Positions 1 through 64,000 of a stretch of DNA of 64,000 bases are shown here, one piece after another; the stretch's first letter is position 1; each line of letters opens with the position of its first letter. The notes below the pieces were generated by a model, which saw nothing but the letters and a program-made list of their open reading frames with translations, was not told the DNA's origin and searched no databases. Source of the DNA: an uncultured Chlorobiaceae bacterium (GTDB taxonomy: Bacteria; Bacteroidota; Ignavibacteria; UBA10030; SZUA-254); the NCBI GenBank assembly GCA_964512655.1, contig CAZEJT010000003.1, positions 183,719 through 247,718 of the forward strand, in the 5' to 3' direction. Both the position numbers and the translations under genes were made by a program.

Positions 1-47
1 CTTCGGGACGACGGCCGTCGCTTCTCCAACCTTTACCGGGGGGAAAC

Positions 48-3000
48 GTGAGGTTGTTACATAGTGTACAAGCGGCACTTCTCCTTCTAGCTTCCTCCGC
101 TCTAGCGCAAACTCCATCCAGCGTCACGTCAGGCATTCCGCCGGGGCAACAAGCGATTATTGCGCCTCAGCTGCCGGATGCCTCGGGCGCCGGCACCCTT
201 TTCGTGACGGGAAAATCCACACCAAACAATGTGACGGCGACCTATGCCCCCGGTACCACAGTCGTCACACTCTCGAAGGGCGACAGCGTCCTCCAAAGAT
301 TCGGGATTTCCCCCGACGACGAAGTCAAAGTGATCGTCGAGTTCAAGAACCTCCCGCTGAGCCTGGTCCACAGCGTCAGAGAAAAGCACCCCTCCGACCG
401 AATACAGTCCGCGCTCACGGCAGTGCGGCTCGATCACGATCAGTTCAAGGCCGACCTTCCCAGGATCGACCTTAATCCGCCCCCAAGGTCTCGGAGTACA
501 TTCACCGGACAGGTTTCGTCGATCCGGTACGAATACTCGACCGCCATTAACGGGGTTGCTCTTACCACTCACCGATGGGTTCTCGACGAAATCCGCAAGC
601 TTCCTTATGTAAGCGCCATCAGCGAGGATTTCCTCGTCCATGCGCTCGATGATTCGAGCAATACGCTGATCGGCGCTCCTACATACTGGAGCACGTACGG
701 TCTACACGGAGACAGCACGGAAATCGGGATCCTCGATACGGGGATCGATTACCTACACGAAGCGCTTGGGGGTGCCCCGTTCCCGAACACTAAAGTGATC
801 GGCGGATACGATATCATCAACAACGACAACGACCCGATGGACGATAACGGCCACGGGACTCACGTCGCTGGAATCGCCGCGGGCAACGGACCGGGGCCTA
901 CTAACCTGCGCGGGGTGGCCTTTGGGGCGCGTCTGTGGGCCTTCAAAGTCCTCGATCAGAACGGGCAGGGGTTTTCTTCCCAGATAATCGCCGGCATCAA
1001 CCTCGCCCTCGATCCCGACAGCAATCCGGCAACTCCTACACCCATCTCGGTGCTCAATCTCAGTATCGGCGGCTCCGGCAATCCTAATGACCCCGGATCC
1101 CGCGCCATCGATAACGCCGTCACGAGCGGTCTGGTGTGCGCCGTTGCCGCGGGAAATAGCGGGCCCGGCAATTATACCATCAACTCGCCCGGATGCGCCC
1201 GCAAAGCCCTTACTGTTGGCGCCTGCAGCGACCTCGATGTGATAGCCTCCTTTAGCTCCCGCGGGCCGGCAGGAACGACGTTTGCAATCAAGCCCGACGT
1301 GATTGCCCCGGGCGTAAATGTCTATTCCGCCAAGGTTGGCGGCGGATACTTCTACCTGAGCGGGACCTCGATGGCGACCCCTCATGTGGCGGGCGCAGCT
1401 GCGCTCCTTCGCGAGCTCCATCCCTCATGGAGTCCGGATGAAATCAAAGCCAATCTCATGGAGAGTGCTCACGATCTGGGGCTGAATTACTGGAATCAGG
1501 GTCACGGACGCATCAACGTCTTCGATGCGGCGAAGGAAAGCGTCGTCGTAGTCCCCGGATCCATCAGCAACGGTCTTGACGTCACCTCCCAGTCAACGTG
1601 GACGGTGAAGGATACGTTGACGGTATATAATTTCAAGAACATCCTCGAGAGCTTTAACATCTCGATGAAGAATTCGCCTCCGAGCGGGATTACATTCGCC
1701 TTTGACCTGCCGACGCTGGTCGTAAACGCGAATGATTCTGCGAAGGTTGTGTTGACTGCATCCGTTGACAACACGGTCTACCCATTCCCTGTGGGATATC
1801 CTCCCTCATATTTCAACACTCTCGTCGCAAAGTCGTCGATCACATCCGACAGCATAACGGTTCCCTTCGCGTTCATCAAGAGCCCGCTCCTGAATCTTTC
1901 GTTCGATACCGCACCAACGCTCGTCGACATTCATAACAATAGCGACACTCTCTTTTTTAATGCTGCGTTCACCAACCTCATTGGCCTCGGCTTGAGCGTC
2001 CTGGTGCCGGTCGATACATACGACGTCGAAACTTTTTTCTACTCGGATTCTCAGATGGTCGTGAAGGAGGGAGTCAGCGTCAACGGGAATACGACGGTTA
2101 CTATTCACTCAACGGATGCGGCGAACCTGATTACATTCCATTTGATCAATATCAATTCTCAGGAGATCACCACTGGCAGACTGGAGCTCGAATCGGTCGT
2201 GAGCACCAGATCCAAATTCGGCATCTCCTTCTTCGGCCAGAACGCGCATAAGAAGAGGTACATCTCGAACATCAGTTCCAACTATATCTACGAGATCTCA
2301 ACCATCCCCGACTTCTTCCTGGCAGGAAGCGCCGAGTATCTATTCCCCTTCGTGGTCAGCACAGGGATTTCCGGCCCTATCACGCTGCAGAACGACCCCA
2401 CGAAGTTTAAAACCATGAATTACCGCTGCGCTGTCCCGCCCGGTACGACCCGGCTGAATCTCACGACGATATTCTCCTCGGCAACCACCGGGCTCGGTAC
2501 GACTTCTCTCGGTATCATCTATCCGCCATATCAATTTAAAGGGTATTATGCCCCTCAGCCTATCGAGGAGAATTTCCCCTATCTGACACACTGGCTTGCG
2601 GCAGATCCCCAGAGCATACTGGCAAGCATGGTTCACAGAACCTCATACACCGCTGTTTCCCAGCCGGACACGATGAGGTTTTCGGTCGGACCCACCGGTT
2701 TCTATTTCGGATCCTCGCAGTTTGTCTCCACCAGGCCCTCGTACACCAGTCCCCTGGGACTTATCCCCCCGATGTGGGCGGGAAGGGTGATCGCCTATGG
2801 CACCGCAATTGACGTGCAGGTGGCAACCGACGCCTACATGCTCACCGGGCTCGGCGACCGTGTTGTCGGGCCGATAACCTACAAGACCTGGCTGAGTGGC
2901 ACTCCTGTCGATTCAGGACTCTTTCAGAATCTTCCGAGATATCATCTCGATACATTGCTGACTGTCGTTACCGGAGGAAATTTCAAATTTCAAACTGTCT

Positions 3001-4811
3001 TCGGCAATTACAGGGTCGGACCCCGGAACGGGACGGCTACCACCACACTCACCGGAAGTTCCCTCAACTCCCTTAATGTCTGCCCGAGATTCAGGAGTCT
3101 CCTCTTCCTCCATGATGGCAATTTGCCCGACTCGCTCCCCGTCAATCAGCTCCGGATTATCCCGACGGCCCCTGAGGTTGTCGACTCGGTAAGCGCGTGG
3201 TATCGAAAGTCGACCTCGTCGACGTGGCTTCCTCTTACCCTGAGCCAGAGCGATTCAATTTACACCACCCCATTGCCGGACACTCTCGGGGTCGGTTATT
3301 ACAGCACGCGGATACGGATCACCGATCTCGCATCGCAAACCATCGACTACGTGCTCGATCCCGGTTTCACCAGCCCCGGCACAATCCTCAACACCAATCC
3401 GCTGGTGTTCGATACCATACATGTGGGATGCAGGCAGACAAAAACCATCAGCGTTCAGAACCTTCGCCTCACGACCAATGCGGTGATCACGTCGATCGTT
3501 TCCGACGATACGACGTTCGTCCTCTCGTACGGCAACGCCACCATTGCGGGTTCTGAAAGTCTCTCCGTTCCCGTCACCTTCACCCCCGTCACGGCGGGAC
3601 TGCATGAGGCCCACATAATTTTCAACATCGTCGGCTTCGCCGGTCCTGAGACTGTCGCGGTTTCCGGAGTGGCTGGAAGCCCCGGAGGGGAGATTGAGAT
3701 CTCGGAGAACCTCGGCACGCACTGGCAGCTTATCTCCGTCCCGGTGGATGCAATCTGCCCATATCTGTTGCCTCCGCTGTACGCCTACCGCGGATCGTAT
3801 CTTATTCGCGATACGCTGAAATCAGGCGAAGGTTATTGGAAGAATGTCGTCGATCCGGTATTCACGTTTGTAGGGTTCCCTCGCACGATTGACACGATCC
3901 CCATGCTCCAGGGATGGAATCTCATCGGTTCGCTATCGACCCCGACGCCCGTCACGGTCCTCAACACCATTCCTGCCGGCCAGATTTCTTCGAGGGTCTT
4001 TGGCTATACTCAGGCGGGCTACTTTAAACCCGACAGCATCTCACCTACTCATGCATATTGGGTAAAGGTGAAAATCGCCTGTCAGCTGATTCTGCAAACG
4101 GGTGCCGCCTTCCCCGGAAAACCCGCAGCCTTGCCGATAGACCCCTACACCGCGGCCTCGCGCCTGACCGTCACGGACGCCCTGAGTAGAACCCGGGTTC
4201 TTTACTTCGGACCAAGATCCGATCTGCCGGGGAATGAAGGATTCTTTGAGTTGCCGCCGCCCCCGCCTGAGGGCTCCTTTGACGTGCGGTTCGGCTCAAA
4301 CAAAGAATGTGAGATCGTCCTAGATCACAAGGCCCAAAATTTCCCGATCCGCATAAGCTCGGCCGAGTATCCGGTCACGATCAGCTGGGATGTGAAATCG
4401 AGCACTCTCCTTGGCGTGCTGAGGGTAGGGACCGGAAGTATAGAGCTGAGCAAGAGCGGTTCCCTCACGATCCCGGCTGCAGCCGACACGGTAGCGCTGC
4501 GAATTACAGGTTCGGCTGCGCTTCCGAGAACATTCGCGCTCGATCAGAACTATCCCAATCCGTTCAATCCTCAGACGGTCATCCAGTACCAACTCCCCGT
4601 CGACAGCCGGGTTGAATTGAAGATCTATAACACCCTTGGCGAGCAGGTCGCAACCCTCATCGACGGCGAGCAGCCCGCCGGATACAAGTCGGTTACGTGG
4701 AACGGCGCCAATTTCGCGAGCGGCGTCTACTTCTGCCGTCTACACGCGGTAGGGGTAGCGGACGCGAAGAACAACTTTACACAGACGCGAAAGCTCGTAC
4801 TTATCAGATAG
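48..4811 (+). CDS. Subtilisin-like (S8) serine peptidase, 1587 aa, with T9SS type-A C-terminal sorting domain
   Basis: GTG start after a GGGGGG RBS-like run; signal peptide MRLLHSVQAALLLLASSALAQ. Catalytic triad motifs GILDTGIDY (Asp), HGTHVAG (His) and GTSMATPHVAG (Ser), with oxyanion AAGNSGP. About 1100 aa of extension without recognisable motifs. C-terminus [22 protein letters not shown]…GVYFCRL is a typical Por/T9SS CTD. Confidence 0.85.
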   Translation: MRLLHSVQAALLLLASSALAQTPSSVTSGIPPGQQAIIAPQLPDASGAGTLFVTGKSTPNNVTATYAPGTTVVTLSKGDSVLQRFGISPDDEVKVIVEFKNLPLSLVHSVREKHPSDRIQSALTAVRLDHDQFKADLPRIDLNPPPRSRSTFTGQVSSIRYEYSTAINGVALTTHRWVLDEIRKLPYVSAISEDFLVHALDDSSNTLIGAPTYWSTYGLHGDSTEIGILDTGIDYLHEALGGAPFPNTKVIGGYDIINNDNDPMDDNGHGTHVAGIAAGNGPGPTNLRGVAFGARLWAFKVLDQNGQGFSSQIIAGINLALDPDSNPATPTPISVLNLSIGGSGNPNDPGSRAIDNAVTSGLVCAVAAGNSGPGNYTINSPGCARKALTVGACSDLDVIASFSSRGPAGTTFAIKPDVIAPGVNVYSAKVGGGYFYLSGTSMATPHVAGAAALLRELHPSWSPDEIKANLMESAHDLGLNYWNQGHGRINVFDAAKESVVVVPGSISNGLDVTSQSTWTVKDTLTVYNFKNILESFNISMKNSPPSGITFAFDLPTLVVNANDSAKVVLTASVDNTVYPFPVGYPPSYFNTLVAKSSITSDSITVPFAFIKSPLLNLSFDTAPTLVDIHNNSDTLFFNAAFTNLIGLGLSVLVPVDTYDVETFFYSDSQMVVKEGVSVNGNTTVTIHSTDAANLITFHLININSQEITTGRLELESVVSTRSKFGISFFGQNAHKKRYISNISSNYIYEISTIPDFFLAGSAEYLFPFVVSTGISGPITLQNDPTKFKTMNYRCAVPPGTTRLNLTTIFSSATTGLGTTSLGIIYPPYQFKGYYAPQPIEENFPYLTHWLAADPQSILASMVHRTSYTAVSQPDTMRFSVGPTGFYFGSSQFVSTRPSYTSPLGLIPPMWAGRVIAYGTAIDVQVATDAYMLTGLGDRVVGPITYKTWLSGTPVDSGLFQNLPRYHLDTLLTVVTGGNFKFQTVFGNYRVGPRNGTATTTLTGSSLNSLNVCPRFRSLLFLHDGNLPDSLPVNQLRIIPTAPEVVDSVSAWYRKSTSSTWLPLTLSQSDSIYTTPLPDTLGVGYYSTRIRITDLASQTIDYVLDPGFTSPGTILNTNPLVFDTIHVGCRQTKTISVQNLRLTTNAVITSIVSDDTTFVLSYGNATIAGSESLSVPVTFTPVTAGLHEAHIIFNIVGFAGPETVAVSGVAGSPGGEIEISENLGTHWQLISVPVDAICPYLLPPLYAYRGSYLIRDTLKSGEGYWKNVVDPVFTFVGFPRTIDTIPMLQGWNLIGSLSTPTPVTVLNTIPAGQISSRVFGYTQAGYFKPDSISPTHAYWVKVKIACQLILQTGAAFPGKPAALPIDPYTAASRLTVTDALSRTRVLYFGPRSDLPGNEGFFELPPPPPEGSFDVRFGSNKECEIVLDHKAQNFPIRISSAEYPVTISWDVKSSTLLGVLRVGTGSIELSKSGSLTIPAAADTVALRITGSAALPRTFALDQNYPNPFNPQTVIQYQLPVDSRVELKIYNTLGEQVATLIDGEQPAGYKSVTWNGANFASGVYFCRLHAVGVADAKNNFTQTRKLVLIR

Positions 4812-4844
4812 TTTGGAAAATTCCTCGTAATTCCGTAAATTACA

Positions 4845-4895
4845 CCCGTTCAAGTTTGAACGCCTCGGTCAGAATCAACGGCTTGAGGCGTTTTT
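4845..4895 (+). terminator. Candidate rho-independent terminator after the subtilase gene
   Basis: Hairpin cgttcaa-gt-ttgaacg (4845-4860), then a GC stem …gaggcg followed by TTTTTGTTCT. Confidence 0.4.
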
Positions 4896-4910
4896 GTTCT
4901 ATCTTAGGCC

Positions 4911-6779
4911 ATGAATAACCGACCCGACATACGAAATATCGCCATCATCGCGCACGTCGATCACGGCAAGACCACGCTCGTAGATCACATGCTTCGCCAG
5001 ACAGGCACATTCCGGGAGAACCAGGAAGTTGTCAAACGCGTGATGGATTCTAACGAACTGGAGCGCGAACGCGGCATTACCATCCTTGCGAAGAACACCG
5101 CCGTCATCTACAAACGACCCAAAGGTGACGGAGGCCCTAAAGAAATCAAGATCAACATCGTTGACACGCCGGGTCACTCGGATTTTGCCGGAGAAGTCGA
5201 ACGGACCCTCAAGATGGTCAACGGGGTTCTCCTTCTCGTTGACGCGGCAGAAGGACCGCTCCCGGGTACAAAGTTTGTTCTGAAAAAATCGCTCGAGCTG
5301 AACCTCCAGCCGATCGTCGTGATCAACAAGATCGACCGCAAGGACGCACGCCCTCACGCGGTCCTCGATGAGGTCTTCGAGCTTTTCCTCTCACTCGGAG
5401 CCGACAACAAACAACTTGACTTCCCGACTGTCTACGCGATTGCCAAACAGGGGATCGCAAAGTGTGAGCTCGAAGACGAAGGGGTGAATCTCGAACCGCT
5501 CTTTGAGACAATCATAAACAAGATTCCCCCGCCTCCGGGCGATACCGACTCACCGTTCAAGATGCTCGTAACCACTATTGACTATAACGACTATCTCGGA
5601 AGGCTGGGAATCGGGCGCATAGAGCAAGGAACTATCCGCCTCGGCTCTCCGATGAAGATCATCCACCGTGATGCGCAGGTGGAAGACGCAAAAGTTACGA
5701 AGATCTACACCTTCGCAGGATTGAAGCGAATCGAGGTCGAAGAGGCTTCCGCAGGCGACATCATCGCAATCTCCGGAATGGAAGATGTTGAGATCGGAGA
5801 AACACTCGCTGATTCCGCAGATCCCAGCCCGCTGCCTTTCGTTACGATTGAAGAGCCGACTCTCTCGATGAATTTCATTGTCAATAATTCTCCTTTCGCC
5901 GGGCAGGAGGGGAAGTATGTAACAACGCGAGCTCTCGGAGACCGTCTCGCGAAAGAGCTCCGCTCGAACGTCAGCCTCCGCGTCGAGCTCACCGACACGC
6001 CCGACACCTTCAAGGTGAGCGGCCGGGGAGAGCTGCATCTGGGGATTCTGATCGAGACCATGCGACGGGAAGGGTATGAGTTTCAGGTCTCTGCGCCGCA
6101 GGTGATTTATAAGCGGATCAACGATGTGCTGTGCGAACCGATGGAGCACGTCATCGTCGACGTGCCTGATGAGTTTGTCGGAATCATCATCGAGAACCTG
6201 GGGTCGCGCAAAGGCGTCATGCGGGCCATGATCCAGTCATCGGGTAACACTCGTCTGGAATTCCTCGTGCCTGCGCGGGGGTTGCTTGGGTTCCGTTCAG
6301 AATTCATGACCGACACAAAGGGGACGGGCATTCTCCACCACAATTTCCACGGTTACGAGCCCTACAAAGGCGATCTGGCCACGCGCCACAAAGGAGGCGT
6401 CATACAGTTGGAGGACGGTGTAGCAACCGCGTACGCGATGTTCAAATTGCAGGACCGGATCACATTCTTCATCGAGCCCGGCACCCGGGTCTATCAGGGG
6501 ATGGTGGTCGGCGAGAACGCGAGGGACGAGGACATTATCGTCAACGTCTGCAAGACAAAACAGCTCACCAACATGCGCGCGAGCGGCGCCGACGAGGCCA
6601 TTCGGCTCGAACCGCCTAACATCCACACGCTCGAGCAGGCGATTGAGTGGATCAACGACGATGAGTATATTGAGGTGACGCCCGCTTCCCTCCGGCTTCG
6701 GAAGCGGTACCTCGACCACAACGAGCGCGTGAGAATGTCCAAGAAGAAAGCCGAGTCAATCGCGGCGGAGCTCGAGTAG
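4911..6779 (+). CDS. typA: Translational GTPase TypA/BipA
   Basis: N-terminus [17 protein letters not shown] (G1), DTPGH (G3), NKIDR (G4). Near-colinear with E. coli BipA along the full 622 aa. Confidence 0.95.
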
Positions 6780-6781
6780 TA

Positions 6782-7972
6782 GTGCGCTTTTCCCGCCGCA
6801 CCGGGTGGCCGCGGCGGCCCAACAAGCTGGCCGCCCTCCTTGAAGAGCGACGCAAGAGCGGCAAACCGGTTTACGATCTCACAGTTTCAAACCCAACCGA
6901 GGTCGGGATAGGTTATCCGGAAATCGACCTTGCCGCTTCCCTTTCCGATCCAAGAGTCCTTCGCTACGAGCCCGACCCGCGCGGCCTCCTGAGCGCCCGC
7001 GAAACAATCTCCGAGTACTACGATTCTACCTGGAATATCACCGCGGATCCATCATCGATCTTCCTCACCTCAAGCACAAGCGAGGCGTATTCGATACTTT
7101 TCAAGCTCCTCTGTGATCCGGGAGAGGAGATTCTCATTCCCCGGCCTACCTACCCTCTTTTTGACTCCCTGGCACGTCTTAGCGATGTGACGCTTGGCGG
7201 ATATCGTCTCGAGTACGATGATGTGTGGCGAGTCGATCTTGACTCTGTGGAGGCCGCGATCGGGAAATCGACACGGGCTGTTGTCATCGTCAATCCCCAC
7301 AACCCCACCGGCATGTTCCTGAAACAGGATGAGTACCGCGCGATCAAAGAGATGTGCGCGCAGCATTCGATCCCGATTATCACGGATGAAGTTTTTTTGG
7401 AGTTTCCGCTTCACGGCGGGAACTCCCGGATTTCAACGGCGGGTGAACAGGATATCCTGTCGTTCACTCTAAACGGAATTTCGAAGATGGCCGGACTCCC
7501 CCAGCTTAAATTGGGATGGATCGTCGTGGGAGGTCCGCCGGCCGATCGTACAGAAGCCGCGGGCCGGCTTGAGATCGTTTCCGATACATTTCTCTCCGTG
7601 AACACTCCCGTTCAGATCGCGCTTCCGGAGATCATGGAGGCGGGCGACAATATCCGTGAGAACCTGCTCGCCCGGCTCAGGTCCAACTATGGCGCCATGC
7701 TCGCCGAGGTTCCATCAGGATCCGCTTGTTCTGTTCTCCAGTGTGAGGGAGGATGGTATGGGATTATCCGGGTGCCGAACGTGAAATCGGACGAGGAGTG
7801 GGCGGTGCTGCTCCTCGAGGAGACTGGTTTCTACCTGTTCCCTGGTTATTTCTTCGATTTCGAGACGGAGGGCTATCTGGTGGTGAGTCTACTCGTGAAG
7901 GAGGAGGTTTTTCGCAAGGGCATAACGGCACTTGTTGATTGCGTCGAATCGATGGACCCCGACACTGCATGA
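6782..7972 (+). CDS. PLP-dependent aminotransferase, class I/II fold
   Basis: N-terminal FSRRTG…LDLT.SNPT motif and VIVNPHNPTG core. GTG start 2 nt after the typA stop; no in-frame ATG before the conserved N-terminus. Confidence 0.8.
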   Translation: MRFSRRTGWPRRPNKLAALLEERRKSGKPVYDLTVSNPTEVGIGYPEIDLAASLSDPRVLRYEPDPRGLLSARETISEYYDSTWNITADPSSIFLTSSTSEAYSILFKLLCDPGEEILIPRPTYPLFDSLARLSDVTLGGYRLEYDDVWRVDLDSVEAAIGKSTRAVVIVNPHNPTGMFLKQDEYRAIKEMCAQHSIPIITDEVFLEFPLHGGNSRISTAGEQDILSFTLNGISKMAGLPQLKLGWIVVGGPPADRTEAAGRLEIVSDTFLSVNTPVQIALPEIMEAGDNIRENLLARLRSNYGAMLAEVPSGSACSVLQCEGGWYGIIRVPNVKSDEEWAVLLLEETGFYLFPGYFFDFETEGYLVVSLLVKEEVFRKGITALVDCVESMDPDTA

Positions 7973-8065
7973 AGCTTTGATCTTACTTGCTCATCCGAAC
8001 GCAGCTCAATACGGGCAATCTTGGTTAGAATCAATCCCCGCCATAGAACGGGGGATGAGTGGTAC

Positions 8066-8836
8066 TCAGATGGCCAGAGGGATCCTTGACCCCAGAGTGG
8101 TCATCAGCTCTTGAGACTGTCGTCGGGTGGGTTGGGGCATGCCGTCGTATTGTCTCCCATCCAAAATGCGTCCTGTGGCTTTCTTTCTGACTCCGCCCCA
8201 CTGCTTAAAGAAGAATGCCACTTCCTCCCTTTCACAGGAGGCTTTGATCTCCCTCACCCATTCCGATTTCATCTCGCGAGCACCGGGTCCTGATTCCCCC
8301 CCTACTATTACCCAATCGATGCCGGCCAGCGGCACATTCGGCAAAGGAGCGAGAAGTGGCTCCAATGAGAGGAACCTCACAGCGGCCGGAACGAGGAGGA
8401 GGTCACGAATCCGGGAGAAATACTTTGGCGTTTCCACGCTCACGCCCATCCAAATGTTTGTTGGCCATGGCAGGATGCCGGCAAGCTCGGCCAGCCTGCC
8501 AGAACGTTTGGTCAAAACTTGAAATGTGTGCCAATGCGCCTGTTGCATCATGGAAAAAACCTGAACCAGAAAGCCGATCGGAATATCCTCATGGAAAAGG
8601 TCGCTCATCGAATTGACAAAGATTTGCCTTGGTCTCCGCCAAGTAAGAGGCACGTTGATCAAGTCCGGATGAAGTGTGATGCCGAATCCGTTACGATAAC
8701 GGGGGGAGCCCATCGCCTGCAAGCGCTTCGCCAGCCTCTCGGCATAACAGTGTTTGCACCCCGGGCTAATCTTATCGCAACCCGTTACGGGATTCCACGA
8801 CGCTTCAGTCCATTCTATCGATGATGGGCCAGCCAT
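8066..8836 (-). CDS. Phage Gp37/Gp68 family protein (DUF5131)
   Basis: N-terminus [27 protein letters not shown] matches the hallmark IEWTD.TWNP.TGC…C..CYA motif of PF07505/DUF5131. Local GC looks lower than in neighbouring genes. Confidence 0.7.
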
Positions 8837-9141
8837 TTGTGATTGTTATGAAAAATTGAATGCATCCTGGTTCGAGCTGCCTCGCAAAGCCTTGTCCCAA
8901 AAATCAATCCCGCGGTCATGTTGAGAAAATGGAGAGATAGTTGCTCAGCAACCGATACTTTTCAAGCGCATACTCACCGGTTTCGATGATCCTGAGACCA
9001 TCTTCCTTCCATTCCAGCATCTGACCCTCCTCCCGAAGGTACGACATATTTGTCGTGAAGTCAAGGATAATGCGACAAAATCGTTACCCTCCGATTTGTC
9101 ATATCAATCACATTACTTGAATGAAGGCTCTCCGCTGCACT

Positions 9142-9846
9142 CTATTTCCCCATCGCCTCGTTCAGAAACCTGATCAGCGGTAGAAGCCCCCTGTACACGT
9201 CGACGACATTGCCAACCATCTTCGATGAGTAACAGCTCTTCTCTTCCCATTCTACCCCAGAAAAGAACTGCTTGTACTTGAGCCATTCGATCATCGGGTG
9301 GTCTGCCGAATAGCCGAGCGGATTCCGTTTCAGCTTTTCCCCCTCCAGCCCGCCGAATCTCTTCTTGAAAGATTTATCTTCCATGATAGACCGGAACTTG
9401 GTCTGATGATCTGAGATCGCGCCGCGGATCTTCTTAAGCTGGTTGCTGTCTGGCATATAGATCCCCCCGCCCAGAAATACCTGCCCGGGCTCGATGTGAA
9501 GATAATACCCCGCGCTCCCCTGCCAGTTGCCTCGAAGATGGAAGACCGCCGCAACGTGCGTCTTGTAGGGCGCTTTGTTGTTGCTGAAGCGGATATCCCG
9601 GTAGATCCTGAAGAGGCTCCGCCTCGGGTGGACGTCAAACTCCGGAGCGATCTCCGACATGGGCTCCCTGAGCGAGGCGATAAGCGATTGCATCGGGAAT
9701 TTCACGAACTCCTCGTACTCGGGTTTGTGCCTGGTGAACCATTCCCTGTTGTTATTCTTCTTGAGCTGCTTCAGAAACCTGATCCCCTCCTTCGGAAAAC
9801 CTCCGAACGGCGGGTACATTTCCGCATCGAGAATCACGCTCTTCAT
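9142..9846 (-). CDS. DUF2461 (TIGR02453) family protein
   Basis: FRIYRDIRFSNNKAPYKTH motif and a length around 230 aa are typical for this family. Confidence 0.6.
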   Translation of the reverse strand: MKSVILDAEMYPPFGGFPKEGIRFLKQLKKNNNREWFTRHKPEYEEFVKFPMQSLIASLREPMSEIAPEFDVHPRRSLFRIYRDIRFSNNKAPYKTHVAAVFHLRGNWQGSAGYYLHIEPGQVFLGGGIYMPDSNQLKKIRGAISDHQTKFRSIMEDKSFKKRFGGLEGEKLKRNPLGYSADHPMIEWLKYKQFFSGVEWEEKSCYSSKMVGNVVDVYRGLLPLIRFLNEAMGK

Positions 9847-9849
9847 GTG

Positions 9850-10833
9850 CTAGCCTCTTCTTCTTGATTTGAGATGATCGCTGCGCCCATCGATGTCTCT
9901 GATGGCTACGCCTACAAAGCCCTCCGCCAACTTAAGACGTGCTGCGGCACGACGCGCTGACAGACCAAGCTTCACCATGACGATCGCGGTCTTGACGTGT
10001 CCGCCGGCCTGGCGCAGTTTCGTTGAAGCATCTTTATATCCGATCCCTGTCGTCATCATCAGGACGCGTTTCGCCCGCTCTTCAAGCTTCCGGCTGTTCA
10101 GCTTCAGGTCCACCATCATATTGCCGAGCACCTTTCCCAATCGTACCATCGACGCGGTGGTGATCATGTTCAGCACAAGTTTCTGGGCAGTCCCGGCTTT
10201 CATCCTCGTCGAACCCATTACCACTTCAGGACCTACCACGGGGCATATGGCGACATCGACACTCTTTTGTAGTGCAGCGAACTCCGGCCTTCCAAGCGCT
10301 GATCTTGAATTTGTTGTCACGAGCAAAGTAGCGGCTCCGCGGCGCTTGGCTTCTCGAAGCGCGCCAATTACATACGGTGTCCTCATGCTGGCAGCGATTC
10401 CACAGACAACATCTTTCTTGCCTGCCTTCATCCGGATGATATCCGACTTTCCGCTCGCCTCAAGGTCTTCAGATCCCTCTATTGCTCTGAAAACAGCGCT
10501 TTTCCCTCCCGCAATGAGACCCTGGACCATCTTTGGATCGGTGCCATAGGTTGGCGGGCATTCTGCGGCATCCAGGATCCCGAGTCGCCCGCTTGTTCCC
10601 GCTCCTACGTAAATTAGCCGGCCGCCTGACTTGAATGAGCGCACAACAACCTCGACTGCTCTTGCGATATCCGGGAGCTCACGCTTCACGGCAGCTGGCA
10701 CCATTGCATCTTCTCGAGCGATCGACTGGAGGATCCCCCGGATGTCTCTGCTGTCGAGATCACGCGTCCTCGGATTGGACTTCTCAGTTATCAGGGTTTG
10801 AAGCTGGTTGAAAAGGCGTTTGTCGTTATTCAT
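9850..10833 (-). CDS. murQ: N-acetylmuramic acid 6-phosphate etherase
   Basis: SIS-domain protein. GRLIYVGAGTSGRLGILDAAECPPTYG and TGSTRMKAGTAQKLVLNM are closely colinear with E. coli MurQ. Confidence 0.9.
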   Translation of the reverse strand: MNNDKRLFNQLQTLITEKSNPRTRDLDSRDIRGILQSIAREDAMVPAAVKRELPDIARAVEVVVRSFKSGGRLIYVGAGTSGRLGILDAAECPPTYGTDPKMVQGLIAGGKSAVFRAIEGSEDLEASGKSDIIRMKAGKKDVVCGIAASMRTPYVIGALREAKRRGAATLLVTTNSRSALGRPEFAALQKSVDVAICPVVGPEVVMGSTRMKAGTAQKLVLNMITTASMVRLGKVLGNMMVDLKLNSRKLEERAKRVLMMTTGIGYKDASTKLRQAGGHVKTAIVMVKLGLSARRAAARLKLAEGFVGVAIRDIDGRSDHLKSRRRG

Positions 10834-10842
10834 TCCTGGCCT

Positions 10843-11553
10843 TCATGGTCGGACTATGACTATCTTCTTATCAACGAGACCCATCGGATCTATCCCATCG
10901 ATCACAAGAGGGTACAAATCGATCCGCCGGGGCTTGAGCTTTATCCTGGCCTGGTCCACTTCCTGAGTGAGATCTCCACCCTTTAAAAGGATAATCGCTC
11001 CCCGATCAAGGGACCTGCCCCGGTGTGAGCCTTCGGAACCCTCTCCGGCCGAGGAGCTCTTGAGTAGGGGGGTGCCCCATTTCACGATCTCGGAGATGCT
11101 TCCCACCCCGCGTGCGATTACGTAGTCGTACGAATTACGGTATGGAGCCGATTTGTTCAGCTCCTCTATCCGGCCACAGACCGCCTTTACTCCCTTCAGC
11201 TTTAACGTGGCTATTATCTCGGTAACCGCCCGGATCTTCTTCTGAATCGAATCGATCAGAGTGACGTTCAAACGGTCTGCGAGGATTCCGAGGGGAATGC
11301 CGGGAAGACCACCCCCGGTCCCGATGTCAACTATCGAACTCTCTGGCAAAAGATCGTACTTGAATAACAGAGCTGCCGAGGCCAGGACATGCCGCTCCCA
11401 GATACCTTCCTCGTCACGACGAGAGATCAGATTTATTTTCTTGTTCCAATCAAGAAGTGACTCAACATATTGGTGTAGCAAATTCGCCTGATCATCGGAG
11501 ACCGAAAACCCGTTCTTCTTACAAATTGTCCTGAACTCCGTGAGTGTTTCCAT
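10843..11553 (-). CDS. rsmG: 16S rRNA (guanine527-N7)-methyltransferase RsmG (GidB)
   Basis: SAM-binding motif VDIGTGGGLPGIPL and conserved gene order next to mnmG. Confidence 0.9.
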   Translation of the reverse strand: METLTEFRTICKKNGFSVSDDQANLLHQYVESLLDWNKKINLISRRDEEGIWERHVLASAALLFKYDLLPESSIVDIGTGGGLPGIPLGILADRLNVTLIDSIQKKIRAVTEIIATLKLKGVKAVCGRIEELNKSAPYRNSYDYVIARGVGSISEIVKWGTPLLKSSSAGEGSEGSHRGRSLDRGAIILLKGGDLTQEVDQARIKLKPRRIDLYPLVIDGIDPMGLVDKKIVIVRP

Positions 11554-11612
11554 AACATCTTGTTTTTACAGGATTTATGGAAGCATATTCCACGTGAAAC
11601 AGGGCGGACTAC

Positions 11613-13499
11613 TCACCGCTTCAATTGCACCATGAGGACTGATAGATCCGCTGGCGTTACGCCGCTGACGCGAGAAGCCTGCCCGACCGTAGAAGGTTTG
11701 AACTTCGTGAGCTTCTCCCTCCCCTCTGTTGATAATGATGTGATAGATGCGAAGTCGTATTCATCAGGTATCGTCATAGACTCAACTTTTTCGAAGTTCC
11801 TGATCTGGTCGTTTTGCTGTTTGATATATCCCTCGTACTTGGTCTCTATCTCCAATTGCTCAATTACCTCGTTTTTCAGCCTCCCGTCTGAAAGGTTCAA
11901 CAATTTATCGACATATCCACATGCGCGTGACTCTATGGTCTTCAGCAGGTCCTTGAGATCCACCTCCGGTCTTCGCGCTACCTGGCCTAGCCTTTCCTTT
12001 TGGGTAATTGTGGAGCTCTGGCGGCTCTCCAAGTACGGATTGATTTCGGCGGGTAGACACCCCTCATTCTCAAGGTAATCAATCCCCTCCTTGACGAGGG
12101 CCTCCTTAAGCTGCAGGCGATCATGGGCTGATTGGGAAACCAGGCCGAGTTCGAACCCCTTCCTGGTAAGGCGTCTATCTGCATTGTCTTGCCTAAGGAG
12201 CAACCTGTATTCGGCTCTCGAGGTGAACATCCTGTATGGTTCTTCGGTACTCTTGCTTACAAGATCATCTATCATCACGCCGATATATGCCTCCGAACGC
12301 CTCAAAATGAACGGATTTTGCCCCTTTGCCTCCCTGGCGGCATTGATTCCAGCCATCAGCCCTTGCCCCCCTGCCTCTTCGTATCCGGATGTCCCGCAAA
12401 TTTGACCCGCAAAAAAGAGGCCATCGATCAGTTTGGTCTCCATTGTGGGCTTGATCTGATGAGGCGGGAAATAGTCGTACTCGACGGCATAGCCCGGCCG
12501 AAGCATGCGAACGTCTTCAAGCCCTGGAATTGTCTTTAGGCCCTCGTATTGTACTTCAGAAGGTAGACTGGTGGAGAAGCCGTTAACGTATACAGTCTTG
12601 GTGTTGTAGCCTTCTGGCTCCAGGAAGATCTGATGGCTACCCTTGTCCGCAAATCGAACAATCTTATCCTCGATCGAAGGACAATACCTTGGACCTATCC
12701 CCTTTATCCTGCCCGTGAACATGGGGGATCGGTCGAACCCCTTCCTCAGCGCCTGATGGGTGCGCCCATTAGTATGGGTAAGGTACATAGGTATCAATGG
12801 GTTCGAAATTCGCTCATTTTGGAAGGAAAATGGCTGAGGCGGGTCATCGCTGTGTTGCTCTTCGAGCTCGTCAAGCCTGATGCTGTCCAGGTCAATTCTT
12901 GGCGGAGTGCCTGTCTTGAGCCGCCCACTCAGAAACCCTAGAGCAACAAGGTTCTCTGTAACACCACTTGAGGGGGCCTCTCCCGCCCGCCCGCCGGCAA
13001 CCTGATCTAGGCCTGTATGCATCAAGCCCCGCAGGAAGGTCCCGGCACAGAGTATTAAGCATCTACAGCTAATAGTATGCCCCCGGCCGGTAGTTAAGCC
13101 TTTGAGCAGCCTCTTCCCGGGGACTCCGTTCTGGGAAGTGAGAACCGCTGCGAGAGAATCCTCAAGGATTTCAAGGTTTTCCTGTGATTCGAGCCTTTTC
13201 CTGGCCTCCAAGGAGTACAATTCTCGATCGTTTTGGCATCTTGGGGACCATACTGCGGGGCCTTTGGACTTGTTTAGCATCTTGAATTGGATCCCGGTAG
13301 CATCGGCTATTTTCCCCATTTCCCCGCCGAGAGCGTCGATCTCACGCACCAAATGGCCCTTGGCAGTGCCTCCTATCGCAGGGTTGCATGACATGCGCCC
13401 GATGGATTTCCTATCCATTGTCAATAGCGCCGTGCTGCACCCCATCCGGGCCGAAGCAAGCGCGGCTTCAATACCCGCGTGCCCGCCACCGACGACCAC
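11613..13499 (-). CDS. mnmG: tRNA uridine-5-carboxymethylaminomethyl modification enzyme MnmG (GidA)
   Basis: FAD-binding VVGGGHAG. Upstream in frame the peptide reads …LKSYYDIVVVGGGHAG with no ATG, so the true start may be a few codons upstream (GTG at 13499, or CTG). Confidence 0.93.
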   Translation of the reverse strand: MVVGGGHAGIEAALASARMGCSTALLTMDRKSIGRMSCNPAIGGTAKGHLVREIDALGGEMGKIADATGIQFKMLNKSKGPAVWSPRCQNDRELYSLEARKRLESQENLEILEDSLAAVLTSQNGVPGKRLLKGLTTGRGHTISCRCLILCAGTFLRGLMHTGLDQVAGGRAGEAPSSGVTENLVALGFLSGRLKTGTPPRIDLDSIRLDELEEQHSDDPPQPFSFQNERISNPLIPMYLTHTNGRTHQALRKGFDRSPMFTGRIKGIGPRYCPSIEDKIVRFADKGSHQIFLEPEGYNTKTVYVNGFSTSLPSEVQYEGLKTIPGLEDVRMLRPGYAVEYDYFPPHQIKPTMETKLIDGLFFAGQICGTSGYEEAGGQGLMAGINAAREAKGQNPFILRRSEAYIGVMIDDLVSKSTEEPYRMFTSRAEYRLLLRQDNADRRLTRKGFELGLVSQSAHDRLQLKEALVKEGIDYLENEGCLPAEINPYLESRQSSTITQKERLGQVARRPEVDLKDLLKTIESRACGYVDKLLNLSDGRLKNEVIEQLEIETKYEGYIKQQNDQIRNFEKVESMTIPDEYDFASITSLSTEGREKLTKFKPSTVGQASRVSGVTPADLSVLMVQLKR

Positions 13500-13561
13500 T
13501 ATGTCATAATAGGATTTCAGGCCAGTGCCCTCTAATACATTTGTTCCACGTGAAACAACAC

Positions 13562-14956
13562 CTACTTCCCGATACAGAACTTGGCAAAGATAGCGTTTAG
13601 AATCTCGTCCGAGGCCACTGTCCCTATGATCTCACCAAGGCTATCCAGAGCAAGCCTGACCCCAACGGCTACCAGTTCGTTACTCTTCCCCTGGCAAAGG
13701 TCCTGCTTCGCCTTGGAAAGATGTTCAGAGGCCTTCGAGAAACTGTCTTTCTGGCGCTCGTTCGTGACAATTAGGCTCTTCTCGGGGCTCGAACCATTGC
13801 CGTGTAAGGCGGTCGAATACAAGAGTTCTCTGAATTCCTCAAGCCCCTCCAACGTTCTTGCTGAGAGATATGTTACCGGAAGTCCTAGACGGCACTTTGG
13901 AAGCTCAAGTCGCCATCCTGGCTTCAGATCGGTTTTGTTAACCGCGAGGACAATGCGCCGGCTGTCGGTCCCTTCCTCCTTCAACTTGCTGAGTATGGAC
14001 CACTCGCCCTCTGAGACGCTTCCTGCCTCAACGACGAAAGCGACGATGTCCGCCTGACTTAACTCCTTCTGAGTTCGCAGGATACCTTCTCTCTCAACCA
14101 GGTCATCGCTCTCCCTGAGGCCCGCTGTGTCAGTGAGGGTACATAGAAGTCCACCGATGTTGAAAGTTTCGTGGATAACATCTCGTGTGGTCCCGGGAAT
14201 CTCTGTGACAATCGCTCGATCTTCGGATAGTAACGCATTGAGAATACTTGATTTGCCAACGTTCGGCCGGCCGATCAGAACAACTCTTACACCTTCTCGA
14301 TAGAGCTTTCCGTACTTGTAGGAATCGACTAAGGAGGAGATCTCCCCAAGAATAGCTATTAAACTATTGTTTATAATAGCTTTATCTGCAATTTCAATCC
14401 CCTCCTCCGCAAAGTCGAGTTCAAGTTCGAGAAGGCCGCAGAGATGAATGAGTCTTTCACGGAGTTCACCGACTTTGGAAGACAGCCGACCCTGAAGTTG
14501 CATCATCGAAACACGCAAAGAATCTTCTGATCGCGCTTTAATTAGATCTGCAACTGCTTCCGCTTGTGAAAGATCGATTCTGCCGTTGAGAAAGGCTCTC
14601 TTGGTGAATTCCCCGGGCTCGGCGGACCGGGCACCGCTCTGGAGGAGGGACGCGAGGATTTTGCCGGTCAAGTACATCCCCCCGTGACAGCTGATTTCTA
14701 CCGTATCTTCTCCGGTATAGGATCCCGGCGCCCTGAAGACGGTTGCAACAACCTCGTCGATTACTTCTCCGGCGATGTCCGTGAAATCGCCGAAGTGGAC
14801 CGTGTGCGTAGGAGCCAATGACAGGGTTCCCCCCTTGCGGAATCTACTGTCGCAGAGCTCGATGGCCCCCTTCCCGCTGACGCGAAGGACAGAAATACCC
14901 CCCTCCCCAATGGGGGTAGCGATGGCGGCAATAATATCGTCCTGGGGAGTCATCAC
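13562..14956 (-). CDS. mnmE: tRNA modification GTPase MnmE (TrmE)
   Basis: N-terminal IAAIATPIGEGGISVLRVSG, G-domain GRPNVGKSSILN, and the conserved C-terminal FCIGK. Confidence 0.95.
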   Translation of the reverse strand: MMTPQDDIIAAIATPIGEGGISVLRVSGKGAIELCDSRFRKGGTLSLAPTHTVHFGDFTDIAGEVIDEVVATVFRAPGSYTGEDTVEISCHGGMYLTGKILASLLQSGARSAEPGEFTKRAFLNGRIDLSQAEAVADLIKARSEDSLRVSMMQLQGRLSSKVGELRERLIHLCGLLELELDFAEEGIEIADKAIINNSLIAILGEISSLVDSYKYGKLYREGVRVVLIGRPNVGKSSILNALLSEDRAIVTEIPGTTRDVIHETFNIGGLLCTLTDTAGLRESDDLVEREGILRTQKELSQADIVAFVVEAGSVSEGEWSILSKLKEEGTDSRRIVLAVNKTDLKPGWRLELPKCRLGLPVTYLSARTLEGLEEFRELLYSTALHGNGSSPEKSLIVTNERQKDSFSKASEHLSKAKQDLCQGKSNELVAVGVRLALDSLGEIIGTVASDEILNAIFAKFCIGK

Positions 14957-15160
14957 TGAATTGGATAGGGAGACTGGCCTCTGAATTTAGGAAACTAGGC
15001 CAAAAGAAACAACGAGCTGTCCATGAACTTTCCTTCGGTTGTGCATGAGCCGGGAGTTGGGTAGATTTAGTGAAGAGGTATCTGACTGCCAGGGGGCGGC
15101 CGGGGGCCGGCGATCGTTTTGGATCACCGCACGGAACTACCTCCAGGGCTCAGAGAATTC

Positions 15161-15670
15161 ATGCGCGTGTTGGCGAGCATATCGGTGTGCTTTTTCTTGT
15201 TGGGATGCAGCGAGGAAGAAACATTCGTCCAATACCCCAGACCCAACATCGAGCTCAACGGCAGCGCCTCGCCTGTAACAGGAAGTGCGCTGACCCCGGT
15301 CACGGTTAGGGTGAGCGTCGTAAACAGTGGGAACCTTCGCAGGATATGCTATTCCGGTTGCGGTTATCTGACCCCCGGAATTACCTATCACCTTTATGAT
15401 CCCTACTTCAGGGAGGTCTATCTCTCCAATCCGCTGACCCGGCCCTATTGCGCGGACTTTGTTGAGCATTTCTATCCGAGCAAGACATTCGAGGGCACCT
15501 TCATAATCGACGGAACAATCTTTACCGCACAGGGAGATTCATCGGCTATGAAGCCTGGCACGTACTCCGTCATCATTGAGTTCACTTCCTGGGCCGAGGA
15601 AAACCCTTCCGGGGCAAGCGTCCTCGTAGAACAGAAGCTGCTCACGGTGGGTTGGAAATCGACGAAATGA
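15161..15670 (+). CDS. Paralogous lipoprotein family member 1 (possible BsuPI-like beta-sandwich; candidate protease-associated protein)
   Basis: ATG at the MRVL… signal with lipobox FLLGC. Conserved blocks RICYSGCGYL, YDPYF, PGTYSVIIEFTSWAEENPS and KLLTVGWK are shared with two paralogs. A conserved 45-bp leader lies upstream. Confidence 0.7.
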   Translation: MRVLASISVCFFLLGCSEEETFVQYPRPNIELNGSASPVTGSALTPVTVRVSVVNSGNLRRICYSGCGYLTPGITYHLYDPYFREVYLSNPLTRPYCADFVEHFYPSKTFEGTFIIDGTIFTAQGDSSAMKPGTYSVIIEFTSWAEENPSGASVLVEQKLLTVGWKSTK

Positions 15671-15761
15671 TCTGGGCTAAGGAGTGGAATACTCCGAGGA
15701 GGTAGCAATGGCAGCAACAACAGTATCGAGTGGAGTCATCGCAAGATTGAGCGTAGGTATC

Positions 15762-16271
15762 ATGCGGGTGGCGATGAGCATATCATTGTGCTTCTTGTTG
15801 TTGGGGTGCAATCAGGACGTGTTAACCGTTCCACCCGATACACTCGGCATCGAGCTCACTGTCACTCGTTCACCCACAGTGGGCAGCGTCACCAGCCCGG
15901 TGACCATCACGGCGCGCGTGAACAACCGGGGTGTATCGACGCGGATTTGTTTTTCAGGTTGCGACTATCTGATCACCGGGATAGCCTTTCGTATCTATGA
16001 TCCCTACTTCCAAGAGGTTTTTCTCTACAACCCGACGACGTGGCCGCATTGTGCAAACTATCGTGTGTCGTTCCATCCGGGTGAGAAAATCCAGGGTGCG
16101 TTCACATTCGACGGAACGCTCTATGATGTCCGTGGAGATACGCTTACGATGGGCGGGGGTACTTACACCGTCCTCATCGAATTCACTTCCTGGGCGGAGG
16201 AGAATCCATCCGATACAAATCGGCTCGACGTTGAGAAGCTGATTACATTTGACTGGAAAACGGGGGGATAA
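15762..16271 (+). CDS. Paralogous lipoprotein family member 2 (tandem copy)
   Basis: MRVAMSISLCFLLLGC lipobox, with RICFSGCDYLITG, YDPYFQEVFLYNP, GGTYTVLIEFTSWAEENPS and KLITFDWKTGG. About 70% identical to copy 3 and about 45% to copy 1. Confidence 0.75.
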   Translation: MRVAMSISLCFLLLGCNQDVLTVPPDTLGIELTVTRSPTVGSVTSPVTITARVNNRGVSTRICFSGCDYLITGIAFRIYDPYFQEVFLYNPTTWPHCANYRVSFHPGEKIQGAFTFDGTLYDVRGDTLTMGGGTYTVLIEFTSWAEENPSDTNRLDVEKLITFDWKTGG

Positions 16272-16314
16272 TCCGGGGACACCTTCAATTGGCTTCATTC
16301 CCTCGAATGAAAAA

Positions 16315-16341
16315 GTCCCAACCGGCGCGTCCGGTTGGGAC
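16315..16341. terminator. Bidirectional hairpin terminator between lipoprotein copy 2 and the convergent ECF sigma gene
   Basis: 11-bp perfect stem gtcccaaccgg / ccggttgggac with a cgcgt loop, and AAAAA on the + side (a T-run for the minus-strand gene). The same element recurs after copy 3. Confidence 0.6.
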
Positions 16342-16351
16342 TTACTACAAT

Positions 16352-17233
16352 TTACTGGAGGACGGCCAGATCGATTCTGTTAAGCCGGGTGGGGTCAGCA
16401 ACAACCTCGAGTTTGACTACCTTTCCGTTTGCGATCGTGAATTCAAGAACAACCTGCAAATCACCTCTCGGGGCGACGATAATTCCCACGGCGCCATTCA
16501 CTAGTCCAATTTGACCAAACCGGGCGCGCCCGGAGAAAGCGACAGCTACCTTCGCCACGCTTTCCGCGCCACGGATCTCCGTTGCCAACCCGGAGGGTGA
16601 TGCGCTGGCATCGGCCCTCAGTTCGACATCGGGATCAAGAACCGCTATCAAGCCCGCAACATTTCCTTCACGTGCAGCTTCAAGAAAGGCATTCACCGCT
16701 TTTTGTTGGTCTTCAATTTCACCCGACGATGTCTTGGGAGTACCCTGGACGCGGCGTCGCGCACGACTGGCAAGCTGGCGCGTTGCAGTCGTTGAACGTT
16801 GCACGATAGGCGCGATGGCATCGAAAGGGTACTCAAAAACATCATGCAGCACGAATGCGACACGCTCTGCGGGCGTCAGAGTCTTCAGGACGACGAGCAG
16901 GGCAAGACCTACCGACTCCGCCAATGCCGATTCAGCCTCAGGATTCATCGACGTGTATGAAGGCATGGTCCTATCGAACTCGTGAAACTCGAGCGATTCT
17001 TCCCGGCGTGATTTCCGAGCACGGAGCATGTCCAGGCAGATGCGCGCGGTGACGGTTGTCAGCCATCCCTCCAGGTTCTCGACTCTGTTTATGTCGGCAT
17101 TTCTCAACCGTATCCACGCCTCCTGAACGGCATCCTCCGCTTCGGGTAACGAGCCAAGAATCCGGTACGCGATTGCCCGCAGACGGGGCCTCTGGCTCTC
17201 AAATCTCTCGACCAACGACTCTTCTCTCTTCAT
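16352..17233 (-). CDS. ECF-type RNA polymerase sigma factor with C-terminal extension (ECF41/SigJ-like)
   Basis: Region 2 AVQEAWIRL and region 4 TARICLDMLRARK are present. About 290 aa, with a ~100-aa C-terminal (SnoaL-like) extension typical of ECF41-type sigma factors. Confidence 0.8.
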   Translation of the reverse strand: MKREESLVERFESQRPRLRAIAYRILGSLPEAEDAVQEAWIRLRNADINRVENLEGWLTTVTARICLDMLRARKSRREESLEFHEFDRTMPSYTSMNPEAESALAESVGLALLVVLKTLTPAERVAFVLHDVFEYPFDAIAPIVQRSTTATRQLASRARRRVQGTPKTSSGEIEDQQKAVNAFLEAAREGNVAGLIAVLDPDVELRADASASPSGLATEIRGAESVAKVAVAFSGRARFGQIGLVNGAVGIIVAPRGDLQVVLEFTIANGKVVKLEVVADPTRLNRIDLAVLQ

Positions 17234-17303
17234 CCGTCACATTTTCTCGTCCTGCCGCGTCATTCAGTTATGGTACAATAATGACGAATCTAAACCAATT
17301 GAT

Positions 17304-17993
17304 GTGACAAGGAATATGGACACCGCCCGTACTTCACTTATTAATGATCAACGAGACCCGCACAATATTTTGGTGATCGGGGCCAATGGCGGAATCGGAA
17401 GGCAGGTTGTGGAGATGGCCCTGAAGGAGGGTTTCAAGGTGACGGCGCTTCTTCGGACACCATCCAACCTGGGCCTTCGGCACGACAACCTTGAGATAGT
17501 GCAGGGTGACGTCATGCGCCCTGAAACCATCGAACCACATTTTGCCGGGAAGGATGTTGTAATTTCTGCCATCGGAAAGGATTCCCTGAAGCAGACCACT
17601 CTCTATTCCCAAGGCGTAAGGAATGTGATCGCCGCAATGAAGAATGCGCGGACACAGCGGGGCTTCTTCATCTCGGCCTCAGGACTGGAGGTGAATCCCT
17701 CCCACTCATGGGCGGTCCGATCCCTCACCAAATATGTTTTGCAGAATCTGCTGAAGAACATGTACGATGATCTTCGTAGAATGGAAACCCTCATAAAGGT
17801 TAGTGCCGTGAATTGGACAATTGTTCGTCCACCGCGGCTCCTCAACAAGCCGTCTGTGGGAAAATACCGGGTTGCCGTCGACAGATTCTTGCAGCATTGC
17901 CTTACAATTTCGCGAGCCGACGTAGCTCATTACATCATTCACAACTTGAAAAATGAGTTCACGTATCGAACAACTGTTGAAATTGCCTATTAG
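17304..17993 (+). CDS. NAD(P)H-binding SDR/NmrA-like oxidoreductase
   Basis: Rossmann motif ILVIGANGGIGRQVV and about 220 aa. The start is uncertain (GTG at 17304 or ATG at 17316). It is divergent from the ECF sigma gene, a common ECF41 neighbourhood. Confidence 0.7.
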   Translation: MTRNMDTARTSLINDQRDPHNILVIGANGGIGRQVVEMALKEGFKVTALLRTPSNLGLRHDNLEIVQGDVMRPETIEPHFAGKDVVISAIGKDSLKQTTLYSQGVRNVIAAMKNARTQRGFFISASGLEVNPSHSWAVRSLTKYVLQNLLKNMYDDLRRMETLIKVSAVNWTIVRPPRLLNKPSVGKYRVAVDRFLQHCLTISRADVAHYIIHNLKNEFTYRTTVEIAY

Positions 17994-18285
17994 ACCCAGG
18001 CCCCCCATACACGCCGCCACAGGTTCATGACGCGATCTGCCTCCCGAATCGTGATCCAGTTGGGATTCTTGAATATCCCGTCATCCTGAAGCCTGCTCCC
18101 GCTAAACTATATGCCCCAACAAGCGTACACAAGTTGGGACTATCTGTAGTACATATAGTCTAGGCCCTCATACCAGTGCGGGATAAGGAGGGATATCCGG
18201 GAACCTCCTTGCCTGAATCCTTCCCGGTACGGATTTTGCAGTATCGCCCGCGGTTACAATTACTCGATCTGAATTCTGAAGTAGG

Positions 18286-21200
18286 GTGTACAGAATCATG
18301 AGGAGGTTTCTCGAACTTCTTGTCTTGATCATCACACCGACGATCCTTCTCGCCGGTGGATATCCGTCGTCTGGTGATTCCACCCGCCGGGCACTGATGT
18401 CCATGGACAGCGCGAGGAGGGCAGAGGAACAGAGGCTCGGAGCGCTGCAGAAGGTAATCGTTGAGTTCAACGACGAGCCAATGTTCCTGGCCCGTAGGGA
18501 GCCGCATCCTCCTTTCAAGGCGAGATCGTCGGATTCCTACCTGGCACGCTTTTCACAATTCGGCGCCGATGCAGCTGCTATCACAAGGACATTTCGCTCC
18601 GCAACATCGGATCGCGTAGGAATCCGTCATCGGTACTACAAGGCGTTCTTCGGCGTCAGTGCCACGGTCCCCGGCAGGATATTACCGGCGCTCAGGCGCC
18701 TTGCGTACGTTAGGGGAGTCTATCCCGATGGTGAGGTGCACGCGACAATCGAGCCGGCGATCGAACTAATTGGCGCCCCGGCCGTCTGGGGGACACTCGG
18801 GACGCAGGGTGATAGTGTCCGCGTCGGAATCATCGATTCGGGGATCGATTATCTTCACCCGGCACTTGGCGGAGGGTTTGGACCCGGTTTTAAGGTCGCC
18901 GGGGGATACGATTTTGTGAATAATGACAAGGATCCGGCGGATGACAACGGGCATGGGACGCATGTCGCAGGCATTATCGCAGCGGACGCCGACACTGTAA
19001 AGGGGGTCGCTCCCCACTCGATTTTGTACGCTTACAAGGCTCTCAATGCGGCGGGGAGCGGCGCCGTAAGTGATATCATCGCTTCGATCGAACGCACCGT
19101 CGATCCGGATCAGAACGGGGATGACTCCGACAGGCTCGACATTGTGAACATGAGTATCGGGGGCCCCGGTGGGCCCGATGATCCGGGAAGCGTTGCAGTC
19201 GACAATGCGGTGCGGCTCGGGGTCACATTCTGTATCGCTGCGGGAAACACGGGGCACAAGATCCCAGTTCAAGGAAAGGAGAATAATTACTTTTATGATG
19301 GCTCCGAAACCATCAACAGCCCCGGGACGGCGGAGCTTGCAATCACCGTTGGGGCGTCTGACCTTTCGGATAACCTGGCCTTCTTCTCATCCCGTGGGCC
19401 GAACACAACGTCGTTCAGCATCAAGCCGGACGTTCTCGCGCCGGGAGTCGACATCAACTCGACGTATCCGCCTGCCGGGTTCAAGGTCCTGAGCGGCACG
19501 TCCATGGCCACCCCGATGGTTGCCGGAGTCGCTGCATTAATCAAGGGTGTCCACCGCTCCTGGACTCCGGCCATGATCAAGTCCGCGATCGTGAACAAAG
19601 CCAGAAATATCGGCCTCAACGCCTACCTGCAGGGGGGAGGGAGAGTACGGGCGATACAATCAGTATCAGCTAAGACGCTCGTTACCCCTTCCGCGTTGAG
19701 CTACGGATTGGACGACCCCGCAGCAGCCCCATGGTCGTTGCCTGAAACATTGCGCGTCTACAACACTCATTCATCGTCGCAGTCGTATGCAATCGATGTC
19801 GGGGGAATTGCATCCGGCATCTCGCTGAACGTGTCTCCTTCGAGTTTTTCCATCCCCGCACAAGACTCGGCCATGGTGATTGCCACCCTTACGGTGGATA
19901 ATGCGTTTGTGGCCATTGCTGATGAGGATATTCTCCGTTTTACCGGGCGCGTGATATTGAGCGGCACTGCCGATACCGCCGTTGTTCCATGGGCATTCGT
20001 GCGGACCAGCAGGCTGGTCATCACCACGAGCGAGCCGGATCCCTTTTTTATCGGCTACACAAATACCTTCGGCTTTATCAGCAACATGCAGAGGGTGAAC
20101 CGGACCAGTCCGACCCGAGCCGTGGTGTACGCTCCTGTCAAGGGCGCTTACGAGTTTTTCACCGTCTTCCGGAGTCCTGACGTGCCGCCCAGAATCGTCA
20201 TCAACGAAGGGGTTCCTGTCGTCACCGATGCTTCCGAGGTCTTCCTCGATGCGGCTCAAGCCGTCAATCCGCTGATCTTTCAGGGCGTTGATCAAGATGG
20301 TGCTTCTCTGGCGACGTACCGCGCACCACAGCACGCCGTTATTACTTCGCTCCCCAATTTCGGTGACTGGAACACTACGTTTTCCGGAGCCTCCGACACC
20401 GTGCTGATCTCCGGCGCGTCCGCGAGCCATTCCTTCAAACCGGTCGAACTCCAGATCGATCTTATGAAGACCATGACCTTCCACGTCGTGCAGTTCGAGA
20501 GATTCACGGGCATGACCGGCGCCAGGTTGGCGGTCAATTCTCCCGCGGATTTCATTCAAGAGCATTTCAAGGTCAAAGTTCCTCCCGGGACTATGTCGGC
20601 TGCGCAATTCACTACAATCTGGTCATACACCGACTTCGGGGGAATGGGGGGCTTCTCCGGGATTGGTGCCGATCTGGACACTCTCTCGGTGAACGGAGAT
20701 GAATATGCGTTCACAGGATATTTCGGAAAATCTCCCAGCCTCACGGAGGACGTGGCTCTAAAATTCTACTCGAGCTATTCCAATGTTCCGGCCCTTTCTC
20801 TCGACTATGAGTCGCCGTTTATCATGCCATACGGGGACAGTGTCGTGGTCACGGCGAGGGAGTTGGTCGACCCCGCTGTCCCCCGCTTCAAGAGCGGAGG
20901 GACGTTGACGTTCGGAGGGGCGCCGGCCCACCTGCTGATGGTGTGGAACAACAATATTATTGGGACGAACACGCTGTTCTTTCGGCCGATCTTTGAGGGA
21001 ATGCTCCGCGAGATCCGGTATCGTGATATCGTGGCCGGAACGTATAGCGTCTTTGACAAGAACGGCACGGAGCTCTTCACAAAACCCCTCGCTGAGCCGA
21101 GCCCTCCGCTTGAACTTACCGCAGACACCTATAAGGTCGTGGCGACATCGAGCAACTACTGGCTTCGCAGCATCCGGGGAACCCAGACACTCTCATCGGA

Positions 21201-21900
21201 ATTCAATCTCGGCGCCGGATTGGCGGCGAACCCTCAGAGCATTACATCGTTCATGCTTCTCGATTCGAATAATCAAACTACTGACACCTTCGTGAAAAAC
21301 GAGCCGGGGACTCTGCGCTTTTCTGTGAACGTGCTGAGCGATACAAACCATGTTCCACTGGCTGATTCCACCAAATCTTGGTACCGAAAGCACGGAACGG
21401 AACCGTGGATACCCCTTGCCCTGACGGAGATTGCGAAAGTGGCTGAAAGGGAGGGGAGAATCCTACAGGCGGATATCAGGGCGGCGACAGGGGAGGACTC
21501 GGTCGCGATTGATCTGAGGGTGGCGTCGAAGGGTATCAACGGATTTACAGTGGAGCAGATTGTTGCGCCCGCCTTCGCCGTTGGGAAATGGGATACACTT
21601 GTGACGGACGTGAAAACTCCCTCGCCACAGCTCCCGCTGCGATTCGCCCTCGAACAGAATTATCCGAATCCGTTCAATCCTTCAACGGTGATAAACTACG
21701 AAATCCCATCACGCGGCCGCGCGGTGATGAAGGTGTACGATGTGCTCGGCCGTGAAATGGTAACTCTGGTCGACCAGGAACAGGAGGCCGGCAGTCACAC
21801 TGTTTCCTGGAATGCATCCTCGATGCCGAGCGGCGTGTATTTCTATCGGCTTCAGATGCGCTCGAATATCGCTGCAAAGAAGCTGTTGCTACTCAGGTAG
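18286..21900 (+). CDS. Subtilisin-like (S8) serine peptidase, 1204 aa, with T9SS C-terminal sorting domain (paralog of 48..4811)
   Basis: Signal peptide, then a propeptide-like N-region. GIIDSGIDY (Asp), HGTHVAG (His) and [11 protein letters not shown] (Ser). [25 protein letters not shown]…GVYFYRL. Confidence 0.85.
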
Positions 21901-21914
21901 GTTGATGCGGCGTT

Positions 21915-22493
21915 CTATAGAATCTGGTAGACGCGGTATTCTACCTTCCCCGGAATGGACTTATACACCCCCACCGCTATGACCTTGTTGAGCCAGGCGT
22001 ATTTTTCTGCTCCGGCCTCGAACATAGGTACGATGCGGGCGAACAGCTCCCCACCCGGATCTTTGTAGGCGATCCCGCGACAGGTCATTAGAATCTTCTG
22101 GTCATCATCGGTCTGCAAAACAAACCGAATGTCGAGGGAGCTTGTGCCATCGGGACGCACCACCATCCAGTCACCGCTTGGATTTACTACAGTACCCTTT
22201 AGTCGCGGACCCTCAAAAGTTCCACCGGAGACGGCAACAACTACCCGCTTCACACCCGGGGATCCAACGTTATTTGATGGCCCCCTTTCGAACACTAGGT
22301 CCATGAGAAACTGTGAGTGAAGCCGGTCTCCGGCTTGTGTGTCCGCCGGCGATGCAACCTGGTGGAGTTTCGAGCCAGTGAGGGTGTCGCCCGGGGCCGT
22401 GCCGCGGGAGCGATTGCTGCCGAACGATGTTGCCAGCGCGAAAACAACGAGGTAAGCGGTGTTGTTGATTCTCATTAGATAACGCCGAATCAT
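21915..22493 (-). CDS. DUF3237 family secreted protein
   Basis: ATG at 22493 with an AAAGGCAAAGGAACCC RBS region; signal peptide MIRRYLMRINNTAYLVVFALA. Conserved VSGGTFEGPRLKGTV…GDW…RPDG…LDIRF…TDD pattern. The longer tracked ORF (to 22685) reads through the paralog leader and is unlikely to be real. Confidence 0.65.
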   Translation of the reverse strand: MIRRYLMRINNTAYLVVFALATSFGSNRSRGTAPGDTLTGSKLHQVASPADTQAGDRLHSQFLMDLVFERGPSNNVGSPGVKRVVVAVSGGTFEGPRLKGTVVNPSGDWMVVRPDGTSSLDIRFVLQTDDDQKILMTCRGIAYKDPGGELFARIVPMFEAGAEKYAWLNKVIAVGVYKSIPGKVEYRVYQIL

Positions 22494-22635
22494 GGGTTCC
22501 TTTGCCTTTTTGTTGTGCAGATTAACAGATAATACGCGAACTGAGATGTACAACAATGAAACAGCACTAATCGGTTCAGTGGTTGTGCATGAGGCGGGAG
22601 TTGGGTAGATTGAGTGAAGAGGGCTCGGAGAATCT

Positions 22636-23139
22636 ATGCGCGTGTTGACGAGCATAACGGTGTGCTTTTTCTTGTTGGGATGCAATCATGACGTGCTAGT
22701 CGTTCCATCCCAGCTACTTGGCATCGAGGTCGCTGTCACACCCTCACCTTCGGTTGGCAGCCTCACCAGCCCGGTGACCGTGACGGCGAGCGTGAAAAAC
22801 CGCGGTATTTTCACGCGGCTCTGTTATTCAGGTTGCGACTATCTGATCACCGGGATAGACTTTCGTATCTACGATCCATACTTCCAGGAGGTTTTTCTCT
22901 ATGATCCGAGGACGCGGCCGCTTTGTGCAGACTTTACTGTTTTGTTCCATCCGGGTGAGAACATCCAGGGTGCGTTCACGATCGACGGGACACTCTACGA
23001 TGCTCGTGGCGATACGGTAAAGATGGGCCGGGGTACGTACAGCATCCTCATCGAATTCACTTCCTGGGCGGAGGATCATTCCGAGGTAAGTCGGCTCGTA
23101 GTCGAGAAGCTGATTACGTTTGACTGGAAGACGGGGTGA
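22636..23139 (+). CDS. Paralogous lipoprotein family member 3 (distal copy)
   Basis: MRVLTSITVCFFLLGC lipobox, with RLCYSGCDYLITG, YDPYFQEVFLYDP, GTYSILIEFTSWAEDH and KLITFDWKTG. Same leader and terminator as copies 1 and 2. Confidence 0.75.
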   Translation: MRVLTSITVCFFLLGCNHDVLVVPSQLLGIEVAVTPSPSVGSLTSPVTVTASVKNRGIFTRLCYSGCDYLITGIDFRIYDPYFQEVFLYDPRTRPLCADFTVLFHPGENIQGAFTIDGTLYDARGDTVKMGRGTYSILIEFTSWAEDHSEVSRLVVEKLITFDWKTG

Positions 23140-23196
23140 TAATCCGGAACAACTCGGAGACACCTTCAACTGGCCTTCATTCCCTCTAATGAAAAA

Positions 23197-23231
23197 GTCC
23201 CACCTGGCGCGGCCGGTTGGGACTTTCTGCG
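23197..23231 (+). terminator. Rho-independent terminator after lipoprotein copy 3
   Basis: gtcccacctggcgcggccggttgggac stem-loop followed by TTTCTGCG. Paralogous to the 16315-16341 hairpin. Confidence 0.55.
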
Positions 23232-23367
23232 AATGAGACCTGATAGACCCGATTATGGCCTTTCCCCTGCATCAATTGAAACTCTCCGACCCGTAATTCA
23301 TTTGACTTTCTCCAAAAGGTTGTGTAGGGTAATGTAATTGGTGTCCATTACCCACTCGAGGTGGCTT

Positions 23368-24702
23368 ATGAGGACACGCATTTTCCTTCCGATCGTTTAC
23401 CTTCTCTGGCTTCACTCGACTGCCCAAACCCAAGCCTGGGTTCCGATCAAAAGCAGCTTCATGGGACCGGACACGGCTGTCCCCCCGGCCATCTGGACGT
23501 TAACAGGCTTTGACGGCAACCTCATTGTGGCCGGTTCTTTCGGTAGTGTCGCGGGTGTTGAAGCGCACTCCATTGCGCGCTGGGACGGGACCGAATGGCA
23601 CTCGCTCGCAGGTGGCCTCACCGCGTCGAATGCCCCGAATAACGAAATTCGTGCGGTCTTGGGCCTTGGAACTGATTTGTACGCCGGAGGAGAGTTCGAC
23701 TCGATCGGAGGAATCCGGGCGAAGAATGTTGCCCGCTGGGATGGTTTTGAATGGCATGCTGTTGACGAGACGATAAAGGCCTTCCCCGTACACGCGATGT
23801 TTGTGTACCAGGGTGAGTTGTACGTCAGCGGTGTGTTTGACATGGCAGTCGCGAAGCTCGTGAACGGATCGTGGGTGCGGGTGGGATCAGATACCGATTA
23901 TGCCGGCGGATCTTCGATGACCGTGTTCCAGAATGATTTATATGTCGGAGGTTTCGAGCGGGTGATGAAGTGGAACGGGTCGAGTTGGTCTGTCCTTGGG
24001 CTGAATCCGTGGCCGGAGCACATATATGCCGCCCTTGCCACCTTTGGAAATTCTCTCTACGCCAGCGTTTACTCTCCGTATAACACAAACCTCATTGCCC
24101 GGTTCAAGGACGGTGTTTGGGAGGAGATTCTTACGCCACGACTTCACAAGTCCTATGGAGCATTTAGCAACTTCGGAAGTACCTTGATCGCCGGCGGCAC
24201 ACACGAGGCGTTCGACACCTCCGATGGGGTTGTGCCGGCTAATGGTTTGGCCGTATGGGATGGATCGAGTTGGCATTCGGGGCCAGGCGGTGTTCAAGCA
24301 ATCGTGTCGGGTTTTACAATTATCGACAGCACGCTTTATGCTGCCGGGTCGTTTCAGTTCGAAGGCGACAGTGCGACCTATGGGGTCGCGAGGTTATTAC
24401 TCCCCAACGATGTTACCGGCGGCCAGCCGCACGTTCCCCGCGAATTTGCGCTGGGTCAGAACTATCCTAACCCCTTCAATCCGTCGACAACATTCACGTT
24501 TAGTCTTCCATCGAAAGCGTTCGTCTCGCTGAAAGTGTTTGATGAATTGGGGAGAGAGGTATCAACAGTTTTTGCCCAAGAGATGCCTCCGGGGGTGTAT
24601 TCAAGGCATTGGAATGCCGATGGTTTATCCAGTGGCACATACTTTTATCGGCTTCGCGCCGGCTCAATCAGCGAAACCAGGAAGCTCATTGTGGTACGAT
24701 AA
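23368..24702 (+). CDS. Kelch-like beta-propeller repeat protein with T9SS C-terminal sorting domain
   Basis: Signal peptide MRTRIFLPIVYLLWLHSTAQ. About six repeats of the form ARWDGTEWHSLAGG, ARWDGFEWHAV, MKWNGSSWSVLG and AVWDGSSWHSGPGG at roughly 50-aa spacing. [25 protein letters not shown]…GTYFYRL. Confidence 0.75.
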   Translation: MRTRIFLPIVYLLWLHSTAQTQAWVPIKSSFMGPDTAVPPAIWTLTGFDGNLIVAGSFGSVAGVEAHSIARWDGTEWHSLAGGLTASNAPNNEIRAVLGLGTDLYAGGEFDSIGGIRAKNVARWDGFEWHAVDETIKAFPVHAMFVYQGELYVSGVFDMAVAKLVNGSWVRVGSDTDYAGGSSMTVFQNDLYVGGFERVMKWNGSSWSVLGLNPWPEHIYAALATFGNSLYASVYSPYNTNLIARFKDGVWEEILTPRLHKSYGAFSNFGSTLIAGGTHEAFDTSDGVVPANGLAVWDGSSWHSGPGGVQAIVSGFTIIDSTLYAAGSFQFEGDSATYGVARLLLPNDVTGGQPHVPREFALGQNYPNPFNPSTTFTFSLPSKAFVSLKVFDELGREVSTVFAQEMPPGVYSRHWNADGLSSGTYFYRLRAGSISETRKLIVVR

Positions 24703-24766
24703 GATCAAAGCCCCAACCATCGTATAAGGGTTGGGGCTTCGGTTGAAAACCTGCCGGGAGCTAGCT

Positions 24767-26551
24767 CTACCGTGGACGCTGTGGGAGGTTTTTCGCAATC
24801 CTGGAAATCAGACCCCCGCTTCTTTTCTTCTCCTCCACCTTCCTCAGCGGCTCGTCTTTGTGCTGCTTGTTCACGTAGACCTGCTGGGCTATGGAGAAGA
24901 GATTGAACATGAAGTAGTATAGGTTGAGGCCCGAGGGGAACCCATTGAACATCATCGTCAGAAGTACCGGCATCATCCACACCATCATCTTCTGACGCGG
25001 ATCTTTCACGCTCATCTTCTGCTGAACAAACATAGTCACGCCCATCAGGAGTGCGAGCCCGCTGACCTCGCTGATATTGAAGAAAGGGATCTTGAACGGG
25101 AGGGTCGCGACAACATCGGGGGTGGAAAGATCCTGAATCCACCACACGAAAGAAGCCTGCCGCAATTCGATCGTAGCGCTGAATACCGCCCATAGTGCAT
25201 ACAGGATCGGCAGTTGCAAGAGCATGGGGAGACAGCCGCCGGCGGGGTTCACGCCATACTCCTTATAGAGCCGCATCATTGCCTGGTTCATCTTCTGCGG
25301 ATCATCTTTGTGCTTCTCCCGGATCTCGGTCATCATCGGCTGAAGAGCCTGCATCTTCCTCATCGAGGTCATGCTGCTCTTCGTCAGGGGGTAGAGCACG
25401 ACCTTTATGAGGATAGAGAAGATGATGAGAACGACTCCGAAGTTCGAAATGAACAGCCGCAGGAAGTTGAACGTCGGGATAATGACATAGCGGGAGATCG
25501 GTCTGATGATCCAGGCGGCCCCGAGGCTCATAATCCTATCGAGCTCGACATCATACTTCTTCACAATGTCGAAGTCGAGGGGCCCCAGATAAACCGTGAA
25601 CCTGTCGGTCTCTACGGGGTTACCGACGAAGGGCATCTTAAGAGCGAGACTGTAGTTCTCCTTCGCGCCATTATCCGGCAGATGCACCCTATTGCCTTCG
25701 ATGTAGGCTCCCTGGCTCGCCTTCTCGCGGGGAATGATTGCGAGCGCGAAGTACTTGTTTCTCGCGGCCACCCAGGTCACACGGCCGGACACGTTCTGCT
25801 TTATGGGCTCATTGAAGTTATTTGCGTCAACGTCTGTGAGCTCCCCGCCTGCAAATGCCGAGGCCTTGGCGAAATTCGATTCGTTAACGGTGTTCCGTTC
25901 CTGATACCTGAGTCCTGACTCCCAGGAGACCTGGTATTCGAAATTGGAGATAATATTCTCCATGTTCTCGAACCGATACACCGCGTCGAACGAATAGAGC
26001 CCGCCATAAAAGACGAGCGATTTGACTATGCGGCTCTTCTGGTCCACGGAGAGAACCAGATCTATCCTGACCGAATCGTTCTCGCCGAGAGTAACGTCCT
26101 GCCCCCCCTGAAATTCCGGCTTGAACACGAGATTCTTCGTGTTGACGAGCTTCCCATCGGAGGTAAAAAACGTGAGGTTGAAATCGCGCGTATTGGGGCC
26201 GTCGACGAGATTTACAGGGTACTTATCCCATGTCTTAAACTGCTTTAACTCCCACGATTGGATGGCGCCGCCCCGGGTGGATATCTCCGCCCGGTAGTAC
26301 TTGGTTTCGATCCGGATGGTCTTTGCTTCCCCTGTGGCAAGTGGTGAGAAGAACTTGCCGAGAGTATCGCCTCCCGCGCGTTCATTGCCGGGAATCGGCT
26401 GGCGGTTGATCGTGGTGTCGGGCTTCGGTACGTGGACTGCGGTAGATTCTGCACCCACCGGAGCCTTGGTGGGCGGCGGGGCATTCATATACATCCAGAC
26501 CATCAGGATGATGCCGATAAGGACGAACCCTATTATTGTATTTCGGTCCAT
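24767..26551 (-). CDS. yidC: Membrane protein insertase YidC
   Basis: N-terminal TM, a large periplasmic domain, and a C-terminal five-TM core with conserved regions. Conserved position next to yidD/rnpA. Confidence 0.92.
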   Translation of the reverse strand: MDRNTIIGFVLIGIILMVWMYMNAPPPTKAPVGAESTAVHVPKPDTTINRQPIPGNERAGGDTLGKFFSPLATGEAKTIRIETKYYRAEISTRGGAIQSWELKQFKTWDKYPVNLVDGPNTRDFNLTFFTSDGKLVNTKNLVFKPEFQGGQDVTLGENDSVRIDLVLSVDQKSRIVKSLVFYGGLYSFDAVYRFENMENIISNFEYQVSWESGLRYQERNTVNESNFAKASAFAGGELTDVDANNFNEPIKQNVSGRVTWVAARNKYFALAIIPREKASQGAYIEGNRVHLPDNGAKENYSLALKMPFVGNPVETDRFTVYLGPLDFDIVKKYDVELDRIMSLGAAWIIRPISRYVIIPTFNFLRLFISNFGVVLIIFSILIKVVLYPLTKSSMTSMRKMQALQPMMTEIREKHKDDPQKMNQAMMRLYKEYGVNPAGGCLPMLLQLPILYALWAVFSATIELRQASFVWWIQDLSTPDVVATLPFKIPFFNISEVSGLALLMGVTMFVQQKMSVKDPRQKMMVWMMPVLLTMMFNGFPSGLNLYYFMFNLFSIAQQVYVNKQHKDEPLRKVEEKKRSGGLISRIAKNLPQRPR

Positions 26552-26585
26552 CGATCTGGAGAATCAGTAAATGATGAGGGGGGAG

Positions 26586-26789
26586 TTAAGGGACCGGGTC
26601 ATATCCGCCGGCATGCATAGGATGACAACGCAGCACTCTTTTCACGGCAAGCCAGATGCCCCTGGCTGAACCATACCTCTCAACCGATTCGATTGCATAC
26701 GAGGAGCAGGATGGGTAAAATCTGCAGGTGTTCGCGGCGACGGCCGGCGAGATCCACCGCTTGTAAAAGCGAAGAAGAAGGAGGATCAT
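26586..26789 (-). CDS. yidD: Membrane protein insertion efficiency factor YidD
   Basis: 67 aa with YKRWISP…CRFYPSCSSYA…HPMHAGGYDP, the hallmark YidD motif. Confidence 0.9.
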   Translation of the reverse strand: MILLLLRFYKRWISPAVAANTCRFYPSCSSYAIESVERYGSARGIWLAVKRVLRCHPMHAGGYDPVP

Positions 26790-27199
26790 TCGGATTCCCC
26801 GGGCTTCGAATCGGCGAGCATATGGAGGAGGTTTTTCATGTCCGTTTCGACATCCTGATACGCTGGGAACCGCTGCGATTTGGTGACGTTGGAGGAGTAC
26901 AGGAATACCAGTGCCAGAGGTTTTGATTGGCGCTTCAGTCGCGGCCGGAGTATCGCCTTGTTGATCCTGTATGCTTCACGTAGTAACCTCTTGAGGCGGT
27001 TCCGGTCGACTGCTCTCTTGAGCTGCCCGGGCGCCGTGAATCCCACCCCCGAACTGGATCCAGGCCGCAGCTTCAAGCGGTCGTCTGCCAGGACGAGGCA
27101 ATGGAGGTACTTTCCCTGAATCTTTCTTCCTTGCTGGAAAACAAGCTGAAAATTGTTTCTTCCGCTCAAGATCTCCGATCGCTTCAGAGTGAGTCTCAC
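26786..27199 (-). CDS. rnpA: Ribonuclease P protein component RnpA
   Basis: VRLTLKRSEILSGRNNFQLVFQQGRKI… RnpA N-terminal motif plus a basic RNR-like region (RNRLKRLLREAYR). GTG start chosen 24 nt downstream of the rpmH stop; the tracked ORF start at 27295 would overlap rpmH. Confidence 0.75.
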   Translation of the reverse strand: MRLTLKRSEILSGRNNFQLVFQQGRKIQGKYLHCLVLADDRLKLRPGSSSGVGFTAPGQLKRAVDRNRLKRLLREAYRINKAILRPRLKRQSKPLALVFLYSSNVTKSQRFPAYQDVETDMKNLLHMLADSKPGESE

Positions 27200-27224
27200 T
27201 CCCTGTGGACCGGATTGTGGGGGC

Positions 27225-27371
27225 CTAACGTTCGTCGCTGACGGTGAGCTTCCAGCGTCCTTTTTTGCGGCGGCGGGCGAGAACTTTTCTCCCATCTTTC
27301 GATTTCATGCGCTCGCGGAATCCGTGCTTGTTTTTACGTTTCCGCACACTTGGTTGAAATGTCCGCTTCAT
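27225..27371 (-). CDS. rpmH: 50S ribosomal protein L34 (48 aa), absent from the ORF track because it is under 60 aa
   Basis: Reverse-complement translation gives [48 protein letters not shown], the canonical L34 sequence. It sits immediately upstream of rnpA as in almost all bacteria. Confidence 0.92.
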
Positions 27372-27515
27372 ACTGTTCGACTCCGATTAAAATCGATGCT
27401 TCCGGGGATGTAAAAAGAGGATTGCTGTTCACAATCCTCTGCCTTCAAAAGCCTGCAATTTGACGGTGAATTGCCAATATACGCAAAGCCCGCTGCAAAT
27501 ACAAACCAATTGGGG

Positions 27516-28127
27516 TCATGCGTCGCGGTCGTACGCGATCTTCAACCATCGTTTCACATCGTCATTGATTTCCTTCAGGGAGGTGAGCGGTATTCGATGC
27601 GTGATTCGATCCTTCTTGGCGAAACCTCCCGTGTCGATCAGCCGACCGGTGGCCTTTCGGTCGCCCAGCGCCAGGCCAAGATCGATTCGTGTCTGGGTGC
27701 TCGGCTTGATCTGCGCGAAAACGTGTTTGCGGAAGAGCGGCACGATCGTCTGGCACGGACACGCCTTTACATCCTTCCCGATCCCCAGTCCGACTTTCAG
27801 CACCTTGTCGTAGATGGGCCGCAGGCCCGATTTGCCTCCGGAGAACATTTCCTCGACGTAACGCTCGGCGGCCTGCAGATATTCTTCGGGCGCCCCGGTT
27901 TCGACGGGCCTCCCCTCAACGTAGTCCGCAAACCAGGCGGCGGTGTTTGTCCCCATGCCGTGCTTGCTCTTTAACCAGGCACGTTTGGCATCGGATCCTT
28001 TCGGGCCGGTCTTCTCGATCAATGCAACCCACTCGTCCAGCGATCGGCCTGTGGATTGCTTCAACCCGGCGATCCACCTCTGTGTCATGAGTGAGCTGGG
28101 GTGAACGCTGTAGATCGAAGTTGGCAT
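27516..28127 (-). CDS. DUF4287/DUF5655 domain protein
   Basis: Roughly 200 aa with a two-domain layout. N-terminal …TGRSLDEWVALIEKTGP… (DUF4287-like) and a C-terminal …KHVFAQIKP.TQTRIDLGL… block. Assigned by family pattern only. Confidence 0.45.
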   Translation of the reverse strand: MPTSIYSVHPSSLMTQRWIAGLKQSTGRSLDEWVALIEKTGPKGSDAKRAWLKSKHGMGTNTAAWFADYVEGRPVETGAPEEYLQAAERYVEEMFSGGKSGLRPIYDKVLKVGLGIGKDVKACPCQTIVPLFRKHVFAQIKPSTQTRIDLGLALGDRKATGRLIDTGGFAKKDRITHRIPLTSLKEINDDVKRWLKIAYDRDA

Positions 28128-28143
28128 AACGTTTCTCCTCTAG

Positions 28144-28542
28144 TTACTCTCCGAGCGTGTATTCGAAATCGTAAAGGTGCTTCCCATCCACGATGTTGAT
28201 GACGAGGCTTCCGGAGATTCCCTCCAGCCCTTCCGTTCCTGAGTCGGGCACCACGGTGATTTTCAGATCGGGGGCGCCGCGGTTCATCGTGCCCCGGTGC
28301 TGAAGCACAAACGACCCCTTCCTGCCCATCAGCGTGCCGCTCACCAGCTCGATCGCAACGTATCCCGCCGATCCCTTCACGTTTCCACCGGCGGTGAGCA
28401 TTTGCCCTTTGCTCTCGCCTTCAATATCTCCGGTGAACTTCTTGTTGATCAGCATCCTGCCCAGCGGCGTCCCGAGGTATACCTCGTCCGGACCCTGGGG
28501 TTCGAGCCTTACTTCGAAGGTCCCCTTTGCGTGGTTAGTCAT
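28144..28542 (-). CDS. DUF3224 family protein
   Basis: 132 aa. GTFEV…F.GDIEG.S.G.ML pattern typical of DUF3224. Confidence 0.5.
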
Positions 28543-28549
28543 CCTTCAA

Positions 28550-28852
28550 TCACATTTCGGTCCCCTTGATCTGCTTTCTTCTCTTGCGTGTGAGCTGAAG
28601 CCCTCCAAAACCGGCGATCACGGCGATGTAATATCCGAAATCATACCACCATCCCGAGTTGAAGGGTTCGTAGATTCGCACATCATGATTGAAAATCCCG
28701 ACTATAAGCGAGAGTGGGGCAATCCACCCATGCCATACGCCGGCGAAGAACCCTGCCCTCTCAAAGGGTGAATAGGCGTTCGTTCCCGGAAAGCATCCGC
28801 TCACCGTGATGACCACCAACAGAATGGCTGCTGCAACCAAGAGCGTTTTCAT
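28550..28852 (-). CDS. Small hypothetical membrane or lipoprotein
   Basis: N-terminal hydrophobic segment with a SGC lipobox, a second hydrophobic stretch, and a basic C-terminus. Confidence 0.4.
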   Translation of the reverse strand: MKTLLVAAAILLVVITVSGCFPGTNAYSPFERAGFFAGVWHGWIAPLSLIVGIFNHDVRIYEPFNSGWWYDFGYYIAVIAGFGGLQLTRKRRKQIKGTEM

Positions 28853-28909
28853 CGTTGCCTCACTTATTGTGTGGGTTGAGGATAGCCTCCCGTCTTCTTA
28901 TTACGCGGT

Positions 28910-29497
28910 CTATTTCACCAGGCCGATCTGCTTCATGAACGCCTGGTTGTCCCAGAAGAGGGATTCCTCTATCATTCTCCCGTTTTGCCAGTGCCCGACG
29001 GTGCACATGGAGACGTTGAATGCCTTCCCGGTCGGTTTGATGCTTTTGCCTTTGCCAATCGGCATGGGTTTGGAAAACGTACCCATCATATTGCCTGTGA
29101 CACAGGTATAATCCCCTGAGCCGAACCTGATCGGGTGCTCAAGTACTCTTGTGTCGGGCGCGAAGACAAACATCCCTTTCAAGTCTTCGATATGGGTCGC
29201 AATATCTTTCGTTTGACGACTGTCCGGCCAATTGACAACAATGTTGTCTGCATGGCTTTCACCAAGGCGATCCCATTTCTGGTGGGTAAAAACTTCGAAG
29301 TCGAGCGTGTCAAACTTGATCAGGCGCGCTTCAACTGTCGCCCTTTCTTCCGCATATTTTTTCAGCTCATTCTGCAGCGAATCTATTCTGGCCTGCAGAA
29401 TGCGAGAGTTGTCTGTGCAGCTCCCGAGAGGAAGAATTAGTACCCCGAGGACAACTCCTCCAAGAATCGCCAATCCTACTAATGCTGTTAGTTTCAT
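28910..29497 (-). CDS. SnoaL-like / ester cyclase (NTF2-fold) lipoprotein
   Basis: Signal with lipobox LGSC and a coiled region. The ~120-aa C-terminus has NTF2-like spacing typical of ester cyclases (…NIVVNWPDSRQTKDIATHIEDLKGMFVFAPDTRVLEHPIRFGSGDYTCVTGNMMGTF…WQNGRMIEESLFWDNQAFMKQ). Confidence 0.5.
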   Translation of the reverse strand: MKLTALVGLAILGGVVLGVLILPLGSCTDNSRILQARIDSLQNELKKYAEERATVEARLIKFDTLDFEVFTHQKWDRLGESHADNIVVNWPDSRQTKDIATHIEDLKGMFVFAPDTRVLEHPIRFGSGDYTCVTGNMMGTFSKPMPIGKGKSIKPTGKAFNVSMCTVGHWQNGRMIEESLFWDNQAFMKQIGLVK

Positions 29498-29587
29498 GAC
29501 GCACCTCCTTATGTGTTGAGTGGAATTGGTCGTGCTCAGTTAAAGAACTCTGCGTCCGCCTTGCTCAAAAACCCGGCCGCGCCAAAT

Positions 29588-30703
29588 TCAGCCCATGCCC
29601 AGAGTTCGAAAGAACTCTTTTATGTCCTCTGCAAGAAGTTGCGGTTTCTCCATTGCCGCGAAATGGCCTCCCTCCGGATAGTCGGTCCAATGCTGAACAT
29701 TGTATCCCCTCTTGATGATTACTCGCGGGGCGAATGGATCCTCCAGGGCGAACTTTACGATACCAACCGGCACACTCACGTACTCATCTCCCCCAAATCG
29801 CCATGGGATCTTGCTGTTCTCGTAGTAAAGCCGCGTCGAGGAATGAATCGTTTGCGTGACCCAGTAGAGTGTCACGTTGGCGAGCAGCTCATCCTTCGTG
29901 AATACGCTTTCGACGTCGCCCTTGCAATCCGACCAGCCATGAAATTTTTCCACGATCCAGGCGCACAATCCGACGGGGGAATCGTTCAGTGAGTACCCGA
30001 GCGTAATTGGCTTTGTTCTTTGCTGATGGTCATATGCCCCCTCCCTGTCGTACCAGTCGGCAGCGTGTTTTCCGAATTCGATTTCCTCCTGGGTCAGGGT
30101 TTGTCCTTCCGGCAGGTAAGGAATATCCGATCCCGGGATGTAGTTTAAATGCAGACCTATCACATGCTCGGGATATTCCAGGGCGAGAGCCGTGCTCACC
30201 CCGGATCCGAAGTCTCCTCCCTGCGCGCCAAATCGCTCGTACCCGATCATCCTCATCAATTTGAACCAAAGGCGGGCCATGTAGCGGACATTGCACCCGT
30301 TCTCCGTTATCCGATCGGAGAAGCCAAATCCCGGCATGGACGGAATGACAAGATCAAATGTGGGAGCGGGCCCTTCCGTGAGGAGGGGAATGATTTTCAT
30401 GAACTCAAGAAAGGATCCGGGCCAGCCGTGCGTGACGATCAGAGGGATCGAATTCTTTTCTCCCCCTTTGATCATCATGAAATGGATTTTGTGCCCGTCT
30501 ATTTCGGCAAGGTAGTTGGGATAGCGATTCACGGCGCGTTCAATCTGTCTCCAGTCGAATCTCTTCTCCCAGTACGCGGCAAGTTTCTTCATGTAACTCA
30601 GATTTGCGCCAAACTCCCACCCCGATCCGGTTATTTCATCAGGCCATCGGGTGCGTGCGATTCTCGTTCGGAGATCTTTCAGGACCTGTTCCGGTATTCT
30701 CAC
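29588..30703 (-). CDS. Epoxide hydrolase (alpha/beta-hydrolase with EH N-terminal domain)
   Basis: N-terminal IPEQVLKDLRTRIARTRWPDE (EHN domain), HGWPGSF, and a nucleophile elbow GGDFGSGVS. About 370 aa. Confidence 0.8.
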   Translation of the reverse strand: MRIPEQVLKDLRTRIARTRWPDEITGSGWEFGANLSYMKKLAAYWEKRFDWRQIERAVNRYPNYLAEIDGHKIHFMMIKGGEKNSIPLIVTHGWPGSFLEFMKIIPLLTEGPAPTFDLVIPSMPGFGFSDRITENGCNVRYMARLWFKLMRMIGYERFGAQGGDFGSGVSTALALEYPEHVIGLHLNYIPGSDIPYLPEGQTLTQEEIEFGKHAADWYDREGAYDHQQRTKPITLGYSLNDSPVGLCAWIVEKFHGWSDCKGDVESVFTKDELLANVTLYWVTQTIHSSTRLYYENSKIPWRFGGDEYVSVPVGIVKFALEDPFAPRVIIKRGYNVQHWTDYPEGGHFAAMEKPQLLAEDIKEFFRTLGMG

Positions 30704-30869
30704 CCGGAACGTCTTGATGTGGGTCTTGGCCGCAGGGCTGAGGAAGGGCTTTCTGCGTTTTTGTTCCTCTCGCCGCTTGGGCGATGGACGATTCCGCTGA
30801 CTCGTAGGACCTCCGTGGGCTGAAGGAGTAACTTACTTATTGGAACTTCCATTTTCAACAAAATTTCTC

Positions 30870-30898
30870 TTGACGTGAACTCCAAAACTTTGTATTAT
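30870..30898 (+). promoter_or_regulatory. Candidate sigma70-type promoter upstream of dnaA
   Basis: TTGACG, 17 nt, then TATTAT with a TG immediately 5' of the -10 (extended -10). Oriented toward dnaA. Confidence 0.4.
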
Positions 30899-30936
30899 AA
30901 CTCAAGGTTGGAGGCTTCAAGCTCCTGTCGACAACG

Positions 30937-30945
30937 TGTGGATAA
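30937..30945 (-). promoter_or_regulatory. Perfect consensus DnaA box (TTATCCACA, reverse orientation)
   Basis: tgtggataa is an exact match. A second near-box tgttgataa (one mismatch) lies at 31132-31140. Confidence 0.55.
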
Positions 30946-31198
30946 CTGTTAATGAGCATTCCTGCCTCGCTCTGCAGTTGCCCGCGGAGATCTCTCAACG
31001 AAGGATATTGCACCATTAAGTCCTGTAGAATCAAGCTCTCGGGGGCACTTTCGTCTTTCGTCGGCCGTATACTTTCCACCATACCCGTCGTATCGCGCAC
31101 CCTCCCCGCCGGGAGAATTTGTTCACATGATTGTTGATAAACTGTAGACAACGGTTCAAATCGTTGTAATCCATTTCGTCTTATGAGGTTACAAAGTA

Positions 31199-32698
31199 AT
31201 GCCCACAGATGCCCCTGCCCCGAACAACTCACCCGAACCGGACCCGATTACCGGGCGAGTTGATCAGTCACCTCTCCACGAGAAGACATGGAACCAATGC
31301 CTCAAACTCATTGAGGCACGGGTAAACAGCCAGAGCTACAATGCGTGGTTCAAGCCGATCATCCCCTTGCGGATGACCGACAGGAAATTGGTCATTCAGG
31401 TGCCCAGCCAGTTCTTTGCCGACTGGCTCGAAGAACATCACTACTCGCTCCTGAACGAAGCGCTTACTCAGGTCATCGGATCGGAAATTGGAATCGACTA
31501 TGAAATCGTCGCGGAGGAGCGGGATCTGCGCTCGGCGCTCCCTCCCGCGCCGGCGGCATCCCCTGAAGCTGCGGGCAATCTCTCTACCGAGCAGCAGGCG
31601 TATCGAACGCCCTCTGCCGGAACCTCTGCCGGACCTTCCGGCGACGAGGTGAGAAGGGCTCCGGCCGTGCCGTTTCTCAACCCTCGCTATACCTTTCAGA
31701 ATTACATCAAGGGTGAAAGCAATCAGTTTGCGTGCGCCGCCGCCCTCGCGGTAGCAAACACGCTCGGGGGAACCTCGTTCAACCCGCTCGTTATCTATGG
31801 CGGCGTGGGACTCGGGAAAACCCACCTGGTGCACGCGATCGGCAATCACGTGATGCAGACGGATAGAAACAAGAGGGTGCTGTACGTTTCGAGCGAGAAG
31901 TTCACGATCGATTTCGTCGAAGCGATTCAGAAGGACCGCATTGCAGAATTCTCCAACTACTACCGCCGCGTCGATCTACTCATCGTCGATGATATCCAGT
32001 TCTTTGCCGGCAAGGAGAAGACACAGGACACGTTCTTCCACACCTTCAACGAGATCCATGCTCTCGGCAAACAGATCGTCCTCTCCTGTGACAAACCGCC
32101 GAAAGAGCTGAAAGGCCTACATGAGCGCCTGATTTCCCGCTTTCAGTGCGGCCTGACCGCAGATGTCCAACCTCCCGATCTCGAGACTCGTATCGCCATC
32201 CTGCGGAAGAAGAGCGGCGATCAGGGGATCGACCTTCCTCTCCCGGTGGTCGAGTTCATTGCTTTGAACGTCACGTCTAACATCCGCGAACTGGAGGGGT
32301 GTCTGATCGGATTGATCGCCAGATCTTCTCTGGAGAAACGCTCCATCGATCTGGAGCTCGCGAAGGAAGTTGTTCGCTCCATTATCGGCGAGGTCCGAAC
32401 GCACATTACGGTGGAAGAAATCCAGCGAGTCGTCTGCGGCCATCTGGGAATTGCCGAAGACCTCATCCGGGCGAAGACCCGGAAGCAGGAGGTGGTGAAC
32501 GCCCGGCAAATCGCCATGTATCTCACGAAGGAGCTGACAAATTCATCCCTCAAGACAATCGGCACGCATTTCGGGGGACGTGATCACAGCACCGTCATCC
32601 ATGCATACCAAACCGTTGAGGACGGGATGACAAAGGATCCCAAACAGAAAAATCTTGTCCAGCAGCTGAGAGCAAAATTGGAGCTGAGCGTTGTGTAA
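31199..32698 (+). CDS. dnaA: Chromosomal replication initiator DnaA
   Basis: AAA+ Walker A GGVGLGKTHL, Walker B LLIVDDIQF, box VII, and C-terminal DNA-binding domain (…RQIAMYLTKELT…HFGGRDHSTVIHA). The Pro/Ala-rich domain II linker is variable. Confidence 0.95.
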   Translation: MPTDAPAPNNSPEPDPITGRVDQSPLHEKTWNQCLKLIEARVNSQSYNAWFKPIIPLRMTDRKLVIQVPSQFFADWLEEHHYSLLNEALTQVIGSEIGIDYEIVAEERDLRSALPPAPAASPEAAGNLSTEQQAYRTPSAGTSAGPSGDEVRRAPAVPFLNPRYTFQNYIKGESNQFACAAALAVANTLGGTSFNPLVIYGGVGLGKTHLVHAIGNHVMQTDRNKRVLYVSSEKFTIDFVEAIQKDRIAEFSNYYRRVDLLIVDDIQFFAGKEKTQDTFFHTFNEIHALGKQIVLSCDKPPKELKGLHERLISRFQCGLTADVQPPDLETRIAILRKKSGDQGIDLPLPVVEFIALNVTSNIRELEGCLIGLIARSSLEKRSIDLELAKEVVRSIIGEVRTHITVEEIQRVVCGHLGIAEDLIRAKTRKQEVVNARQIAMYLTKELTNSSLKTIGTHFGGRDHSTVIHAYQTVEDGMTKDPKQKNLVQQLRAKLELSVV

Positions 32699-32722
32699 CT
32701 TCGCGCCGGTGTTACGAGAGTA

Positions 32723-32758
32723 CAAGTGCCCGAGTGATATCGGGCACTTGCCGTTTTT
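32723..32758 (+). terminator. Rho-independent terminator downstream of dnaA
   Basis: 10-bp stem caagtgcccg / cgggcacttg with an 8-nt loop, followed by ccGTTTTTGG. Confidence 0.7.
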
Positions 32759-32759
32759 G

Positions 32760-33187
32760 GAGATGCATGTTGATAGGTCTGTGGAGTATGGGTGCATTGC
32801 TGTGAACCTGATGTGCACAGGATTCCACTCCTGAGCGAATCATAGCGTCGGTCTAGTATCTTGTGAACAGACTGCTCGTTGTTCCCAGCGGGTTCACAGG
32901 CCGAGAACAGCATCGGGGCCGGTAAGTGGTTTGAGCAAATTGAGTTCCGGAGATATACACCTGTTAACATCTCTTATAATTAGTAGTATTCCTTCTAAAC
33001 CACTTTACTATATAATAGCAGCATAAAGAAAGGATCGTACCACAGGGGGAAACAGCGGGTAAAATTTCCATAACCCATTGAATCTATATACAGTTATCAC
33101 GGTTCTATCATTGAATTTCATGCCCAAATTTCGTAAATTTAGAGGTCATCAGCGTGCCTCGGCACACCATCCAGGAGAGGGAAAGCA
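32760..33187. other. Candidate oriC / DNA-unwinding element in the dnaA–dnaN intergenic region
   Basis: 428-bp non-coding gap. A strongly AT-rich stretch (about 32940-33180; ttataattagtagtatt…tatataatagc…) against a ~60% GC background. Three TGTGAAC/GTTCACA motifs (32801, 32862, 32892) form an inverted pair, and a near-DnaA box tgttgatag lies at 32768. Confidence 0.5.
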
Positions 33188-34303
33188 ATGAAATTTTCAT
33201 CGTCCAGCGTTGAATTACAAAAGGTTCTTGGAAGTATCGGAGGCGTCATTCCAACCAGGTCGACGCTTCCTATTTTGGAGAATTTTCTCTTCGAAGTCTC
33301 TGACAACCGGCTCCACATCACGGCAACAGATCTCGACACTTCGATGTCTGTCGCGCTTCAGGTGAAAAACGGCGAGAACGGGACTCTCGCGGTGCCGGCA
33401 AAAAGGCTGCTGGAGACCGTCCGCTCTCTTCCCAATACCGACATCAATTTCTCTTCACAGGGAGAAAACAACAAGGTGCTGATGAAGACGAACAACGGTG
33501 AGTACCGGCTCACGGGTGAATCAAGCGAGAACTACCCGGCGGTCCCGAAGTTCAAGCCCGAAGCGGAGATGAAAATCGGGAGCGACATCCTCAGCCGGCT
33601 GATTACGAAGACATCGTTTGCCGTCAGCTCGGACGAGCTCCGGCCGGCCATGATGGGCGTGCTCATTCAGATCAAGAAGAATGAAATCAGGGCCGTGGCC
33701 ACAGACGGGCACCGGCTTGTGCGGCTGATCAATTCATCGTTCGAATCGACGATGGGGGACCGCGAGGTTGTTATTCCGGCCAAGGCGCTTAACCTCGTTT
33801 TGAAATCGGCCGACGAAGCGGAGAGCGGCGTGTCATTCAACGATAACCACGCGATGTTTTCGATGGGCTCGACGCGGCTCATCTCACGGATGATCGAAGA
33901 GAAGTTTCCAAACTACGAAAGCGTTATACCTCTCGAGAACGACAAAGAGATGCTGGTCGATAAGAACCAGCTTCTTGCGTCGGTTCGAAGGACAGCCCTG
34001 TACGCCAGCTCCGCCACACATCAGGTCCGGTTCTCCCTTCGCAAGGGTTCCGTGGCGATATCTGCGGAAGACATCGATTTCGGCAGCGAGGCGCGCGAGA
34101 CCCTGCCCTGCGATTATTCTGCCGAGCCGATGGAGATCGGGTTCAATTCCTCCTACATGATCGACATGCTCTCCCACATCGACACCGACCAGGTCCAGCT
34201 GATGTTCAGCTCGCCGACCAGGGCGAGCATTCTCAAGCCCGCCTCCCAGAGGGACGGGGAGAACCTGTTGATGCTCGTCATGCCAGTGAGGTTGAGTGAT
34301 TGA
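33188..34303 (+). CDS. dnaN: DNA polymerase III beta sliding clamp DnaN
   Basis: Three-domain ~370 aa protein. N-terminus MKFSSSSVELQKVLGSIGGVIPTRSTLPILENFLFEV, and a conserved C-terminal …MPVRL. Confidence 0.93.
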   Translation: MKFSSSSVELQKVLGSIGGVIPTRSTLPILENFLFEVSDNRLHITATDLDTSMSVALQVKNGENGTLAVPAKRLLETVRSLPNTDINFSSQGENNKVLMKTNNGEYRLTGESSENYPAVPKFKPEAEMKIGSDILSRLITKTSFAVSSDELRPAMMGVLIQIKKNEIRAVATDGHRLVRLINSSFESTMGDREVVIPAKALNLVLKSADEAESGVSFNDNHAMFSMGSTRLISRMIEEKFPNYESVIPLENDKEMLVDKNQLLASVRRTALYASSATHQVRFSLRKGSVAISAEDIDFGSEARETLPCDYSAEPMEIGFNSSYMIDMLSHIDTDQVQLMFSSPTRASILKPASQRDGENLLMLVMPVRLSD

Positions 34304-34313
34304 TCGCGCCTCG

Positions 34314-35458
34314 ATGCAGCTAGCGAATCTCAAGCTCCGGCACTTCAGAAACCACATCGATTCCTACATCCAGTTCGGCGGCGGTACAAACTTGCTGCTT
34401 GGCGACAACGGCGAGGGAAAGACGAACGTCCTGGAAGCGATCTCGTACCTCTGTCTCACGAAGAGCTTTCACACCTCGAGCGACGCTCTCGCCCTGAACT
34501 TCGGCGCCGATCTTTTTGAGATCGAAGGGACCTTCCTCGGCTCCGCCGGCAGCGAGCATCACGTCCGCGTCGCCTATTCGAAATCCCCTGTCGAGAAGGC
34601 GGTTCTTGTCGATAAGCGGCGAGTCGAGCCCTTCACCGCGCTCATCGGCAGGTTTCCGATAGTGATTTTCTCCCCCGAGCACATGGCGATTGCCTCAGGA
34701 GCTCCCGCGGAGCGCCGCAAGTTCGTCGATCTGGTCATCTCGCAGTCAAGCAGCGTCTATCTGCAGGACCTGATCGCGTACCGGAAGGTGTTGAGGCAGC
34801 GCAACAAGATCCTGAGAGACGGAAAACTCCAGAGGACCGACTCCTCCGCCCTTCTTGCTCCCTGGGACGAGCAAATGGTTATCCTCGGCGCCGCATTGAT
34901 GAACAAGCGCAGGCAGTTCATCGCGGAGTTCGGGGACTTTGTCACAACCGCATATCACCATCTGATCGGCGCTGTGGAAGAGCCCTCGATCGAGTATCAG
35001 CCGATGATCCCCCTTGCAAAGCATCTGGATGACTCAGGCATCAGGGATCTCCTTCGCCGGGAGATCGAACAGGCGAGACCGGCCGAGATGAGAGCGGGGC
35101 TTACACTCGTGGGACCTCAGCGCGACGAGCTCGTGTTCAGAATTAATAGAAACGATGTGAGAAGCTTCGCGTCACAGGGGCAGCAGAAGACATTTCTGGT
35201 TGCGCTGAAGATTGCGGAGTTCTTCTATCTCAAAGACCGCGCCGGCGAGGCGCCCATTCTCCTGCTCGACGACATCTTCAGCGAGCTCGACGAGCACAGG
35301 GCGAACGAACTTTTGCAGTTTGTCGGGGGCTTGAGCCAAACATTCATCACCTCGACAAGCGTCCGGCTCTTTGAGAACGGCACCGTGTTCGCCGACTCGC
35401 AGAAACGCTTTCTCGTACGGAACGGGAACGTGAGCGAGTACCAGCTGGCGGGACTCGG

Positions 35459-35462
<4 letters not shown>
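34314..35462 (+). CDS. recF: DNA replication and repair protein RecF
   Basis: ATG at 34314 gives MQLANLKLRHFRN… Walker A GDNGEGKTNVLEAI, ABC signature, and a Walker B / D-loop LLLDDIFSELD. Confidence 0.92.
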
Positions 35463-37848
<2,386 letters not shown>

Positions 37849-37850
37849 GC

Positions 37851-38279
37851 TTGGATAACCAGCTGGCGTGGGCCGGCATATGTCTTCTACTGGCGGGATG
37901 CGGACGGGGCAGCGACGCCCCTCTCGAGGATCTTGGCCTGAAGGGATGGTCGGTAGACAGAATAAGCATCAGCAATCTTAGCAGCAAGAAAACGATTGAG
38001 CTCGACAACTACCGCGAAATGGCGTTCTTCCTCCGGCAGATAAGGCTTTGTTCGCCCCGCGGCGAAGAGAACGTCACGAGCGAATTCGATCTCAGGGTGT
38101 ACAGAAAGAAGCCCGGGGTCGATCTTTTTTCTGGTAAGGCAGGACCGCCGGAGCTTTTCGAGGATGACCTGCGCATGGGCAGAGAGTGCATAGGTCCCAT
38201 GGTCCCGGCTTCGGTGGTGGCAACACGGTGGTATTTTGAAAACGATTCACTCTATACGTTTATCAAGAGCAAGTTTTAG
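37851..38279 (+). CDS. Hypothetical lipoprotein inserted between gyrB and gyrA
   Basis: Signal with lipobox LLAGC; 142 aa; no recognisable motifs. Confidence 0.45.
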   Translation: MDNQLAWAGICLLLAGCGRGSDAPLEDLGLKGWSVDRISISNLSSKKTIELDNYREMAFFLRQIRLCSPRGEENVTSEFDLRVYRKKPGVDLFSGKAGPPELFEDDLRMGRECIGPMVPASVVATRWYFENDSLYTFIKSKF

Positions 38280-38323
38280 CATCTGACGAAGAATTCAAAG
38301 TGATCAGAACATCAGGGGAATGA

Positions 38324-40927
38324 GTGGCCGGGGTTAATGAAAAAGTAGTTCCAGTCGATATCGAAGAAGAAATGAAGGGCTCGTACATCGATTATGCGAT
38401 GAGCGTAATCGTTGCGCGGGCGCTCCCCGATGTGCGCGACGGATTGAAGCCGGTTCACCGGCGCGTTCTTTTTGGCATGCAGGAGCTGGGCCTCGCAAGC
38501 AACAGGGCCTATAAGAAGGCCGCCCGCATCGTGGGCGAGGTTTTGGGAAAATATCACCCCCACGGCGACACGGCGGTCTACGACACGATGGTAAGAATGG
38601 CACAGCCATTCTCGCTCCGCTACCCGCTGGTCGACGGGCAGGGGAATTTCGGTTCGGTCGACGGCGATGCGCCCGCGGCGATGCGTTACACCGAGGCGCG
38701 CCTCTCGAGAATCGCCGAAGAAATGCTCCGGGATCTCGAGAAGAACACGGTCGACTTTGTCCCGAATTTCGACGATTCGCTCAAGGAACCGACAGTCCTT
38801 CCCGCCCTGATCCCGAACCTCCTGGTGAACGGGACCTCGGGCATTGCCGTCGGCATGACTACGAACGTCCCCCCGCACAACCTCACCGAAGTTGTCGACG
38901 GATGCGTTGCCGTGATCGACAATCCCGATCTTCCGGATGAAAAGCTGTTAAAGATCGTGAAAGCGCCCGATTTTCCCACCGGCGGAATAATCTACGGGTA
39001 CCAGGGAGTCAAGGAGGCGTACAAGACCGGGCGGGGGAGAATCATTGTTCGCGCCAAGGCCTCCATCGAGACCGGGCGCGCCGACCGCCAGTCGATCGTT
39101 GTAACCGAGATTCCCTATCAAGTCAATAAGTCGAGCCTCATCGAGAAGATCGCCGACCTGGCTCGCGAGAAGAAGATCGACGACATCTCCGACATCCGCG
39201 ACGAGTCTGATCGTGACGGACTCCGGGTGGTCATCGAGCTCAAGCGCGACGCCAATGCGCCCGTTGTGCTCAACAACCTCTACAAGCACACGCAGATGCA
39301 GACGACCTACGGGGTCATCATGCTCGCTCTTGTGGACGGCAGGCCGGCGCTGCTCAAACTCAGGGAGATCATCGATCATTTCATCAAGCACCGCAATACG
39401 ATCATCGTCCGGCGGGCGAAGTACGAACTGAGCGAAGCCGAGAAACGGGCCCACATTCTCGAGGGATACATCATCGCCCTCGACAATATCGATGAGATCA
39501 TCAAGCTCATTAAGAAATCGAAGGATGTGCCGGCGGCCCAGGAAGGGCTGATGAAGCGGTTCAAGTTATCGGAGATCCAGGCGAAAGCGATCCTCGACAT
39601 GCGCCTGCAGAAACTCACGGGGCTCGAGCGGAAGAAGGTCGAAGACGAGTACAAAGAAACGATCAAGCTGATCGAGCGGCTCAAGGCGATCCTGGCCAGC
39701 AAGAAGCTCCAGATGCAAATGATCAAGGAAGAGCTCCTCGAGATCAGGAAGAAATACGGCGACGAGCGGCGCACGGAAATCGTTTACAAGGCCGAGGAAT
39801 TCAGCGTCGAGGACATGATTGCCGAGGAGAACGTGGTCATCACCATCAGCCACGGCGGCTTCATCAAGCGGTTCCCGGTCTCCGGGTACAGGAGACAGGG
39901 CCGCGGAGGAAGAGGGGTGACTGGCGCGACGACGAAGGAAGACGATTTCATCGAACACCTCTTCATCGCCTCCACGCACAATTATATCCTCTTCTTCACG
40001 GATAAGGGCCGATGCTACTGGCTGAAGGTGCACGAGATTCCCGAGGCAGGGCGCGCCTCGCGCGGGAAGTCGATCGTCAATCTCGTTTCGAAGCAGAACG
40101 ACGAAACCATCGCGGCATTTGTCCCCGTGCAGGAATTCGACGACAAGCATTTCGTGGCGATGGTGACGGTACACGGAGTCATCAAGAAGACCGCGCTCTC
40201 CGAGTTCGGAAACGTTCGCCGGACCGGGATCGCGGCTATCAGCATGCGGAAGGATGACACCGTAAAGGACGTGAAACTGACCGACGGGACCGAGGACATC
40301 ATCATCGGCACTCACGATGGGATGGCGATCCGCTTCTCCGAGAAGGACGCGAGGCCGATGGGCCGGAGCGCATCCGGCGTACGCGCGGTCACTCTCAACA
40401 AGGGAGACAGGGTTGTCGGCGCGGTCGCCCTCAAGCGAAGGAAGACTTCAATTCTTGTCGTCGCTCAGAACGGATTCGGGAAACGCAGCGAGCTGGATGA
40501 GTACCCCATACGGCATCGCGGTGGAAAGGGCGTCATCACGCTACGCGTTACGGACAAGACAGGAAAGATGGTCGGGATCAAAGAGGTGCTCGATAACGAC
40601 GACATCGTCGTGATGACCGCCAAGGGCGTCATCATACGCCAGCCTGCAAGGGAGATCCGAATGGCCGGACGCATCACCCAGGGCGTCAGACTCATACGCC
40701 TCGAGTCGGGTGATCAGGTTGCAGATCTTGCTGCGGTTCCTACGGAGGAGGCGAAAGAGGAATCGGAGGGAGCTGCTCCGGCAGCGCCGCCAGCTGAGAC
40801 CAAATCAGCCGAACCGGTTGCCGAGAAACCCGCCGGAGCAAAGAAGAAAGCAACAGAACCGAAGGGAGTCAAAGCGGAGGCAAAACCAAAAGCGGGATCC
40901 AAGCGAGGCGGTAAGAAGAGCCGGTAG
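38324..40927 (+). CDS. gyrA: DNA gyrase subunit A
   Basis: Catalytic region …AMRYTEARL… with the active-site Tyr, and the QRDR-equivalent region [18 protein letters not shown]-terminal beta-pinwheel repeats and a Lys/Ala/Glu-rich acidic-basic tail. Confidence 0.95.
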
Positions 40928-40933
40928 GCCCGG

Positions 40934-40963
40934 CTGGTGTCACGGTCCGGACCGTGACACCAG
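40934..40963. repeat. 30-bp perfect palindrome CTGGTGTCACGGTCC|GGACCGTGACACCAG (repeat copy 1)
   Basis: Immediately after the gyrA stop. A second copy (13-bp stem with 4-nt loop) lies at 59870-59899. Confidence 0.8.
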
Positions 40964-41023
40964 GTCGAAAAAGTCGAAACCGAGTCACAAGGGAGCAGGA
41001 AAGAAAGGCCGGTAGGCGAGATT

Positions 41024-41047
41024 GGTAGGCGCCGGCTTTAGCCGGCG
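41024..41047. repeat. GGTAGGCG-type GC-rich hairpin repeat (gcgccggc-ttta-gccggcg), copy 1
   Basis: ggtaggcgccggctttagccggcg is identical to 59993-60016. The ggtaggc core is repeated three times within 40921-41047. Confidence 0.75.
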
Positions 41048-41136
41048 TCCGCATTTCGAGAGTCATGCGCAATCGAAGAGTCACTTTGACAAGGTCTTTT
41101 GCAGTACATCGACTCTAACCGGGAAGGAGAACGGAA

Positions 41137-41712
41137 TTGACTGCAAAGATCAAAATGCTCTCACTTGTCCATTTGCCTCTGGTCTTATTTTGCAGCTTGT
41201 CTCTGTTTCTATTCACGACCTGCAACGATGGTACCTCACTTATGAACGGTCCTGGGAAACCGGACCCGGGAGATCAATTCGTAACATTTCCTGTTCTCAG
41301 GAATTACAGCTCGATTCCGAATCCCCTGGACCGGTGGAGAGCCTATCACCTAACCGACTATGTGATCGAGCAGGTGAGCGCAGGGGGGTGGGTGCCATCT
41401 GATACCGTTCGGATTTACGTCCTTGCTGGTCTGAAGGCTCTTGTCGTGCGAGAATCGGACAAGGACACGATGCCCCGAAACTACCCGTTTTACATGACGG
41501 CTGATGACTTGTTTTCTCGGGTGGAGGGGGTCGGCTCGCGCCTCCTGCCCGGCGATTCCCTTTTTGTCGAGTACGACTCCCGCTTCGGATATCCGTCTAA
41601 GATCTCCTTCTTTACCTCCCGCATCACAGACGCGGACATGAGTATATACACATGGAATATTAGACAGATCGTTAATCCGTACACACCGGCGCCCAACGCC
41701 CAAGGTGAGTAG
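41137..41712 (+). CDS. Hypothetical lipoprotein
   Basis: Signal/lipobox MLSLVHLPLVLFCSLSLFLFTTC; no recognisable motifs. Confidence 0.45.
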   Translation: MTAKIKMLSLVHLPLVLFCSLSLFLFTTCNDGTSLMNGPGKPDPGDQFVTFPVLRNYSSIPNPLDRWRAYHLTDYVIEQVSAGGWVPSDTVRIYVLAGLKALVVRESDKDTMPRNYPFYMTADDLFSRVEGVGSRLLPGDSLFVEYDSRFGYPSKISFFTSRITDADMSIYTWNIRQIVNPYTPAPNAQGE

Positions 41713-41804
41713 GCGTGACTATATCGCCCAGCACTTTTGCTTCGCACTCTGAATCGGTAGATTCTAAGCTTGCAAAAGGGGTGCGGTGTTTTGCAACATG
41801 GTAA

Positions 41805-41827
41805 CGCCCCCTAAAGGGGGCGCCTAC
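41805..41827. repeat. GGTAGGCG-family hairpin (cgccccc-taaa-gggggcg + CCTAC), copy 3, overlapping the TonB receptor stop
   Basis: Same architecture as the other two loci: a GC stem with a TAAA loop, with flanking gtaggcg (41708) … cgcctac (41821) outer complements. Confidence 0.6.
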
Positions 41828-44082
41828 AAGTTGACCGTGATTGTTCCGATGGCCCTCCTCTTCAACAGCGACCCTCCAAAAATCTCGTAGTGTTCCCTGT
41901 CGAGGAGGTTCGACACATCTACACCGAGCGTGAGGTTCTGGGTCAACTTGTACCTCCCGGTAAGATTCACGATCGTGTACGAAAGTATTCTCCCCTGAAA
42001 GATTCCCGCAGACCAATCGTACGAAGGAACATACTTCAGAGAAAGCCCCGCCTGTAAACCATTCCGGTGCTTGTATGAAACCGCTCCGTTGAGCTTGTGC
42101 TGAGGAGTATTCGGCAACAGCGGACTATTCGTGCTCTGCTCATCGATGGTAAAGTCAAAGAAGGAGTAGTTCCCCGAAAGAGTCCAATCCTCGGACAACC
42201 CATAATTCAACCCAACCTCAAACCCTGATTCCGTCACCTTCCCGGCGTTGCCGTACGACCAAACCGACCGGAGTTTTCCGCCGATATTCTCCTGTCCGTG
42301 GTATGCGGGGTTTGCTCCGGGCGTGAGATCGGTGATGAAGTCGCTGAGCCGGTCGTAATATGCGTCAACCGTCGCGTCAAGTGCATTGCCAAACAGGCCT
42401 CTGTAACCGAACTCAAACCCGTTGATCTTTTCCACTTCCAGATCGCTGTTTCCGAGGTAGGCGAGCGGCTGGGACGGATGGAGGACGTAGAGAAAAAGCT
42501 CCGCGTAGTTCGGCGACTGGAACGCGCGGTTATACGTGACGCGAAAATTGTGGTCATGGAGCGGCGACCAGACCAGTGCGACCTTTGGAGAGAACTGGCC
42601 CGAGTACAGGGTGCTTCTGTCCCAGCGAGTTGCTCCAAGGATTTTCCATTGCTCTGAGAACCTGTACTCCATCTGCCCGAAGAGGCCGGTCATGTTATCC
42701 TCGTGCTCGGCAAGCATCAGCGTACCGCGCGTGTCGACGCTTTGATACCTGTACGAGATTCCTGTAGTTACCAGGGCATGCTCGCCCAGCGGTGCGAAGT
42801 GATATTGATAGTCTCCCTGCAGCGCTAGCGAGTGCTCCTCCAGAGGGAGACCCGTCGAGAGAGAGTACTGGGGTTCGCGCGAGTCCCGACCGGTCGCCCA
42901 GAATTGTGCGATCGAATGTTCGTCCGAGTAATGCAGGCGGCCCCACGGTTTCCAGGCACGTGTTACCTGGACTCTTCCGATCCCGGTGACGAAGACTTCA
43001 TTCTCAACCTGCGCAAGGCCGGCTTCCGCGGCGGCCGTGGTCTTCGTGTCGATCTCGTAGTCCGCGCGCGCAGACCCGTACGTTGATGTGACGGGATTCG
43101 TATTCAGCGCCTTCACTTCCAGATTGATAAAAGGGTTGAATCCCGCGTACTCGAACGGACGTGCCTGCGATGTGTCGCGTGGAACGCTCCACGTATCCCC
43201 TTGCGAGCGGCCGAGATTCATCTTGTAACTCCATCTTCCTGAGATGCCCGCATGCTGGATGTCTGTGCGGAATGTGTTTTTTTCGCCCGCCGCAAGCGAG
43301 AGTTTGGTGCCGGATACTTCTTTCGGCGCCGGCGTGATAATATTGAGGACTCCGTTGAATGCGTTCGCGCCGTAGAGGGCGGAACCGGGGCCCCGGACGA
43401 GCTCGAGGCGGCCCAGGTCCTCGACGGGAACTGTCAATCCGTTCCATTCCTGTGAGCCGAGGAAGACGACCGAGAGATCTCTCCCGTCAAGGAGAACGAG
43501 GAGCCGGCGTGTGAGCGAACTGTTGAATCCCCGGGTATTGATATTGAAATCGAAGAGCCCGTTCTGAGCGAGATCGACACCGGGGAGGTGCTCAAGGAGC
43601 TTTGGCACCTGGCCCTGGCCTGAGTTAAGCTGGAGGTCGCCGGCCTCGATCGTTGAGACCGCCGCAGGGGCCTCGGCGATGCGCTCGCGCCTGAATGAAG
43701 CGCCATAGACGACCACCTCGCCGACCTGAACGGCGGCCTCCTTCATTCGGAGGGCGACATAGGAAGTATCGTTCGTTTTGCCAATCAACCCAAGAAACTC
43801 CTCGGTCTGATACCCGATCGCCATCACGGTGAACGTGTACTGTCCCAGGGGAATATGTGAGATCAGAAACTTTCCCTCCGCATCCGTTGCGGCGCCAAGC
43901 GTCGTGCCGTTGATAAGAACATCCGCATCTGCGACCGGATCGCCCGATGCATCGCTCACGACAGTCCCGCTCATGGTTCCTGTCGGTTGGGCAACGAGAG
44001 ATATATTACAAAAGAGGAGCGGGAGTGAAGCAAGTATGCACAGAAGGGGTACGGAGGTTCGTATCCCGGGAGGGATTATCAC
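41824..44082 (-). CDS. TonB-dependent outer-membrane receptor with N-terminal carboxypeptidase-regulatory-like domain
   Basis: Signal peptide; GTMSGTVVSDASGDPVADADVLINGTTLGAATDAEGKF (CarbopepD_reg-like); plug domain; a ~500-aa beta-barrel ending in an aromatic C-terminus (…TITVNL). Confidence 0.85.
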   Translation of the reverse strand: MIIPPGIRTSVPLLCILASLPLLFCNISLVAQPTGTMSGTVVSDASGDPVADADVLINGTTLGAATDAEGKFLISHIPLGQYTFTVMAIGYQTEEFLGLIGKTNDTSYVALRMKEAAVQVGEVVVYGASFRRERIAEAPAAVSTIEAGDLQLNSGQGQVPKLLEHLPGVDLAQNGLFDFNINTRGFNSSLTRRLLVLLDGRDLSVVFLGSQEWNGLTVPVEDLGRLELVRGPGSALYGANAFNGVLNIITPAPKEVSGTKLSLAAGEKNTFRTDIQHAGISGRWSYKMNLGRSQGDTWSVPRDTSQARPFEYAGFNPFINLEVKALNTNPVTSTYGSARADYEIDTKTTAAAEAGLAQVENEVFVTGIGRVQVTRAWKPWGRLHYSDEHSIAQFWATGRDSREPQYSLSTGLPLEEHSLALQGDYQYHFAPLGEHALVTTGISYRYQSVDTRGTLMLAEHEDNMTGLFGQMEYRFSEQWKILGATRWDRSTLYSGQFSPKVALVWSPLHDHNFRVTYNRAFQSPNYAELFLYVLHPSQPLAYLGNSDLEVEKINGFEFGYRGLFGNALDATVDAYYDRLSDFITDLTPGANPAYHGQENIGGKLRSVWSYGNAGKVTESGFEVGLNYGLSEDWTLSGNYSFFDFTIDEQSTNSPLLPNTPQHKLNGAVSYKHRNGLQAGLSLKYVPSYDWSAGIFQGRILSYTIVNLTGRYKLTQNLTLGVDVSNLLDREHYEIFGGSLLKRRAIGTITVNL

Positions 44083-44134
44083 GGCAGGCTCGATGATACC
44101 TGCCCGTAGCCTGGTAATTCCAGCCGCAATTGCG

Positions 44135-44911
44135 CTAGAAATTCCTGCTCTTTAAGACGCGGAAGAAGCCGTAGTTTTCCGTATCGCCGGCGACATTCAC
44201 CTGTACGGGGCCGACATCGGCGGCAAGCCAGAGTATCGCGGTGGTTGCGTCGTCCTGCACGACAATTCCGCCGGCGGTTATCTTTCGCCACGTGCGCACT
44301 TTGTATGCTTTCGGATAAACTGTGTGCGCCGAGGAACTGTCTGTGATAGAAACCTGCCCGAGTATCTCTCCGAAGATCTGAAGGCGGACGGGGGCGGAGC
44401 CTACTCCGGGAATGTTTCCGGTTACAGTGGTATCGAAGGCAGTCCACGCCGTGGCGAGCCCCTGGCTCGGCCGGGCGAGGCCGATCCAAACGGCGGTGTC
44501 GGTGAACGATACGTGGAAAAACCGATAGAACGGGCCGAGCGTCTGACGAAACGATAGATCGCCGTTGGAGGTATCCTTCTTGATCTGAAAATATCGCACA
44601 GAAGTGTAACCGAAAACAGTGGTTGAATCCTGAATCAGCCAGGTGCCCGAAGGCCCGGGGAGGACATTCCAGACGCCGATGTATGATGCGGCCGAACCAC
44701 TGACAGCCGAATCGACTGAGCCGACTGCGACAAGATATCCAGAGAATTCAAATCTGCGGCCGGCGACAAGCGGGAAGAGATCGTCGGTAATCGGCGTGAT
44801 GACCGGCGGGCCCGTGGATGTGTCGTTGCTTTTGCAGCTGACCGCGAGGATGATCGGAAGCAGTGCGGCCGCGATCAGGAAAAAGTATCCGATCTTCTGG
44901 GAGATTGTCAT
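44135..44911 (-). CDS. Hypothetical lipoprotein downstream of the TonB receptor
   Basis: Lipobox ILAVSC; 258 aa; co-oriented and 52 bp from the receptor gene. Confidence 0.5.
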   Translation of the reverse strand: MTISQKIGYFFLIAAALLPIILAVSCKSNDTSTGPPVITPITDDLFPLVAGRRFEFSGYLVAVGSVDSAVSGSAASYIGVWNVLPGPSGTWLIQDSTTVFGYTSVRYFQIKKDTSNGDLSFRQTLGPFYRFFHVSFTDTAVWIGLARPSQGLATAWTAFDTTVTGNIPGVGSAPVRLQIFGEILGQVSITDSSSAHTVYPKAYKVRTWRKITAGGIVVQDDATTAILWLAADVGPVQVNVAGDTENYGFFRVLKSRNF

Positions 44912-45062
44912 TGGACCCCTCGGGATGTGAACGACGGATTAAGATATAGAAGAAGTCACATAATTTCAAATGCCCGGGGCGCGGTGAGTTCATTGCATTT
45001 CAGGGCCCTTCTTTGTAAATTCGGGCAGATTTTTCTAAAAAGCACCCCCCAAAGAGGATCTG

Positions 45063-46616
45063 ATGGAGTCCCTCGTTCTCGACGGGAACACCCTCACCGT
45101 CGAAGATGCTTATCGCTGTTCCAAGAATGTTTCGCGAATCTCCTTCTCACGGGCTTCGCGGCGGCGCATGCTCGCGTCTCGCAAGCTTGTCGAAGACTGG
45201 GTCCGGCGCGGCGAAACTATTTATGGCGTGACCACGGGGTTCGGCGAACTGAGCAACGTCCGCATCAGCCCGGCGCATATCGAGGAGCTTCAAACCAACC
45301 TGATCGTGAGCCACTCTGCCGGAGCCGGCGAGCCCCTGCCGTATGAAGTGGCGAGGGCGATGACCATCCTCCGTTTAAATGCCCTTGCGAAGGGTTATTC
45401 CGGCGTCCGGCTTGAAACGGTGGAGTTCTTCCGCAAAGTCTTTAACGCCGGAGTGATCCCGATTATTCCGTCGAAGGGATCTGTCGGATCGAGCGGCGAT
45501 CTGGCGCCCCTTGCACACCTGGTGTTGACCATGCTCGGACGGGGGAAGGTATGGTACAAAGAGTCAGTGATGGATTCATCGCTGGCACTGCGCCGCATCG
45601 GCTTGAAGCCCCTGCGGCTTGGAGCAAAAGAGGGGCTTGCGCTCGTCAACGGGACCCAGATGATGGCGGCGTATGGAGTGCATGCGGTTCATGAAGCCCG
45701 CGCGTTGTGCAAGGTGGCAGACATCGCCGGCGCGATGAGCGTGGAAGCCTTGAAGGGAACGGACACCGCGTTCGATCCACGGATCCACAAACTGCGCCCA
45801 TTCAAAGGGCAGGCAGCGAGCGCCGCAAATTTACGCCGGCTCATGAGAAAAAGCCAGATCAGGGAGTCGCACAGGCACAACGATCCACGGGTACAGGATG
45901 CGTACTCGATCCGGTGCATGCCCCAGGTGCACGGCGCTTCGCGCGATGCGGTTCAGTACGCCTATGATGTCGTCTCGACGGAGATTAACTCGGCAACCGA
46001 TAACCCCCTCATCTTTCCGGAGGACAGGAAGCATCTCGAGGGGGGGAATTTTCACGGCCAACCGCTCGCGCTTGCCCTGGATTTTCTCGCGATCGCGCTC
46101 GCCGAGCTCGCAAGCATATCGGAGCGCCGCATCGAGCGGATGGTGAACGGCTCGTTAAGCGGACTTCCAAGGTTCCTGAGCGAAAACGGCGGACTTCACT
46201 CGGGAATGATGATCGCTCAATATACCGCGGCGTCGATGGTTTCCGAAAACAAGGTCCTCGCACACCCCGCGAGCGTCGATTCGATCCCGACCTCGGCAAA
46301 TCAGGAAGACCACAACAGCATGGGATCGATCAGCGCGCAGAAGGCATGGCAGGTGCTTCGCAACACTGAGACAGTCCTTGCCATCGAACTGATGGTCGCC
46401 GCGCAGGGGGTCGATTTTTCAAGCGCCAACCCGTCGTCGAGGGATGTCATGTCGCCCGGCGAAGGAGTCGCGGCCGCGCATGCGACGATCCGTAAGGAGA
46501 TCCGGCATCTTGGGGGGGACCGGCCGCTCTACGATGATATTCAGACCGCCCTGAGGTGTGTAAAGGACGGCCGGATTCTGCGCGCCGTCGAGCGAGCGGT
46601 AGGACAGCTACAATAA
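45063..46616 (+). CDS. hutH: Histidine ammonia-lyase-like MIO-dependent lyase
   Basis: GSVGSSGDLAPLAHL (the MIO-forming triad is Ser-Ser-Gly rather than the usual Ala-Ser-Gly), LALVNGTQ, and the overall HAL length of 517 aa. Confidence 0.8.
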   Translation: MESLVLDGNTLTVEDAYRCSKNVSRISFSRASRRRMLASRKLVEDWVRRGETIYGVTTGFGELSNVRISPAHIEELQTNLIVSHSAGAGEPLPYEVARAMTILRLNALAKGYSGVRLETVEFFRKVFNAGVIPIIPSKGSVGSSGDLAPLAHLVLTMLGRGKVWYKESVMDSSLALRRIGLKPLRLGAKEGLALVNGTQMMAAYGVHAVHEARALCKVADIAGAMSVEALKGTDTAFDPRIHKLRPFKGQAASAANLRRLMRKSQIRESHRHNDPRVQDAYSIRCMPQVHGASRDAVQYAYDVVSTEINSATDNPLIFPEDRKHLEGGNFHGQPLALALDFLAIALAELASISERRIERMVNGSLSGLPRFLSENGGLHSGMMIAQYTAASMVSENKVLAHPASVDSIPTSANQEDHNSMGSISAQKAWQVLRNTETVLAIELMVAAQGVDFSSANPSSRDVMSPGEGVAAAHATIRKEIRHLGGDRPLYDDIQTALRCVKDGRILRAVERAVGQLQ

Positions 46617-46629
46617 TATACCCCTTCTT

Positions 46630-47715
46630 ATGAAGCTCTCGGAAAAACTCATCCGTTCTTTGCCCAAAGCCCTGCTCCACGACCACCTCGATGGGGGATT
46701 GCGCCCGAAGACGATCATCGAACTCGCAAAGGACATGGGCTACGACAAGCTCCCCACAACCGACCCTGGCGAACTGGCGGAGTGGTTTCACCGCGGCGCG
46801 CAGCGGGGGAGCCTCCCGCTCTATCTCGAGGGCTTCGTCCACACCACGGGGGTCATGCAGACCGACGAAGGGCTCGAGCGCGTCGCGTACGAGATGATGG
46901 AAGACATGCACAACGACGGCGTGGTCTATGTCGAGACGCGATTTGCTCCGGTCTTTCACACCGAGCGCGGGCTGCACTGGGAAGAAATTGTGACCGCTGT
47001 CCTGCGGGGACTCGAGAAGGGGAAAAAAGATTTCGGCGTCGAGTACGGACTGATCATCTGCGCGATGCGCGACATGACTCTCTCACAGGAGATGGCCGAA
47101 CTGGCGATCGATTTCCGGGAGAGAAATGTCGTCGGTTTCGACCTCGCGGGCGAGGAGGGAGGCTACCCTCCGAAGAAACATGTCGACGCGTTTCATTACA
47201 TCCAGAGGGAAAATTTCAACATCACGATTCACGCGGGAGAAGCCTTCGGCAAAGAATCGATCTGGCAGGCAATCCAGTGGTGCGGCGCCCACCGGATCGG
47301 GCACGCCACGCGCCTTGTCGAAGACATGTCTATCTCAGACGACGACCCAACCGAAGTGGAAAACATGGGGTATCTGGCTCAGTATGTGCTGGACAAGCGC
47401 ATCCCCCTCGAGCTTTGCCTCACGAGCAACGTGGATACCGGAGCCGTGAAGAGCGTGGAGGAGCATCCCTTCGGAATCTATCATCGCTACAAGTTCCGGG
47501 TCACGCTCAACACAGACGACCGGCTGATGAGCAATACAAACCTCACCCGGGAGTACAAATTGGCCGCAGACGCGTTTAAACTCAATCTTCACGACCTTGA
47601 GAAGCTGTCGCTAAACGCAATGAAGAGCGCCTTTGTTCCTTATAAGAAGAGAATCGACCTCATTTACAATGTCATCAAACCCGGGTTTCAGCGGGCCAGG
47701 AAGGCCGCAAAGTAA
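46630..47715 (+). CDS. Adenosine deaminase-family metal-dependent amidohydrolase
   Basis: N-terminal LPKALLHDHLDGGLRP (HxH metal site), conserved HAGE, and a C-terminal …TLNTDDR…S. Confidence 0.7.
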   Translation: MKLSEKLIRSLPKALLHDHLDGGLRPKTIIELAKDMGYDKLPTTDPGELAEWFHRGAQRGSLPLYLEGFVHTTGVMQTDEGLERVAYEMMEDMHNDGVVYVETRFAPVFHTERGLHWEEIVTAVLRGLEKGKKDFGVEYGLIICAMRDMTLSQEMAELAIDFRERNVVGFDLAGEEGGYPPKKHVDAFHYIQRENFNITIHAGEAFGKESIWQAIQWCGAHRIGHATRLVEDMSISDDDPTEVENMGYLAQYVLDKRIPLELCLTSNVDTGAVKSVEEHPFGIYHRYKFRVTLNTDDRLMSNTNLTREYKLAADAFKLNLHDLEKLSLNAMKSAFVPYKKRIDLIYNVIKPGFQRARKAAK

Positions 47716-48268
47716 CGCCGCACAGCGGCCGGGACGCAGAGTAACGATCCGTTGTATATGGGCCATCACAGCTGCCGCGCCGCTCTTCAGTCTGTTTGAA
47801 CCTGGGTGCAGGGCCCTGTCCCCTCCGGCCAGCTATTCCTACCGCGCGATCAATAACGACTGCAACTGCCTCGAGTACCGGGTAGCAGACCGCCCTGCGA
47901 AGGTTGACTACCTCTTCCGCGCCCGGTATACCATGGAGGAGGGAATCGTCACGCACGTCGAGATCGAACTGACGAACAATAACCGCGACTCGCTCCTTCT
48001 CGGCCGCGGTTACATTAAGGTCACATCCAACAATGTCGCCTACCAGTACAACGACAGATTCCTGCCGTTGCCCGAGATGATCATTCCTCCCTACCAACAC
48101 GATGTCGTCAAGCTCGTCGGACGCGAAGTCGGCGGAAAGGAAGATTGGAACAAGATCGCCGGCGAACAGCTCCGGGTCACCATCAAGGGAATTCACGCGG
48201 GAGATCGCGAGCTTGCGTCGCAGACTGCAACCTTCATTCCCGAAAACCCGAAGCTGAGAGGGTACTGA
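47633..48268 (+). CDS. Hypothetical protein (start uncertain; the tracked ORF overlaps the 3' end of the deaminase gene)
   Basis: Long ORF in a coding-dense region with no recognisable motif and no convincing ATG start downstream of the overlap. Confidence 0.3.
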   Translation: MFLIRRESTSFTMSSNPGFSGPGRPQSNAAQRPGRRVTIRCIWAITAAAPLFSLFEPGCRALSPPASYSYRAINNDCNCLEYRVADRPAKVDYLFRARYTMEEGIVTHVEIELTNNNRDSLLLGRGYIKVTSNNVAYQYNDRFLPLPEMIIPPYQHDVVKLVGREVGGKEDWNKIAGEQLRVTIKGIHAGDRELASQTATFIPENPKLRGY

Positions 48269-48350
48269 GTCCCGCATCAGGCGTTGTTATTCAAGCCCTA
48301 AATTGCTATATTTTTTCATGCGGGCCACTCAGGAGAAGCATGTGGGGAAG

Positions 48351-50063
48351 ATGCGTATGAGGACCGTGGTCGCGGCATTCGCTGCGCTGATCATCGCCGG
48401 CTGCAGCGGGTCGGGCAATATGGCGCAGCAGGAAAAACCCGCAGGCACCCTCCCTCTCAAAAGCCACACCGACGACGAACTCGCCCTGCGCCGCTTCATC
48501 GAAGGATCGCTTCTCGACCAGACCGGCAAGTACGCGGAGGCGATACTCCAGTACCAGGAGGCGCTCCACGAGAAGCAGGACCCCGCCATCTATCACGCCA
48601 TCGCCAAAGATTATTCCATTCTTGACAACCATACGCGCGCGATAGAAGCGGGCCGCGAAGCGGTTCGCCTCGCACCGAAGAACCGGACCTATCATGAAAC
48701 CCTCGCCAACGTTTACGTCAACGCCCTCGACCTCGACGGGGCGATCAAGGAGTACGAGGAGGTCATCAGACTCGACTCATCCTACCTCGAGGCATGGCTC
48801 AGTCTGGGAAGGCTTCTCCAGGTCCAGAAACCCGAGAAAGCGATAAAGACCTACCGGGAGGTGATCGACCGCTTCGGTCCCGATAACGACGCCTACTTCC
48901 AGATGAGCCAGATTTACGGCTCGATGAGGGATTTCCGCCGGCAAGCGGAGGCGTACAAAGGGATGCTCTCGATTGATCCTGCAAATTTCGAGGTGAAGAA
49001 GGCCCTGGGCGACGCCTACCTACGCAGCGACAGCGTGGACGCGGCGCTCCGGATCTATAGCGAGCTTGTCGAGGCCCATCCCGAGGACCTCGACGTCCGC
49101 GCCGCGATCGCGCACGGATATCTGACGAAGCAGGATTACGACGCCGCGGCCAAGCAGTTCGAGGAAGTCCTCCGCAAGGATTCCCTCACAGTAGACGACC
49201 AGATCAAGTTCGGCACGGTCTTTCTCAACTTCATCCAGAAGGACTCGGGCGTAGCCCCATACGCGATCAAGCTCTTCAACCGGATCCGGAACTCCCACCC
49301 GGACGATTGGCGCCCGTACTGGTACCTTGGCATGATCGAAAATATTTCGAAGGACGACTCCGCGGCGCTTCTGCACTTTAAGAAGGTGAAGGATCTCGCC
49401 GGGTGGAATGCCGACGGATGGGTGGGCATCGCCTCCATCTATTACGACAGGGGCCAGTTCGACGATGCAATTCAGGTCCTCAATGAGGCGAAGAAGTCCG
49501 TTCCCGAAGAGTTTCGGATTCATTTCCTTCTCGGGGTTTCGTATCAGAGAAAGCGCGAACTGCCGGAGGCCGCGGCGTCGCTCGAAAAGGCGGTCCAGCT
49601 CGACGGGAAGAGAGTCGACGCATTGAGCGCACTGGCCCTTGTGTACGACGAGATGAAGCGGCCGGAAGAATCGGACAGCATCTACGAACGCGCGCTTCGG
49701 ATCGATCCGAAGAACCATCTCCTCCTGAACAATTACGCCTACAGTCTCTGCGAGCGGGGGCTTCAGCTGCAAAGATCTCTGAAGATGTCGAAGGAAGCGG
49801 TCGAGCAGCAGCCGGTCAATCAATCGTACCTCGACACCTACGGCTGGATCTATTACCGGATGCAGCAGTACGATGAGGCGGAGAGGTATATCCGCAAGGC
49901 GGTCGAGCTCGGCAGCACAAGCGCGGTTATTCTCGAACACCTCGGCGACGTCTACTTCAAGGAGTCGAAGAAGGAGAAAGCGCTGGAGTACTGGCAGAAG
50001 GCGCTGCTGATCGACGCAACGAACACCGCGCTCAAGGAGAAGATTCAACGGGGGAGTCTGTGA
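48351..50063 (+). CDS. TPR-repeat lipoprotein
   Basis: ATG at 48351 gives MRMRTVVAAFAALIIAGCSG (lipobox). Multiple 34-aa TPR repeats (…AIKTYREVI…, …ALRIYSELV…, …AIQVLNEA…). Confidence 0.8.
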   Translation: MRMRTVVAAFAALIIAGCSGSGNMAQQEKPAGTLPLKSHTDDELALRRFIEGSLLDQTGKYAEAILQYQEALHEKQDPAIYHAIAKDYSILDNHTRAIEAGREAVRLAPKNRTYHETLANVYVNALDLDGAIKEYEEVIRLDSSYLEAWLSLGRLLQVQKPEKAIKTYREVIDRFGPDNDAYFQMSQIYGSMRDFRRQAEAYKGMLSIDPANFEVKKALGDAYLRSDSVDAALRIYSELVEAHPEDLDVRAAIAHGYLTKQDYDAAAKQFEEVLRKDSLTVDDQIKFGTVFLNFIQKDSGVAPYAIKLFNRIRNSHPDDWRPYWYLGMIENISKDDSAALLHFKKVKDLAGWNADGWVGIASIYYDRGQFDDAIQVLNEAKKSVPEEFRIHFLLGVSYQRKRELPEAAASLEKAVQLDGKRVDALSALALVYDEMKRPEESDSIYERALRIDPKNHLLLNNYAYSLCERGLQLQRSLKMSKEAVEQQPVNQSYLDTYGWIYYRMQQYDEAERYIRKAVELGSTSAVILEHLGDVYFKESKKEKALEYWQKALLIDATNTALKEKIQRGSL

Positions 50064-50830
50064 GATGCCGGCGCCGGGACATTATTCCTGCCCTTCTGCT
50101 CGCGGTTCTCTCCGGCTGCGGACCATCGACAAAGAGTGTCAGGGAGGCCCCCCTCCCGGTCGGGGAGGTTTTGCGCCGGGTCCGTGAGCGGAACGAAAAA
50201 GTGAGGACGCTCAAAGGAGACGGCACAATCACCATCGAATCGCCCGAGGGATCCACCTCGGGTTTTTTCACCGCGCGCCTGAAGAAGCCCGATTCCCTTC
50301 TGGTGGAGTTCAAAGGACCCTTCGGGATCCACGTGGGAACGCTCATGCTCTCGCGCGGGCAATTCACGTTCTTCAATAAGATGGAAAACAGGGCGATCGT
50401 CGGGGCACCCGACGGGAGGACCCTGCAATCGATGTTCCGATTGAAGATGGAATTCGATGAAGTTCTGAACGTGTTCACGGGCGAATTCCCCGGCGCCGGG
50501 GCGGGGGACTCTCTCATGGCATTCTCCACATATGACGGGCGTTATGATATCAGCTACACGAGTGGCGAAACCGTCAAGGAGTACAATGTCGACGGGGAAG
50601 CATTTGTCGTAAGGGGGTATAAGGTCGTCGACACATCCGGGACTCCGACTCTCACCGCCGTAGCCGACAGAGTAGACGATTCACCGCCGGCGCCGGTGCC
50701 AAAGTTCCTCCGGGTGATCTTCCCCCGGGAACACCGGAGCATTACGATTGCGTATTCCGGCATCGAGCTCAACAGGCCGGTCGACTGCTCTCTTTCCCTC
50801 CCGGAACGCGTCGAGATCATCAACCGCTGA
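50060..50830 (+). CDS. DUF4292-like (LolB-fold) outer-membrane lipoprotein
   Basis: Lipobox AVLSGC; 256 aa. The start overlaps the TPR gene stop (ATGA coupling). A conserved TPR–DUF4292–M23 arrangement is known in Bacteroidota. Confidence 0.5.
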   Translation: MRCRRRDIIPALLLAVLSGCGPSTKSVREAPLPVGEVLRRVRERNEKVRTLKGDGTITIESPEGSTSGFFTARLKKPDSLLVEFKGPFGIHVGTLMLSRGQFTFFNKMENRAIVGAPDGRTLQSMFRLKMEFDEVLNVFTGEFPGAGAGDSLMAFSTYDGRYDISYTSGETVKEYNVDGEAFVVRGYKVVDTSGTPTLTAVADRVDDSPPAPVPKFLRVIFPREHRSITIAYSGIELNRPVDCSLSLPERVEIINR

Positions 50831-52047
50831 TGAGCGCCCGCCCCCTCCCGGCGTTCTTCCTCATCCTTGCGTGCATCCTTGCTTCTCCTTCCTTCGCCCA
50901 GCGGAGCGAGCTAAAGCAAAAAAGATCCGACCTCGAGAAGCTGAGGAAAGAGATCGATCAGTACGAGCAGAAGATCAAGGAGAAGGAGCGCAAGGAGCAC
51001 GCGACTCTTGAACTCCTCGATACGTACGACAGGCAGGCTACCCTCCTGCGGCGGCTGATCGCGAGGCTTCACGATGACGAGAAATCCCTCTCGCAGGATA
51101 TCGACCGCGCCCGGTCTCAGATCGGAAACCTCAGCGACCGCGTCGGGTACCTGAAGGGAGAATACGCCCAATACGTGACAGCCGCCTACAAGTTCGGACG
51201 CCTGTACGATCTCGAACTCCTCCTCAGCTCCGGATCGCTTAATACCATGCTGATCAGGTCCGAGTATCTGAAGCGTTTCTCCGAGCAGAGGCGCGAAGAC
51301 ATCGACAGCATCTCCGACCGGAAGTCGGCTCTTGAGCTTCAACGGGCAAGATTGCAGGAACAGCTTTCTGCCCGCAAGCAATTGATTTCGGAGAAAGGGC
51401 GGGAAGAGGAGAAGCTTGCCGTGCGCGCCAGGAAGCGAAAAGTCCTCCTCGCGGAGATCAGGAAAGACAAGCGTAACTTCAGACGCGAGATCAATCGAAA
51501 GGTCGACGACGCGAAGAAACTGGAAAACCTGATCAGCGGACTGATCGAGAAAGAGCGGGCCCGCAAGGATAAGTCCCCCCGCGATGAAACTACTCCGCCG
51601 GGGCCCGGCACTGCCGCCCCGGGGACGGGATTCGACCTGAAGCGGGGCCGCCTCCCCTGGCCGGTTACGCAGGGTAGGATCGTGGGGCGGTTCGGCACGC
51701 AGGAGAACCCGGTGCTTCATACGGTAACCCAGAATACCGGGATCGACATCGGGGTCTCGGCCGGAACACCCGTTGCCGCCGTCGCCTCCGGAGAGGTTTC
51801 AACGATCTGGTGGCTCCCCTCATTTGGAAACCTCGTAATCCTGAATCACCGCAACGGATTCCGGAGCGTGTACTCTCACCTCTCGGAGATTTCTGTCGGC
51901 GAGGGAGACAACCTCAATGAAGGAGATCAGATCGGGAAGAGCGGCGAAGCCCTCTCGGGGCCGCTCCTGCATTTCGAGATCTGGAAGGACCGCGAGAAGC
52001 AGGACCCGCTCCAGTGGCTCAGGCCTCAGGGTTTGACCAGGCGGTGA
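50830..52047 (+). CDS. M23 family metallopeptidase with N-terminal coiled coil (EnvC-like)
   Basis: Signal peptide; ~250 aa of coiled coil; C-terminal M23 motifs GIDIGVSAGTPV (HxxxD-equivalent region), NHRNGFRSVYSHLS, and LHFEIW. Confidence 0.85.
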   Translation: MSARPLPAFFLILACILASPSFAQRSELKQKRSDLEKLRKEIDQYEQKIKEKERKEHATLELLDTYDRQATLLRRLIARLHDDEKSLSQDIDRARSQIGNLSDRVGYLKGEYAQYVTAAYKFGRLYDLELLLSSGSLNTMLIRSEYLKRFSEQRREDIDSISDRKSALELQRARLQEQLSARKQLISEKGREEEKLAVRARKRKVLLAEIRKDKRNFRREINRKVDDAKKLENLISGLIEKERARKDKSPRDETTPPGPGTAAPGTGFDLKRGRLPWPVTQGRIVGRFGTQENPVLHTVTQNTGIDIGVSAGTPVAAVASGEVSTIWWLPSFGNLVILNHRNGFRSVYSHLSEISVGEGDNLNEGDQIGKSGEALSGPLLHFEIWKDREKQDPLQWLRPQGLTRR

Positions 52048-52056
52048 CCCTGCGCT

Positions 52057-54735
52057 ATGATCCGGTCTAATCCGAAACGTCTTCTTCTGGGTTTCGGCGT
52101 TCTGGCCGCCGCAATCCTCCTCACGCACCTTCTCTCCGGCACATTCGGCGAGCTCGAGCGGAGCGTGACCTCCGCGAAATATCATGTCAGGGGTGAATCG
52201 CAGCTCGACTCCTCGATTGTGATCCTCTATCTTTCCGGAGACGACATCGCATCGCTCGGCGGCATCCCATTGAAGCGAAGTTACTATGCGCTCATCCTGG
52301 ATGTCCTTCATCAGCTGGGCGCGAAGGCCGTGGGCGTCGACGTAGCGTTTACCGAGCCGGATCTGGAACACCCGGAATACGATGAGATTCTTGCCTCAGT
52401 CGTTCAGAAGTCGGGGAACGTAGTCGTTGGCGGTTATTTCCGCACTCTTCATGCGGGGGACTCAAAGGAATCGGATTCATCCGGCCTCCCCGCGGGGTTC
52501 ACATACCGGTCCAACCTGCCCATGCCGTTCCCGCGGGGAGGACGACTCGAACGTCCATTCCCGCAACTTCTCAACAGCGCCGCGGGGTTCGGCCACACGA
52601 CACTCTTTGAGCCGGGAGAGATTCCCCTCTTCGTACGGACGGGCGAAGGATTCGTTCCCGCGCTGTCGCTCGAGCTCCTGAGAGTTGCCCTCGGAGCCGG
52701 CAGATCCGACGTGACGATTGATGCCGGAGAAGCGGTGATTGGTTCCGGCAACTCCGCCGTGTCGATTCCTCTCTCCGGGACCGGAAGCATCATCCCGAAC
52801 TTTGCAGGCGGGAACAACTCGCTCAATCTCATCTCGACGGTTGATTTTCTGAAGGCGTATGATGAGGGCGAGGGACACGGAACCGGCCATGAGGAGCTCG
52901 AGAGGGTGAAAGGGAAAATCGTTTTGCTCGGCATCATCGCGGGCGGAAGAAGCTCGTTTATCTCTACTCCCTTTTCTTCCCAATTCCCCTCGATCGGTCT
53001 TCATGCCACCGTCATTCACGATGCCCTGCACGGCTCGTTTCTTCGAACACTCCCGCACTGGCTGAGCTATCTTCTCGCCTTCATCATCGGCTGTGTGTGC
53101 ATCCTGTTCATGCACATGGGCCGCCAACTCTATGGGATCCTCGGAGTAGTTTCCCTCCTCGTCCTCCTTGTCGCGGCGTCGCTCGTCGGATTTTCGGCAG
53201 GCTCATTGATTATCCCGATTGTGCCGTCACTGTTTTGTGCTCTCTGTGTAACGGCAGCCCTCGTCCTGTACCGCCACAAGCAGGTTGAGGATGAAAAAGC
53301 CCGGGTTGACCGGCTGCTGCATGACAAGGAATCCCGGCTGAAGGAACTTGAGCTGGAGCTCACCGGAGTGCGGCAGCGTCATGAAGAAACCCGCAGTGCG
53401 AATCTCGTTGCCGAGATCGATTCGTACCAGCGGGAAATCGCGAGACTCCGAACGCACGCCGGCGACCTCCAGCCGCACTCCGAACCTCCTGCGGCGGGGG
53501 AAGCTGCGCAGAACTTCGCAGGGATCGTTTACAATCCGGCGGGACCGATGGAGGAAATCATAATATTCCTCAAGAAGATCTCCGCCAACGATGCGAATGT
53601 GCTCGTCCTGGGAGAGAGCGGAACGGGTAAGGAGCTCGTGGCAAGGGCCATTCACGCACACTCACCGCGCTCAGAGAAGCCGTTCGTCGCGGTGAACTGC
53701 GGGGCGCTGACAGAGACCCTGCTGGAGAGCGAGCTCTTCGGTCACGAGCGGGGAGCGTTTACCGGCGCCCTCAAGGAGAGGCAGGGCCGCTTTGAGCTCG
53801 CGGACGGCGGAACGATCTTTCTCGACGAGATTGCCGAGACGAGCGAGGCGTTTCAGGTGAAACTCCTCCGGGTCCTCCAGGATGGCTCGTTCGAAAGAGT
53901 CGGAGGGACAAGGACAATGAAGGTGAACGTCCGCGTCATCGCGGCAACGAACCGGGACCTCCGCCGGGCCGTGTCCGACAAACATTTCAGGGAAGATCTC
54001 TATTATCGCCTCAACGTCTTTTCAATCAACCTTCCGCCGCTGAGAGAACGGGAAAAGGATATTCCCCTGCTGATCGGCTATTTCATGGAGCGGGAAGCCC
54101 CGGGAATGAATTGCAGCACCGTTGTGGTCGAAGTGCTTTGCCGGCACAAATGGAAAGGGAACGTCAGGGAGCTTCAAAGCGTGATCAAGCGGGCGGCGAT
54201 TCTCGCGGCTTCCGAGAACCGTCAGATGATTCGCATAAAGGATCTGCCCGAGGAGATCGCATCGACCGCCGCTTCAGCCGTGGACATCGAACGACAGATC
54301 ATCGATTCGCTTCGGGGAAAGCAGTTCTCAAGAAATGCCATATCCGAAACGGCTGATGAGCTGGGAGGATTCAACCGCGGTACGGTCACAGAATACCTGC
54401 GCGGCTTCTCATTCAAGACATTTGCGGAGCTGCGGTGGGATATTCCCGCGACGGTGGCGGCTATCTCAGCATCCGATGAGCCCGGCGTCCGAGGGCGCGT
54501 CGAGAAAAAGCTCATCGAGTACCTGGGAAATGCCGTGGATGCGGCCGACCGTTCCCTCTCGGCAGAGGCCATCATTGAGGCCTCCCGGTCGAAGTATAAG
54601 AACCTCCCTCAGAGATACCATCCCTTCCTTGACGAGATCCTCCGTGCATACTCGCGGGGGGAGTGGTCTGCCGGAACGGGCATTTCATCCCCGAATCAGA
54701 CGCCAATCCGCCGGATCGGGGACGACCCGGCATAA
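52057..54735 (+). CDS. CHASE2-sensor sigma54-dependent transcriptional activator (membrane-bound one-component bEBP)
   Basis: N-terminal TM and ~300-aa CHASE2-like extracytoplasmic domain (VGVDVAFTEPD…), then three TMs and a coiled coil. AAA+ sigma54-interaction domain (GESGTGKELVARAIH, GAFTGA, ESELFGHE, arginine finger region) and a C-terminal HTH-like segment. No receiver domain. Confidence 0.85.
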   Translation: MIRSNPKRLLLGFGVLAAAILLTHLLSGTFGELERSVTSAKYHVRGESQLDSSIVILYLSGDDIASLGGIPLKRSYYALILDVLHQLGAKAVGVDVAFTEPDLEHPEYDEILASVVQKSGNVVVGGYFRTLHAGDSKESDSSGLPAGFTYRSNLPMPFPRGGRLERPFPQLLNSAAGFGHTTLFEPGEIPLFVRTGEGFVPALSLELLRVALGAGRSDVTIDAGEAVIGSGNSAVSIPLSGTGSIIPNFAGGNNSLNLISTVDFLKAYDEGEGHGTGHEELERVKGKIVLLGIIAGGRSSFISTPFSSQFPSIGLHATVIHDALHGSFLRTLPHWLSYLLAFIIGCVCILFMHMGRQLYGILGVVSLLVLLVAASLVGFSAGSLIIPIVPSLFCALCVTAALVLYRHKQVEDEKARVDRLLHDKESRLKELELELTGVRQRHEETRSANLVAEIDSYQREIARLRTHAGDLQPHSEPPAAGEAAQNFAGIVYNPAGPMEEIIIFLKKISANDANVLVLGESGTGKELVARAIHAHSPRSEKPFVAVNCGALTETLLESELFGHERGAFTGALKERQGRFELADGGTIFLDEIAETSEAFQVKLLRVLQDGSFERVGGTRTMKVNVRVIAATNRDLRRAVSDKHFREDLYYRLNVFSINLPPLREREKDIPLLIGYFMEREAPGMNCSTVVVEVLCRHKWKGNVRELQSVIKRAAILAASENRQMIRIKDLPEEIASTAASAVDIERQIIDSLRGKQFSRNAISETADELGGFNRGTVTEYLRGFSFKTFAELRWDIPATVAAISASDEPGVRGRVEKKLIEYLGNAVDAADRSLSAEAIIEASRSKYKNLPQRYHPFLDEILRAYSRGEWSAGTGISSPNQTPIRRIGDDPA

Positions 54736-54838
54736 GCGGGGAAAATTCCCGCACGATCCGGCTAGTTCATCCGGGTAAATCCGGCTGCAATTCCGCATTT
54801 TCCTTCCAAATTCGCCTCCATCCTCCATACGAGGCCTC

Positions 54839-54854
54839 TGGCACGATGGTTGAT
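54839..54854 (+). promoter_or_regulatory. Candidate sigma54 (-24/-12) promoter
   Basis: TGGCACG-atgg-TTGAT: a perfect -24 element with correct 4-nt spacing, and a -12 reading TTGA instead of the TTGC consensus. It lies about 175 bp upstream of the 55031 lipoprotein gene and directly downstream of the bEBP gene. Confidence 0.45.
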
Positions 54855-55030
54855 GTTGAACTGTCCCAGAAGATGCCCGCCACAATAGGGAAGTGGCAGC
54901 ATCTGATGGATGGTAGATCTTGTCCCGCTGCTCTTGTTGTATCCATAATCACGTGCGGGCGTGTGGGAAAGAGCGGCGGGACAATTAATAAGACCGCACA
55001 GAGGTCACTCATATTAGAGGAGATACGGTT

Positions 55031-56059
55031 ATGAAGTTACTCCATCTTTCCATGCTGCTGATGGCCCTGGCGATCGGGCTGGCCGGTTGCGCAAAGGAAA
55101 ACGTGGTCGGCCCCCCGACGCTCACTGATCAGGCGGCGCTTCAGGCTGAGGTGACCACGATCGATTCGGTCGCGCAGTTTTCCACATCGGATGAATTGAC
55201 CATCGATGATAACGGGTTAAGGAATCCGGAGTATGACGGCCTGGCGAAGATCGACGCCGCCGAGCTTTCACATCTGGGGAGGATCTTCGGAGATTCACTG
55301 TACCCCGTCCGATGGGGGCGTCATATTTTCTGGAACCAGGTAACCCGGCACTATGATGTCACGATCGCGCCAGGTGACTCAAGCGCTCTCGTCACGATCA
55401 CGAAGATCCTGCCCGGCGAATTCTGGGTAGGGCTCGGATTCAAGACAATCGACACGGTTGTCATCGACACAGTCATTAAGAAGCCCTTCGAGGAAGTCGT
55501 GAAGCGAAAGGTCCGGTTTATCCGCGTGGCGCGCACCGACAATCCGCTGAGGAACTGGGTGCCGGTTGCGATAACCATGGTCCAGGGTAAGACGCGTCCG
55601 GATACGCTCAACATGTTCTCCATCACCTCGCTTGAAATTGAAGCGGTGGGACATTTCGATACCACCTATACGGATCCTCTGCAGACGTGGTTCCGACTCG
55701 GACTCTTCCGCGGCTCGATACCGCGCTTCAGGGTGGGGGATACCGTGAAGGTCACGCTCACGGTGCACAGCGCCAATGATTCGGCTGAGATAGCACACCT
55801 GCGGTACGGAATCGCGGGCGACGGAGCCGAGCGGCGCAGAACCCTGATGAAACTCATCTCGATCACCGGAAGCGCCGGGAATTTCGACAGAGTGTATCAG
55901 AGAGTGTTCGTCAGCAGGCTGCCGAACTTCCTGCCCACAGGCATCCTCGCGGTCCGGTTCAACGCGATCGCCGATGTCATATCGTACGGCTCGATCTACG
56001 TCAACGACGATCCGTTTACGAATGAGTTCTGGGGCACGCCGTACATCGTCGTACGGTAA
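55031..56059 (+). CDS. Hypothetical lipoprotein
   Basis: Lipobox IGLAGC; 342 aa; first gene after the candidate sigma54 promoter. Confidence 0.55.
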   Translation: MKLLHLSMLLMALAIGLAGCAKENVVGPPTLTDQAALQAEVTTIDSVAQFSTSDELTIDDNGLRNPEYDGLAKIDAAELSHLGRIFGDSLYPVRWGRHIFWNQVTRHYDVTIAPGDSSALVTITKILPGEFWVGLGFKTIDTVVIDTVIKKPFEEVVKRKVRFIRVARTDNPLRNWVPVAITMVQGKTRPDTLNMFSITSLEIEAVGHFDTTYTDPLQTWFRLGLFRGSIPRFRVGDTVKVTLTVHSANDSAEIAHLRYGIAGDGAERRRTLMKLISITGSAGNFDRVYQRVFVSRLPNFLPTGILAVRFNAIADVISYGSIYVNDDPFTNEFWGTPYIVVR

Positions 56060-56164
56060 CGTAAAGGCCTGACTGTTTCCCCCGTCTGCAAGCGGCCGAA
56101 GTCATTGCAGGCGGGGGAAGCTTTTATTAGATTGGGTTCGATGATACGAGCGCACAACCATACG

Positions 56165-57070
56165 ATGAGATTGATCCGGCTCCTGAGTCTGGGGGCCGTG
56201 CTGTTCCTGGCGGCAGGCTGCGAAAAACCCGGCCCCGTCAATCTCGTAGACGACTCGGCACGCAAGGCGGACCTTGTGATACTCGGCAACTCCAGTGCGG
56301 GAGTCGGAGCGTTCGGGACCGATGATATCGACTCGGCCCACCTTTTCCCTCCCGTTCAGGGCAAGGTGTTCGGGCAGCTGATAGTCTCGGGATCAATCTT
56401 CGACAGCAAGACCGAGCATCATGAAGGGTCCCTCACACGCGCGATATTCTTCGATCGGTCTGCGCCGGTCATTCTCGGCGGCGATACGCTCGCGTACAAG
56501 ACTCTCGATGCCGGAGTGGTCAGTATCGATGCAATACCGCTCCTCCCGCGCGAGAAGAGATTGCAAATCCCCCGATTGGCGCTGGATACCCTTCTCGGGA
56601 TCCAGTACTTCCTGGTCAGCGTGGACGGCGTCGGCGGCAGGGGATTTCAATTTGTCGGGAGCCACGGATACCGGTGGACCGGCACGGGCGTCGGTTCAAT
56701 CGCTCCATTCACAATTGACGTGCAATCTCCGCCGCTTCTGCACGTTGATTCGCCCGGGCCGGATCAGACCGTATCTCTCTCCCACAACCTCACGGTGCGA
56801 TGGACCGGAGGCGGATCCTTTGTCGATATCCTGATCAGCGACGTCCAATCGGGCGTACGGGCCCGTCCGCTTGTCCGGCTGCGGCTCAGCACGAATCGCG
56901 GCGAGACTGTCATTCCCACGGCGGTTCTCCAGATTCTGCGTGGCCGTCCGGCCGCCCTGTTCACATTTACCTCCGGGGCGAGGTCGATTGTGCAGGTCGG
57001 GGGTTATCCGGATGACGTGGTGGCAACAGCCGCCTCGACACACAACCTTCTCCTGACACTCGGTCCCTAG
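56165..57070 (+). CDS. Hypothetical lipoprotein
   Basis: ATG at 56165 gives MRLIRLLSLGAVLFLAAGC (lipobox). The tracked ORF begins at 56105. Confidence 0.5.
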   Translation: MRLIRLLSLGAVLFLAAGCEKPGPVNLVDDSARKADLVILGNSSAGVGAFGTDDIDSAHLFPPVQGKVFGQLIVSGSIFDSKTEHHEGSLTRAIFFDRSAPVILGGDTLAYKTLDAGVVSIDAIPLLPREKRLQIPRLALDTLLGIQYFLVSVDGVGGRGFQFVGSHGYRWTGTGVGSIAPFTIDVQSPPLLHVDSPGPDQTVSLSHNLTVRWTGGGSFVDILISDVQSGVRARPLVRLRLSTNRGETVIPTAVLQILRGRPAALFTFTSGARSIVQVGGYPDDVVATAASTHNLLLTLGP

Positions 57071-57078
57071 CGGCGACT

Positions 57079-59109
57079 ATGAGCTTATTGCCTCCTACCC
57101 GCATAGGATTGGCATGCATGTGGATGATCATGGCAGCTTCAACCTCCTATACGCAGCATTTGAGCTCGGCGAGGGCGATCGGCTTGGGCGGGTACACCGC
57201 GCTCGCGGGCGACCTCAACGCGCTGGACTGGAACCCGGCGGGACTCACTGGGCTGAACGATTGGCAAATCGAGGCCGGGAATTTTGTCTCCCCGACATTG
57301 AGCGATCATACGATCACGGCCCAGGTAGTGGGAGTCGGGAAGCGCTTTGTGGATATCTATGCCGCCGGATTCCGCGTCTCGCCGGGGATTACACTGGATT
57401 TCACTGTTCCCTCCACTTTTTCATTCGAAGATTCTTCAAGGTCTCTGACGACGCGGTTCGACAAGAAAATCAGTTACAGCGAGCCCTATGCGGTTGGCTT
57501 TGCGGTCAGGGGGCCCGAGGACTTTGCGTTCGGCCTCAGCGTCCATCGCTTTGAGAACCAGGTGAGCGACACCAGGTTCAGTGTCGATGCCAACTCCGTC
57601 ATCCAATCAACGCCGGTGGAATATTCAGCGGGTATGTTTCTCGCGGATCTCGGTATTTCGTGGTCTCCGCGACCGGGGTATCGGTTCGGGGCTGTTGCCA
57701 AAAACCTCGTGCAGGTAATCGATTCCCGTCTACCCGAAGAGGAAAGTCAATTTGATCTGACCCTGCCGCGCTACGTGCGGTTCGGGGCGGGATACAGCCT
57801 CATGGAAGGGCTCCTCGTGAGCGCTGACGGAGATACGAAAAAACAATTTCGCGTAGGCGGAGAGTGGAGCGGACCGTGGCGCCTTTTACTCCGTGGTGGA
57901 TTATATGCCGATGGTTCATCCACTCTCTCAGCCGACGCGTTGAGTCTTGGAATCGGGGGCGCGTATGGCGCGGTCTCGGTCGATGCGAGCTACCTGAAGT
58001 TTTTCTCGGAGACGTACCGGAAGGGCTCAGCGGGGATCAGCGCATACCAGGAGGCGGATATTGCGAGTCTGGAGTATAACCGGTTCACCGGAGACCGCGT
58101 TTCGCTCACAGCGCAGATCAGCTTCGGCGGCATCCGTCCGATTCCGGTGCACATCGACCGTGTCGACATGAGCGGCGACTTCTTTCCGGCGCTTCGCCCC
58201 CTGTACGCATACCGTCCCATCGGGCGTGCCATCGTCCGAAACACGTCCACAAAACCGATCGAGGTGAAACTGGGATTCTTCATCGACAAGTTGATGGATG
58301 CACCGACCGAGACGAAGCCCGAGAGAATCCCCCCGGGGGATACGATGGGAGTCCCATTGTATGCGGTCTTCAATGATTCTCTCCGCGCCGCCCGGTCTAT
58401 GAGCGTCCGGAATGGCGACGTCACGATCAAAGCCATCGACGAGGATGGCTCATATGAGGACCGGTATCAGAGCCGCGTCCTGATACACGCGCGGAACGAT
58501 TGGAACGGAGACGTCTCGGTACTGAGATACTTCGTTACGCCCGATGACTCGGATGTCATTCACTTCACGAGATCGTATCTGAACCACTACAAGGTTCTGC
58601 TCGACACCGTGCCGGGCGAACTTGCCGCCGTTGCGAGGGCCAGGATTATCTTTGACGAATTTGCCGAACAGCTCCTCTATGTGAACGATCCTAAGAAAAG
58701 CGAGGATTTTGTTCAGTACCCATCGGAGACGATCAGGATCCGGGGGGGAGATTGCGACGATATGAGCGTGTGCTATGCGGCTCTGCTGGCAAGCATGGGG
58801 ATTTCGACCGCGTTTGTGGATGTTGTTCCCCCCGGTCACCCCGAAGATTCGCATATCTATCTGATGTTCGACAGCGGAGTCAACGCGGGGAGCGCCTCGC
58901 TGCTGGCCGGCAATCCCAAGCGGTACGTCATCCGGGGAAACGACCATGGCACCGAGTCTGTATGGATTCCGATAGAGACCACGGCAATTACGAAGGGGTT
59001 CGAAGAAGCGTGGAAGGCCGGCGCGCAGGAATATTTCAACGATGTCGAGGTGAATCTCGGCATGGTGAGGGGTTGGGTGCGCGTGGTAGATCTTGGAATA
59101 GTCGATTAA
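57079..59109 (+). CDS. Secreted protein with beta-barrel-like N-terminal region and C-terminal transglutaminase-like cysteine-protease domain
   Basis: Signal peptide. N-terminal ~300 aa of alternating-hydrophobic beta-strand character (…SLGIGGAYGAVSVDASYLKF). C-terminus IRGGDCDDMSVCYAALLASMGISTAFVDVVPPGHPEDSHIYLMFD fits the transglutaminase-like Cys…His…Asp core. Confidence 0.55.
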   Translation: MSLLPPTRIGLACMWMIMAASTSYTQHLSSARAIGLGGYTALAGDLNALDWNPAGLTGLNDWQIEAGNFVSPTLSDHTITAQVVGVGKRFVDIYAAGFRVSPGITLDFTVPSTFSFEDSSRSLTTRFDKKISYSEPYAVGFAVRGPEDFAFGLSVHRFENQVSDTRFSVDANSVIQSTPVEYSAGMFLADLGISWSPRPGYRFGAVAKNLVQVIDSRLPEEESQFDLTLPRYVRFGAGYSLMEGLLVSADGDTKKQFRVGGEWSGPWRLLLRGGLYADGSSTLSADALSLGIGGAYGAVSVDASYLKFFSETYRKGSAGISAYQEADIASLEYNRFTGDRVSLTAQISFGGIRPIPVHIDRVDMSGDFFPALRPLYAYRPIGRAIVRNTSTKPIEVKLGFFIDKLMDAPTETKPERIPPGDTMGVPLYAVFNDSLRAARSMSVRNGDVTIKAIDEDGSYEDRYQSRVLIHARNDWNGDVSVLRYFVTPDDSDVIHFTRSYLNHYKVLLDTVPGELAAVARARIIFDEFAEQLLYVNDPKKSEDFVQYPSETIRIRGGDCDDMSVCYAALLASMGISTAFVDVVPPGHPEDSHIYLMFDSGVNAGSASLLAGNPKRYVIRGNDHGTESVWIPIETTAITKGFEEAWKAGAQEYFNDVEVNLGMVRGWVRVVDLGIVD

Positions 59110-59130
59110 TACAGAAAGGCGGGCTTAGGT

Positions 59131-59838
59131 ATGAAACGCGAGACAATAAGATTGATGAGATGCCTCATGCTCCTGTCGGCGCTGGCGGCGCCGGGGCTGC
59201 GGGCTGAGATCAGGGTGATGGCGCTGAAAGGGCATGTGTACGTCCGGCACAACGTCCAGGAACAGTGGGTCCCCGTTGCGCGGGGAGACGTTCTCAAGCC
59301 CGAAGACTCGATGAAATCCGACGAGAAGTCCTCATCGACGCTTCTTGTGGACGGCAAAACGACGGTCGTCCTTCCCGAGATGGCGATTATCGATCTGTCG
59401 GATTTGCGGTCGCTCACGCGGGAAGACCTGCTCCTGAAGCTTGCGATGGAGCGCATTCGGAGTGTTCCGGAGAAGGGGAGCGGTGACGAGCTCAACATGC
59501 CGAGAACTACAATTATCCACGGGCCCGATGTTACTCAGCGCCACATCTCTGCGGGAACCGATCCGCAGATTGGGCTGATGCAGATGAAGGGAACCGAAGT
59601 TCTGTTCGGCAGCGGGTTTTACGAAACGGGCGTGCTCAAGGCGAAGGGATTATTCAGGATCCATCCTGAGCTCGCAATGCGCATGGACGACCGGCTCATG
59701 GTTGCGAAAGCCCTTGAGACGTTAAAGCTGAAAGGAGAGGCGCTGGAAGAGTATGTCCAGCTTCGCTCCGAGAAGCTGACCGATGATCAGAGAGATTTCG
59801 TAGTACAGAAGATCGGAGAGTTGAAGGGCTCCCGCTAA
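59131..59838 (+). CDS. Hypothetical secreted protein
   Basis: Signal peptide MRCLMLLSALAAPGLRAE; 235 aa; last gene of the co-directional cluster. Confidence 0.5.
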   Translation: MKRETIRLMRCLMLLSALAAPGLRAEIRVMALKGHVYVRHNVQEQWVPVARGDVLKPEDSMKSDEKSSSTLLVDGKTTVVLPEMAIIDLSDLRSLTREDLLLKLAMERIRSVPEKGSGDELNMPRTTIIHGPDVTQRHISAGTDPQIGLMQMKGTEVLFGSGFYETGVLKAKGLFRIHPELAMRMDDRLMVAKALETLKLKGEALEEYVQLRSEKLTDDQRDFVVQKIGELKGSR

Positions 59839-59869
59839 ACGCACCCCTTCGGGGTCATGCCCAGCGGTA

Positions 59870-59899
59870 CTGGTGTCACGGTCCATACCGTGACACCAG
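59870..59899. repeat. Palindromic repeat CTGGTGTCACGGT-ccat-ACCGTGACACCAG (copy 2 of the 40934 element)
   Basis: 13-bp stem identical to the 40934-40963 palindrome arms. Preceded by a UUCG-loop hairpin accccTTCGggggt (59842-59854) right after the stop codon. Confidence 0.8.
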
Positions 59900-59992
59900 C
59901 GAATCCTCCCGTCTCCCCCTCGCTCCGCCGCTCCTGCGGCGGAACGCATCATTTGGCGCTCCGCGCCCTACACCTGGAACTTCACAATTCAC

Positions 59993-60043
59993 GGTAGGCG
60001 CCGGCTTTAGCCGGCGCTACGCACGCTAAAGCGTGCGCCTACC
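59993..60043. repeat. Composite GGTAGGCG-family element: outer stem ggtaggcgc/gcgcctacc enclosing two hairpins (cggc-ttta-gccg and gcacgc-taaa-gcgtgc)
   Basis: The first 24 bp are identical to 41024-41047. The loops cttag/ctaaag are mutually complementary, allowing alternative folds. Sits between convergent genes. Confidence 0.7.
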
Positions 60044-60051
60044 ACATGCGC

Positions 60052-60753
60052 CTATCTTCCCACCAGCAACCTGTCCGCAAGCGGTCTCGGCAAACCCGCC
60101 TTCCTGATTCGCTCTGCGGACTCCTCCACGTCGTACTCCGCCCGAATATTTTCGTACGTGGCCGCCCCGGTATCCAGTATCCCCATACTCAGCCGCGGGT
60201 CGTTGTCGCGCGGCTGACCGACGCTCCCCACGTTGATGATAAATTTCTTCCCCGCCGCGTACTCCTCCGTTCGCCCGTCGTCACAATATATGGCCGGCAC
60301 GTGCGAATGTCCGAGGAAACAAACCTGCTCCTCAAAATAATAGAAATTGAACTGGGCGTCGGCGGGAGTAAGGACATAATGCCACTCATTGGGTTCGAAG
60401 GGCGATGAGTGCACGAAGAGCGCGCCCTCCAGCTCGAGCGTGTACGGGAGCCGGCCGACAAACTCTGCGTGTTCGGGGGTCAACTGTTTGTTGGTCCACT
60501 CCGCCGCCACCCTCGCGAGCGGGTTGAAGTATTCCGTTCTTGAGAGATCGATTGCGGCCTCATCGTGATTTCCCAACAGGATGTGTTCCGTGGTGTTCCG
60601 GACGAGTTCGATGCACTCATTGGGGTTCGCGCCGTAGCCGATGAGATCGCCGAGGCATACGACCGCGTCCACGTGTTGTGCGGAGACGATCTCCAGCGCC
60701 TTCTCCAGAGCGCCGAGATTCGAGTGGATGTCTGAGATGATAGCGAGGCGCAA
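60052..60753 (-). CDS. Metallophosphoesterase (YfcE/MJ0936-like)
   Basis: Motifs ISDIHSN, CLGDLIGYG and GNHDEA (MPP family), with a C-terminal GHSHVP. Confidence 0.8.
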   Translation of the reverse strand: MRLAIISDIHSNLGALEKALEIVSAQHVDAVVCLGDLIGYGANPNECIELVRNTTEHILLGNHDEAAIDLSRTEYFNPLARVAAEWTNKQLTPEHAEFVGRLPYTLELEGALFVHSSPFEPNEWHYVLTPADAQFNFYYFEEQVCFLGHSHVPAIYCDDGRTEEYAAGKKFIINVGSVGQPRDNDPRLSMGILDTGAATYENIRAEYDVEESAERIRKAGLPRPLADRLLVGR

Positions 60754-60760
60754 TCCGGCG

Positions 60761-62131
60761 CTACGTTTTCTGCTGTTTCTTTTTCGCGGCCGGGAAGAGG
60801 ATGTTATTGAGGATCAATCGATAACCCGGTGAATTCTTGTGCAGGCTCAGATCCGTGGGTTGGTCGCCCACCGCGTGTTGGTAATCCTCGGGATCGTGAC
60901 CTCCGTAAAATGTCCAGGTTCCGCGGCCGTAATTGCCGTGGATGTACCGGACTTCCTCCGTGCCTTCCTTCTCCGCGAGAATAGTGACGTTCTTTTTGAT
61001 GAGGCTCTTCTTGAAATTGGTGGTTTGCCCCAGAAACCCTTTGATGATGTTGGCGTGGTCCTGCGTCAGCATCGTGGGAACAGGATCGTACTTCGCCGAG
61101 AATTCAAAGAGCGTGAAATAGTCGGTCTCCTGATTCGGAGGCGGCAGCATGTCGCTCGGCGGAATGTCGATGTCTGAATACTCGTACCGCAGGGGGTTCA
61201 TCTCGAGTTTGAAGTTTTCAAATGCGAGGCATTTCGAGTAGTCGAGCTTTTTCTGGGCATCCGCATCGGGAGGATCGCCGTCGTACATGACATCGCAGAT
61301 GTCGGTATTCTGGGCCGCAAGGGCGATGTCGTATGTGTCGGTGGCGGAGCACATCGCGAACAGAAATCCCCCGGCCGCAATGTATTCCTTGATCTTCCTC
61401 GCCACGGCCTTCTTTACCTCCGAGACCTTCTTAAACCCCAGCTCCTTCGCTCTCTTTTCATAGAGCACCTGCTGCTCCACATACCAAGGCTGGGTGGAAT
61501 AGTTCGCGTAAAACTTGCCGTACTGGCCCGTGAAGTCCTCGTGATGGAGATGAATCCAGTCGTAGTTGAGGAGTTTGTCCTGAAGAACTTCGGGGTCCCA
61601 CACCTTGTCGTACGGGATTTCCGCGTACTCCATCACGAGCGTGACGGCATCGTCCCAGGGAAGGGTGTTGGGAGTGACATAGACGGCGATCTTCGGCGCT
61701 TTCTCCAGCCGCACCGCATCCATATTGTTGTTTTCGTTCTGCACCTCGGAATAAATCGCGCTGGCCTGCGCTCCGCCTATTTCTTCGAACACCACACCGC
61801 GAATCCTGCATTCCTGGGCAACCGTGGCAACGCCGTCCATCATGAAGGAGCCGCCGCGGTAATTCAGGAGCCAATCGACTTCGATGTTTTTCGTGAGCGC
61901 CCAATACGCGATGCCGTATGCCTTCAGATGGTCCGTCTGTTTGAGGTCCATCGGGACCAGTATCTTCTGCGCGAATGCGAGAGATGTCGCGAGGATGAGG
62001 CAGAGAATGGCGGTCGCTGCGATCACCGGAACCTGCCTGAGAACTCCGGCTGTCCCCGGATTTCGTTTGCTTTCCGGGCCACGCCGGCTGAAGCCGGCGC
62101 CTGCAACTCCCTCACACACATCGAACATCAT
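60761..62131 (-). CDS. Hypothetical secreted or membrane-anchored protein (456 aa)
   Basis: N-terminal hydrophobic segment ATAILCLILATSLAFAQ. No firm motif; GGFLFAMCSAT could be a class-I glutamine-amidotransferase-like nucleophile elbow. The start overlaps the upstream TPR gene stop. Confidence 0.45.
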   Translation of the reverse strand: MMFDVCEGVAGAGFSRRGPESKRNPGTAGVLRQVPVIAATAILCLILATSLAFAQKILVPMDLKQTDHLKAYGIAYWALTKNIEVDWLLNYRGGSFMMDGVATVAQECRIRGVVFEEIGGAQASAIYSEVQNENNNMDAVRLEKAPKIAVYVTPNTLPWDDAVTLVMEYAEIPYDKVWDPEVLQDKLLNYDWIHLHHEDFTGQYGKFYANYSTQPWYVEQQVLYEKRAKELGFKKVSEVKKAVARKIKEYIAAGGFLFAMCSATDTYDIALAAQNTDICDVMYDGDPPDADAQKKLDYSKCLAFENFKLEMNPLRYEYSDIDIPPSDMLPPPNQETDYFTLFEFSAKYDPVPTMLTQDHANIIKGFLGQTTNFKKSLIKKNVTILAEKEGTEEVRYIHGNYGRGTWTFYGGHDPEDYQHAVGDQPTDLSLHKNSPGYRLILNNILFPAAKKKQQKT

Positions 62132-63999
62132 ATATTATCTCCTCTCAGCTCCCGGATTCTCCTTCGCGCTTCGGCGGCGTAGATCGAGTTCGGATATTGT
62201 TCGAGGACTTTCTGATACGTTGCGATGGCGTTGGGCACATCCTTCAGTCCCAGCCGATAGACCTCTCCGATCTTCATGTGTGTCTTATCGAGTTCGATGC
62301 TCTCGGGATACTCCTTCAGGAGCCGGTTATACACTCCAAGAGCATCGGAGAAACGGCTGAGGCGGGTGAGGAGATCTCCGACATTCATCAGCGCCTCGTC
62401 CACCACGTCTGACTTGGGATACTTGTCCACGACCGACTGGAATGCCGCAAGAGCTTCCGGATATTTTTGCTGCCGGCTCAGGAGATCGGCATCCGCGAAG
62501 GCCTTCAGGGGCGCGTCGTCGGCTTTCAGGTTATCCTGAATGAAAATCTGCATGCTGAGCGCATCGTTGGTGACGTCGGATCCGGCGTTTTTGGTGAGGT
62601 CCTTGAGCTTCGCGAGCGCATCGTGAAACCGTTTGCGGTAATAGTCGAGCTCGGCGAGCCGCAGGGCCGCGGTCTCCTGCCTCGGATTCAGCGCCGGGGT
62701 GTGCGGGACGAGGATCCCGTACTCGGCATCCGCTTTATCCAGCTCGCCGGCTATCAGATACACGTCGCCGAGGCGAAGCGTTGCTTCTTCGGTCACGGCC
62801 GGGAACATCGGGTACTTGCTGCAGAGTAATTCGAGCTGCGATCGCGCGCCCCCCAGATCCGAAAGCCTTTCCTGCTTCAGCAGAGCAATGCGGAGCATTG
62901 AGCGCGCAGCGAGTTCGTTCGCCGGGAATTGAGCGATGACCTGCTCGTACGCCGCAATCGCGGCGCCATAGAGCTGTTTGCCTTCGTCTTCGGTGTGCGA
63001 CTTCGACGGGAAAGGGCTGACTCCGCCAAAGAGTTTGAGCGTATCGCTTTCCGAGCCGAGCTCCTCCTGGGTCCGCGCATACCCGAATTTTACCATCGCC
63101 ATCTGCTCGAACTTCGGATACTTTGCGACAATTCCGGCAAATGCGTTTGCGGCAACCGCGTACGCTTTTTCATTCAGGGCCCGTGAAGCAAATCCGAAGA
63201 GCTCGTGCCCCTGCGCTTTCCCCTGGTCGTCGATGACCTTGTAGACTTCAAACGCCCGATCGTAATGCTTGCCCTCCATATAGAGCCAGGCGAGCATTTG
63301 CCGGAAGACAAGATTTTGCTGCTCGGATTTCGCCGCCTCTTCAACTGCAAGAGTCGCCGTGCTCAGGCCGTCGGCCCGGCCCGTGTACGCCGCGATGCGC
63401 GATTCGGCAAATCCCAGCTGGTTGGGGTTCTGCTTGACCAGATTCAGATATTCCCTCGTCGCCTCCGGATATTTGAGCATGATGGAATAGAGATAGGCGA
63501 TGTCGGAGGTGAACAGCTGAGCGTCGCCAACCGCGACACGCCCGCGTTTATAGACGGAAGCCGCCCGGTCAAATTGGCGGCTCTGCACCATGGAGCTTCC
63601 CACAAGCCGGTAGGTTGTCTCATGCTTCGTATCCACCGCGATCGCCTTTTCCCAGACCGAATCCGCCTTCGCCTCCTCGGACTTCAACATATAGACGGAG
63701 GCAAGTTCCGAAAGGAGGCTGATGTTGTCGGGCATCTTGTGTATCACATACTGCAGAAGGGATACGGCGTTATCGTATCGCTTGAGCTGGAGGTAATCGC
63801 GCCGGAGGCATTCAAAAATGATCATGCTCGACGAATCTTTGGCGTACAGAGACTCGTAGATCTTTACCGCGGTCTCAAAATCCCCGCTCTGTTCATAGCT
63901 CTCCGCAAGCCGGAATCGCATATCGGTGGCCTTGGTCTGAGAGAGAGCCGGAGCGGAAGCCGCTGCCGTGAGGACGGCGATGAGAAGAATTTTGTTCAT
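62128..63999 (-). CDS. TPR-repeat secreted protein
   Basis: Signal peptide MNKILLIAVLTAAASAPALSQ and many TPR-like 34-mers (…AVKIYESLY…, …AIAAYEQVI…, …ALAAFQSVV…). Confidence 0.8.
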   Translation of the reverse strand: MNKILLIAVLTAAASAPALSQTKATDMRFRLAESYEQSGDFETAVKIYESLYAKDSSSMIIFECLRRDYLQLKRYDNAVSLLQYVIHKMPDNISLLSELASVYMLKSEEAKADSVWEKAIAVDTKHETTYRLVGSSMVQSRQFDRAASVYKRGRVAVGDAQLFTSDIAYLYSIMLKYPEATREYLNLVKQNPNQLGFAESRIAAYTGRADGLSTATLAVEEAAKSEQQNLVFRQMLAWLYMEGKHYDRAFEVYKVIDDQGKAQGHELFGFASRALNEKAYAVAANAFAGIVAKYPKFEQMAMVKFGYARTQEELGSESDTLKLFGGVSPFPSKSHTEDEGKQLYGAAIAAYEQVIAQFPANELAARSMLRIALLKQERLSDLGGARSQLELLCSKYPMFPAVTEEATLRLGDVYLIAGELDKADAEYGILVPHTPALNPRQETAALRLAELDYYRKRFHDALAKLKDLTKNAGSDVTNDALSMQIFIQDNLKADDAPLKAFADADLLSRQQKYPEALAAFQSVVDKYPKSDVVDEALMNVGDLLTRLSRFSDALGVYNRLLKEYPESIELDKTHMKIGEVYRLGLKDVPNAIATYQKVLEQYPNSIYAAEARRRIRELRGDNI

Positions 64000-64000
64000 T

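Follow-up and report, generated by a model that had tools for sequence, protein, structure and literature searches.

A DUF5131 gene among housekeeping genes as the probable survivor of an ancestral TcmP-DUF5131 cassette

How does a gene of the DUF5131 (phage Gp37/Gp68) family come to stand alone among housekeeping genes on a bacterial chromosome? The initial annotation of this locus proposed a horizontally acquired single-gene insertion. In this study, we analyzed the whole 64-kb stretch of DNA that holds the gene (the window) together with related loci, and the reading that we consider probable is a different one: the DUF5131 gene is the surviving half of an ancestral TcmP-DUF5131 cassette, whose TcmP was lost by internal deletion and whose DUF5131 was kept under purifying selection, acting without TcmP. 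As the survivor of an old two-gene cassette, it would be an ordinary family member with an informative history and not a fresh insertion.

The DUF5131 gene and its neighborhood

The 256-aa protein matches PF07505 from end to end (profile positions 2-243 of 243; E 7.6e-97; 324 bits against a gathering threshold of 28.9 in the Pfam scan), which bears out its assignment to the DUF5131/Gp37-Gp68 family. It also matches phrog_2045 and the PADLOC profiles PDC-M41B (377 bits) and PDC-M30B (364 bits). TIGR04471 (radical SAM mobile pair protein A), which had been put forward as its family, proved to be a different family of which it is not a member, the similarity being distant and below the cutoff (55.8 bits versus 355; E 4e-15; residues 15-212). 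The annotated Cys-X6-Cys-X2-Cys motif is present as C20, C27 and C30. These residues are invariant across a 42-sequence alignment of homologues (in which residue numbers are one lower, Met1 being omitted), as is a fourth cysteine, C201. Another ORF in the window (21915-22685, 256 aa) was considered as a second DUF5131 copy and rejected, as it is DUF3237.

The slot that holds the gene is bordered by conserved genes on both sides (Table 1), and synteny at the DUF2461 border is kept in the related loci L004, L005, L174, L176, L178 and L179. All neighbors examined, including typA, are housekeeping genes, in agreement with what had been stated for the aminotransferase, DUF2461 and murQ. The reported absence of a phage context was likewise confirmed, with no phage or mobility genes among the neighbors and no nearby tRNA. 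The sole tRNA call in the window, a 93-nt tRNA-Ser(TGA) at 38725-38817 on the minus strand (ARAGORN), is 30 kb from DUF5131 and lies inside the gyrA coding region (38324-40927, plus strand; PF00521, E 6e-174); it is probably a false positive.

Table 1. Features of the DUF5131 locus, with positions numbered from the start of the window.
Feature	Position	Strand	Basis or remarks
Class I/II aminotransferase gene, conserved right border of the variable slot	6782-7972	+	Pfam; follows the slot in L005, L174, L176 and L179
Terminator-like hairpin directly 3' of the DUF5131 stop	8036-8053	-	Consensus scan only; T tail weak
DUF5131 (phage Gp37/Gp68 family) gene, intact, 256 aa	8066-8836	-	Single ORF and PF07505
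Three-Cys motif codons, C20-X6-C27-X2-C30	8747-8779	-	Sequence reading
TcmP C-terminal remnant, out of frame (HDRGIDFWDKALRGSSNQDAFNFS, then stop)	8846-8920	-	71% identical to the end of the L004 stub
TcmP N-terminal remnant, 34-codon ORF (MLEWKEDGLRIIETGEYALEKYRLLSNYLSIFST, then stop)	8916-9020	-	Gene callers start at 9047, giving 43 aa
5' element of the former cassette	9021-9066	-	TTGACT 9059-9064; 16-nt palindrome ACGACAAATATGTCGT 9041-9056; TACCTT 9036-9041; GGGAGGAG 9027-9034
DUF2461 gene, conserved left border, end of the mnmE-mnmG-rsmG-murQ-DUF2461 block	9142-9846	-	Pfam, NCBIfam
murQ	9850-10833	-	Followed by rsmG, mnmG and mnmE

The composition of the gene does not set it apart. A pocket of lower GC among genes of 60% GC had been described, but neither part of that description held. 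The GC (0.546) and GC3 (0.611) of DUF5131 compare with 0.556±0.028 and 0.673±0.068 for 47 genes of the window, its codon-usage distance of 0.40 is typical at that gene length, and the immediately adjacent genes have a GC of 0.52-0.57. Only the two intergenic flanks are richer in AT (GC 0.45 and 0.49), and other intergenic regions in the window span 0.40-0.65. These flanks have the lengths that were annotated (~300 and ~95 bp; in fact 305 bp upstream, 8837-9141, and 93 bp downstream, 7973-8065), but the upstream one cannot be called non-coding as it contains a TcmP remnant. The real compositional outlier of the window is a 125-aa ORF without a Pfam match (30855-31232, minus strand; GC 0.474, GC3 0.468, codon-usage distance 0.71), which may be spurious or foreign.

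The TcmP remnant and its conserved 5' element

The seemingly empty upstream flank is a gene remnant that carries a conserved 5' element. Small ORFs lie 5' of DUF5131 in L004 (97 aa), the window (43 aa) and L005 (30 aa), and they are mutually homologous. A custom TcmP HMM, built from 38 full-length partners, matched the L004 stub with 35 bits (E 8.8e-9) over profile positions 4-56, a match that includes motif I (VYVDLYSGPG versus YiDaFAGtG), and matched the window stub in register over positions 3-32 with 10.8 bits. Among the PADLOC and NCBIfam HMMs, TIGR04474 and PDC-M41A were the sole matches of the L004 stub, and none matched the small upstream ORFs of the window, whose homology was seen via the longer L004 stub and the custom HMM. 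In BLASTP, the first 48 residues of the L004 stub were 54% identical to the N-termini of full TcmPs (E 1e-13). Its last ~30 residues aligned with extreme C-termini of TcmPs (274-302 in L008 and 259-285 in L087; E 0.002), and four further TcmPs matched this tail at the same place with E values of 0.05-0.65. Because its ends match the N- and C-termini of TcmP, the L004 ORF is TcmP minus ~200 internal codons, in frame.

Both ends of the stub are common to the window and L004 in a DNA alignment, and the window is without a further 83 bp. The deletions are nested, the one in L005 being larger and reaching the DUF5131 start. As read from these alignments, TcmP, a protein of predicted RlmJ-like methyltransferase fold, had lost ~200 internal codons before the sampled lineages split. 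The further 83-bp deletion in the window shifted the frame, so that an N-terminal stub of 34 codons remains together with a C-terminal scrap in another frame. The mini-ORFs of L004 and L005 end 1 nt ahead of the DUF5131 ATG (TAAcATG and TGAaATG, respectively), a coupling that is broken in the window.

These observations revise two statements of the initial annotation. The absence of a TcmP partner stands as far as a functional partner is concerned, as the custom HMM found no intact TcmP in the 64-kb window, but the stub and scrap of one remain upstream. The single-gene insertion does not stand, since what the locus held was a two-gene TcmP-DUF5131 cassette whose stub is still in place. Compared with the known cassette (TIGR04474; PDC-M41/M30), the window has the B component and, upstream of it, DNA derived from the A component, TcmP. 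This system is incomplete because its A component is reduced to the 34-codon stub in place of a TcmP of ~260-370 aa.

A 19-nt inverted repeat (17 of 19 positions complementary; 8838-8856 and 9094-9112) brackets nearly the whole upstream intergenic region. Its right arm lies directly against the DUF5131 start and is kept in part in L004, and its left arm is specific to the window; the repeat may be due to chance.

The remnant has not decayed evenly. Ahead of the stub, the 5' element consists of TTGACT, a spacer of 17 nt containing the palindrome ACGACAAATATGTCGT, then TACCTT and then GGGAGGAG. Among the window, L004 and L005, the 47 nt ahead of the stub ATG are 79-85% identical and the first 65 nt of the stub ORF 77-78% identical; DNA farther upstream is 37-61% identical, with few aligned columns for the pairs that involve L005. 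For the first 30 codons of the stub, pN was 0.17 and pS 0.46, the latter on just 18 synonymous sites. By these comparisons, the 5' element and the first ~22 codons of the stub stayed conserved while synonymous sites of the flanking genes became saturated (pS ~0.75), and it is for this reason that we regard the element and the stub start as constrained and not as a neutral relic.

The 5' element may be a promoter, operator or leader. A similar TTGACA with a palindrome lies ~40 nt upstream of the intact TcmP in L006, but it was found in none of the TcmP upstream regions of 67 other cassettes (1 of 68 including L006), and the palindrome was therefore rejected as a general cassette feature. A sigma-70 consensus scan of 7800-9400 called no promoter, Rfam gave no match in 7900-9300, the predicted RNA fold of the upstream region had no structural signal (z-score 0.24), and the DNA alignment of the window, L004 and L005 contained no compensatory change in the palindrome. 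The -10-like hexamer is too near the Shine-Dalgarno-like GGGAGGAG for both to act as such. The retained element and mini-ORF probably still drive the transcription and translation of DUF5131.

A bolder proposal, which we hold to be doubtful, is that DUF5131, once TcmP was gone, was domesticated into a radical enzyme that acts alone and is directed at nucleic acid. The first ~22-30 TcmP codons and the 5' element would then have been exapted into a leader mini-ORF bringing ribosomes to the DUF5131 start, which has no Shine-Dalgarno sequence. If this were true, the catalytic half of a widespread candidate defence pair would act in the cell independently of TcmP.

History of the slot and selection on DUF5131

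The two closest homologues of the window's DUF5131 (76% and 78% identical by BLASTP) are its orthologues in L004 and L005. Orthologous loci were obtained by exact-protein look-ups only, and the protein scans of genome and metagenome contigs yielded no relative above 70%. The gene order in L005 is mnmE-mnmG-rsmG-murQ-DUF2461-[30-aa ORF]-DUF5131-aminotransferase. L004 has the same slot with two extra genes, DUF2461-MFS-M1 peptidase-[97-aa ORF]-DUF5131. In L006, a member of the Ignavibacteriae with a DUF5131 67% identical to that of the window, the gene upstream encodes 289 aa, overlaps the DUF5131 start and is TcmP (140 bits to TIGR04474 and 393 bits to PDC-M41A).

DUF5131 has diverged as its neighbors have. 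Among the window, L004 and L005, its global identities (0.74-0.82) compare with 0.78-0.82 for DUF2461, 0.74-0.81 for murQ and 0.76 for mnmG, and they match the divergence of the flanking housekeeping proteins, those of L004 and L005 being ~72% identical to those of the window. Against its orthologues, the gene has a pN of ~0.10-0.15 and a pS of 0.50-0.77, with a dN/dS of 0.13 for the unsaturated L004-L005 pair. In an alignment of 98 partnered homologues, 95 columns reach a conservation of 90% or more. The DUF5131 of the window is unchanged at 94 of them, and the three orphans (window, L004 and L005) differ at three of these columns, once each and conservatively. As pN is far below pS and the conserved columns are kept, DUF5131 is under the same purifying selection as the partnered copies. 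In these comparisons, the intact gene evolved at the rate of its housekeeping neighbors under purifying selection and was lost in two sister lineages.

The same substitution pattern refutes the idea that DUF5131 is a non-functional relic awaiting disabling mutations, to which we give almost no credence. Such a relic would fit a gene whose partner is lost and which is dispensable in two sister lineages, but pN is ~0.15 against saturated synonymous sites, three lineages have an intact ORF and nearly all conserved columns are retained. This retention, together with purifying selection after the loss of TcmP, is our argument that DUF5131 has an activity or value without TcmP. The locus and its relatives thereby form a natural deletion series in which TcmP was destroyed long ago and DUF5131 remained selected, and the retention of DUF5131 without TcmP constrains models of how the pair works.

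The content of the slot itself is variable. L174 is the closest relative of the window (0.84 identity over rsmG, murQ and DUF2461), and its slot holds a CLC channel gene. The slot contains FG-GAP and MFS genes in L176, an MFS gene in L178 and, in the outgroup L179, a gene for a SocA_Panacea domain, which is toxin-antitoxin-associated (6956-7465). Because the slot content varies between relatives, DUF5131 is an accessory gene, acquired at some time in the past, and its absence from the slot in L174 and L176 means that it is dispensable. A neighbor-joining tree, ((window,L174),(L005,(L004,L176))) with L179 as the outgroup, gives in combination with the slot contents one gain and two losses (L174 and L176) as the simplest history. 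In this history, the ancestor of the ingroup gained one cassette, TcmP next underwent the internal deletion whose ends are common to the window and L004, and the two losses came later. In the mechanism that we propose, an Ignavibacteria-like lineage would have taken up the cassette into the variable slot that separates DUF2461 from the aminotransferase.

The variation in slot content could also point to a recent horizontal acquisition of DUF5131 alone, as a small low-GC island. In addition, homologues that are 59-72% identical occur across many phyla, and the family therefore moves horizontally. However, we regard a recent arrival as very improbable and largely refuted. The GC, GC3 and codon usage of the gene are inside the normal range of the window; the stub and gene occupy the same slot in L004 and L005, with a divergence equal to that of the flanking core genes and with saturated synonymous sites; and the TcmP remnant implies arrival as a pair. 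Of the annotated horizontal acquisition, what remains is an accessory gene in a variable slot, whereas a recent date is contradicted by the sharing of stub and gene with L004 and L005. The uniform composition and largely conserved position of the gene speak against the insertion as first annotated, with the qualification that two sister lineages are without the gene in the slot.

A second alternative accepts an old cassette but replaces strict descent by homologous recombination, which would have spread the stub and DUF5131 as a module among Ignavibacteria-like relatives. The conserved flanking genes would permit such exchange, and the module is patchy on the tree, being present in the window, L004 and L005 and absent from the sisters L174 and L176. 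Against this, the pairwise identities of DUF5131 (0.76, 0.74 and 0.82) mirror the species distances (0.72, 0.72 and 0.79), and any transfer would therefore be about as old as the lineage split. We judge spread by recombination to be decidedly unlikely and retain vertical survival of the cassette remnant as the preferred reading.

Other variation was observed around the block. In L174, an N6_N4 methyltransferase and a BglII-type endonuclease lie beside rnpA (1-723), and a different orphan DUF5131, 68% identical to that of the window, lies between yidC and mnmE (3660-4460); its 430-bp upstream gap contains no trace of TcmP. L179 has a PLD/SNF2 helicase gene upstream of mnmE. The borders of the mnmE-DUF2461 block seem to collect accessory or defence-type genes. 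A second variable slot is located beyond mnmE (15119-24702 in the window, 3517-4890 in L174). In L174 this mnmE-yidC interval holds the orphan DUF5131 alone. In the window the gap is ~9.8 kb and encodes two ORFs without a Pfam match, a sigma-70 family (ECF-like) protein, an NAD(P)H-binding protein, a 1204-aa S8 peptidase with a type IX secretion tail, DUF3237, a 167-aa ORF and a Por_Secre_tail protein. Two very large S8 subtilases with type IX secretion C-terminal sorting domains are encoded in the window at 48-4811 and 18286-21900, both on the plus strand. These sorting domains and the source names of the DUF2461 and DUF5131 homologues point to an organism of the Ignavibacteria/FCB group, and they are the basis on which we speak of an Ignavibacteria-like lineage.

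Orphan DUF5131 genes, predicted chemistry and known systems

The genome and metagenome scans provided 129 classifiable DUF5131 loci. A full TcmP is adjacent in 98, nearly always immediately upstream on the same strand; 14 (11%) have a partial or fragmented partner, including L083, an N-plus-C fusion resembling L004; and 17 (13%) have no partner within 1 kb or more. Since these latter two classes are joined by phage copies without TcmP, stand-alone DUF5131 is a recurrent state. Aside from its history, this is an ordinary accessory gene whose chromosomal slot varies in content, and the orphan state is common in the family.

The survey also bears on whether DUF5131 might still work as one of two components, with its TcmP partner encoded at another place in the genome. 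All family-conserved residues are kept, with no sign of a functional shift, and the second DUF5131 at another site in L174 means that multiple copies occur in the lineage. However, no TcmP was found within the window or near the L174 copy, and the partner, where adjacent, usually abuts or overlaps the DUF5131 start, which suggests from gene order that the pair works as a cis-linked unit. A partner acting in trans is therefore unlikely in our estimation. In the mechanism that we prefer, DUF5131 would need no TcmP and would be analogous to an orphan modification enzyme remaining after the loss of its partner.

With regard to chemistry, a published listing of the radical SAM superfamily includes DUF5131 as a subgroup, in the megacluster of spore photoproduct lyase (PMC9477430), and the weak match to TIGR04471 is a further link to this superfamily. 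The Pfam scan of our protein gave PF07505 alone, with no match to PF04055, and its cysteine spacing, CX6CX2C, differs from the canonical radical SAM CX3CX2C. A search of PDB sequences with the protein and with the 42-sequence profile returned nothing meaningful. In an AlphaFold model (pLDDT 71, pTM 0.75), the core of a beta/alpha barrel is confident at residues ~70-210 and the Cys loop has low confidence. As modeled, a partial beta/alpha barrel following an N-terminal Cys triad may resemble lipoyl synthase (8trw/4u0p), PylB (3t7v), viperin (5vsl) and spore photoproduct lyase (4fhc). DUF5131 would bind a [4Fe-4S] cluster via C20, C27 and C30 on a partial radical-SAM-type TIM barrel and carry out SAM-dependent radical chemistry on a nucleic-acid substrate.

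The TcmP profile from 25 loci weakly matches RlmJ, an m6A methyltransferase of 23S rRNA (E 0.0024), with motif I and the DP-Y motif aligned, and also weakly matches the RlmJ homologue 2oo3 ("catabolism of external DNA"), which suggests an N6-adenine-methyltransferase-like fold for TcmP. Most likely, DUF5131 is a SAM-dependent radical enzyme with an Fe-S cluster and a nucleic-acid substrate, whose original partner was a protein of methyltransferase fold, and here it would work alone. Alternatively, it may not be a radical SAM enzyme: the three cysteines, possibly together with C201, could be the ligands of a structural Fe-S or zinc site, and the TIM barrel could serve a different chemistry, such as that of a hydrolase, glycosylase or aldolase-like enzyme acting on nucleic acid. 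This alternative is possible but not likely.

PDC-M41 and PDC-M30 are candidate defence systems that were predicted by "guilt-by-embedding" in BREX, DISARM and type I R-M loci, and the literature that we searched contained no functional study of DUF5131, TcmP, PDC-M41/M30 or Gp37/Gp68. The TcmP-DUF5131 pair, listed only as a candidate defence system, is widespread, with homologues at least 59% identical in many phyla and 179 phage records. A comparison can be drawn with orphan DNA methyltransferases, which persist after the loss of their cognate restriction enzyme. By analogy, one enzyme of a two-gene mobile nucleic-acid-modification or defence module would have been kept here by selection after the decay of its partner, although in this case the methyltransferase-like partner, the RlmJ-like TcmP, is the half that was lost.

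The phage records with DUF5131 homologues are mostly those of Mycobacterium and Gordonia phages. The window protein shares with the PF07505 phage family the full-length match, the three-Cys motif and the conserved residues, but its gene is chromosomal, has housekeeping surroundings and lies outside a prophage. In addition, it is nearest to chromosomal copies from many phyla (59-78% identical), whereas phage copies are 57% identical or less. Three of four phage loci checked, which have more distant copies, contained no TcmP within 2.5 kb. In Gordonia phage Easley (L181, 2492-4359), DUF5131 (gp38, 57% identical) is convergent with a TcmP-family "methyltransferase" (gp39), and the two genes sit between a tyrosine integrase and an immunity repressor, the usual site of prophage-carried defence or moron genes. 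In Mycobacterium phage prophiGD11-3 (L183, 323-4614), a distant DUF5131 annotated as "RNA methyltransferase" lies between a DNA adenine methylase and a PAPS-reductase-like protein, a neighborhood of the DNA-modification type.

Follow-up and report, generated by a model that had tools for sequence, protein, structure and literature searches.

Three lipoprotein genes within the window (the whole stretch of 64,000 nucleotides that was analysed) encode members of a rare lipoprotein family that lies outside the coverage of Pfam and NCBIfam, whose predicted fold is nearest to that of the Bacillus subtilisin inhibitor IPI (3ISY), and whose conserved genetic partner in close relatives is a further lipoprotein of 115-120 aa. 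The reading that we place first, with about an even chance of being right, is that the three genes are duplicated cassettes of rare IPI-like lipoproteins that bind through a loop and are not dedicated to the T9SS subtilase encoded nearby. A preliminary description had drawn a candidate protease-inhibitor or partner system from the neighbourhood of these genes; the adjacency to the subtilase is probably coincidental.

Three lipoprotein paralogs and their family

All three genes are on the forward strand: LpA (15161-15670; 169 aa, the most divergent of the three), LpB (15762-16271; 169 aa) and LpC (22636-23139; 167 aa). Alignment of the paralogs places their true starts at the ATG codons at 15161, 15762 and 22636, and marks the longer TTG/GTG open reading frames from 15119 and 15684 as over-extended. 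The start of P0002 (an NCBI-sourced entry for LpB, 187 aa), which lies farther upstream, within the mnmE-derived scar described below, is probably over-extended too; look-ups of the exact proteins P0001 and P0002 returned no record. Each product opens with an N-terminal lipoprotein signal peptide, as potempin-type inhibitors do (MRV...(F/L)LLGC, the lipobox Cys being residue 16), and carries the blocks R(I/L)C(Y/F)SGC(G/D)YL, YDPYF(R/Q)EV(Y/F)L, GTY(S/T)(V/I)(I/L)IEFTSWAE(E/D) and KL(L/I)T(V/F)(G/D)WK; the original account of three lipoproteins of about 168 aa is borne out in its open reading frames, coordinates, strand and quoted blocks. We rejected a uniform acidic surface-export motif on inspecting what follows the lipobox Cys in the alignment: only LpA (C-S-E-E-E from the Cys onward) and a few close relatives have acidic residues there; a regular-expression count of the motif is unreliable, as it often matched an earlier Cys.

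Protein identity is 73-74% between LpB and LpC, 49% between LpA and LpB (full length), and 49% (mature regions) or 53% (full length) between LpA and LpC. Because dN/dS among the three is 0.35-0.45 (Nei-Gojobori), we regard them as real genes under purifying selection. A raised dN/dS between LpB and LpC in the loop window was dropped, since its 28 codons (pN 0.15, pS 0.16) hold too few sites to interpret.

Scans of the three proteins against Pfam and NCBIfam at E ≤ 10 gave no match, and a word-indexed homolog search with LpC found only LpC itself and LpB. A profile search over 1.84 billion representatives gave 89 matches at E ≤ 1e-3, mostly of 160-180 aa, which amounts to a family of about 89 clusters at 50% identity, nearly all of them metagenomic lipoproteins in that size range. 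Invariant in 40 members are N55, C67, C97, G118, G133, Y135 and W164, with the lipobox Cys nearly so, and the two invariant cysteines may form a disulfide. The best-conserved loop, L-x-D-P-x-x-x-P-x-C-(P/A)-D, holds variable positions (76-78 and 80) within a conserved frame.

Cassette elements and the neighbouring subtilases

The three genes lie within a variable stretch bounded by mnmE and yidC; mnmG, rsmG, rnpA, dnaA, dnaN, recF, gyrB and gyrA are in the window as well. Upstream of LpA and LpC (15037-15085 and 22581-22629, both on the forward strand) stands the same element, which at LpA contains TTG, a 20-nt spacer and TAGATTTA; the two sites are 90% identical, whereas the coding regions of LpA and LpC are only about 63% identical, and a 30-nt core of the element occurs in the window at these two places only, with 0 occurrences expected by chance. 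We suggest that this block is a promoter, since at LpA it resembles the Bacteroidota -33/-7 promoter type. A scan for the sigma-70 consensus found no promoter at any of the lipoprotein genes, as one would expect of an organism with promoters of the Bacteroidota type. Ahead of LpB is a degenerate copy of the mnmE start-codon region (15698-15749, forward strand; direct repeat D6, 71% identical across 52 nt to 14912-14963) that, judged from the repeat, is the scar of the tandem duplication giving LpA and LpB. LpB and LpC have in common a 3' hairpin (16293-16346, where LpB and the sigma-factor gene converge, and 23175-23228, downstream of LpC; 91% identity), which at LpB has a 13-pair stem and a terminator-like call on the minus strand; an Rfam scan of the window gave no match. 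LpA, LpB and LpC may be local duplicates of one self-contained cassette, made up of a promoter-like block, the coding sequence and a 3' hairpin, the product of which would be a small exported lipoprotein.

The nearer subtilase (1204 aa; 18286-21900, forward strand) has a weak I9-like propeptide match, an S8 domain and Por_Secre_tail, the T9SS C-terminal domain, and the other (1587 aa; 48-4811) has Peptidase_S8 and the same tail; both match Peptidase_S8 at E of about 1e-56, and their identity to each other is 35% across 778 aa. The claim that this second paralog lies within 10 kb holds at about 10 kb, its gene ending 10.3 kb before LpA. Of the statement that the lipoprotein genes sit immediately beside the 1204-aa subtilase, the proximity stands but the adjacency does not: 2,015 bp lie between the end of LpB and the subtilase start, occupied by a minus-strand gene for a sigma factor (16352-17233) and a gene for an NAD(P)H-binding protein (17304-17993), and 736 bp, with a minus-strand DUF3237 gene, lie between the subtilase stop and the start of LpC. 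We treat the 1204-aa subtilase as context for the lipoprotein genes and not as a shown member of their unit.

These distances bear on the proposal that LpA, LpB and LpC are dedicated inhibitors or partners that guard the cell against the neighbouring T9SS subtilases, as potempins do against KLIKK peptidases. Three copies do occur near two subtilase paralogs, both T9SS subtilases being within about 10 kb, and the residue preceding the conserved loop Cys, a putative contact residue, differs by paralog (Y, H, L); the predicted fold, moreover, is nearest to that of IPI, reported as a nanomolar inhibitor of subtilisins. The layout argues the other way, in that the lipoprotein genes form no operon with the subtilase, are separated from it by genes some of which are on the opposite strand, and belong to separate cassettes whose upstream block (at LpA and LpC alone) and hairpin are found at neither of the S8 genes, so that regulation common to the two kinds of gene was rejected. 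A PF00082 gene was present in none of five independent homolog contexts (loci L001-L003, L004-L007, L008-L009, L010-L012 and L014, covering up to 10 kb per side on short contigs), including that of L002, which keeps the mnmE...yidC frame, and tblastn with the S8 catalytic domain gave no match in these loci. We consider it unlikely that the lipoproteins are paired specifically with the subtilase encoded nearby, or have the guarding role built on such a pairing; the lipoprotein-subtilase linkage that the preliminary description expected to see kept in related genomes is not found in these loci.

The precedent for such a role is the potempins, lipoprotein inhibitors of T9SS peptidases in the KLIKK-peptidase system of Tannerella forsythia, so that an arrangement put forward as undescribed has in fact been described (PMC9890683). 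The resemblance is that of small lipoproteins in a T9SS-bearing Bacteroidota organism with T9SS-secreted peptidases, and extends in the potempin system to an S8 subtilase, mirolase, which is inhibited by PotC, and to a close paralogous pair, PotB1 and PotB2 (PMC9890683). Potempin genes, however, with one exception, stop ≤5 bp short of the peptidase gene, with which they are co-transcribed (PMC9890683), whereas the lipoprotein genes here are 0.7-2 kb from the subtilase across other genes and were not found in that placement, directly upstream of and co-transcribed with a T9SS peptidase gene. The scaffolds differ as well, being OB-folds or eight-stranded up-and-down beta-barrels in potempins (PMC9890683) and an Ig-like sandwich in our model, among whose listed structural matches there is no potempin.

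Predicted fold and its relation to IPI

The AlphaFold model of LpC is a single Ig-like beta-sandwich domain of the IPI/BsuPI variety (B. subtilis IPI; Pfam PF12690, formerly MEROPS I22), with a pLDDT of 82.3 from 3 sequences and 91.6 from 70, and with essentially the same strand layout in both. Ig-like beta-sandwiches of this kind serve many unrelated roles, and in order of Foldseek E-value GH3 Fn3-like domains come before 3isy. On mature domains, hhalign gave the family a probability of 88-93% against IPI (E 3e-6 to 4e-7), with 4.5% and 0.8% for the T9SS-CTD and reversed controls; a value of 97% obtained with signal peptides included was set aside, since the lipoboxes that both families carry inflate it. 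The PF12690 HMM, which does match Bacillus IPI homologs, matched 0 of the 3 window proteins and 0 of 79 family members even at E ≤ 10, and searching PDB sequences with the family profile returned chance-level matches only, 3isy not among them. The suggested resemblance to BsuPI holds at the level of the predicted fold, is equalled by DUF11 repeats in the profile comparison, and fails at that of a PF12690 match.

The two families are alike in having a single small beta-sandwich domain with the pattern N.G ... D..G.EV ... PGE ... PGTY.V.V.F, and long forms of Bacillus IPI likewise carry a lipoprotein signal peptide, with the lipobox LLIGC (PMC3901451). Neither family's genes are linked to subtilisin genes: IPI homologues are not encoded close to them (PMC3901451), which contradicts the premise that BsuPI genes typically adjoin subtilisin genes and counts further against dedicated pairing. 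The domain described here differs in being about 30 residues longer, in having the two invariant cysteines (IPI has neither), and in the loop at the wedge position, LxDPxxxPxC(P/A)D as against SKxKMFTQAF in IPI. The hhalign alignment sets DPRTRPLCADF opposite SKDKMFTQAFQ; the putative inhibitory wedge loop of IPI (KMFTQAF, residues 62-68) is absent, and the conserved loop aligned with it, DPRTRPLC(A/P)D, is unrelated in sequence and contains an invariant Cys. The families differ also in their taxa, the one family member that carries a label being Bacteroidota, and Firmicutes and Halobacteria being the main groups from which BsuPI is described.

A similarity of equal strength is to the DUF11/CARDB repeats (PF01345, PF07705), for which hhalign gave 94-95% across 81 columns, about the N-terminal two-thirds of the domain with the motif V.L.V..P..G.P.T.T..V.N.G, with a DUF11 set that was taken from the family's own weak matches, a selection that favours DUF11 similarity. 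The family HMM weakly detects multi-repeat DUF11 proteins. In the opposite direction, a check named in the preliminary description, the DUF11 HMM matched 0 of 79 members and the CARDB HMM 1 of 79, at E 0.082 only. DUF11 occurs in large surface proteins as long arrays of tandem repeats, not as single-domain lipoproteins, and its match leaves out the part with GTY.V.V.F towards the C-terminus.

Partner lipoprotein and candidate roles

In loci L001-L003 the gene for the partner lipoprotein lies 12-31 bp upstream of the family gene, and its product can be aligned with the N-terminal halves of P0007 and P0028 (E 1e-18 to 1e-23), in which the two are fused. The contigs from which P0007, P0014, P0019 and P0028 come are about 2 kb or less and uninformative for context, and scans of two GTDB genome contigs and two JGI metagenome contigs for further loci gave three empty results and one known locus. 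The partner is central to a further explanation, in which the protein is an envelope lipoprotein unrelated to proteases, an Ig-like scaffold, adhesion or ligand-binding module working with the 115-120-aa lipoprotein and resembling IPI through beta-sandwich ancestry only. Adjacency to and fusion with the partner agree with this explanation, as do the two- and three-domain tandem versions of the domain (P0026, P0046), a DUF11 similarity equal to that with BsuPI, and the presence of a T9SS-CTD protein ≤2 genes away in the window, in L002/L003 and in L004/L005. It sits less well with the homolog loci, which conserve no ligand, SusC/D-type or adhesin context, and with the window, which holds no homolog of the partner, and it has no need for a loop so strongly conserved and anchored by a cysteine where the wedge of IPI lies. 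On balance we give it a substantial chance, short of favouring it.

In the cassette reading that we prefer, the lipid anchor would tether the protein to a membrane and the cysteine-anchored loop, placed where IPI has its wedge, would bind another protein. The activity that can be proposed most concretely is that it blocks the active sites of subtilases reversibly, as IPI is reported to do; the targets of such an inhibitor, if the proposal is right, would be subtilases from any part of the genome. That the family has subtilase-inhibitor activity at all seems to us possible but doubtful. Against the reading count the lack of a PF12690 match, the equal strength of DUF11 and the rank of GH3 Fn3-like domains ahead of IPI. 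The status of IPI itself is disputed, since it was dropped from MEROPS as a possible competing substrate (PMC3901451). A bolder version, which we regard as unlikely, makes the family a lipid-anchored branch of the BsuPI fold, stapled by a disulfide, with the Cys-tethered loop (P-x-C, the residue preceding the Cys being the variable one) as a canonical reactive-site loop directed against the organism's own T9SS subtilases, in a second and independently evolved potempin-like self-protection of uncultured Bacteroidota from the environment.

What the analysis defines so far is a rare family in which the fold is predicted with confidence, two cysteines are invariant, one loop is conserved and a partner lipoprotein is either fused or encoded next to it; the homolog loci do not keep the striking proximity to giant subtilases. 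Were inhibition of subtilases true, it would settle the disputed standing of BsuPI as an inhibitor fold, and would extend lipoprotein self-protection against T9SS proteases from one oral pathogen to environmental Bacteroidota; were the loop a reactive-site loop, the family would provide the first clear evidence for the BsuPI fold as a true peptidase-inhibitor fold.

Three lipoprotein paralogs and their family

Three lipoprotein genes lie on the forward strand of the window, at the positions that the preliminary description had assigned to them: LpA (15161-15670), LpB (15762-16271) and LpC (22636-23139), each confirmed as an open reading frame (ORF). The N-terminus of all three proteins, MRV...(F/L)LLGC, is that of a standard lipoprotein signal peptide whose lipobox Cys is residue 16, and every conserved block quoted in that description is common to them. 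LpA shares 49-53% protein identity with LpB and LpC, and LpB shares 73-74% with LpC; Nei-Gojobori dN/dS is 0.35-0.45 in every pair, which indicates purifying selection and therefore three functional copies.

The genes are stand-alone cassettes. The 49-nt blocks upstream of LpA (15037-15085) and LpC (22581-22629) are 90% identical, as against only about 63% for the coding DNA of the same two genes; the 30-nt core of this block occurs at two sites only in the window, before LpA and before LpC, and the scan of the window found it before neither subtilase gene. The block (TTG, a 20-nt spacer and TAGATTTA) resembles the Bacteroidota -33/-7 promoter type and is a putative promoter. On the 3' side, 54-nt hairpin blocks of LpB (16293-16346) and LpC (23175-23228) are 91% identical. 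Upstream of LpB, a degenerate copy of the mnmE start-codon region (15698-15749, 71% identical to 14912-14963 over 52 nt) is a scar left by the tandem duplication from which LpA and LpB arose; the NCBI-sourced LpB entry of 187 aa (P0002), whose start falls within it, is probably 18 codons too long.

Searches of LpA, LpB and LpC against Pfam and NCBIfam gave zero matches even at E<=10, and a word-indexed homolog search recovered LpC and LpB alone. Among 1.84 billion representative proteins searched with a HMMER profile, 89 matched at E<=1e-3 (29 at E<=1e-10), nearly all of 160-180 aa; one member, from a Bacteroidota metagenome-assembled genome (MAG), bears the annotation 'hypothetical protein', and the few large matches are repeat proteins (DUF11, Big_9 or CarboxypepD_reg) in which only part of the profile is matched. 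Tandem domain copies behind one lipoprotein signal peptide are present in P0026 (312 aa, two copies) and P0046 (448 aa, three copies). In a 40-member alignment N55, C67, C97, G118, G133, Y135 and W164 are invariant (LpC precursor numbering) and the lipobox Cys is nearly so, with no enzyme-like conserved set of His, Asp, Glu or Ser; the invariance of two cysteines in an exported protein suggests that they form a disulfide.

Relationship to BsuPI domains

The lipoproteins had been likened to BsuPI (PF12690), the family of the Bacillus subtilis intracellular proteinase inhibitor (IPI). The likeness stands at the level of fold and does not extend to membership of the Pfam family, PF12690 matching 0 of 79 family members. 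AlphaFold2 models of LpC built with 3 sequences (pLDDT 82.3) and with 70 (pLDDT 91.6, pTM 0.83) have essentially the same all-beta layout. The best Foldseek E-values belong to GH3 Fn3-like domains (2e-6), with the IPI structure 3isy next (4e-5), its TM-scores of 0.51 and 0.63 being the best among the matches listed; this search is the less specific evidence on the fold.

For profile comparison with hhalign, the BsuPI side consisted of collected Bacillus IPI homologs, all carrying PF12690, and the IPI query was identical to 3isy at 119 of 119 aligned residues. A comparison that included signal peptides (97% probability) was rejected as inflated by the lipoboxes on both sides. For mature domains, the family matched BsuPI at 88% (E 2.9e-6) with 40 sequences and at 93% (E 4e-7) with 70, versus controls of 0.8% for a reversed BsuPI alignment and 4.5% for the type IX secretion system (T9SS) C-terminal domain (CTD) beta-sandwich. 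DUF11 repeats, chosen from the family's own weak matches, scored 94-95%, and BsuPI scored 1.9% against DUF11 directly. Given these scores and controls, the proteins seem to form an Ig-like family of their own, intermediate between domains of the DUF11/CARDB and BsuPI types, and homology to BsuPI is probable at the profile level without being exclusive.

BsuPI/IPI is the closest described family: a fold variant is common to both, and the long Bacillus IPI form has a lipoprotein signal peptide, as the family does (PMC3901451), whereas cysteines, loop sequence, length and taxon differ. The 150-153-aa Bacillus IPI forms P0092, P0095, P0097, P0101, P0104 and P0113 start with lipoprotein signal peptides of the typical kind, such as MKRLLVMLLPVLLLIGC, which fits the doubt of Rigden et al. 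(2013) about the intracellular location of Bacillus IPI (PMC3901451). The inhibitor status of IPI is itself uncertain: MEROPS dropped it on the ground that it may be a competing substrate (PMC3901451).

Profile alignment pairs the family's best-conserved loop, L-x-D-P-x-x-x-P-x-C-(P/A)-D (mature residues 72-83), with the IPI segment SKDKMFTQAF, which includes residues 62-68; in the docking of Rigden et al. these occupy the active site of subtilisin (PMC3901451). The loop frame (L72, D74, P75, P79, C81, P/A82, D83) is conserved around variable positions 76-78 and 80; at position 80 LpA has Y, LpB has H and LpC has L. Such a loop, presumably anchored by a disulfide and variable next to the Cys, recalls canonical serine-protease inhibitors, an analogy that may serve as a lead.

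Genomic setting and the neighboring subtilases

The window looks like a replication-origin region, with rsmG, mnmG and mnmE on one side of a variable mnmE-yidC gap and yidC, rnpA, dnaA, dnaN, recF, gyrB and gyrA on the other (24767-40927; dnaA at 31199-32698, flanked by non-coding gaps at about 30823-31199 and 32698-33188). The gap holds the lipoprotein genes, a sigma factor, a subtilase, a DUF3237 gene and a T9SS propeller protein. The ECF-type sigma factor (16352-17233, minus strand) has regions 2 and 4 in its first 161 residues, and is extended at the C-terminus by about 130 residues without a Pfam match. ARAGORN calls a tRNA-Ser(TGA) at 38725-38817 (minus strand), within the gyrA coding region but antisense to it, which is probably a false positive because Rfam finds nothing there. 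Farther along, four consecutive ORFs (342, 321, 676 and 235 aa; 55031-59838, plus strand) downstream of a CHASE2/sigma-54 activator gene, and a 456-aa ORF (60761-62131, minus strand), have no Pfam match.

The two large ORFs at 18286-21900 (1204 aa) and 48-4811 (1587 aa) are T9SS subtilases, as proposed, both of them containing a Por_Secre_tail sorting domain as well as Peptidase_S8 (E about 1e-56). Their homology extends well past the catalytic domain, with 35% identity over 778 aa, and Pfam gives no significant match for several hundred residues that lie between the S8 domain and the T9SS CTD. The lipoprotein genes are near the 1204-aa subtilase gene and not, as described, immediately beside it: 2,015 bp separate it from LpB (with the minus-strand sigma-factor gene and an NAD(P)H-binding gene) and 736 bp from LpC (with the minus-strand DUF3237 gene).

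Linkage with an S8 peptidase is not kept in relatives. Across the five independent contexts found by exact-protein look-ups (loci L001-L003, L004-L007, L008-L009, L010-L012 and L014), PF00082 appears in no gene table of the homolog loci, and tblastn of both S8 catalytic domains against all 14 loci gave no match, the C-terminal sorting domains alone matching. L001-L003 retain the frame of the window (DUF2461, SIS, rsmG, mnmG and mnmE on one side; yidC, yidD and rnpA on the other), and their gap lacks a subtilase: besides a single family member it contains just a T9SS propeller protein and a lipoprotein of 115-120 aa. In L004-L007 two ABC transporter genes precede the family gene, which is followed by a toxin-antitoxin-like pair and a 297-aa CTD protein; neighbors in the remaining three contexts are unrelated. 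Every homolog locus has one family copy, and the three-fold expansion is therefore particular to this genome. In three contexts (window 23338-24702, L002 8025-9446, L004 11167-12060) a T9SS CTD protein is encoded no more than two genes away from the family gene, with differing cargo domains (DUF5122 propeller, Sortilin/BNR-like, unknown); where genomes are T9SS-rich, such proximity could arise by chance.

Possible inhibition or another binding role

The premise that BsuPI is typically encoded next to subtilisins is wrong: Rigden et al. report that no IPI homolog is encoded close to a subtilisin gene (PMC3901451), and missing linkage alone therefore does not exclude an inhibitor role. Nor is the arrangement of lipoprotein inhibitors against T9SS subtilases undescribed, since Tannerella forsythia has the potempin/KLIKK system, whose outer-membrane lipoproteins act as inhibitors of T9SS peptidases, PotC inhibiting mirolase, a subtilase (PMC9890683). 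That system is the closest described by logic, but two of its hallmarks are missing here: the genes in the window form no tight upstream operon with a peptidase gene, and the predicted fold is not a beta-barrel. The dedicated partnership with the neighboring subtilases does not hold, and we judge such pairing quite improbable; some protease-inhibitor activity of the family is conceivable, if somewhat doubtful.

Most of the remaining probability falls to a protease-unrelated binding role, exercised together with the small lipoprotein of the close relatives L001-L003. Its gene (L001 793-1140; L002 9626-9988; L003 2363-2725) lies 12-31 bp upstream of the family gene, and the protein starts with MKAIGLLLLATLAVSC and ends in FDCLxCL. 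P0007 and P0028 (254-255 aa) are fusions of this partner with the family domain, because their N-terminal 113 residues align to it with E-values of 1e-18 to 1e-23 and 35-41% identity. In the window itself the partner has no homolog. What is new here is an unannotated, lipid-anchored family close to BsuPI, with a putative disulfide.

Follow-up and report, generated by a model that had tools for sequence, protein, structure and literature searches.

ECF41 sigma factors carry a SnoaL-like C-terminal domain fused to the sigma2 and sigma4 regions, have no anti-sigma partner and are encoded beside an epimerase/oxidoreductase (COE) gene. Their promoter signature, TGTCACA-N16-CGTC, lies upstream of both genes, and the COE gene and the sigma operon are the sole known targets (Wecke et al. 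2012, PMC3426412). The Bacillus subtilis intracellular proteinase inhibitor BsuPI, or Ipi (PDB 3ISY, PF12690), is cytoplasmic, and its own status as an inhibitor is disputed (PMC3901451). DUF11 and CARDB are Ig-like repeats of bacterial surface proteins, and surface lipoprotein genes can expand within a lineage as tandem and dispersed paralogs that have promoter and terminator in common and undergo gene conversion. Here we compare these systems with a locus from an uncultured Ignavibacteriota/Bacteroidota-like bacterium, within a window of 64,000 nt. The locus repeats a small lipoprotein gene around a set of accessory genes. We consider it likely that the repeated modules arose by lineage-specific triplication of that one gene, rather than as a mobile or recombination device. 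Such a triplication around accessory genes, between two housekeeping genes, is ordinary genome evolution and not a new element.

Three lipoprotein paralogs lie on the + strand: c1 (15161-15670, 169 aa, signal peptide MRVLASISVCFFLLGC), which was recovered by the family HMM at 1.6e-52, c2 (15762-16271, 169 aa), which lacks its own leader, and c3 (22636-23139, 167 aa). A leader of ~45 nt is common to c1 and c3 (15037-15085 vs 22581-22629, 90% identical), while near-identical hairpins follow c2 and c3 (flanks 16293-16346 vs 23175-23228, 91% identical). Between the end of the c2 module and the start of the c3 module lies a bracketed block of 6234 bp (16347-22580). The sequence-only reading had described these features, and all are present where it placed them, far beyond chance. 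Its interpretation as a whole is partly supported. The informative features are two that it did not mention, a mosaic in c3 and a relic of mnmE.

The three copies are monophyletic, with the topology (c1,(c2,c3)) and 100% bootstrap support, against the ortholog in the relative L001 and the other family members. All are under purifying selection (dN/dS 0.32-0.47). c1 stands at a dS of ~1.2 to both c2 and c3 (dN/dS ~0.32-0.35), and c2 and c3 differ by a dS of 0.32 (pS 0.26 at synonymous sites). Breakpoint analysis divides c3 into a c1-like part (~22636-22684) and a c2-like part (22685-23139); its informative sites run AAABAAAAAA, then mostly B, and the breakpoint falls at 22680/22685 (maximum chi-square; permutation p = 0.0002). 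Before the breakpoint, the coding sequence is 47/49 identical to c1, and leader and signal peptide together are 97/104 identical (93%). Across the signal-peptide codons, c1 and c3 differ by no synonymous change (0 of 10.3 sites, dS 0); pS in the mature part is ~0.6. After the breakpoint, c3 is 379/455 (83%) identical to c2 and 282/455 (62%) identical to c1. The mosaic points to gene conversion or to a chimeric c1/c2 duplication.

The left border of the islet is mnmE, encoding a tRNA modification GTPase (13562-14953, - strand; Pfam TrmE_N, MnmE_helical, MMR_HSR1). It is 64% identical to its L001 ortholog, and its ATG at 14953 agrees with a 463-aa call in Logan contig L012. A pseudo-fragment of the mnmE 5′ end lies upstream of c2 (15698-15749, - strand), 37/52 identical to 14912-14963. 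The local alignment scores 22, compared with 8.2 ± 1.3 in shuffles (0/2000 reach 22), and the reverse complement translates as MTPLDTVVAAIATS, where mnmE itself reads MTPQDDIIAAIATP. This relic marks the scar of the old tandem duplication behind c1 and c2.

The right border is the housekeeping gene yidC (24767-26551, - strand, 78% identical to L001 yidC), preceded by the last islet gene, which encodes a T9SS-sorted β-propeller-like protein (23338-24702, + strand; Pfam Por_Secre_tail) and is missing from the yidC-mnmE interval of relatives. L001 holds one family member within a 1.1-kb mnmE-yidC interval. In L093, L111 and L097 mnmE directly follows yidC, and in L096 the two are ~430 nt apart with no family member inside. 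Structural variation among related genomes, to which the sequence-only reading had looked, exists as the absence of the whole 9.8-kb islet; it is seen across genus-level distances, does not concern the bracketed block alone and need not come from recombination between these repeats.

An assembly error does not account for this layout. Independent unitigs from Logan (runs SRR12313480-81) agree letter for letter with the window across 5310-15982 and 16172-22856, and unitig ends fall only inside the 31-32-nt words common to c2 and c3. A single exact unitig runs from the DUF3237 gene through the c3 leader into c3, of which it covers the first 221 nt, and unitigs from several samples show only the arrangement of the window, with the same junctions.

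We predicted promoters, transcription starts and operon structure from sequence patterns. The c1 leader (15037-15078, + strand) contains a promoter-like TTGTGC (15039-15044)-N17-TAGATT (15062-15067) followed by GTGAAGAG. The same elements occur in the c3 leader (22581-22635, + strand) as TTGTGC (22583-22588)-N17-TAGATT (22606-22611), ahead of a short 5′UTR with GGAG. Homology begins at 15037/22581, the leaders are 50/55 identical, and the 64 kb contain no third copy (chance expectation 0). Of the two T/G sites proposed earlier, only one, at 15068, varies; the remaining difference is C/G at 15051. A sigma70-type skeleton, ~5-fold enriched in the intergenic DNA of the window (15 observed vs 3.2 expected), is found in both leaders. 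The leader was missed by a more stringent sigma70 scan, as its -35 hexamer matches at just 3/6 positions. One leader block, GGTAGATnnnGTGAAG, is also present ahead of the L001 ortholog, at marginal significance (shuffle p ~0.03-0.08). The proposal that the leader is a regulatory site survives in the form that it is probably the promoter and 5′UTR of the lipoprotein genes themselves. The extra GC-rich segment reported in the c1 leader is also real: alignment places 68 nt in the c1 5′UTR (15079-15146, + strand) that have no c3 counterpart, an indel that may be an insertion in c1 or a deletion in c3. This segment occurs once in the window and shows neither significant RNA structure (fold z = -0.18) nor significant resemblance to the UTR in L001.

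Pattern scans found neither a promoter skeleton nor a terminator between c1 and c2, and c2 is probably co-transcribed with c1. The layout fits two putative transcription units, promoter-c1-c2-terminator and promoter-c3-terminator. The conserved 3′ flank of c2 (16272-16346) includes a 13-bp hairpin at 16312-16343, and that of c3 (23140-23228, 71/78 identical) includes a hairpin at 23195-23225, which folds in spite of one mismatch and one G-U wobble (z = -3.4 vs shuffles). The flank has only these two copies in the window, with 0 expected, and homology stops immediately past the c3 hairpin. The c2 hairpin folds with z = -4.4 on the + strand and -5.0 on the - strand relative to shuffles. On the - strand, where it lies 8 nt beyond the stop codon of the sigma gene, it scores as an intrinsic terminator (13 pairs, loop 5, T5 tail), and it likely terminates transcription in both directions, serving the convergent sigma gene as well. 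The + strand T-tails of the two hairpins are poor (TTACTAC and TTTCTGC), and the c2 hairpin suits termination of the sigma gene, on the - strand, better than termination on the + strand. Both the 5′ and 3′ flanks are ~9% diverged, less than the synonymous sites of c2 and c3, which requires either constraint on the flanks or extra conversion events.

We propose that the ancestral lipoprotein gene lay in the yidC-mnmE interval, as a unit of promoter, gene and terminator. A tandem duplication that included the first 45 nt of mnmE would have yielded c1 alongside the common ancestor of c2 and c3. The downstream copy would then have lost ~185 nt with its promoter, leaving c1 and c2 bicistronic and ending at the original terminator. 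A further copy of the c2-type gene, placed beyond the 6.2-kb accessory gene set, would have become c3, its leader and signal-peptide segment either acquired by gene conversion or present from its birth as a c1/c2 chimera. Each of the resulting units would carry a single terminator and a single promoter of the sigma70 type (TTGTGC-N17-TAGATT), and by this history the leader stands before c1 and c3, and the hairpin after c2 and c3, because there are two transcription units. We looked for a remnant of a larger duplication and found none.

The block encodes four proteins, as described earlier and now identified by Pfam. An ECF41-type, SigJ-like sigma factor with a fused C-terminal SnoaL-like domain (16352-17233, - strand) matches Sigma70_r2, Sigma70_r4_2 and, weakly, SnoaL_2, as well as NCBIfam SigJ (E = 1.6e-72 over residues 5-288). 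Divergent from it is the COE partner, a NAD(P)H-binding/NmrA/epimerase-like oxidoreductase (17316-17993, + strand; NAD_binding_10, E = 1.7e-42), for which Logan contigs give the same 225-aa gene call. An S8 subtilase of ~1200 aa (18298-21900, + strand) combines an I9 propeptide with a T9SS C-terminal sorting domain (Peptidase_S8 2.4e-56, Por_Secre_tail), and its orthologs elsewhere (64-68% identity) occupy unrelated contexts. The DUF3237 gene (21915-22493, - strand; E = 3.4e-27) is divergent from c3 and has its own promoter-like TTGTTG-N16-TATTAT at 22556-22529. Two ECF41 motifs stand back to back at 17235-17309, CGTCACA-N16-CGTC (+, 17235-17261) and TGTCACA-N16-CGTC (-, 17309-17283), in the 70-bp region between the sigma and oxidoreductase genes. 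They are the only matches to GTCACA-N16-CGTC in 64 kb, where 0.2 would be expected. The pair thus resembles known ECF41/COE systems in its domains, its neighbour, its lack of an anti-sigma partner and its promoter signature (PMC3426412), but differs in that the genes are divergent, with the two motifs back to back in the 70-bp spacer, in its Ignavibacteriota/Bacteroidota-like lineage, and in being cargo in a bracketed interval with no relation to the repeated leader.

The best explanation includes an ECF41 factor that would regulate itself and the oxidoreductase gene through this promoter pair, and not the lipoprotein genes. The sequence-only reading had offered the leader as an ECF41 target, which would put the lipoprotein genes in the regulon of the enclosed sigma factor. 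Only physical proximity speaks for this, and we regard it as very improbable: the leader has neither half of the consensus, with TGTGCAT in place of TGTCACA (4 mismatches) and no CGTC 16 nt downstream, while the only two matches in 64 kb are placed as described for ECF41 (PMC3426412), and the L001 ortholog retains a GGTAGAT...GTGAAG block with no ECF41 gene nearby. An alternative without conversion is that the leaders and signal-peptide codons of c1 and c3 stayed nearly identical only because a regulatory or RNA element there was under strong purifying selection. Both flanks are indeed more conserved than synonymous sites, and a short leader block is also found in L001. We nevertheless think this unlikely, given that 16 signal-peptide codons show 0 synonymous changes between c1 and c3 but have an identity of only 63-67% with L001 and 76-80% with c2, that similarity between c1 and c3 extends over the whole leader whereas L001 retains ~13 of 16 nt in one block, and that neither significant RNA structure nor an Rfam match was found.

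Triplication also has to be weighed against readings that make the repeats a device. Same-orientation repeats bracket the block exactly, the islet varies between related genomes, and the c3 mosaic means that family members have recombined at least once. These points would suit direct repeats c2 and c3 that actively drive deletion, circular excision or amplification of the 6.2-kb ECF41/subtilase block within the population. Such repeat-mediated change, raised by the sequence-only reading, is possible in principle but finds no support and is improbable. Identity between c2 and c3 is only 83%, and uninterrupted runs reach at most 32 and 31 nt, close to the least that RecA-dependent exchange requires; the dS of the pair indicates long coexistence without homogenisation. 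The proteins of all three copies are singleton clusters among 15 billion proteins, with no full-length hybrid variant on record, and neither the unitigs nor the relatives show variation of the bracketed block. We give no better chance to Campbell-type integration of a circle that carried the block and a homologous lipoprotein gene and that recombined with the resident gene, by which c2 and c3 would be duplicated and reciprocally chimeric crossover products. The module ends do bound the block exactly with no homology beyond, at least one flanking copy is chimeric, and the S8 orthologs lie in unrelated contexts, one of them IS-rich, which suggests mobile cargo. However, the c1/c2/c3 clade excludes the nearest outside homolog, so that any donor would have had to belong to this lineage itself. 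In c3 the chimeric 5′ end matches c1 and not a foreign allele, the reciprocal mosaic is not seen in c2, the interval has no integrase, transposase or compositional anomaly, and neither family members nor the other block genes are linked to any of the S8 orthologs.

Triplication of a lipoprotein gene resembles surface-lipoprotein paralog expansion in its three monophyletic copies under purifying selection, its shared 5′ and 3′ non-coding flanks, the recombination breakpoint in one copy and the duplication scar at the tandem junction. Here, however, there are three copies only, and no sign of switching or phase variation, silent cassettes, or invertible or slippage elements. The lipoprotein is an unannotated Ig-like β-sandwich. 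Structurally, B. subtilis Ipi is the best match, although GH3 Fn3-like domains rank above Ipi by E-value in Foldseek, and the match says little about function. At the sequence level PF12690 is not matched, the proteins of this locus are lipoproteins that are exported and carry a conserved Cys pair, the relatives in L001 and P0042 have no adjacent subtilase, and S8 orthologs have no adjacent family member. None of 36 family members reached Pfam significance; the best hit was CARDB, at E = 0.08 in 1/36. A 'VT.T..V.N.G' motif in the N-terminal strands recalls the DUF11/CARDB repeats, on which profile matches to long proteins also land. Unlike these repeats, the family is a stand-alone lipoprotein of ~165 aa with conserved residues of its own: N55, C67, C97, G118, G133, Y135 and W164.

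The repeats belong to three paralogous lipoprotein genes on the + strand, c1 (15161-15670), c2 (15762-16271) and c3 (22636-23139). A sequence-only reading had described a common leader before the first and third copies, a common hairpin after the second and third, and an extra GC-rich insert of about 70 bp in the leader of the first. Alignments, copy counts in the window and independent unitigs bore out this description with trivial corrections. The leaders of c1 (15037-15085) and c3 (22581-22629) are 90% identical and occur at these two loci only in 64 kb, where none is expected by chance. The 3' flanks with their hairpins after c2 (16293-16346) and c3 (23175-23228) are 91% identical and are the sole two copies in the window. 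The insert measures 68 nt (15079-15146), separates the leader core of c1 from its ribosome-binding region, and is unique in the window. The c2 and c3 modules are separated by a block of 6234 bp (16347-22580) with four genes, encoding an ECF sigma factor (293 aa, SnoaL-like tail, - strand), an NAD(P)H-binding oxidoreductase (+ strand), an S8 subtilase (~1200 aa, T9SS sorting domain, + strand) and a DUF3237 protein (- strand). Exact matches to Logan unitigs of independent runs cover 5310-15982 and 16172-22856 of the window; the unitigs break only within words of 31-32 nt common to c2 and c3, and the arrangement is thus not an assembly artefact.

The feature is real and now largely explained as a lineage-specific triplication of a gene for a small lipoprotein of predicted Ig-like fold, set in the conserved rnpA-yidC-mnmE-mnmG gene cluster; the host is an uncultured Ignavibacteriota-like bacterium. 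The copies lie around accessory genes gathered between yidC and mnmE, and two marks of their history remain, the scar of a tandem duplication and a breakpoint due to conversion or chimera formation. The processes are ordinary, comprising tandem and dispersed duplication, promoter loss and gene conversion, as well as the expansion of an accessory islet.

In a neighbour-joining tree of the mature region the three copies form a clade, (c1,(c2,c3)), with 100% bootstrap support, apart from the nearest outside homologs. The closest of these, P0100 (43-45% identical), is encoded on Logan contig L001, which is syntenic with the window (rnpA-yidC ... mnmE-mnmG-rsmG-SIS-DUF2461-DUF5131; yidC 78% and mnmE 64% identical). 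There the mnmE-yidC interval spans 1.1 kb and is occupied by a single family member and a second gene for a small lipoprotein. In three metagenome relatives (L093, L111 and L097, yidC 55-80% identical) yidC is followed directly by mnmE with no lipoprotein gene between, and a fourth (L096, yidC 61% identical) has a yidC-mnmE gap of ~430 nt without a family member. No family member lies within 10 kb of mnmE in any of 80 species-representative genomes, among which Ignavibacteriota/Bacteroidota MAGs are nearest (mnmE 55% identical); a search of species-representative genomes for family members likewise found none. Since the copies form one clade, the gene is single in L001 and the other relatives lack it at this junction, the 9.8-kb mnmE-yidC stretch of the window is a lineage-specific islet, and one resident gene gave rise to c1, c2 and c3 within this lineage.

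The yidC-mnmE junction (14954-24766 in the window) is normally a tight pair in the clade, and measures 1.1 kb in L001 and 9.8 kb in the window. Every gene inserted at it codes for a protein that is exported or envelope-related, or for a regulator of such proteins. The second small lipoprotein of L001 (8168-8515, 115 aa, MKAIGLLLLALLAASC...), encoded between mnmE and the single family member, has no counterpart in the window. The junction looks like a local hotspot of accessory gene gain within the rnpA-yidC-mnmE-mnmG-rsmG cluster.

The origin of the tandem pair is recorded between c1 and c2, where a relic of the mnmE 5' end lies at 15698-15749. It is identical to 14912-14963 at 37 of 52 positions and aligns with a score of 22 (shuffles, 8.2 +/- 1.3); in reverse complement it reads MTPLDTVVAAIATS, where mnmE itself reads MTPQDDIIAAIATP. 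This pseudo-fragment is a tandem-duplication scar, of the kind expected if the duplicated segment began inside mnmE and ended just past the lipoprotein stop codon, and such an event also explains why a terminator follows only the second copy. The relic lies 12 nt from the c2 start codon, compared with 198 nt between mnmE sequence and start codon for c1. The downstream copy has therefore lost ~185 nt, its leader included.

The third copy is a mosaic. Its leader and first 49 coding nucleotides are identical to c1 at 97 of 104 positions, whereas from ~22685 onwards c2 is its closer match (83% identity, compared with 62% for c1), and c2 and c3 also share 91% identity in their 3' flanks. A maximum chi-square test places the breakpoint at 22680/22685 (permutation p = 0.0002). 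Across the 16 signal-peptide codons c1 and c3 show zero synonymous differences, compared with a dS of ~1.2 for c1-c3 in the mature part (0.32 for c2-c3), and these codons are only 63-67% identical to L001. For these reasons recent homogenisation of the 5' part of c1 and c3 is more likely than selection alone. It could reflect gene conversion, or c3 could have been born as a c1/c2 chimera. Both flanks are ~9% diverged and hence more conserved than c2-c3 synonymous sites (pS 0.26). Together the scar and the mosaic breakpoint make this a worked example of how one sequence can reveal the past of a repeat pair.

Same-orientation repeats can recombine, and the sequence-only reading had proposed that these might mediate deletion or amplification of the interval. 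The mosaic structure of c3 shows that members of the family exchanged sequence in the past. The c2 and c3 genes are 17% diverged with a longest identical run of 32 nt, and they have coexisted long enough for a dS of 0.32 to accrue; the c1, c2 and c3 proteins are each a singleton among 15 billion sequences, and unitigs of several samples contain the window's arrangement only. The block is also not a conserved cassette, a reading rejected since orthologs of its S8 subtilase (64-68% identical) occur in three unrelated contexts (one IS-rich), none of which includes an ECF41 gene, a DUF3237 gene or a lipoprotein family member. On this evidence nothing indicates ongoing excision or amplification, and the case cautions against over-reading same-orientation repeats as recombination devices.

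Other ways of bringing the repeats and the block together were weighed against the sequence around them. A mobile element or MITE with the repeats as its ends was rejected: the window holds no further leader or hairpin copies, no transposase or integrase Pfam domain occurs within 13.5-26.5 kb, and no tRNA lies nearby. A large tandem duplication running from leader to block, followed by deletion, was rejected in turn, as homology ends sharply at both module ends, with none beyond the hairpins or upstream of the leaders, and no remnant of the block is found downstream of c3. The sequence shows no sign of a larger segmental duplication or of an integration event. We also rejected a foreign composition for the block, whose GC content (0.52-0.59) is close to that of the flanks (0.50-0.55) and not distinctive. 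Triplication of the resident gene, around accessory genes gained between yidC and mnmE, is the reading we retain.

The subtilase ortholog in the IS-rich context (66% identical; L113 1-12400, JGI Ga0131077_10007167) sits amid IS21, IS4-like, IS66 and Y2 transposase genes, and those at L112 and L115 have entirely different neighbours. From these differing contexts we conclude that the large T9SS subtilase gene relocates often.

We next consider how the copies may be transcribed. Both leaders contain TTGTGC-N17-TAGATT, followed in c3 by a short GGAG-containing 5'UTR; the c1 UTR is 68 nt longer. A stricter sigma70 scan did not call this element. The skeleton TTGnnn-N16-18-TAnnnT is about five-fold enriched in the intergenic DNA of the window (15 of 45 matches within 7% of the sequence) and also precedes mnmE and the DUF3237, subtilase and T9SS genes. 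A Bacteroidetes-type promoter was rejected, as the -7 motif TAnnTTTG shows no enrichment in the window's intergenic DNA, even though this is a T9SS-using organism that clusters with Ignavibacteriota/Bacteroidota MAGs. Upstream of the L001 ortholog the block GGTAGATnnnGTGAAG is found again, with only marginal support (p ~0.03-0.08). Between c1 and c2 there is no promoter skeleton, terminator or significant structure. The hairpins have a strong 13-bp stem (z of -3.4 to -5, folding versus shuffles). Their tails on the + strand read TTACTAC and TTTCTGC, and on the - strand the c2 hairpin carries a T5 run 8 nt beyond the stop codon of the convergent sigma gene. The c2 hairpin is thereby predicted to be a canonical terminator for the sigma gene, whereas for c2 it would be weak at best. 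The simplest reading is of two putative transcription units, P-c1-c2-T and P-c3-T, which would account for the pattern first described, a leader before c1 and c3 and a hairpin after c2 and c3.

We rejected the idea that the leader or the 68-nt insert contains a known RNA element or riboswitch. Rfam gave no match to either at E <=1, the sole match being to an irrelevant lncRNA, inside the c3 coding sequence; the insert has no significant structure, and leader and insert fold no better than shuffles. Homology of the c1 insert to the L001 5'UTR was likewise rejected, the similarity not being significant.

The enclosed sigma factor has only regions 2 and 4 (Pfam Sigma70_r2, 3.8e-13; Sigma70_r4_2, 9e-08), with a fused C-terminal extension of ~100 aa that includes a weak SnoaL_2 match at residues 180-249. 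It aligns end-to-end with the SigJ model NF007214 (E = 1.6e-72), its 244 bits falling below the curated cut-off of 271. Its gene is flanked by c2 on one side and on the other by a divergent gene for a NAD_binding_10/NmrA/Epimerase protein, and Pfam detects no anti-sigma domain in the block. This matches ECF41 systems, in which a COE gene (carboxymuconolactone decarboxylase, oxidoreductase or epimerase) is adjacent without an anti-sigma gene. By domain content and neighbourhood, the sigma factor is a typical ECF41 (SigJ-like) protein.

The ECF41 promoter signature is TGTCACA-N16-CGTC (PMC3426412). In ECF41 systems it lies, with a spacer of N16(+/-1), upstream of the COE and/or sigma gene. Exactly two GTCACA-N16-CGTC matches occur in 64 kb, both in the 70-bp divergent spacer between the sigma and oxidoreductase genes: CGTCACA-N16-CGTC (17235-17261, + strand) facing the oxidoreductase gene, and a perfect TGTCACA-N16-CGTC (17309-17283, - strand) facing the sigma gene. 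The back-to-back motifs imply a predicted autoregulation of ECF41 together with control of the COE gene. The lipoprotein leader had been suggested as a further target of this sigma factor, and comparison with the ECF41 consensus led us to reject that suggestion. Neither 15037-15160 nor 22581-22635 contains the signature or either of its halves; the leader's TGTGCAT has 4 mismatches to the 7-nt TGTCACA and is not followed by CGTC. Since both signatures fall in the sigma/oxidoreductase spacer and the leader lacks both halves, the sigma factor has its expected putative targets locally and the leader is not predicted to be among them. The window thus adds a textbook ECF41 locus with back-to-back promoters in an Ignavibacteriota-like genome. 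To our knowledge, ECF41 has not been studied so far in the host's phylum.

Logan contigs from three samples (L009, L010 and L011) all end at 17299, inside this promoter spacer. Contigs of other samples read through the position, and a further look-up returned no alternative junction. The common end may be a strain polymorphism or a word repeated elsewhere in the genome.

The products of c1, c2 and c3 are proteins of 167-169 aa with a predicted short N-terminal signal peptide (MRV...FFLLGC) and a lipobox L-L-G-C at residues 13-16 that fits the pattern [LVI][ASTVI][GAS]C, the lipobox cysteine being residue 16. All three genes are under purifying selection (dN/dS 0.32-0.47). Their products have no Pfam, NCBIfam or PDB sequence match; Pfam gave 0 matches for the three at E <=0.01, and for 36 family members 0 to PF12690 at E <=0.1. 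Word-index protein searches returned almost only self-matches. HMMER, run exhaustively with a profile against 1.84 billion representative proteins, recovered 96 relatives. Most are 160-170 aa long, with the same lipobox and with invariant N55, C67, C97, G118, G133, Y135 and W164. The lipobox cysteine is present in at least 90% of the 36 members, and partial profile matches to giant proteins fall on DUF11/CARDB repeats. These results document an unannotated family of putatively Ig-like lipoproteins of ~165 aa, comprising ~96 clusters at 50% identity. In a few relatives from other organisms, such as P0030 (312 aa) and P0055 (448 aa), neither of which has a Pfam match, the domain is fused two or three times per protein. 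Tandem duplication of the domain thus recurs both as separate genes and as fusions.

We used AlphaFold2 to model c3 from a 7-sequence alignment, and obtained an all-beta sandwich (pLDDT 83, pTM 0.75). In Foldseek searches with this model the Fn3-like domain of GH3 enzymes ranked top by E-value, while the best query-normalised TM-score among the matches shown belonged to the B. subtilis BsuPI protein Ipi (3ISY). The all-beta model and these matches indicate a predicted E-set/Ig-like fold, from which function is not readable. The lipoproteins resemble BsuPI/Ipi (PF12690) in fold and not in sequence, as they match neither the Pfam model nor Ipi; the family profile missed 3ISY among PDB sequences even at E <=10. 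The fold likeness raises a role as Ipi/BsuPI-like periplasmic or outer-membrane-anchored binders of the block's T9SS subtilase, for self-protection or as maturation chaperones. Were this so, the islet would be a self-contained protease and inhibitor unit with amplified and homogenised inhibitor genes, and the family a new one of exported subtilase inhibitors of T9SS bacteria. We consider this role very unlikely. Gene neighbourhoods, both at the loci of the lipoprotein relatives and at those of the S8 orthologs, give no support for subtilase inhibition, and the inhibitor status of Ipi itself is disputed (PMC3901451).

Finally, the public c2 protein (P0002, 187 aa) is annotated from an ATG that falls within the mnmE relic, which adds 18 residues (15708-15761) to the N-terminus. 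This extension is probably wrong, because every homolog begins with the MR... codon, here at 15762.

Follow-up and report, generated by a model that had tools for sequence, protein, structure and literature searches.

In Bacillus subtilis and Clostridioides difficile, oriC is bipartite: clusters of DnaA boxes flank dnaA, and the basal unwinding system (BUS) lies in the dnaA-dnaN gap (PMC8287927, PMC7561715). The oriC1-dnaA-oriC2 origin of Helicobacter pylori unwinds in one sub-region only, with BUS elements (PMC8287927). For Melioribacter roseus (class Ignavibacteria), oriC has been predicted in a 303-bp dnaA-dnaN gap, and the chromosome shows two clear GC-skew transitions (PMC3534657). In Zymobacter palmae, the dnaA-proximal boxes are kept, the mnmE-rpmH side is separated, and sdiA lies beside dnaA (bioRxiv 10.1101/2025.08.05.668638).

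Here, we analyzed a 64-kb stretch of DNA (64,000 nucleotides; hereafter, the window) together with related loci, the closest of which are L083 (89% DnaA identity), L087 (78%), and L088-L090 (71-73%). With a probability of about 0.78, we read the region as the ordinary chromosomal oriC neighbourhood of an uncultured member of the Bacteroidota, close to MAGs labelled Ignavibacteria, with a layered accessory island in the rpmH-dnaA spacer and the conserved origin signals intact. Like B. subtilis and C. difficile, the locus has rpmH / dnaA / dnaN as its ancestral order, box clusters on both sides of dnaA and, downstream, plus-oriented tandem boxes, a short spacer, trios of the 3'-[G/A]AT-5' type that read TTA/CTA on the top strand, a putative AT-rich DNA unwinding element (DUE), and a dnaN promoter. 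It differs from them in that the lineage is Bacteroidota, the origin is a predicted one, the trio-side boxes of the window are weak and one trio is mutated, and a 3.3-kb island parts rpmH from dnaA. M. roseus belongs to the same broad clade and likewise has its origin placed between dnaA and dnaN; two Melioribacter loci (L053 and L055) show the same box-and-trio module, whereas Melioribacter-type loci have no rpmH upstream of dnaA, different neighbours, and no homologous island. H. pylori shares the splitting of box clusters by the dnaA gene, but its origin is verified by experiment, and its box consensus and neighbouring genes differ. Z. palmae provides a precedent for linkage broken without loss of the dnaA-side boxes, although its rpmH side has been transposed to another part of the genome, whereas in the window rpmH stays 3.8 kb away with accessory genes inserted between.

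Every gene named in the preliminary description was confirmed by Pfam at its place. The conserved block comprises the following genes:

10843-11553, minus strand: rsmG (Pfam GidB)
11613-13499, minus strand: mnmG (Pfam GIDA)
13562-14956, minus strand: mnmE (Pfam MnmE)
24767-26551, minus strand: yidC (Pfam)
26586-26789, minus strand: yidD (Pfam)
26786-27295, minus strand: rnpA (Pfam; longest ORF, overlapping rpmH)
27225-27371, minus strand: rpmH (Pfam)
31199-32698, plus strand: dnaA (499 aa, all four domains; Pfam DnaA_N, Bac_DnaA, Bac_DnaA_C)
33188-34303, plus strand: dnaN (Pfam, synteny)
34296-35462, plus strand: recF (Pfam, synteny)
35459-35749, plus strand: dciA/DUF721 (Pfam, synteny)
35758-37848, plus strand: gyrB (Pfam, synteny)
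37851-38279, plus strand: window-specific 142-aa lipoprotein-like ORF between gyrB and gyrA
38324-40927, plus strand: gyrA (Pfam, synteny)

The dciA/DUF721 gene and the 142-aa ORF are additions to the earlier gene list. Since the longest rnpA ORF overlaps rpmH, the true rnpA start is probably internal; the rnpA product is 128-138 aa long in relatives. The genes rsmG, mnmG, and mnmE form the left part of the origin-proximal synteny block and keep their order in relatives, and the order rsmG-mnmG-mnmE-yidC-yidD-rnpA-rpmH / dnaA-dnaN-recF-dciA-gyrB-gyrA is uninterrupted in about 30 related genomes. Of the 63 other loci with sufficient upstream flank, 26 show a rpmH-dnaA distance of ~0.4-0.6 kb, among them 10 of the 14 others whose DnaA is at least 55% identical; L088-L090 show it too. 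Loss of this adjacency is common across the wider phylum. The switch of coding strand described at 30704-31198 holds locally but not beyond, as plus-strand genes lie to the left (15119-24702) and minus-strand genes to the right (41824-44911).

Two of the checks suggested for this neighbourhood are DnaA-box clustering with a lineage-specific matrix and cumulative G-C skew. For the first, we trained a box matrix on relatives only, leaving the window out, and applied a threshold of 6 bits. The two gaps flanking dnaA rank first and second in box density among the 500-bp windows of the 64 kb, with six matches of at least 6 bits upstream of dnaA and three to four downstream. The Mackiewicz rule asks for at least three boxes with a mean spacing below 100 bp (as quoted in PMC7561715), and the number of boxes differs with the box model. 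When the E. coli consensus TTATCCACA, which is not lineage-derived, is used instead at up to one mismatch, two boxes appear upstream and none in the dnaA-dnaN gap, where boxes emerge solely through the lineage-derived matrix and orthology. Across relatives, perfect boxes occur at 2.2 per kb in the upstream gap, 0.72 per kb in the downstream gap, and 0.07 per kb elsewhere.

The second check was run on the window only. The cumulative G-C minimum lies at 32,201, nearly equalled at 33,458 and 35,058; as the window is 17% of the 382,717-bp contig, this minimum is local to the 64 kb and a deeper one may lie elsewhere, and the skew is partly confounded by divergent gene orientation. Syntenic relatives switch sign at dnaA, and in all 20 of them the right-hand side has the higher G-C skew. 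In some lineages, dnaA has moved away from the origin, and oriC might accordingly lie outside the window, with the dnaA-flanking boxes solely regulating dnaA and dnaN transcription. Such an arrangement would agree with the small share of the contig covered and with the loci that have neither rpmH nor dnaN beside dnaA, where the right-hand skew is higher in only 7 of 15; skew without a switch at dnaA in Balneolales and Cytophagia-like loci indicates that dnaA-origin uncoupling does occur in the phylum. We nevertheless consider it improbable for this locus, because the window retains the full ancestral synteny block and includes the conserved unwinding module, the DNA of lowest stability in the 64 kb, and the local skew minimum, and because M. 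roseus, with dnaN but not rpmH beside dnaA, has its predicted origin in the dnaA-dnaN gap. The canonical oriC environment proposed earlier is supported by the lineage box matrix, the skew minimum of the window, the skew of relatives, and the M. roseus prediction.

The preliminary description had left it to either or both gaps to form a bipartite origin. Box clusters do lie on both sides, but only the dnaA-dnaN gap has the module of boxes, trios, and DUE, which narrows that proposal. The features of this gap are as follows:

32723-32750, plus strand: dnaA intrinsic terminator hairpin (stem conserved in four genomes)
32768-32776, minus strand: DnaA box CTATCAACA, 12.6 bits (matrix)
32861-32869: DnaA box TTGTGAACA, 6.4 bits (matrix)
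ending at 32969, plus-oriented: weak tandem pair GATATACAC/CTGTTAACA, 8.8 bits (matrix, orthology)
32980-32997, plus strand: DnaA-trio-like run TTA GTA GTA TTC CTT CTA (3'-NAN-5' in the opposite strand), starting 10 bp past the box
32936-33035, no strand: putative DNA unwinding element, least stable DNA of the window
33111-33139, plus strand: conserved promoter-like element for dnaN, TTGAAT-17-TAAATT (near-invariant in a four-genome alignment)

The box array spans 32768-32969, the box adjoining the trios being CTGTTAACA at 32961-32969, and additional TGTG-anchored sites stand where relatives have strong boxes. The AT-rich stretch described earlier as a putative DUE is recovered: over 80 bp, the AT content of the window peaks at 32952-33031 (72% AT vs ~45% overall), and 32936-33035 has the lowest duplex stability of any 100 bp in the 64 kb (z = 4.7), with the least stable 60 bp located here too. 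The dnaN element matches only 8 of 12 consensus positions and is therefore missing from the promoter scan list.

The case for the unwinding module is made by orthology, as the box-and-trio pattern of the window is not significant by itself. The dnaA-dnaN gap carries a clade-conserved module of tandem boxes, a short spacer that is rich in GC in most relatives, and TTA/CTA trio-like repeats, together with the 100 bp of lowest stability in the 64 kb. In the window, the module lies at the orthologous site, 263 nt past the dnaA stop, matching L083 and L087. When the tandem-box and trio module was scored in both orientations, the forward one was better in 26 of 36 loci and the reverse one in 3; the mean strict-trio score was 2.63, whereas 200 block shuffles gave 0.28 +/- 0.13 and never attained the observed score. 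The BUS rule asks for at least three consecutive DnaA-trios (3'-NAN-5') within 16 bp of a DnaA box (PMC8287927), and the window has six NTN triplets at 32980-32997, 10 bp after the weak CTGTTAACA (8.8 bits), a match whose significance comes from the orthologous modules of relatives. A stricter rule calls for 3'-[G/A]A[T/A]-5' trios preceded by a GC cluster (PMC7561715). In relatives, ccc, gccc, or cccg precedes TTA TTA TTA or CTA CTA CTA; in the window, tctc precedes TTA TAA TTA GTA GTA, and just three of its six consecutive triplets fit the strict rule. The ancestral TTATTATTA has become TTATAATTA in the window (32974-32982), which disrupts one ancestral trio. We propose that DnaA binds the box array, that the last plus-oriented tandem boxes (ending at 32969) would nucleate a DnaA-ATP filament onto the adjoining trios, and that this filament would open the AT-rich DNA at ~32970-33035, in the manner of the Bacillus and Clostridioides basal unwinding system.

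The gap upstream of dnaA has a different layout:

30870-30898, plus strand: dnaA promoter TTGACG-17-TATTAT (conserved in L083 and L087; recognisable in L088-L090)
30926-30934, minus strand: DnaA box TTGTCGACA, 7.4 bits (relatives-derived matrix)
30937-30945, minus strand: perfect DnaA box TTATCCACA, 16.1 bits (consensus and matrix)
31119-31127, plus strand: DnaA box TTGTTCACA, in a head-to-head pair just upstream of the dnaA start codon
31132-31140, minus strand: DnaA box TTATCAACA, one mismatch, the head-to-head partner

Three elements reported here previously were recovered, namely the perfect box (reading TGTGGATAA), the one-mismatch box (reading TGTTGATAA), and the sigma70-like dnaA promoter, which is kept in relatives. 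In most relatives, a box in minus orientation lies at about -180 to -275 relative to the dnaA start, and L083 and L087-L090 keep the head-to-head pair, with one box near -80 and the other at about -57 to -67. In origins of the Pseudomonas oriC1 type, the origin lies in the rpmH-dnaA spacer, and by analogy the origin proper could be the upstream gap, leaving the dnaA-dnaN gap with just a terminator, the dnaN promoter, and regulatory boxes. The sole perfect box in the 64 kb and the strongest cluster of the window are indeed upstream of dnaA, perfect boxes across relatives are three times denser there than downstream, and 80 bp at 30823-30902 reach 70% AT. We judge this quite improbable, given that the box-and-trio module is essentially absent upstream of dnaA (in neither orientation in the window or close relatives), that the AT-rich stretch coincides with two back-to-back promoter regions, that the boxes follow the dnaA promoter and adjoin the start codon in an operator layout, and that the very edge of this gap tolerates the 3.3-kb insertion as well as an 83-bp insert specific to L083. 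The upstream gap thus looks like the dnaA promoter/operator and is possibly an auxiliary half of the origin centered on the dnaA-dnaN gap; the position of its boxes relative to the promoter would fit an operator and a bipartite origin half equally well. These boxes, just after the promoter and just before the start codon, most likely autoregulate dnaA.

The rpmH-dnaA linkage had been described as broken by accessory genes, and the uninterrupted order in about 30 relatives indicates that the five genes separating rpmH from dnaA represent a derived insertion. The insertion itself stands, but not as one event: it is layered and variable, with four genes common to L083 and a fifth slot that holds a different cassette there. 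The segments are as follows:

27372-27506, minus strand: rpmH-side half of the ancestral spacer between rpmH and dnaA, still in place (identity with L083 ~90% as far as 27506)
27516-28127, minus strand: DUF4287/DUF5655 gene (Pfam), inside the window-specific cassette 27507-28151
28152-30859, minus strand: older four-gene island and upstream region, DUF3224 to epoxide hydrolase, collinear with L083
28144-28542, minus strand: DUF3224 gene (Pfam)
28550-28852, minus strand: 100-aa protein with a lipoprotein-like N-terminus (no Pfam match; translation)
28910-29497, minus strand: SnoaL-like lipoprotein gene (Pfam; translation)
29588-30703, minus strand: epoxide hydrolase gene (Pfam)

Among related loci, the island genes are seen solely in the window and L083, none of the loci L003-L082 carrying any of the five. 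The older four-gene island, found in no related locus other than L083, is collinear with it at 73-79% identity. Homology between the two breaks at 27506/27507 and 28151/28152; in place of the DUF4287/DUF5655 cassette, L083 has 4.5 kb with a BglII-type R-M system, an IS1-like gene (a faint Pfam match), HTH_17, and two unknowns. When the spacer halves 27372-27506 and 30860-31198 are joined, they align collinearly with the intact spacer of L088-L090, so that the orthologous site is seen without the island. The rpmH-side half carries a conserved promoter-like element and a terminator-like hairpin with a T-run (27416-27440), which is present too in the island-free L088-L090. The island, about 3.3 kb long, ends ~10 bp upstream of the -35 of the dnaA promoter, and the conserved DnaA boxes are all on its dnaA side.

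Alternatively, the five genes could be ancestral at this site and deleted in relatives, with nothing inserted. Neither an integrase or transposase, nor flanking direct repeats, nor an adjacent tRNA was found at the island, and its composition does not clearly deviate (GC 0.50-0.59 vs ~0.55; island GC3 0.60-0.75, neighbouring genes GC 0.53-0.58 and GC3 0.58-0.78). This alternative is extremely unlikely all the same, as it needs many independent precise deletions across 46%-73% DnaA identity, each restoring the same ~0.4-0.6 kb spacer, while the rpmH-side slot holds unrelated cassettes in the window and L083, and in L087 the place upstream of dnaA is taken by an Nramp gene. In the insertion scenario, the five genes would have entered a neutral spacer between the divergent rpmH and dnaA promoters; directed away from the origin, they would be co-directional with replication, and the island, leaving every conserved origin and promoter element in place, is probably functionally neutral for initiation.

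The rpmH/dnaA junction is one of three interrupted junctions in the block, the others being mnmE/yidC and gyrB/gyrA. Based on the spacer contents (a DUF5655 gene in the window, an R-M and IS-like block in the 89% relative, and an Nramp gene in the 78% relative), one may speculate that the rpmH-dnaA promoter spacer beside oriC is a recurrent cassette-exchange hotspot in this genus-level lineage, a reading that we regard as doubtful as a whole. The ~135 bp segment upstream of rpmH with its conserved hairpin could then be a recombination or insulation boundary, and the other two junctions would be further slots. If true, an otherwise very stable origin block would provide several defined landing pads for accessory genes at high dosage. 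At mnmE/yidC, which are adjacent in L088-L090 and L003/L004, a second accessory block of about 9.8 kb (15119-24702; Pfam) holds two unknown ORFs, a sigma-70-family factor, an NAD-binding protein, DUF3237, a 1204-aa S8 subtilase with a T9SS sorting tail, and another T9SS-tail protein. At gyrB/gyrA, a 440-bp segment (37849-38288) of the window is missing from L083.

All of the genes named in the preliminary description of this region were recovered by Pfam, and one further gene (DciA/DUF721), absent from that list, belongs to the same block. The features are as follows:

10843-14956, further left: mnmE, mnmG and rsmG (Pfam)
24767-26551, minus strand: yidC (Pfam)
26586-26789, minus strand: yidD (Pfam)
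26786-27295, minus strand: rnpA (Pfam)
27225-27371, minus strand: rpmH (Pfam)
27516-28127, minus strand: DUF4287/DUF5655 gene (Pfam)
28144-28542, minus strand: DUF3224 gene (Pfam)
28550-28852, minus strand: 100-aa lipoprotein-like membrane protein (translation)
28910-29497, minus strand: SnoaL-like protein with a lipoprotein signal (Pfam, translation)
29588-30703, minus strand: epoxide hydrolase (Pfam)
31199-32698, plus strand: dnaA (Pfam)
right of dnaA, plus strand: dnaN, recF, gyrB and gyrA (Pfam)
35459-35749, plus strand: DciA/DUF721 gene

The switch of coding strand at dnaA is real but only local, as plus-strand genes lie at 15119-24702 and minus-strand genes at 41824-44911. Since the longest rnpA ORF (26786-27295, minus strand) overlaps rpmH by 71 nt, its Pfam match starts at residue 37, and the rnpA products of relatives are only 128-138 aa long, the true rnpA start probably lies inside this ORF. 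The housekeeping gene order is common to complete chromosomes of relatives (e.g., OY969585.1 and CAWABB010000001.1); therefore, the window is chromosomal and not the plasmid or phage replicon considered earlier as a possible refutation. A protein identical to its DnaA is present on a 382,717-bp NCBI contig and on Logan metagenome contigs (metagenomes with this organism include SRR12313481 and SRR12313478), the nearest DnaA relatives come from MAGs labelled Ignavibacteria or Bacteroidota, and T9SS sorting tails on neighbouring proteins are consistent with this placement.

The preliminary description held that an insertion had broken the rpmH-dnaA linkage, and comparison with relatives bears this out. 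Using the window proteins in tblastn searches against 80 related loci, we found the order rsmG-mnmG-mnmE-yidC-yidD-rnpA-rpmH followed by dnaA-dnaN-recF-dciA-gyrB-gyrA, or its rpmH-dnaA adjacency, in 26 loci out of the 63 others whose upstream flank was long enough, with an rpmH-dnaA distance of ~0.4-0.6 kb. The same unbroken block, including DUF2461 and SIS genes further left, is present in three relatives with DnaA identities of 71-73% (L088-L090), and none of the five accessory genes of the island between rpmH and dnaA was found by tblastn in any of loci L003-L082. Because these relatives keep the adjacency and lack the island genes, the sequence comparison indicates that the break is a derived state here, yet this type of event is not rare in the phylum: adjacency falls from 10/14 other loci at DnaA identities of at least 55% to 10/19 at 50-55% and 6/30 at 45-50%, a loss that is recurrent at greater DnaA distance.

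Within the window, which covers 17% of the contig, cumulative G-C skew reaches its minimum at 32,201, a value nearly equalled at 33,458 and 35,058. A far-left plus-strand gene has negative skew and right-hand minus-strand genes have positive skew; since skew thus runs against gene strand at both ends, the signal is not purely a coding-strand effect. Skew to the right of dnaA exceeded that to the left in all 20 syntenic relatives, 16 of which had their local minimum no more than 1 kb before or 3 kb after the dnaA start, and the corresponding counts at loci where dnaA is flanked by neither rpmH nor dnaN were 7/15 and 3/15. In M. roseus, two clear GC-skew transitions have been described, and the likely origin has been placed in the 303-bp dnaA-dnaN gap (PMC3534657).

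Both DnaA boxes noted earlier are present upstream of dnaA: TGTGGATAA at 30937-30945, the sole perfect box in 64 kb, and TGTTGATAA at 31132-31140, with one mismatch. These are the two upstream boxes returned by the E. coli consensus at up to one mismatch, which returned zero boxes in the dnaA-dnaN gap. Given how thin this single-window evidence is, we relied instead on orthology and on a position matrix built from the gaps of relatives, with the window excluded (T-T-A-T-[C/T]-[C/A]-A-C-A). Over 50 non-redundant loci, window included, perfect boxes occur at 2.2 per kb in the rpmH-dnaA gap and 0.72 per kb in the dnaA-dnaN gap, compared with 0.07 per kb elsewhere, and one-mismatch boxes at ~3 per kb in each gap, compared with 0.33 per kb elsewhere. 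With the lineage matrix at a threshold of 6 bits, 30801-31300 (6 hits) and 32751-33250 (4 hits) exceed every other 500-bp window of the 64 kb in box density; at 8 bits, the downstream gap falls to about fourth. Three box-like sites inside mnmG (TTATCAACA, TTATCGACA and ATATCCACA, within 200 bp of coding sequence at 11727-11921) rank second or third in density, and we rejected this cluster as part of the origin since its boxes are not conserved in the mnmG of relatives.

The preliminary description left it open whether either or both gaps form the origin, and the two gaps turn out to differ. In the upstream gap, the dnaA promoter (TTGACG-17-TATTAT, 30870-30898) is present as described. A sigma-70 scan found 4 promoters compared with 4.4 expected from shuffles, no excess, and promoter claims therefore rest on conservation. 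The upstream boxes are minus-oriented, and their distances to the dnaA start are conserved. A box 40 nt 3' of the promoter -10 stands at -262 in the window; in most relatives, its position is ~-180 to -275, and close relatives have a head-to-head pair at ~-80 and ~-57 to -67. This arrangement has the predicted layout of an operator, and essentially no box + trio modules (DnaA boxes followed by 3'-NAN-5' triplets) were found upstream of dnaA in either orientation. By analogy with studied origins, the most likely role of the upstream boxes is autoregulation of dnaA, and they may also serve as an auxiliary second half of the origin.

The putative unwinding module is instead found downstream. A four-genome alignment and the wider set of relatives reveal a conserved order of dnaA terminator (32723-32750), minus-oriented boxes, a plus-oriented tandem box pair, a short spacer that is GC-rich in most relatives (ccc, gccc, cccg), TTA/CTA triplets, an AT-rich tract and a dnaN promoter-like element (33111-33139). 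Read on the opposite strand as 3'-AAT/GAT-5', these triplets match the DnaA-trio motif and run the same way as the trios of C. difficile (top strand 5'-CTACTACTATTACTACTA; PMC7561715). The published search rule asks for at least three trios no more than 16 bp from a box (PMC8287927), and this module has both that number and that spacing. Across relatives, 26 of 36 loci score higher for the forward module and 3 for the reverse, with a mean strict-trio score of 2.63 compared with 0.28 ± 0.13 in 200 block shuffles. The window's own copy is at the orthologous position, its box starting 263 nt past the dnaA stop as in the relatives with DnaA identities of 89% and 78%, and it is degraded (GATATACAC/CTGTTAACA, then tctc, then TTA TAA TTA GTA GTA TTC CTT CTA); its boxes are weak, and the trio run by itself would lack significance. 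The adjoining DNA, in the gap where an AT-rich putative DUE was noted earlier, is unstable, 32936-33035 having the lowest stability of any 100-bp stretch in the window (z = 4.7). Rfam gave no matches in the whole window at gathering thresholds; at E ≤ 1, two sub-threshold matches in 27200-33300, to AsdA inside dnaA and to a snoRNA model, were both rejected.

Altogether, synteny, box enrichment, the module and local skew support the canonical oriC environment recognized earlier, and on these sequence grounds the region is the predicted chromosomal origin. Unwinding would most likely occur in the dnaA-dnaN gap through the box + trio mechanism, a supported refinement of the preliminary description. 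That DnaA binds here, where the DNA unwinds and that dnaA is autoregulated are inferred from sequence and by analogy with established work on origins in Bacillus, Clostridioides and Helicobacter (PMC8287927, PMC7561715). For this uncultured Bacteroidota lineage, the outcome is a comparison-anchored predicted map that covers boxes, trios, promoters and the DUE; it would extend the box + trio module to an Ignavibacteria-like clade and can be used for origin prediction in MAGs and coverage-based growth-rate estimates. The arrangement is of a well-known kind and does not challenge current understanding.

A second supported refinement concerns the island, which is layered. In the closest relative (L083-L086, DnaA 89%), the same DUF3224, 100-aa, SnoaL and epoxide hydrolase genes lie beside dnaA; where the window has the DUF5655 gene, 4.5 kb adjoin rpmH (L083 2484-6959) with a BglII-type endonuclease and an N6/N4 methyltransferase (a restriction-modification pair), a faint IS1-like DDE gene, an HTH_17 gene and two unknown ORFs. 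By blastn, homology between the two breaks at 27506/27507 and 28151/28152, and an 83-bp insert specific to this relative lies at 30859/30860. In the 78% relative (L087), an Nramp gene lies 5' of dnaA. The two spacer remnants of the window (27372-27506 and 30860-31198), once joined, align collinearly with the intact rpmH-dnaA spacer of L088-L090, which places the island between the rpmH-side elements and the dnaA promoter, its edge ~10 bp upstream of the -35. The island's position in the spacer that separates two divergent promoters leaves every conserved box, promoter and unwinding element undisturbed, and the island genes are transcribed away from the origin. The island is best read as a benign accessory insertion, an example of gene gain tolerated by an origin region.

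Pfam and ARAGORN found no integrase or tRNA for the island in the window, a search for flanking direct or inverted repeats gave only short, chance-level matches, its base composition is not clearly foreign, and NCBIfam gave no specific names for its genes. An ARAGORN tRNA-Ser(tga) inside the gyrA coding sequence (38725-38817, minus strand) is without Rfam support and is probably a false positive, not an attachment site. A hairpin with a T-run (AGAGGATTG-TGAACAG-CAATCCTCT-TTTTT; 27416-27440, minus strand, 44-70 nt 5' of the rpmH start), for which Rfam gave no match, might be taken for the island's terminator; this is too simple, since relatives with and without the island keep it (L083, L088-L090). 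It could be an rpmH leader/attenuator or an insulating terminator. Ahead of it, a conserved TTTG-20 nt-TATATTGG element (27473-27504) resembles a Bacteroidota-type promoter.

Several further observations concern the surroundings. In the sister genome L083, the restriction-modification system directly adjoins the origin. Upstream of the island operon, 5' of the window's epoxide hydrolase gene (30790-30860, minus strand), ~70 nt are ~93% identical to L083, compared with 73-79% in adjoining coding DNA; within this stretch, a weak promoter-like element (TTGAAA-17-TAAGTT) stands back-to-back with the dnaA promoter and is followed by a conserved leader. In relatives, mnmE and yidC are neighbours; here, a second accessory block of ~9.8 kb (15119-24702) separates them and encodes two unknown ORFs, a sigma-70-family factor, an NAD-binding protein, a 1204-aa S8 subtilase with a T9SS tail, DUF3237 and a T9SS-tail protein. 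The gyrB-gyrA gap (37849-38288) is filled by a 142-aa ORF (37851-38279, plus strand) with a lipoprotein-like N-terminus (LLLAGC). Since this ORF is absent in L083 and L090 and a DUF2204/DUF6036 gene takes the slot in L088 and L089, gyrB-gyrA is a third variable junction of the origin block.
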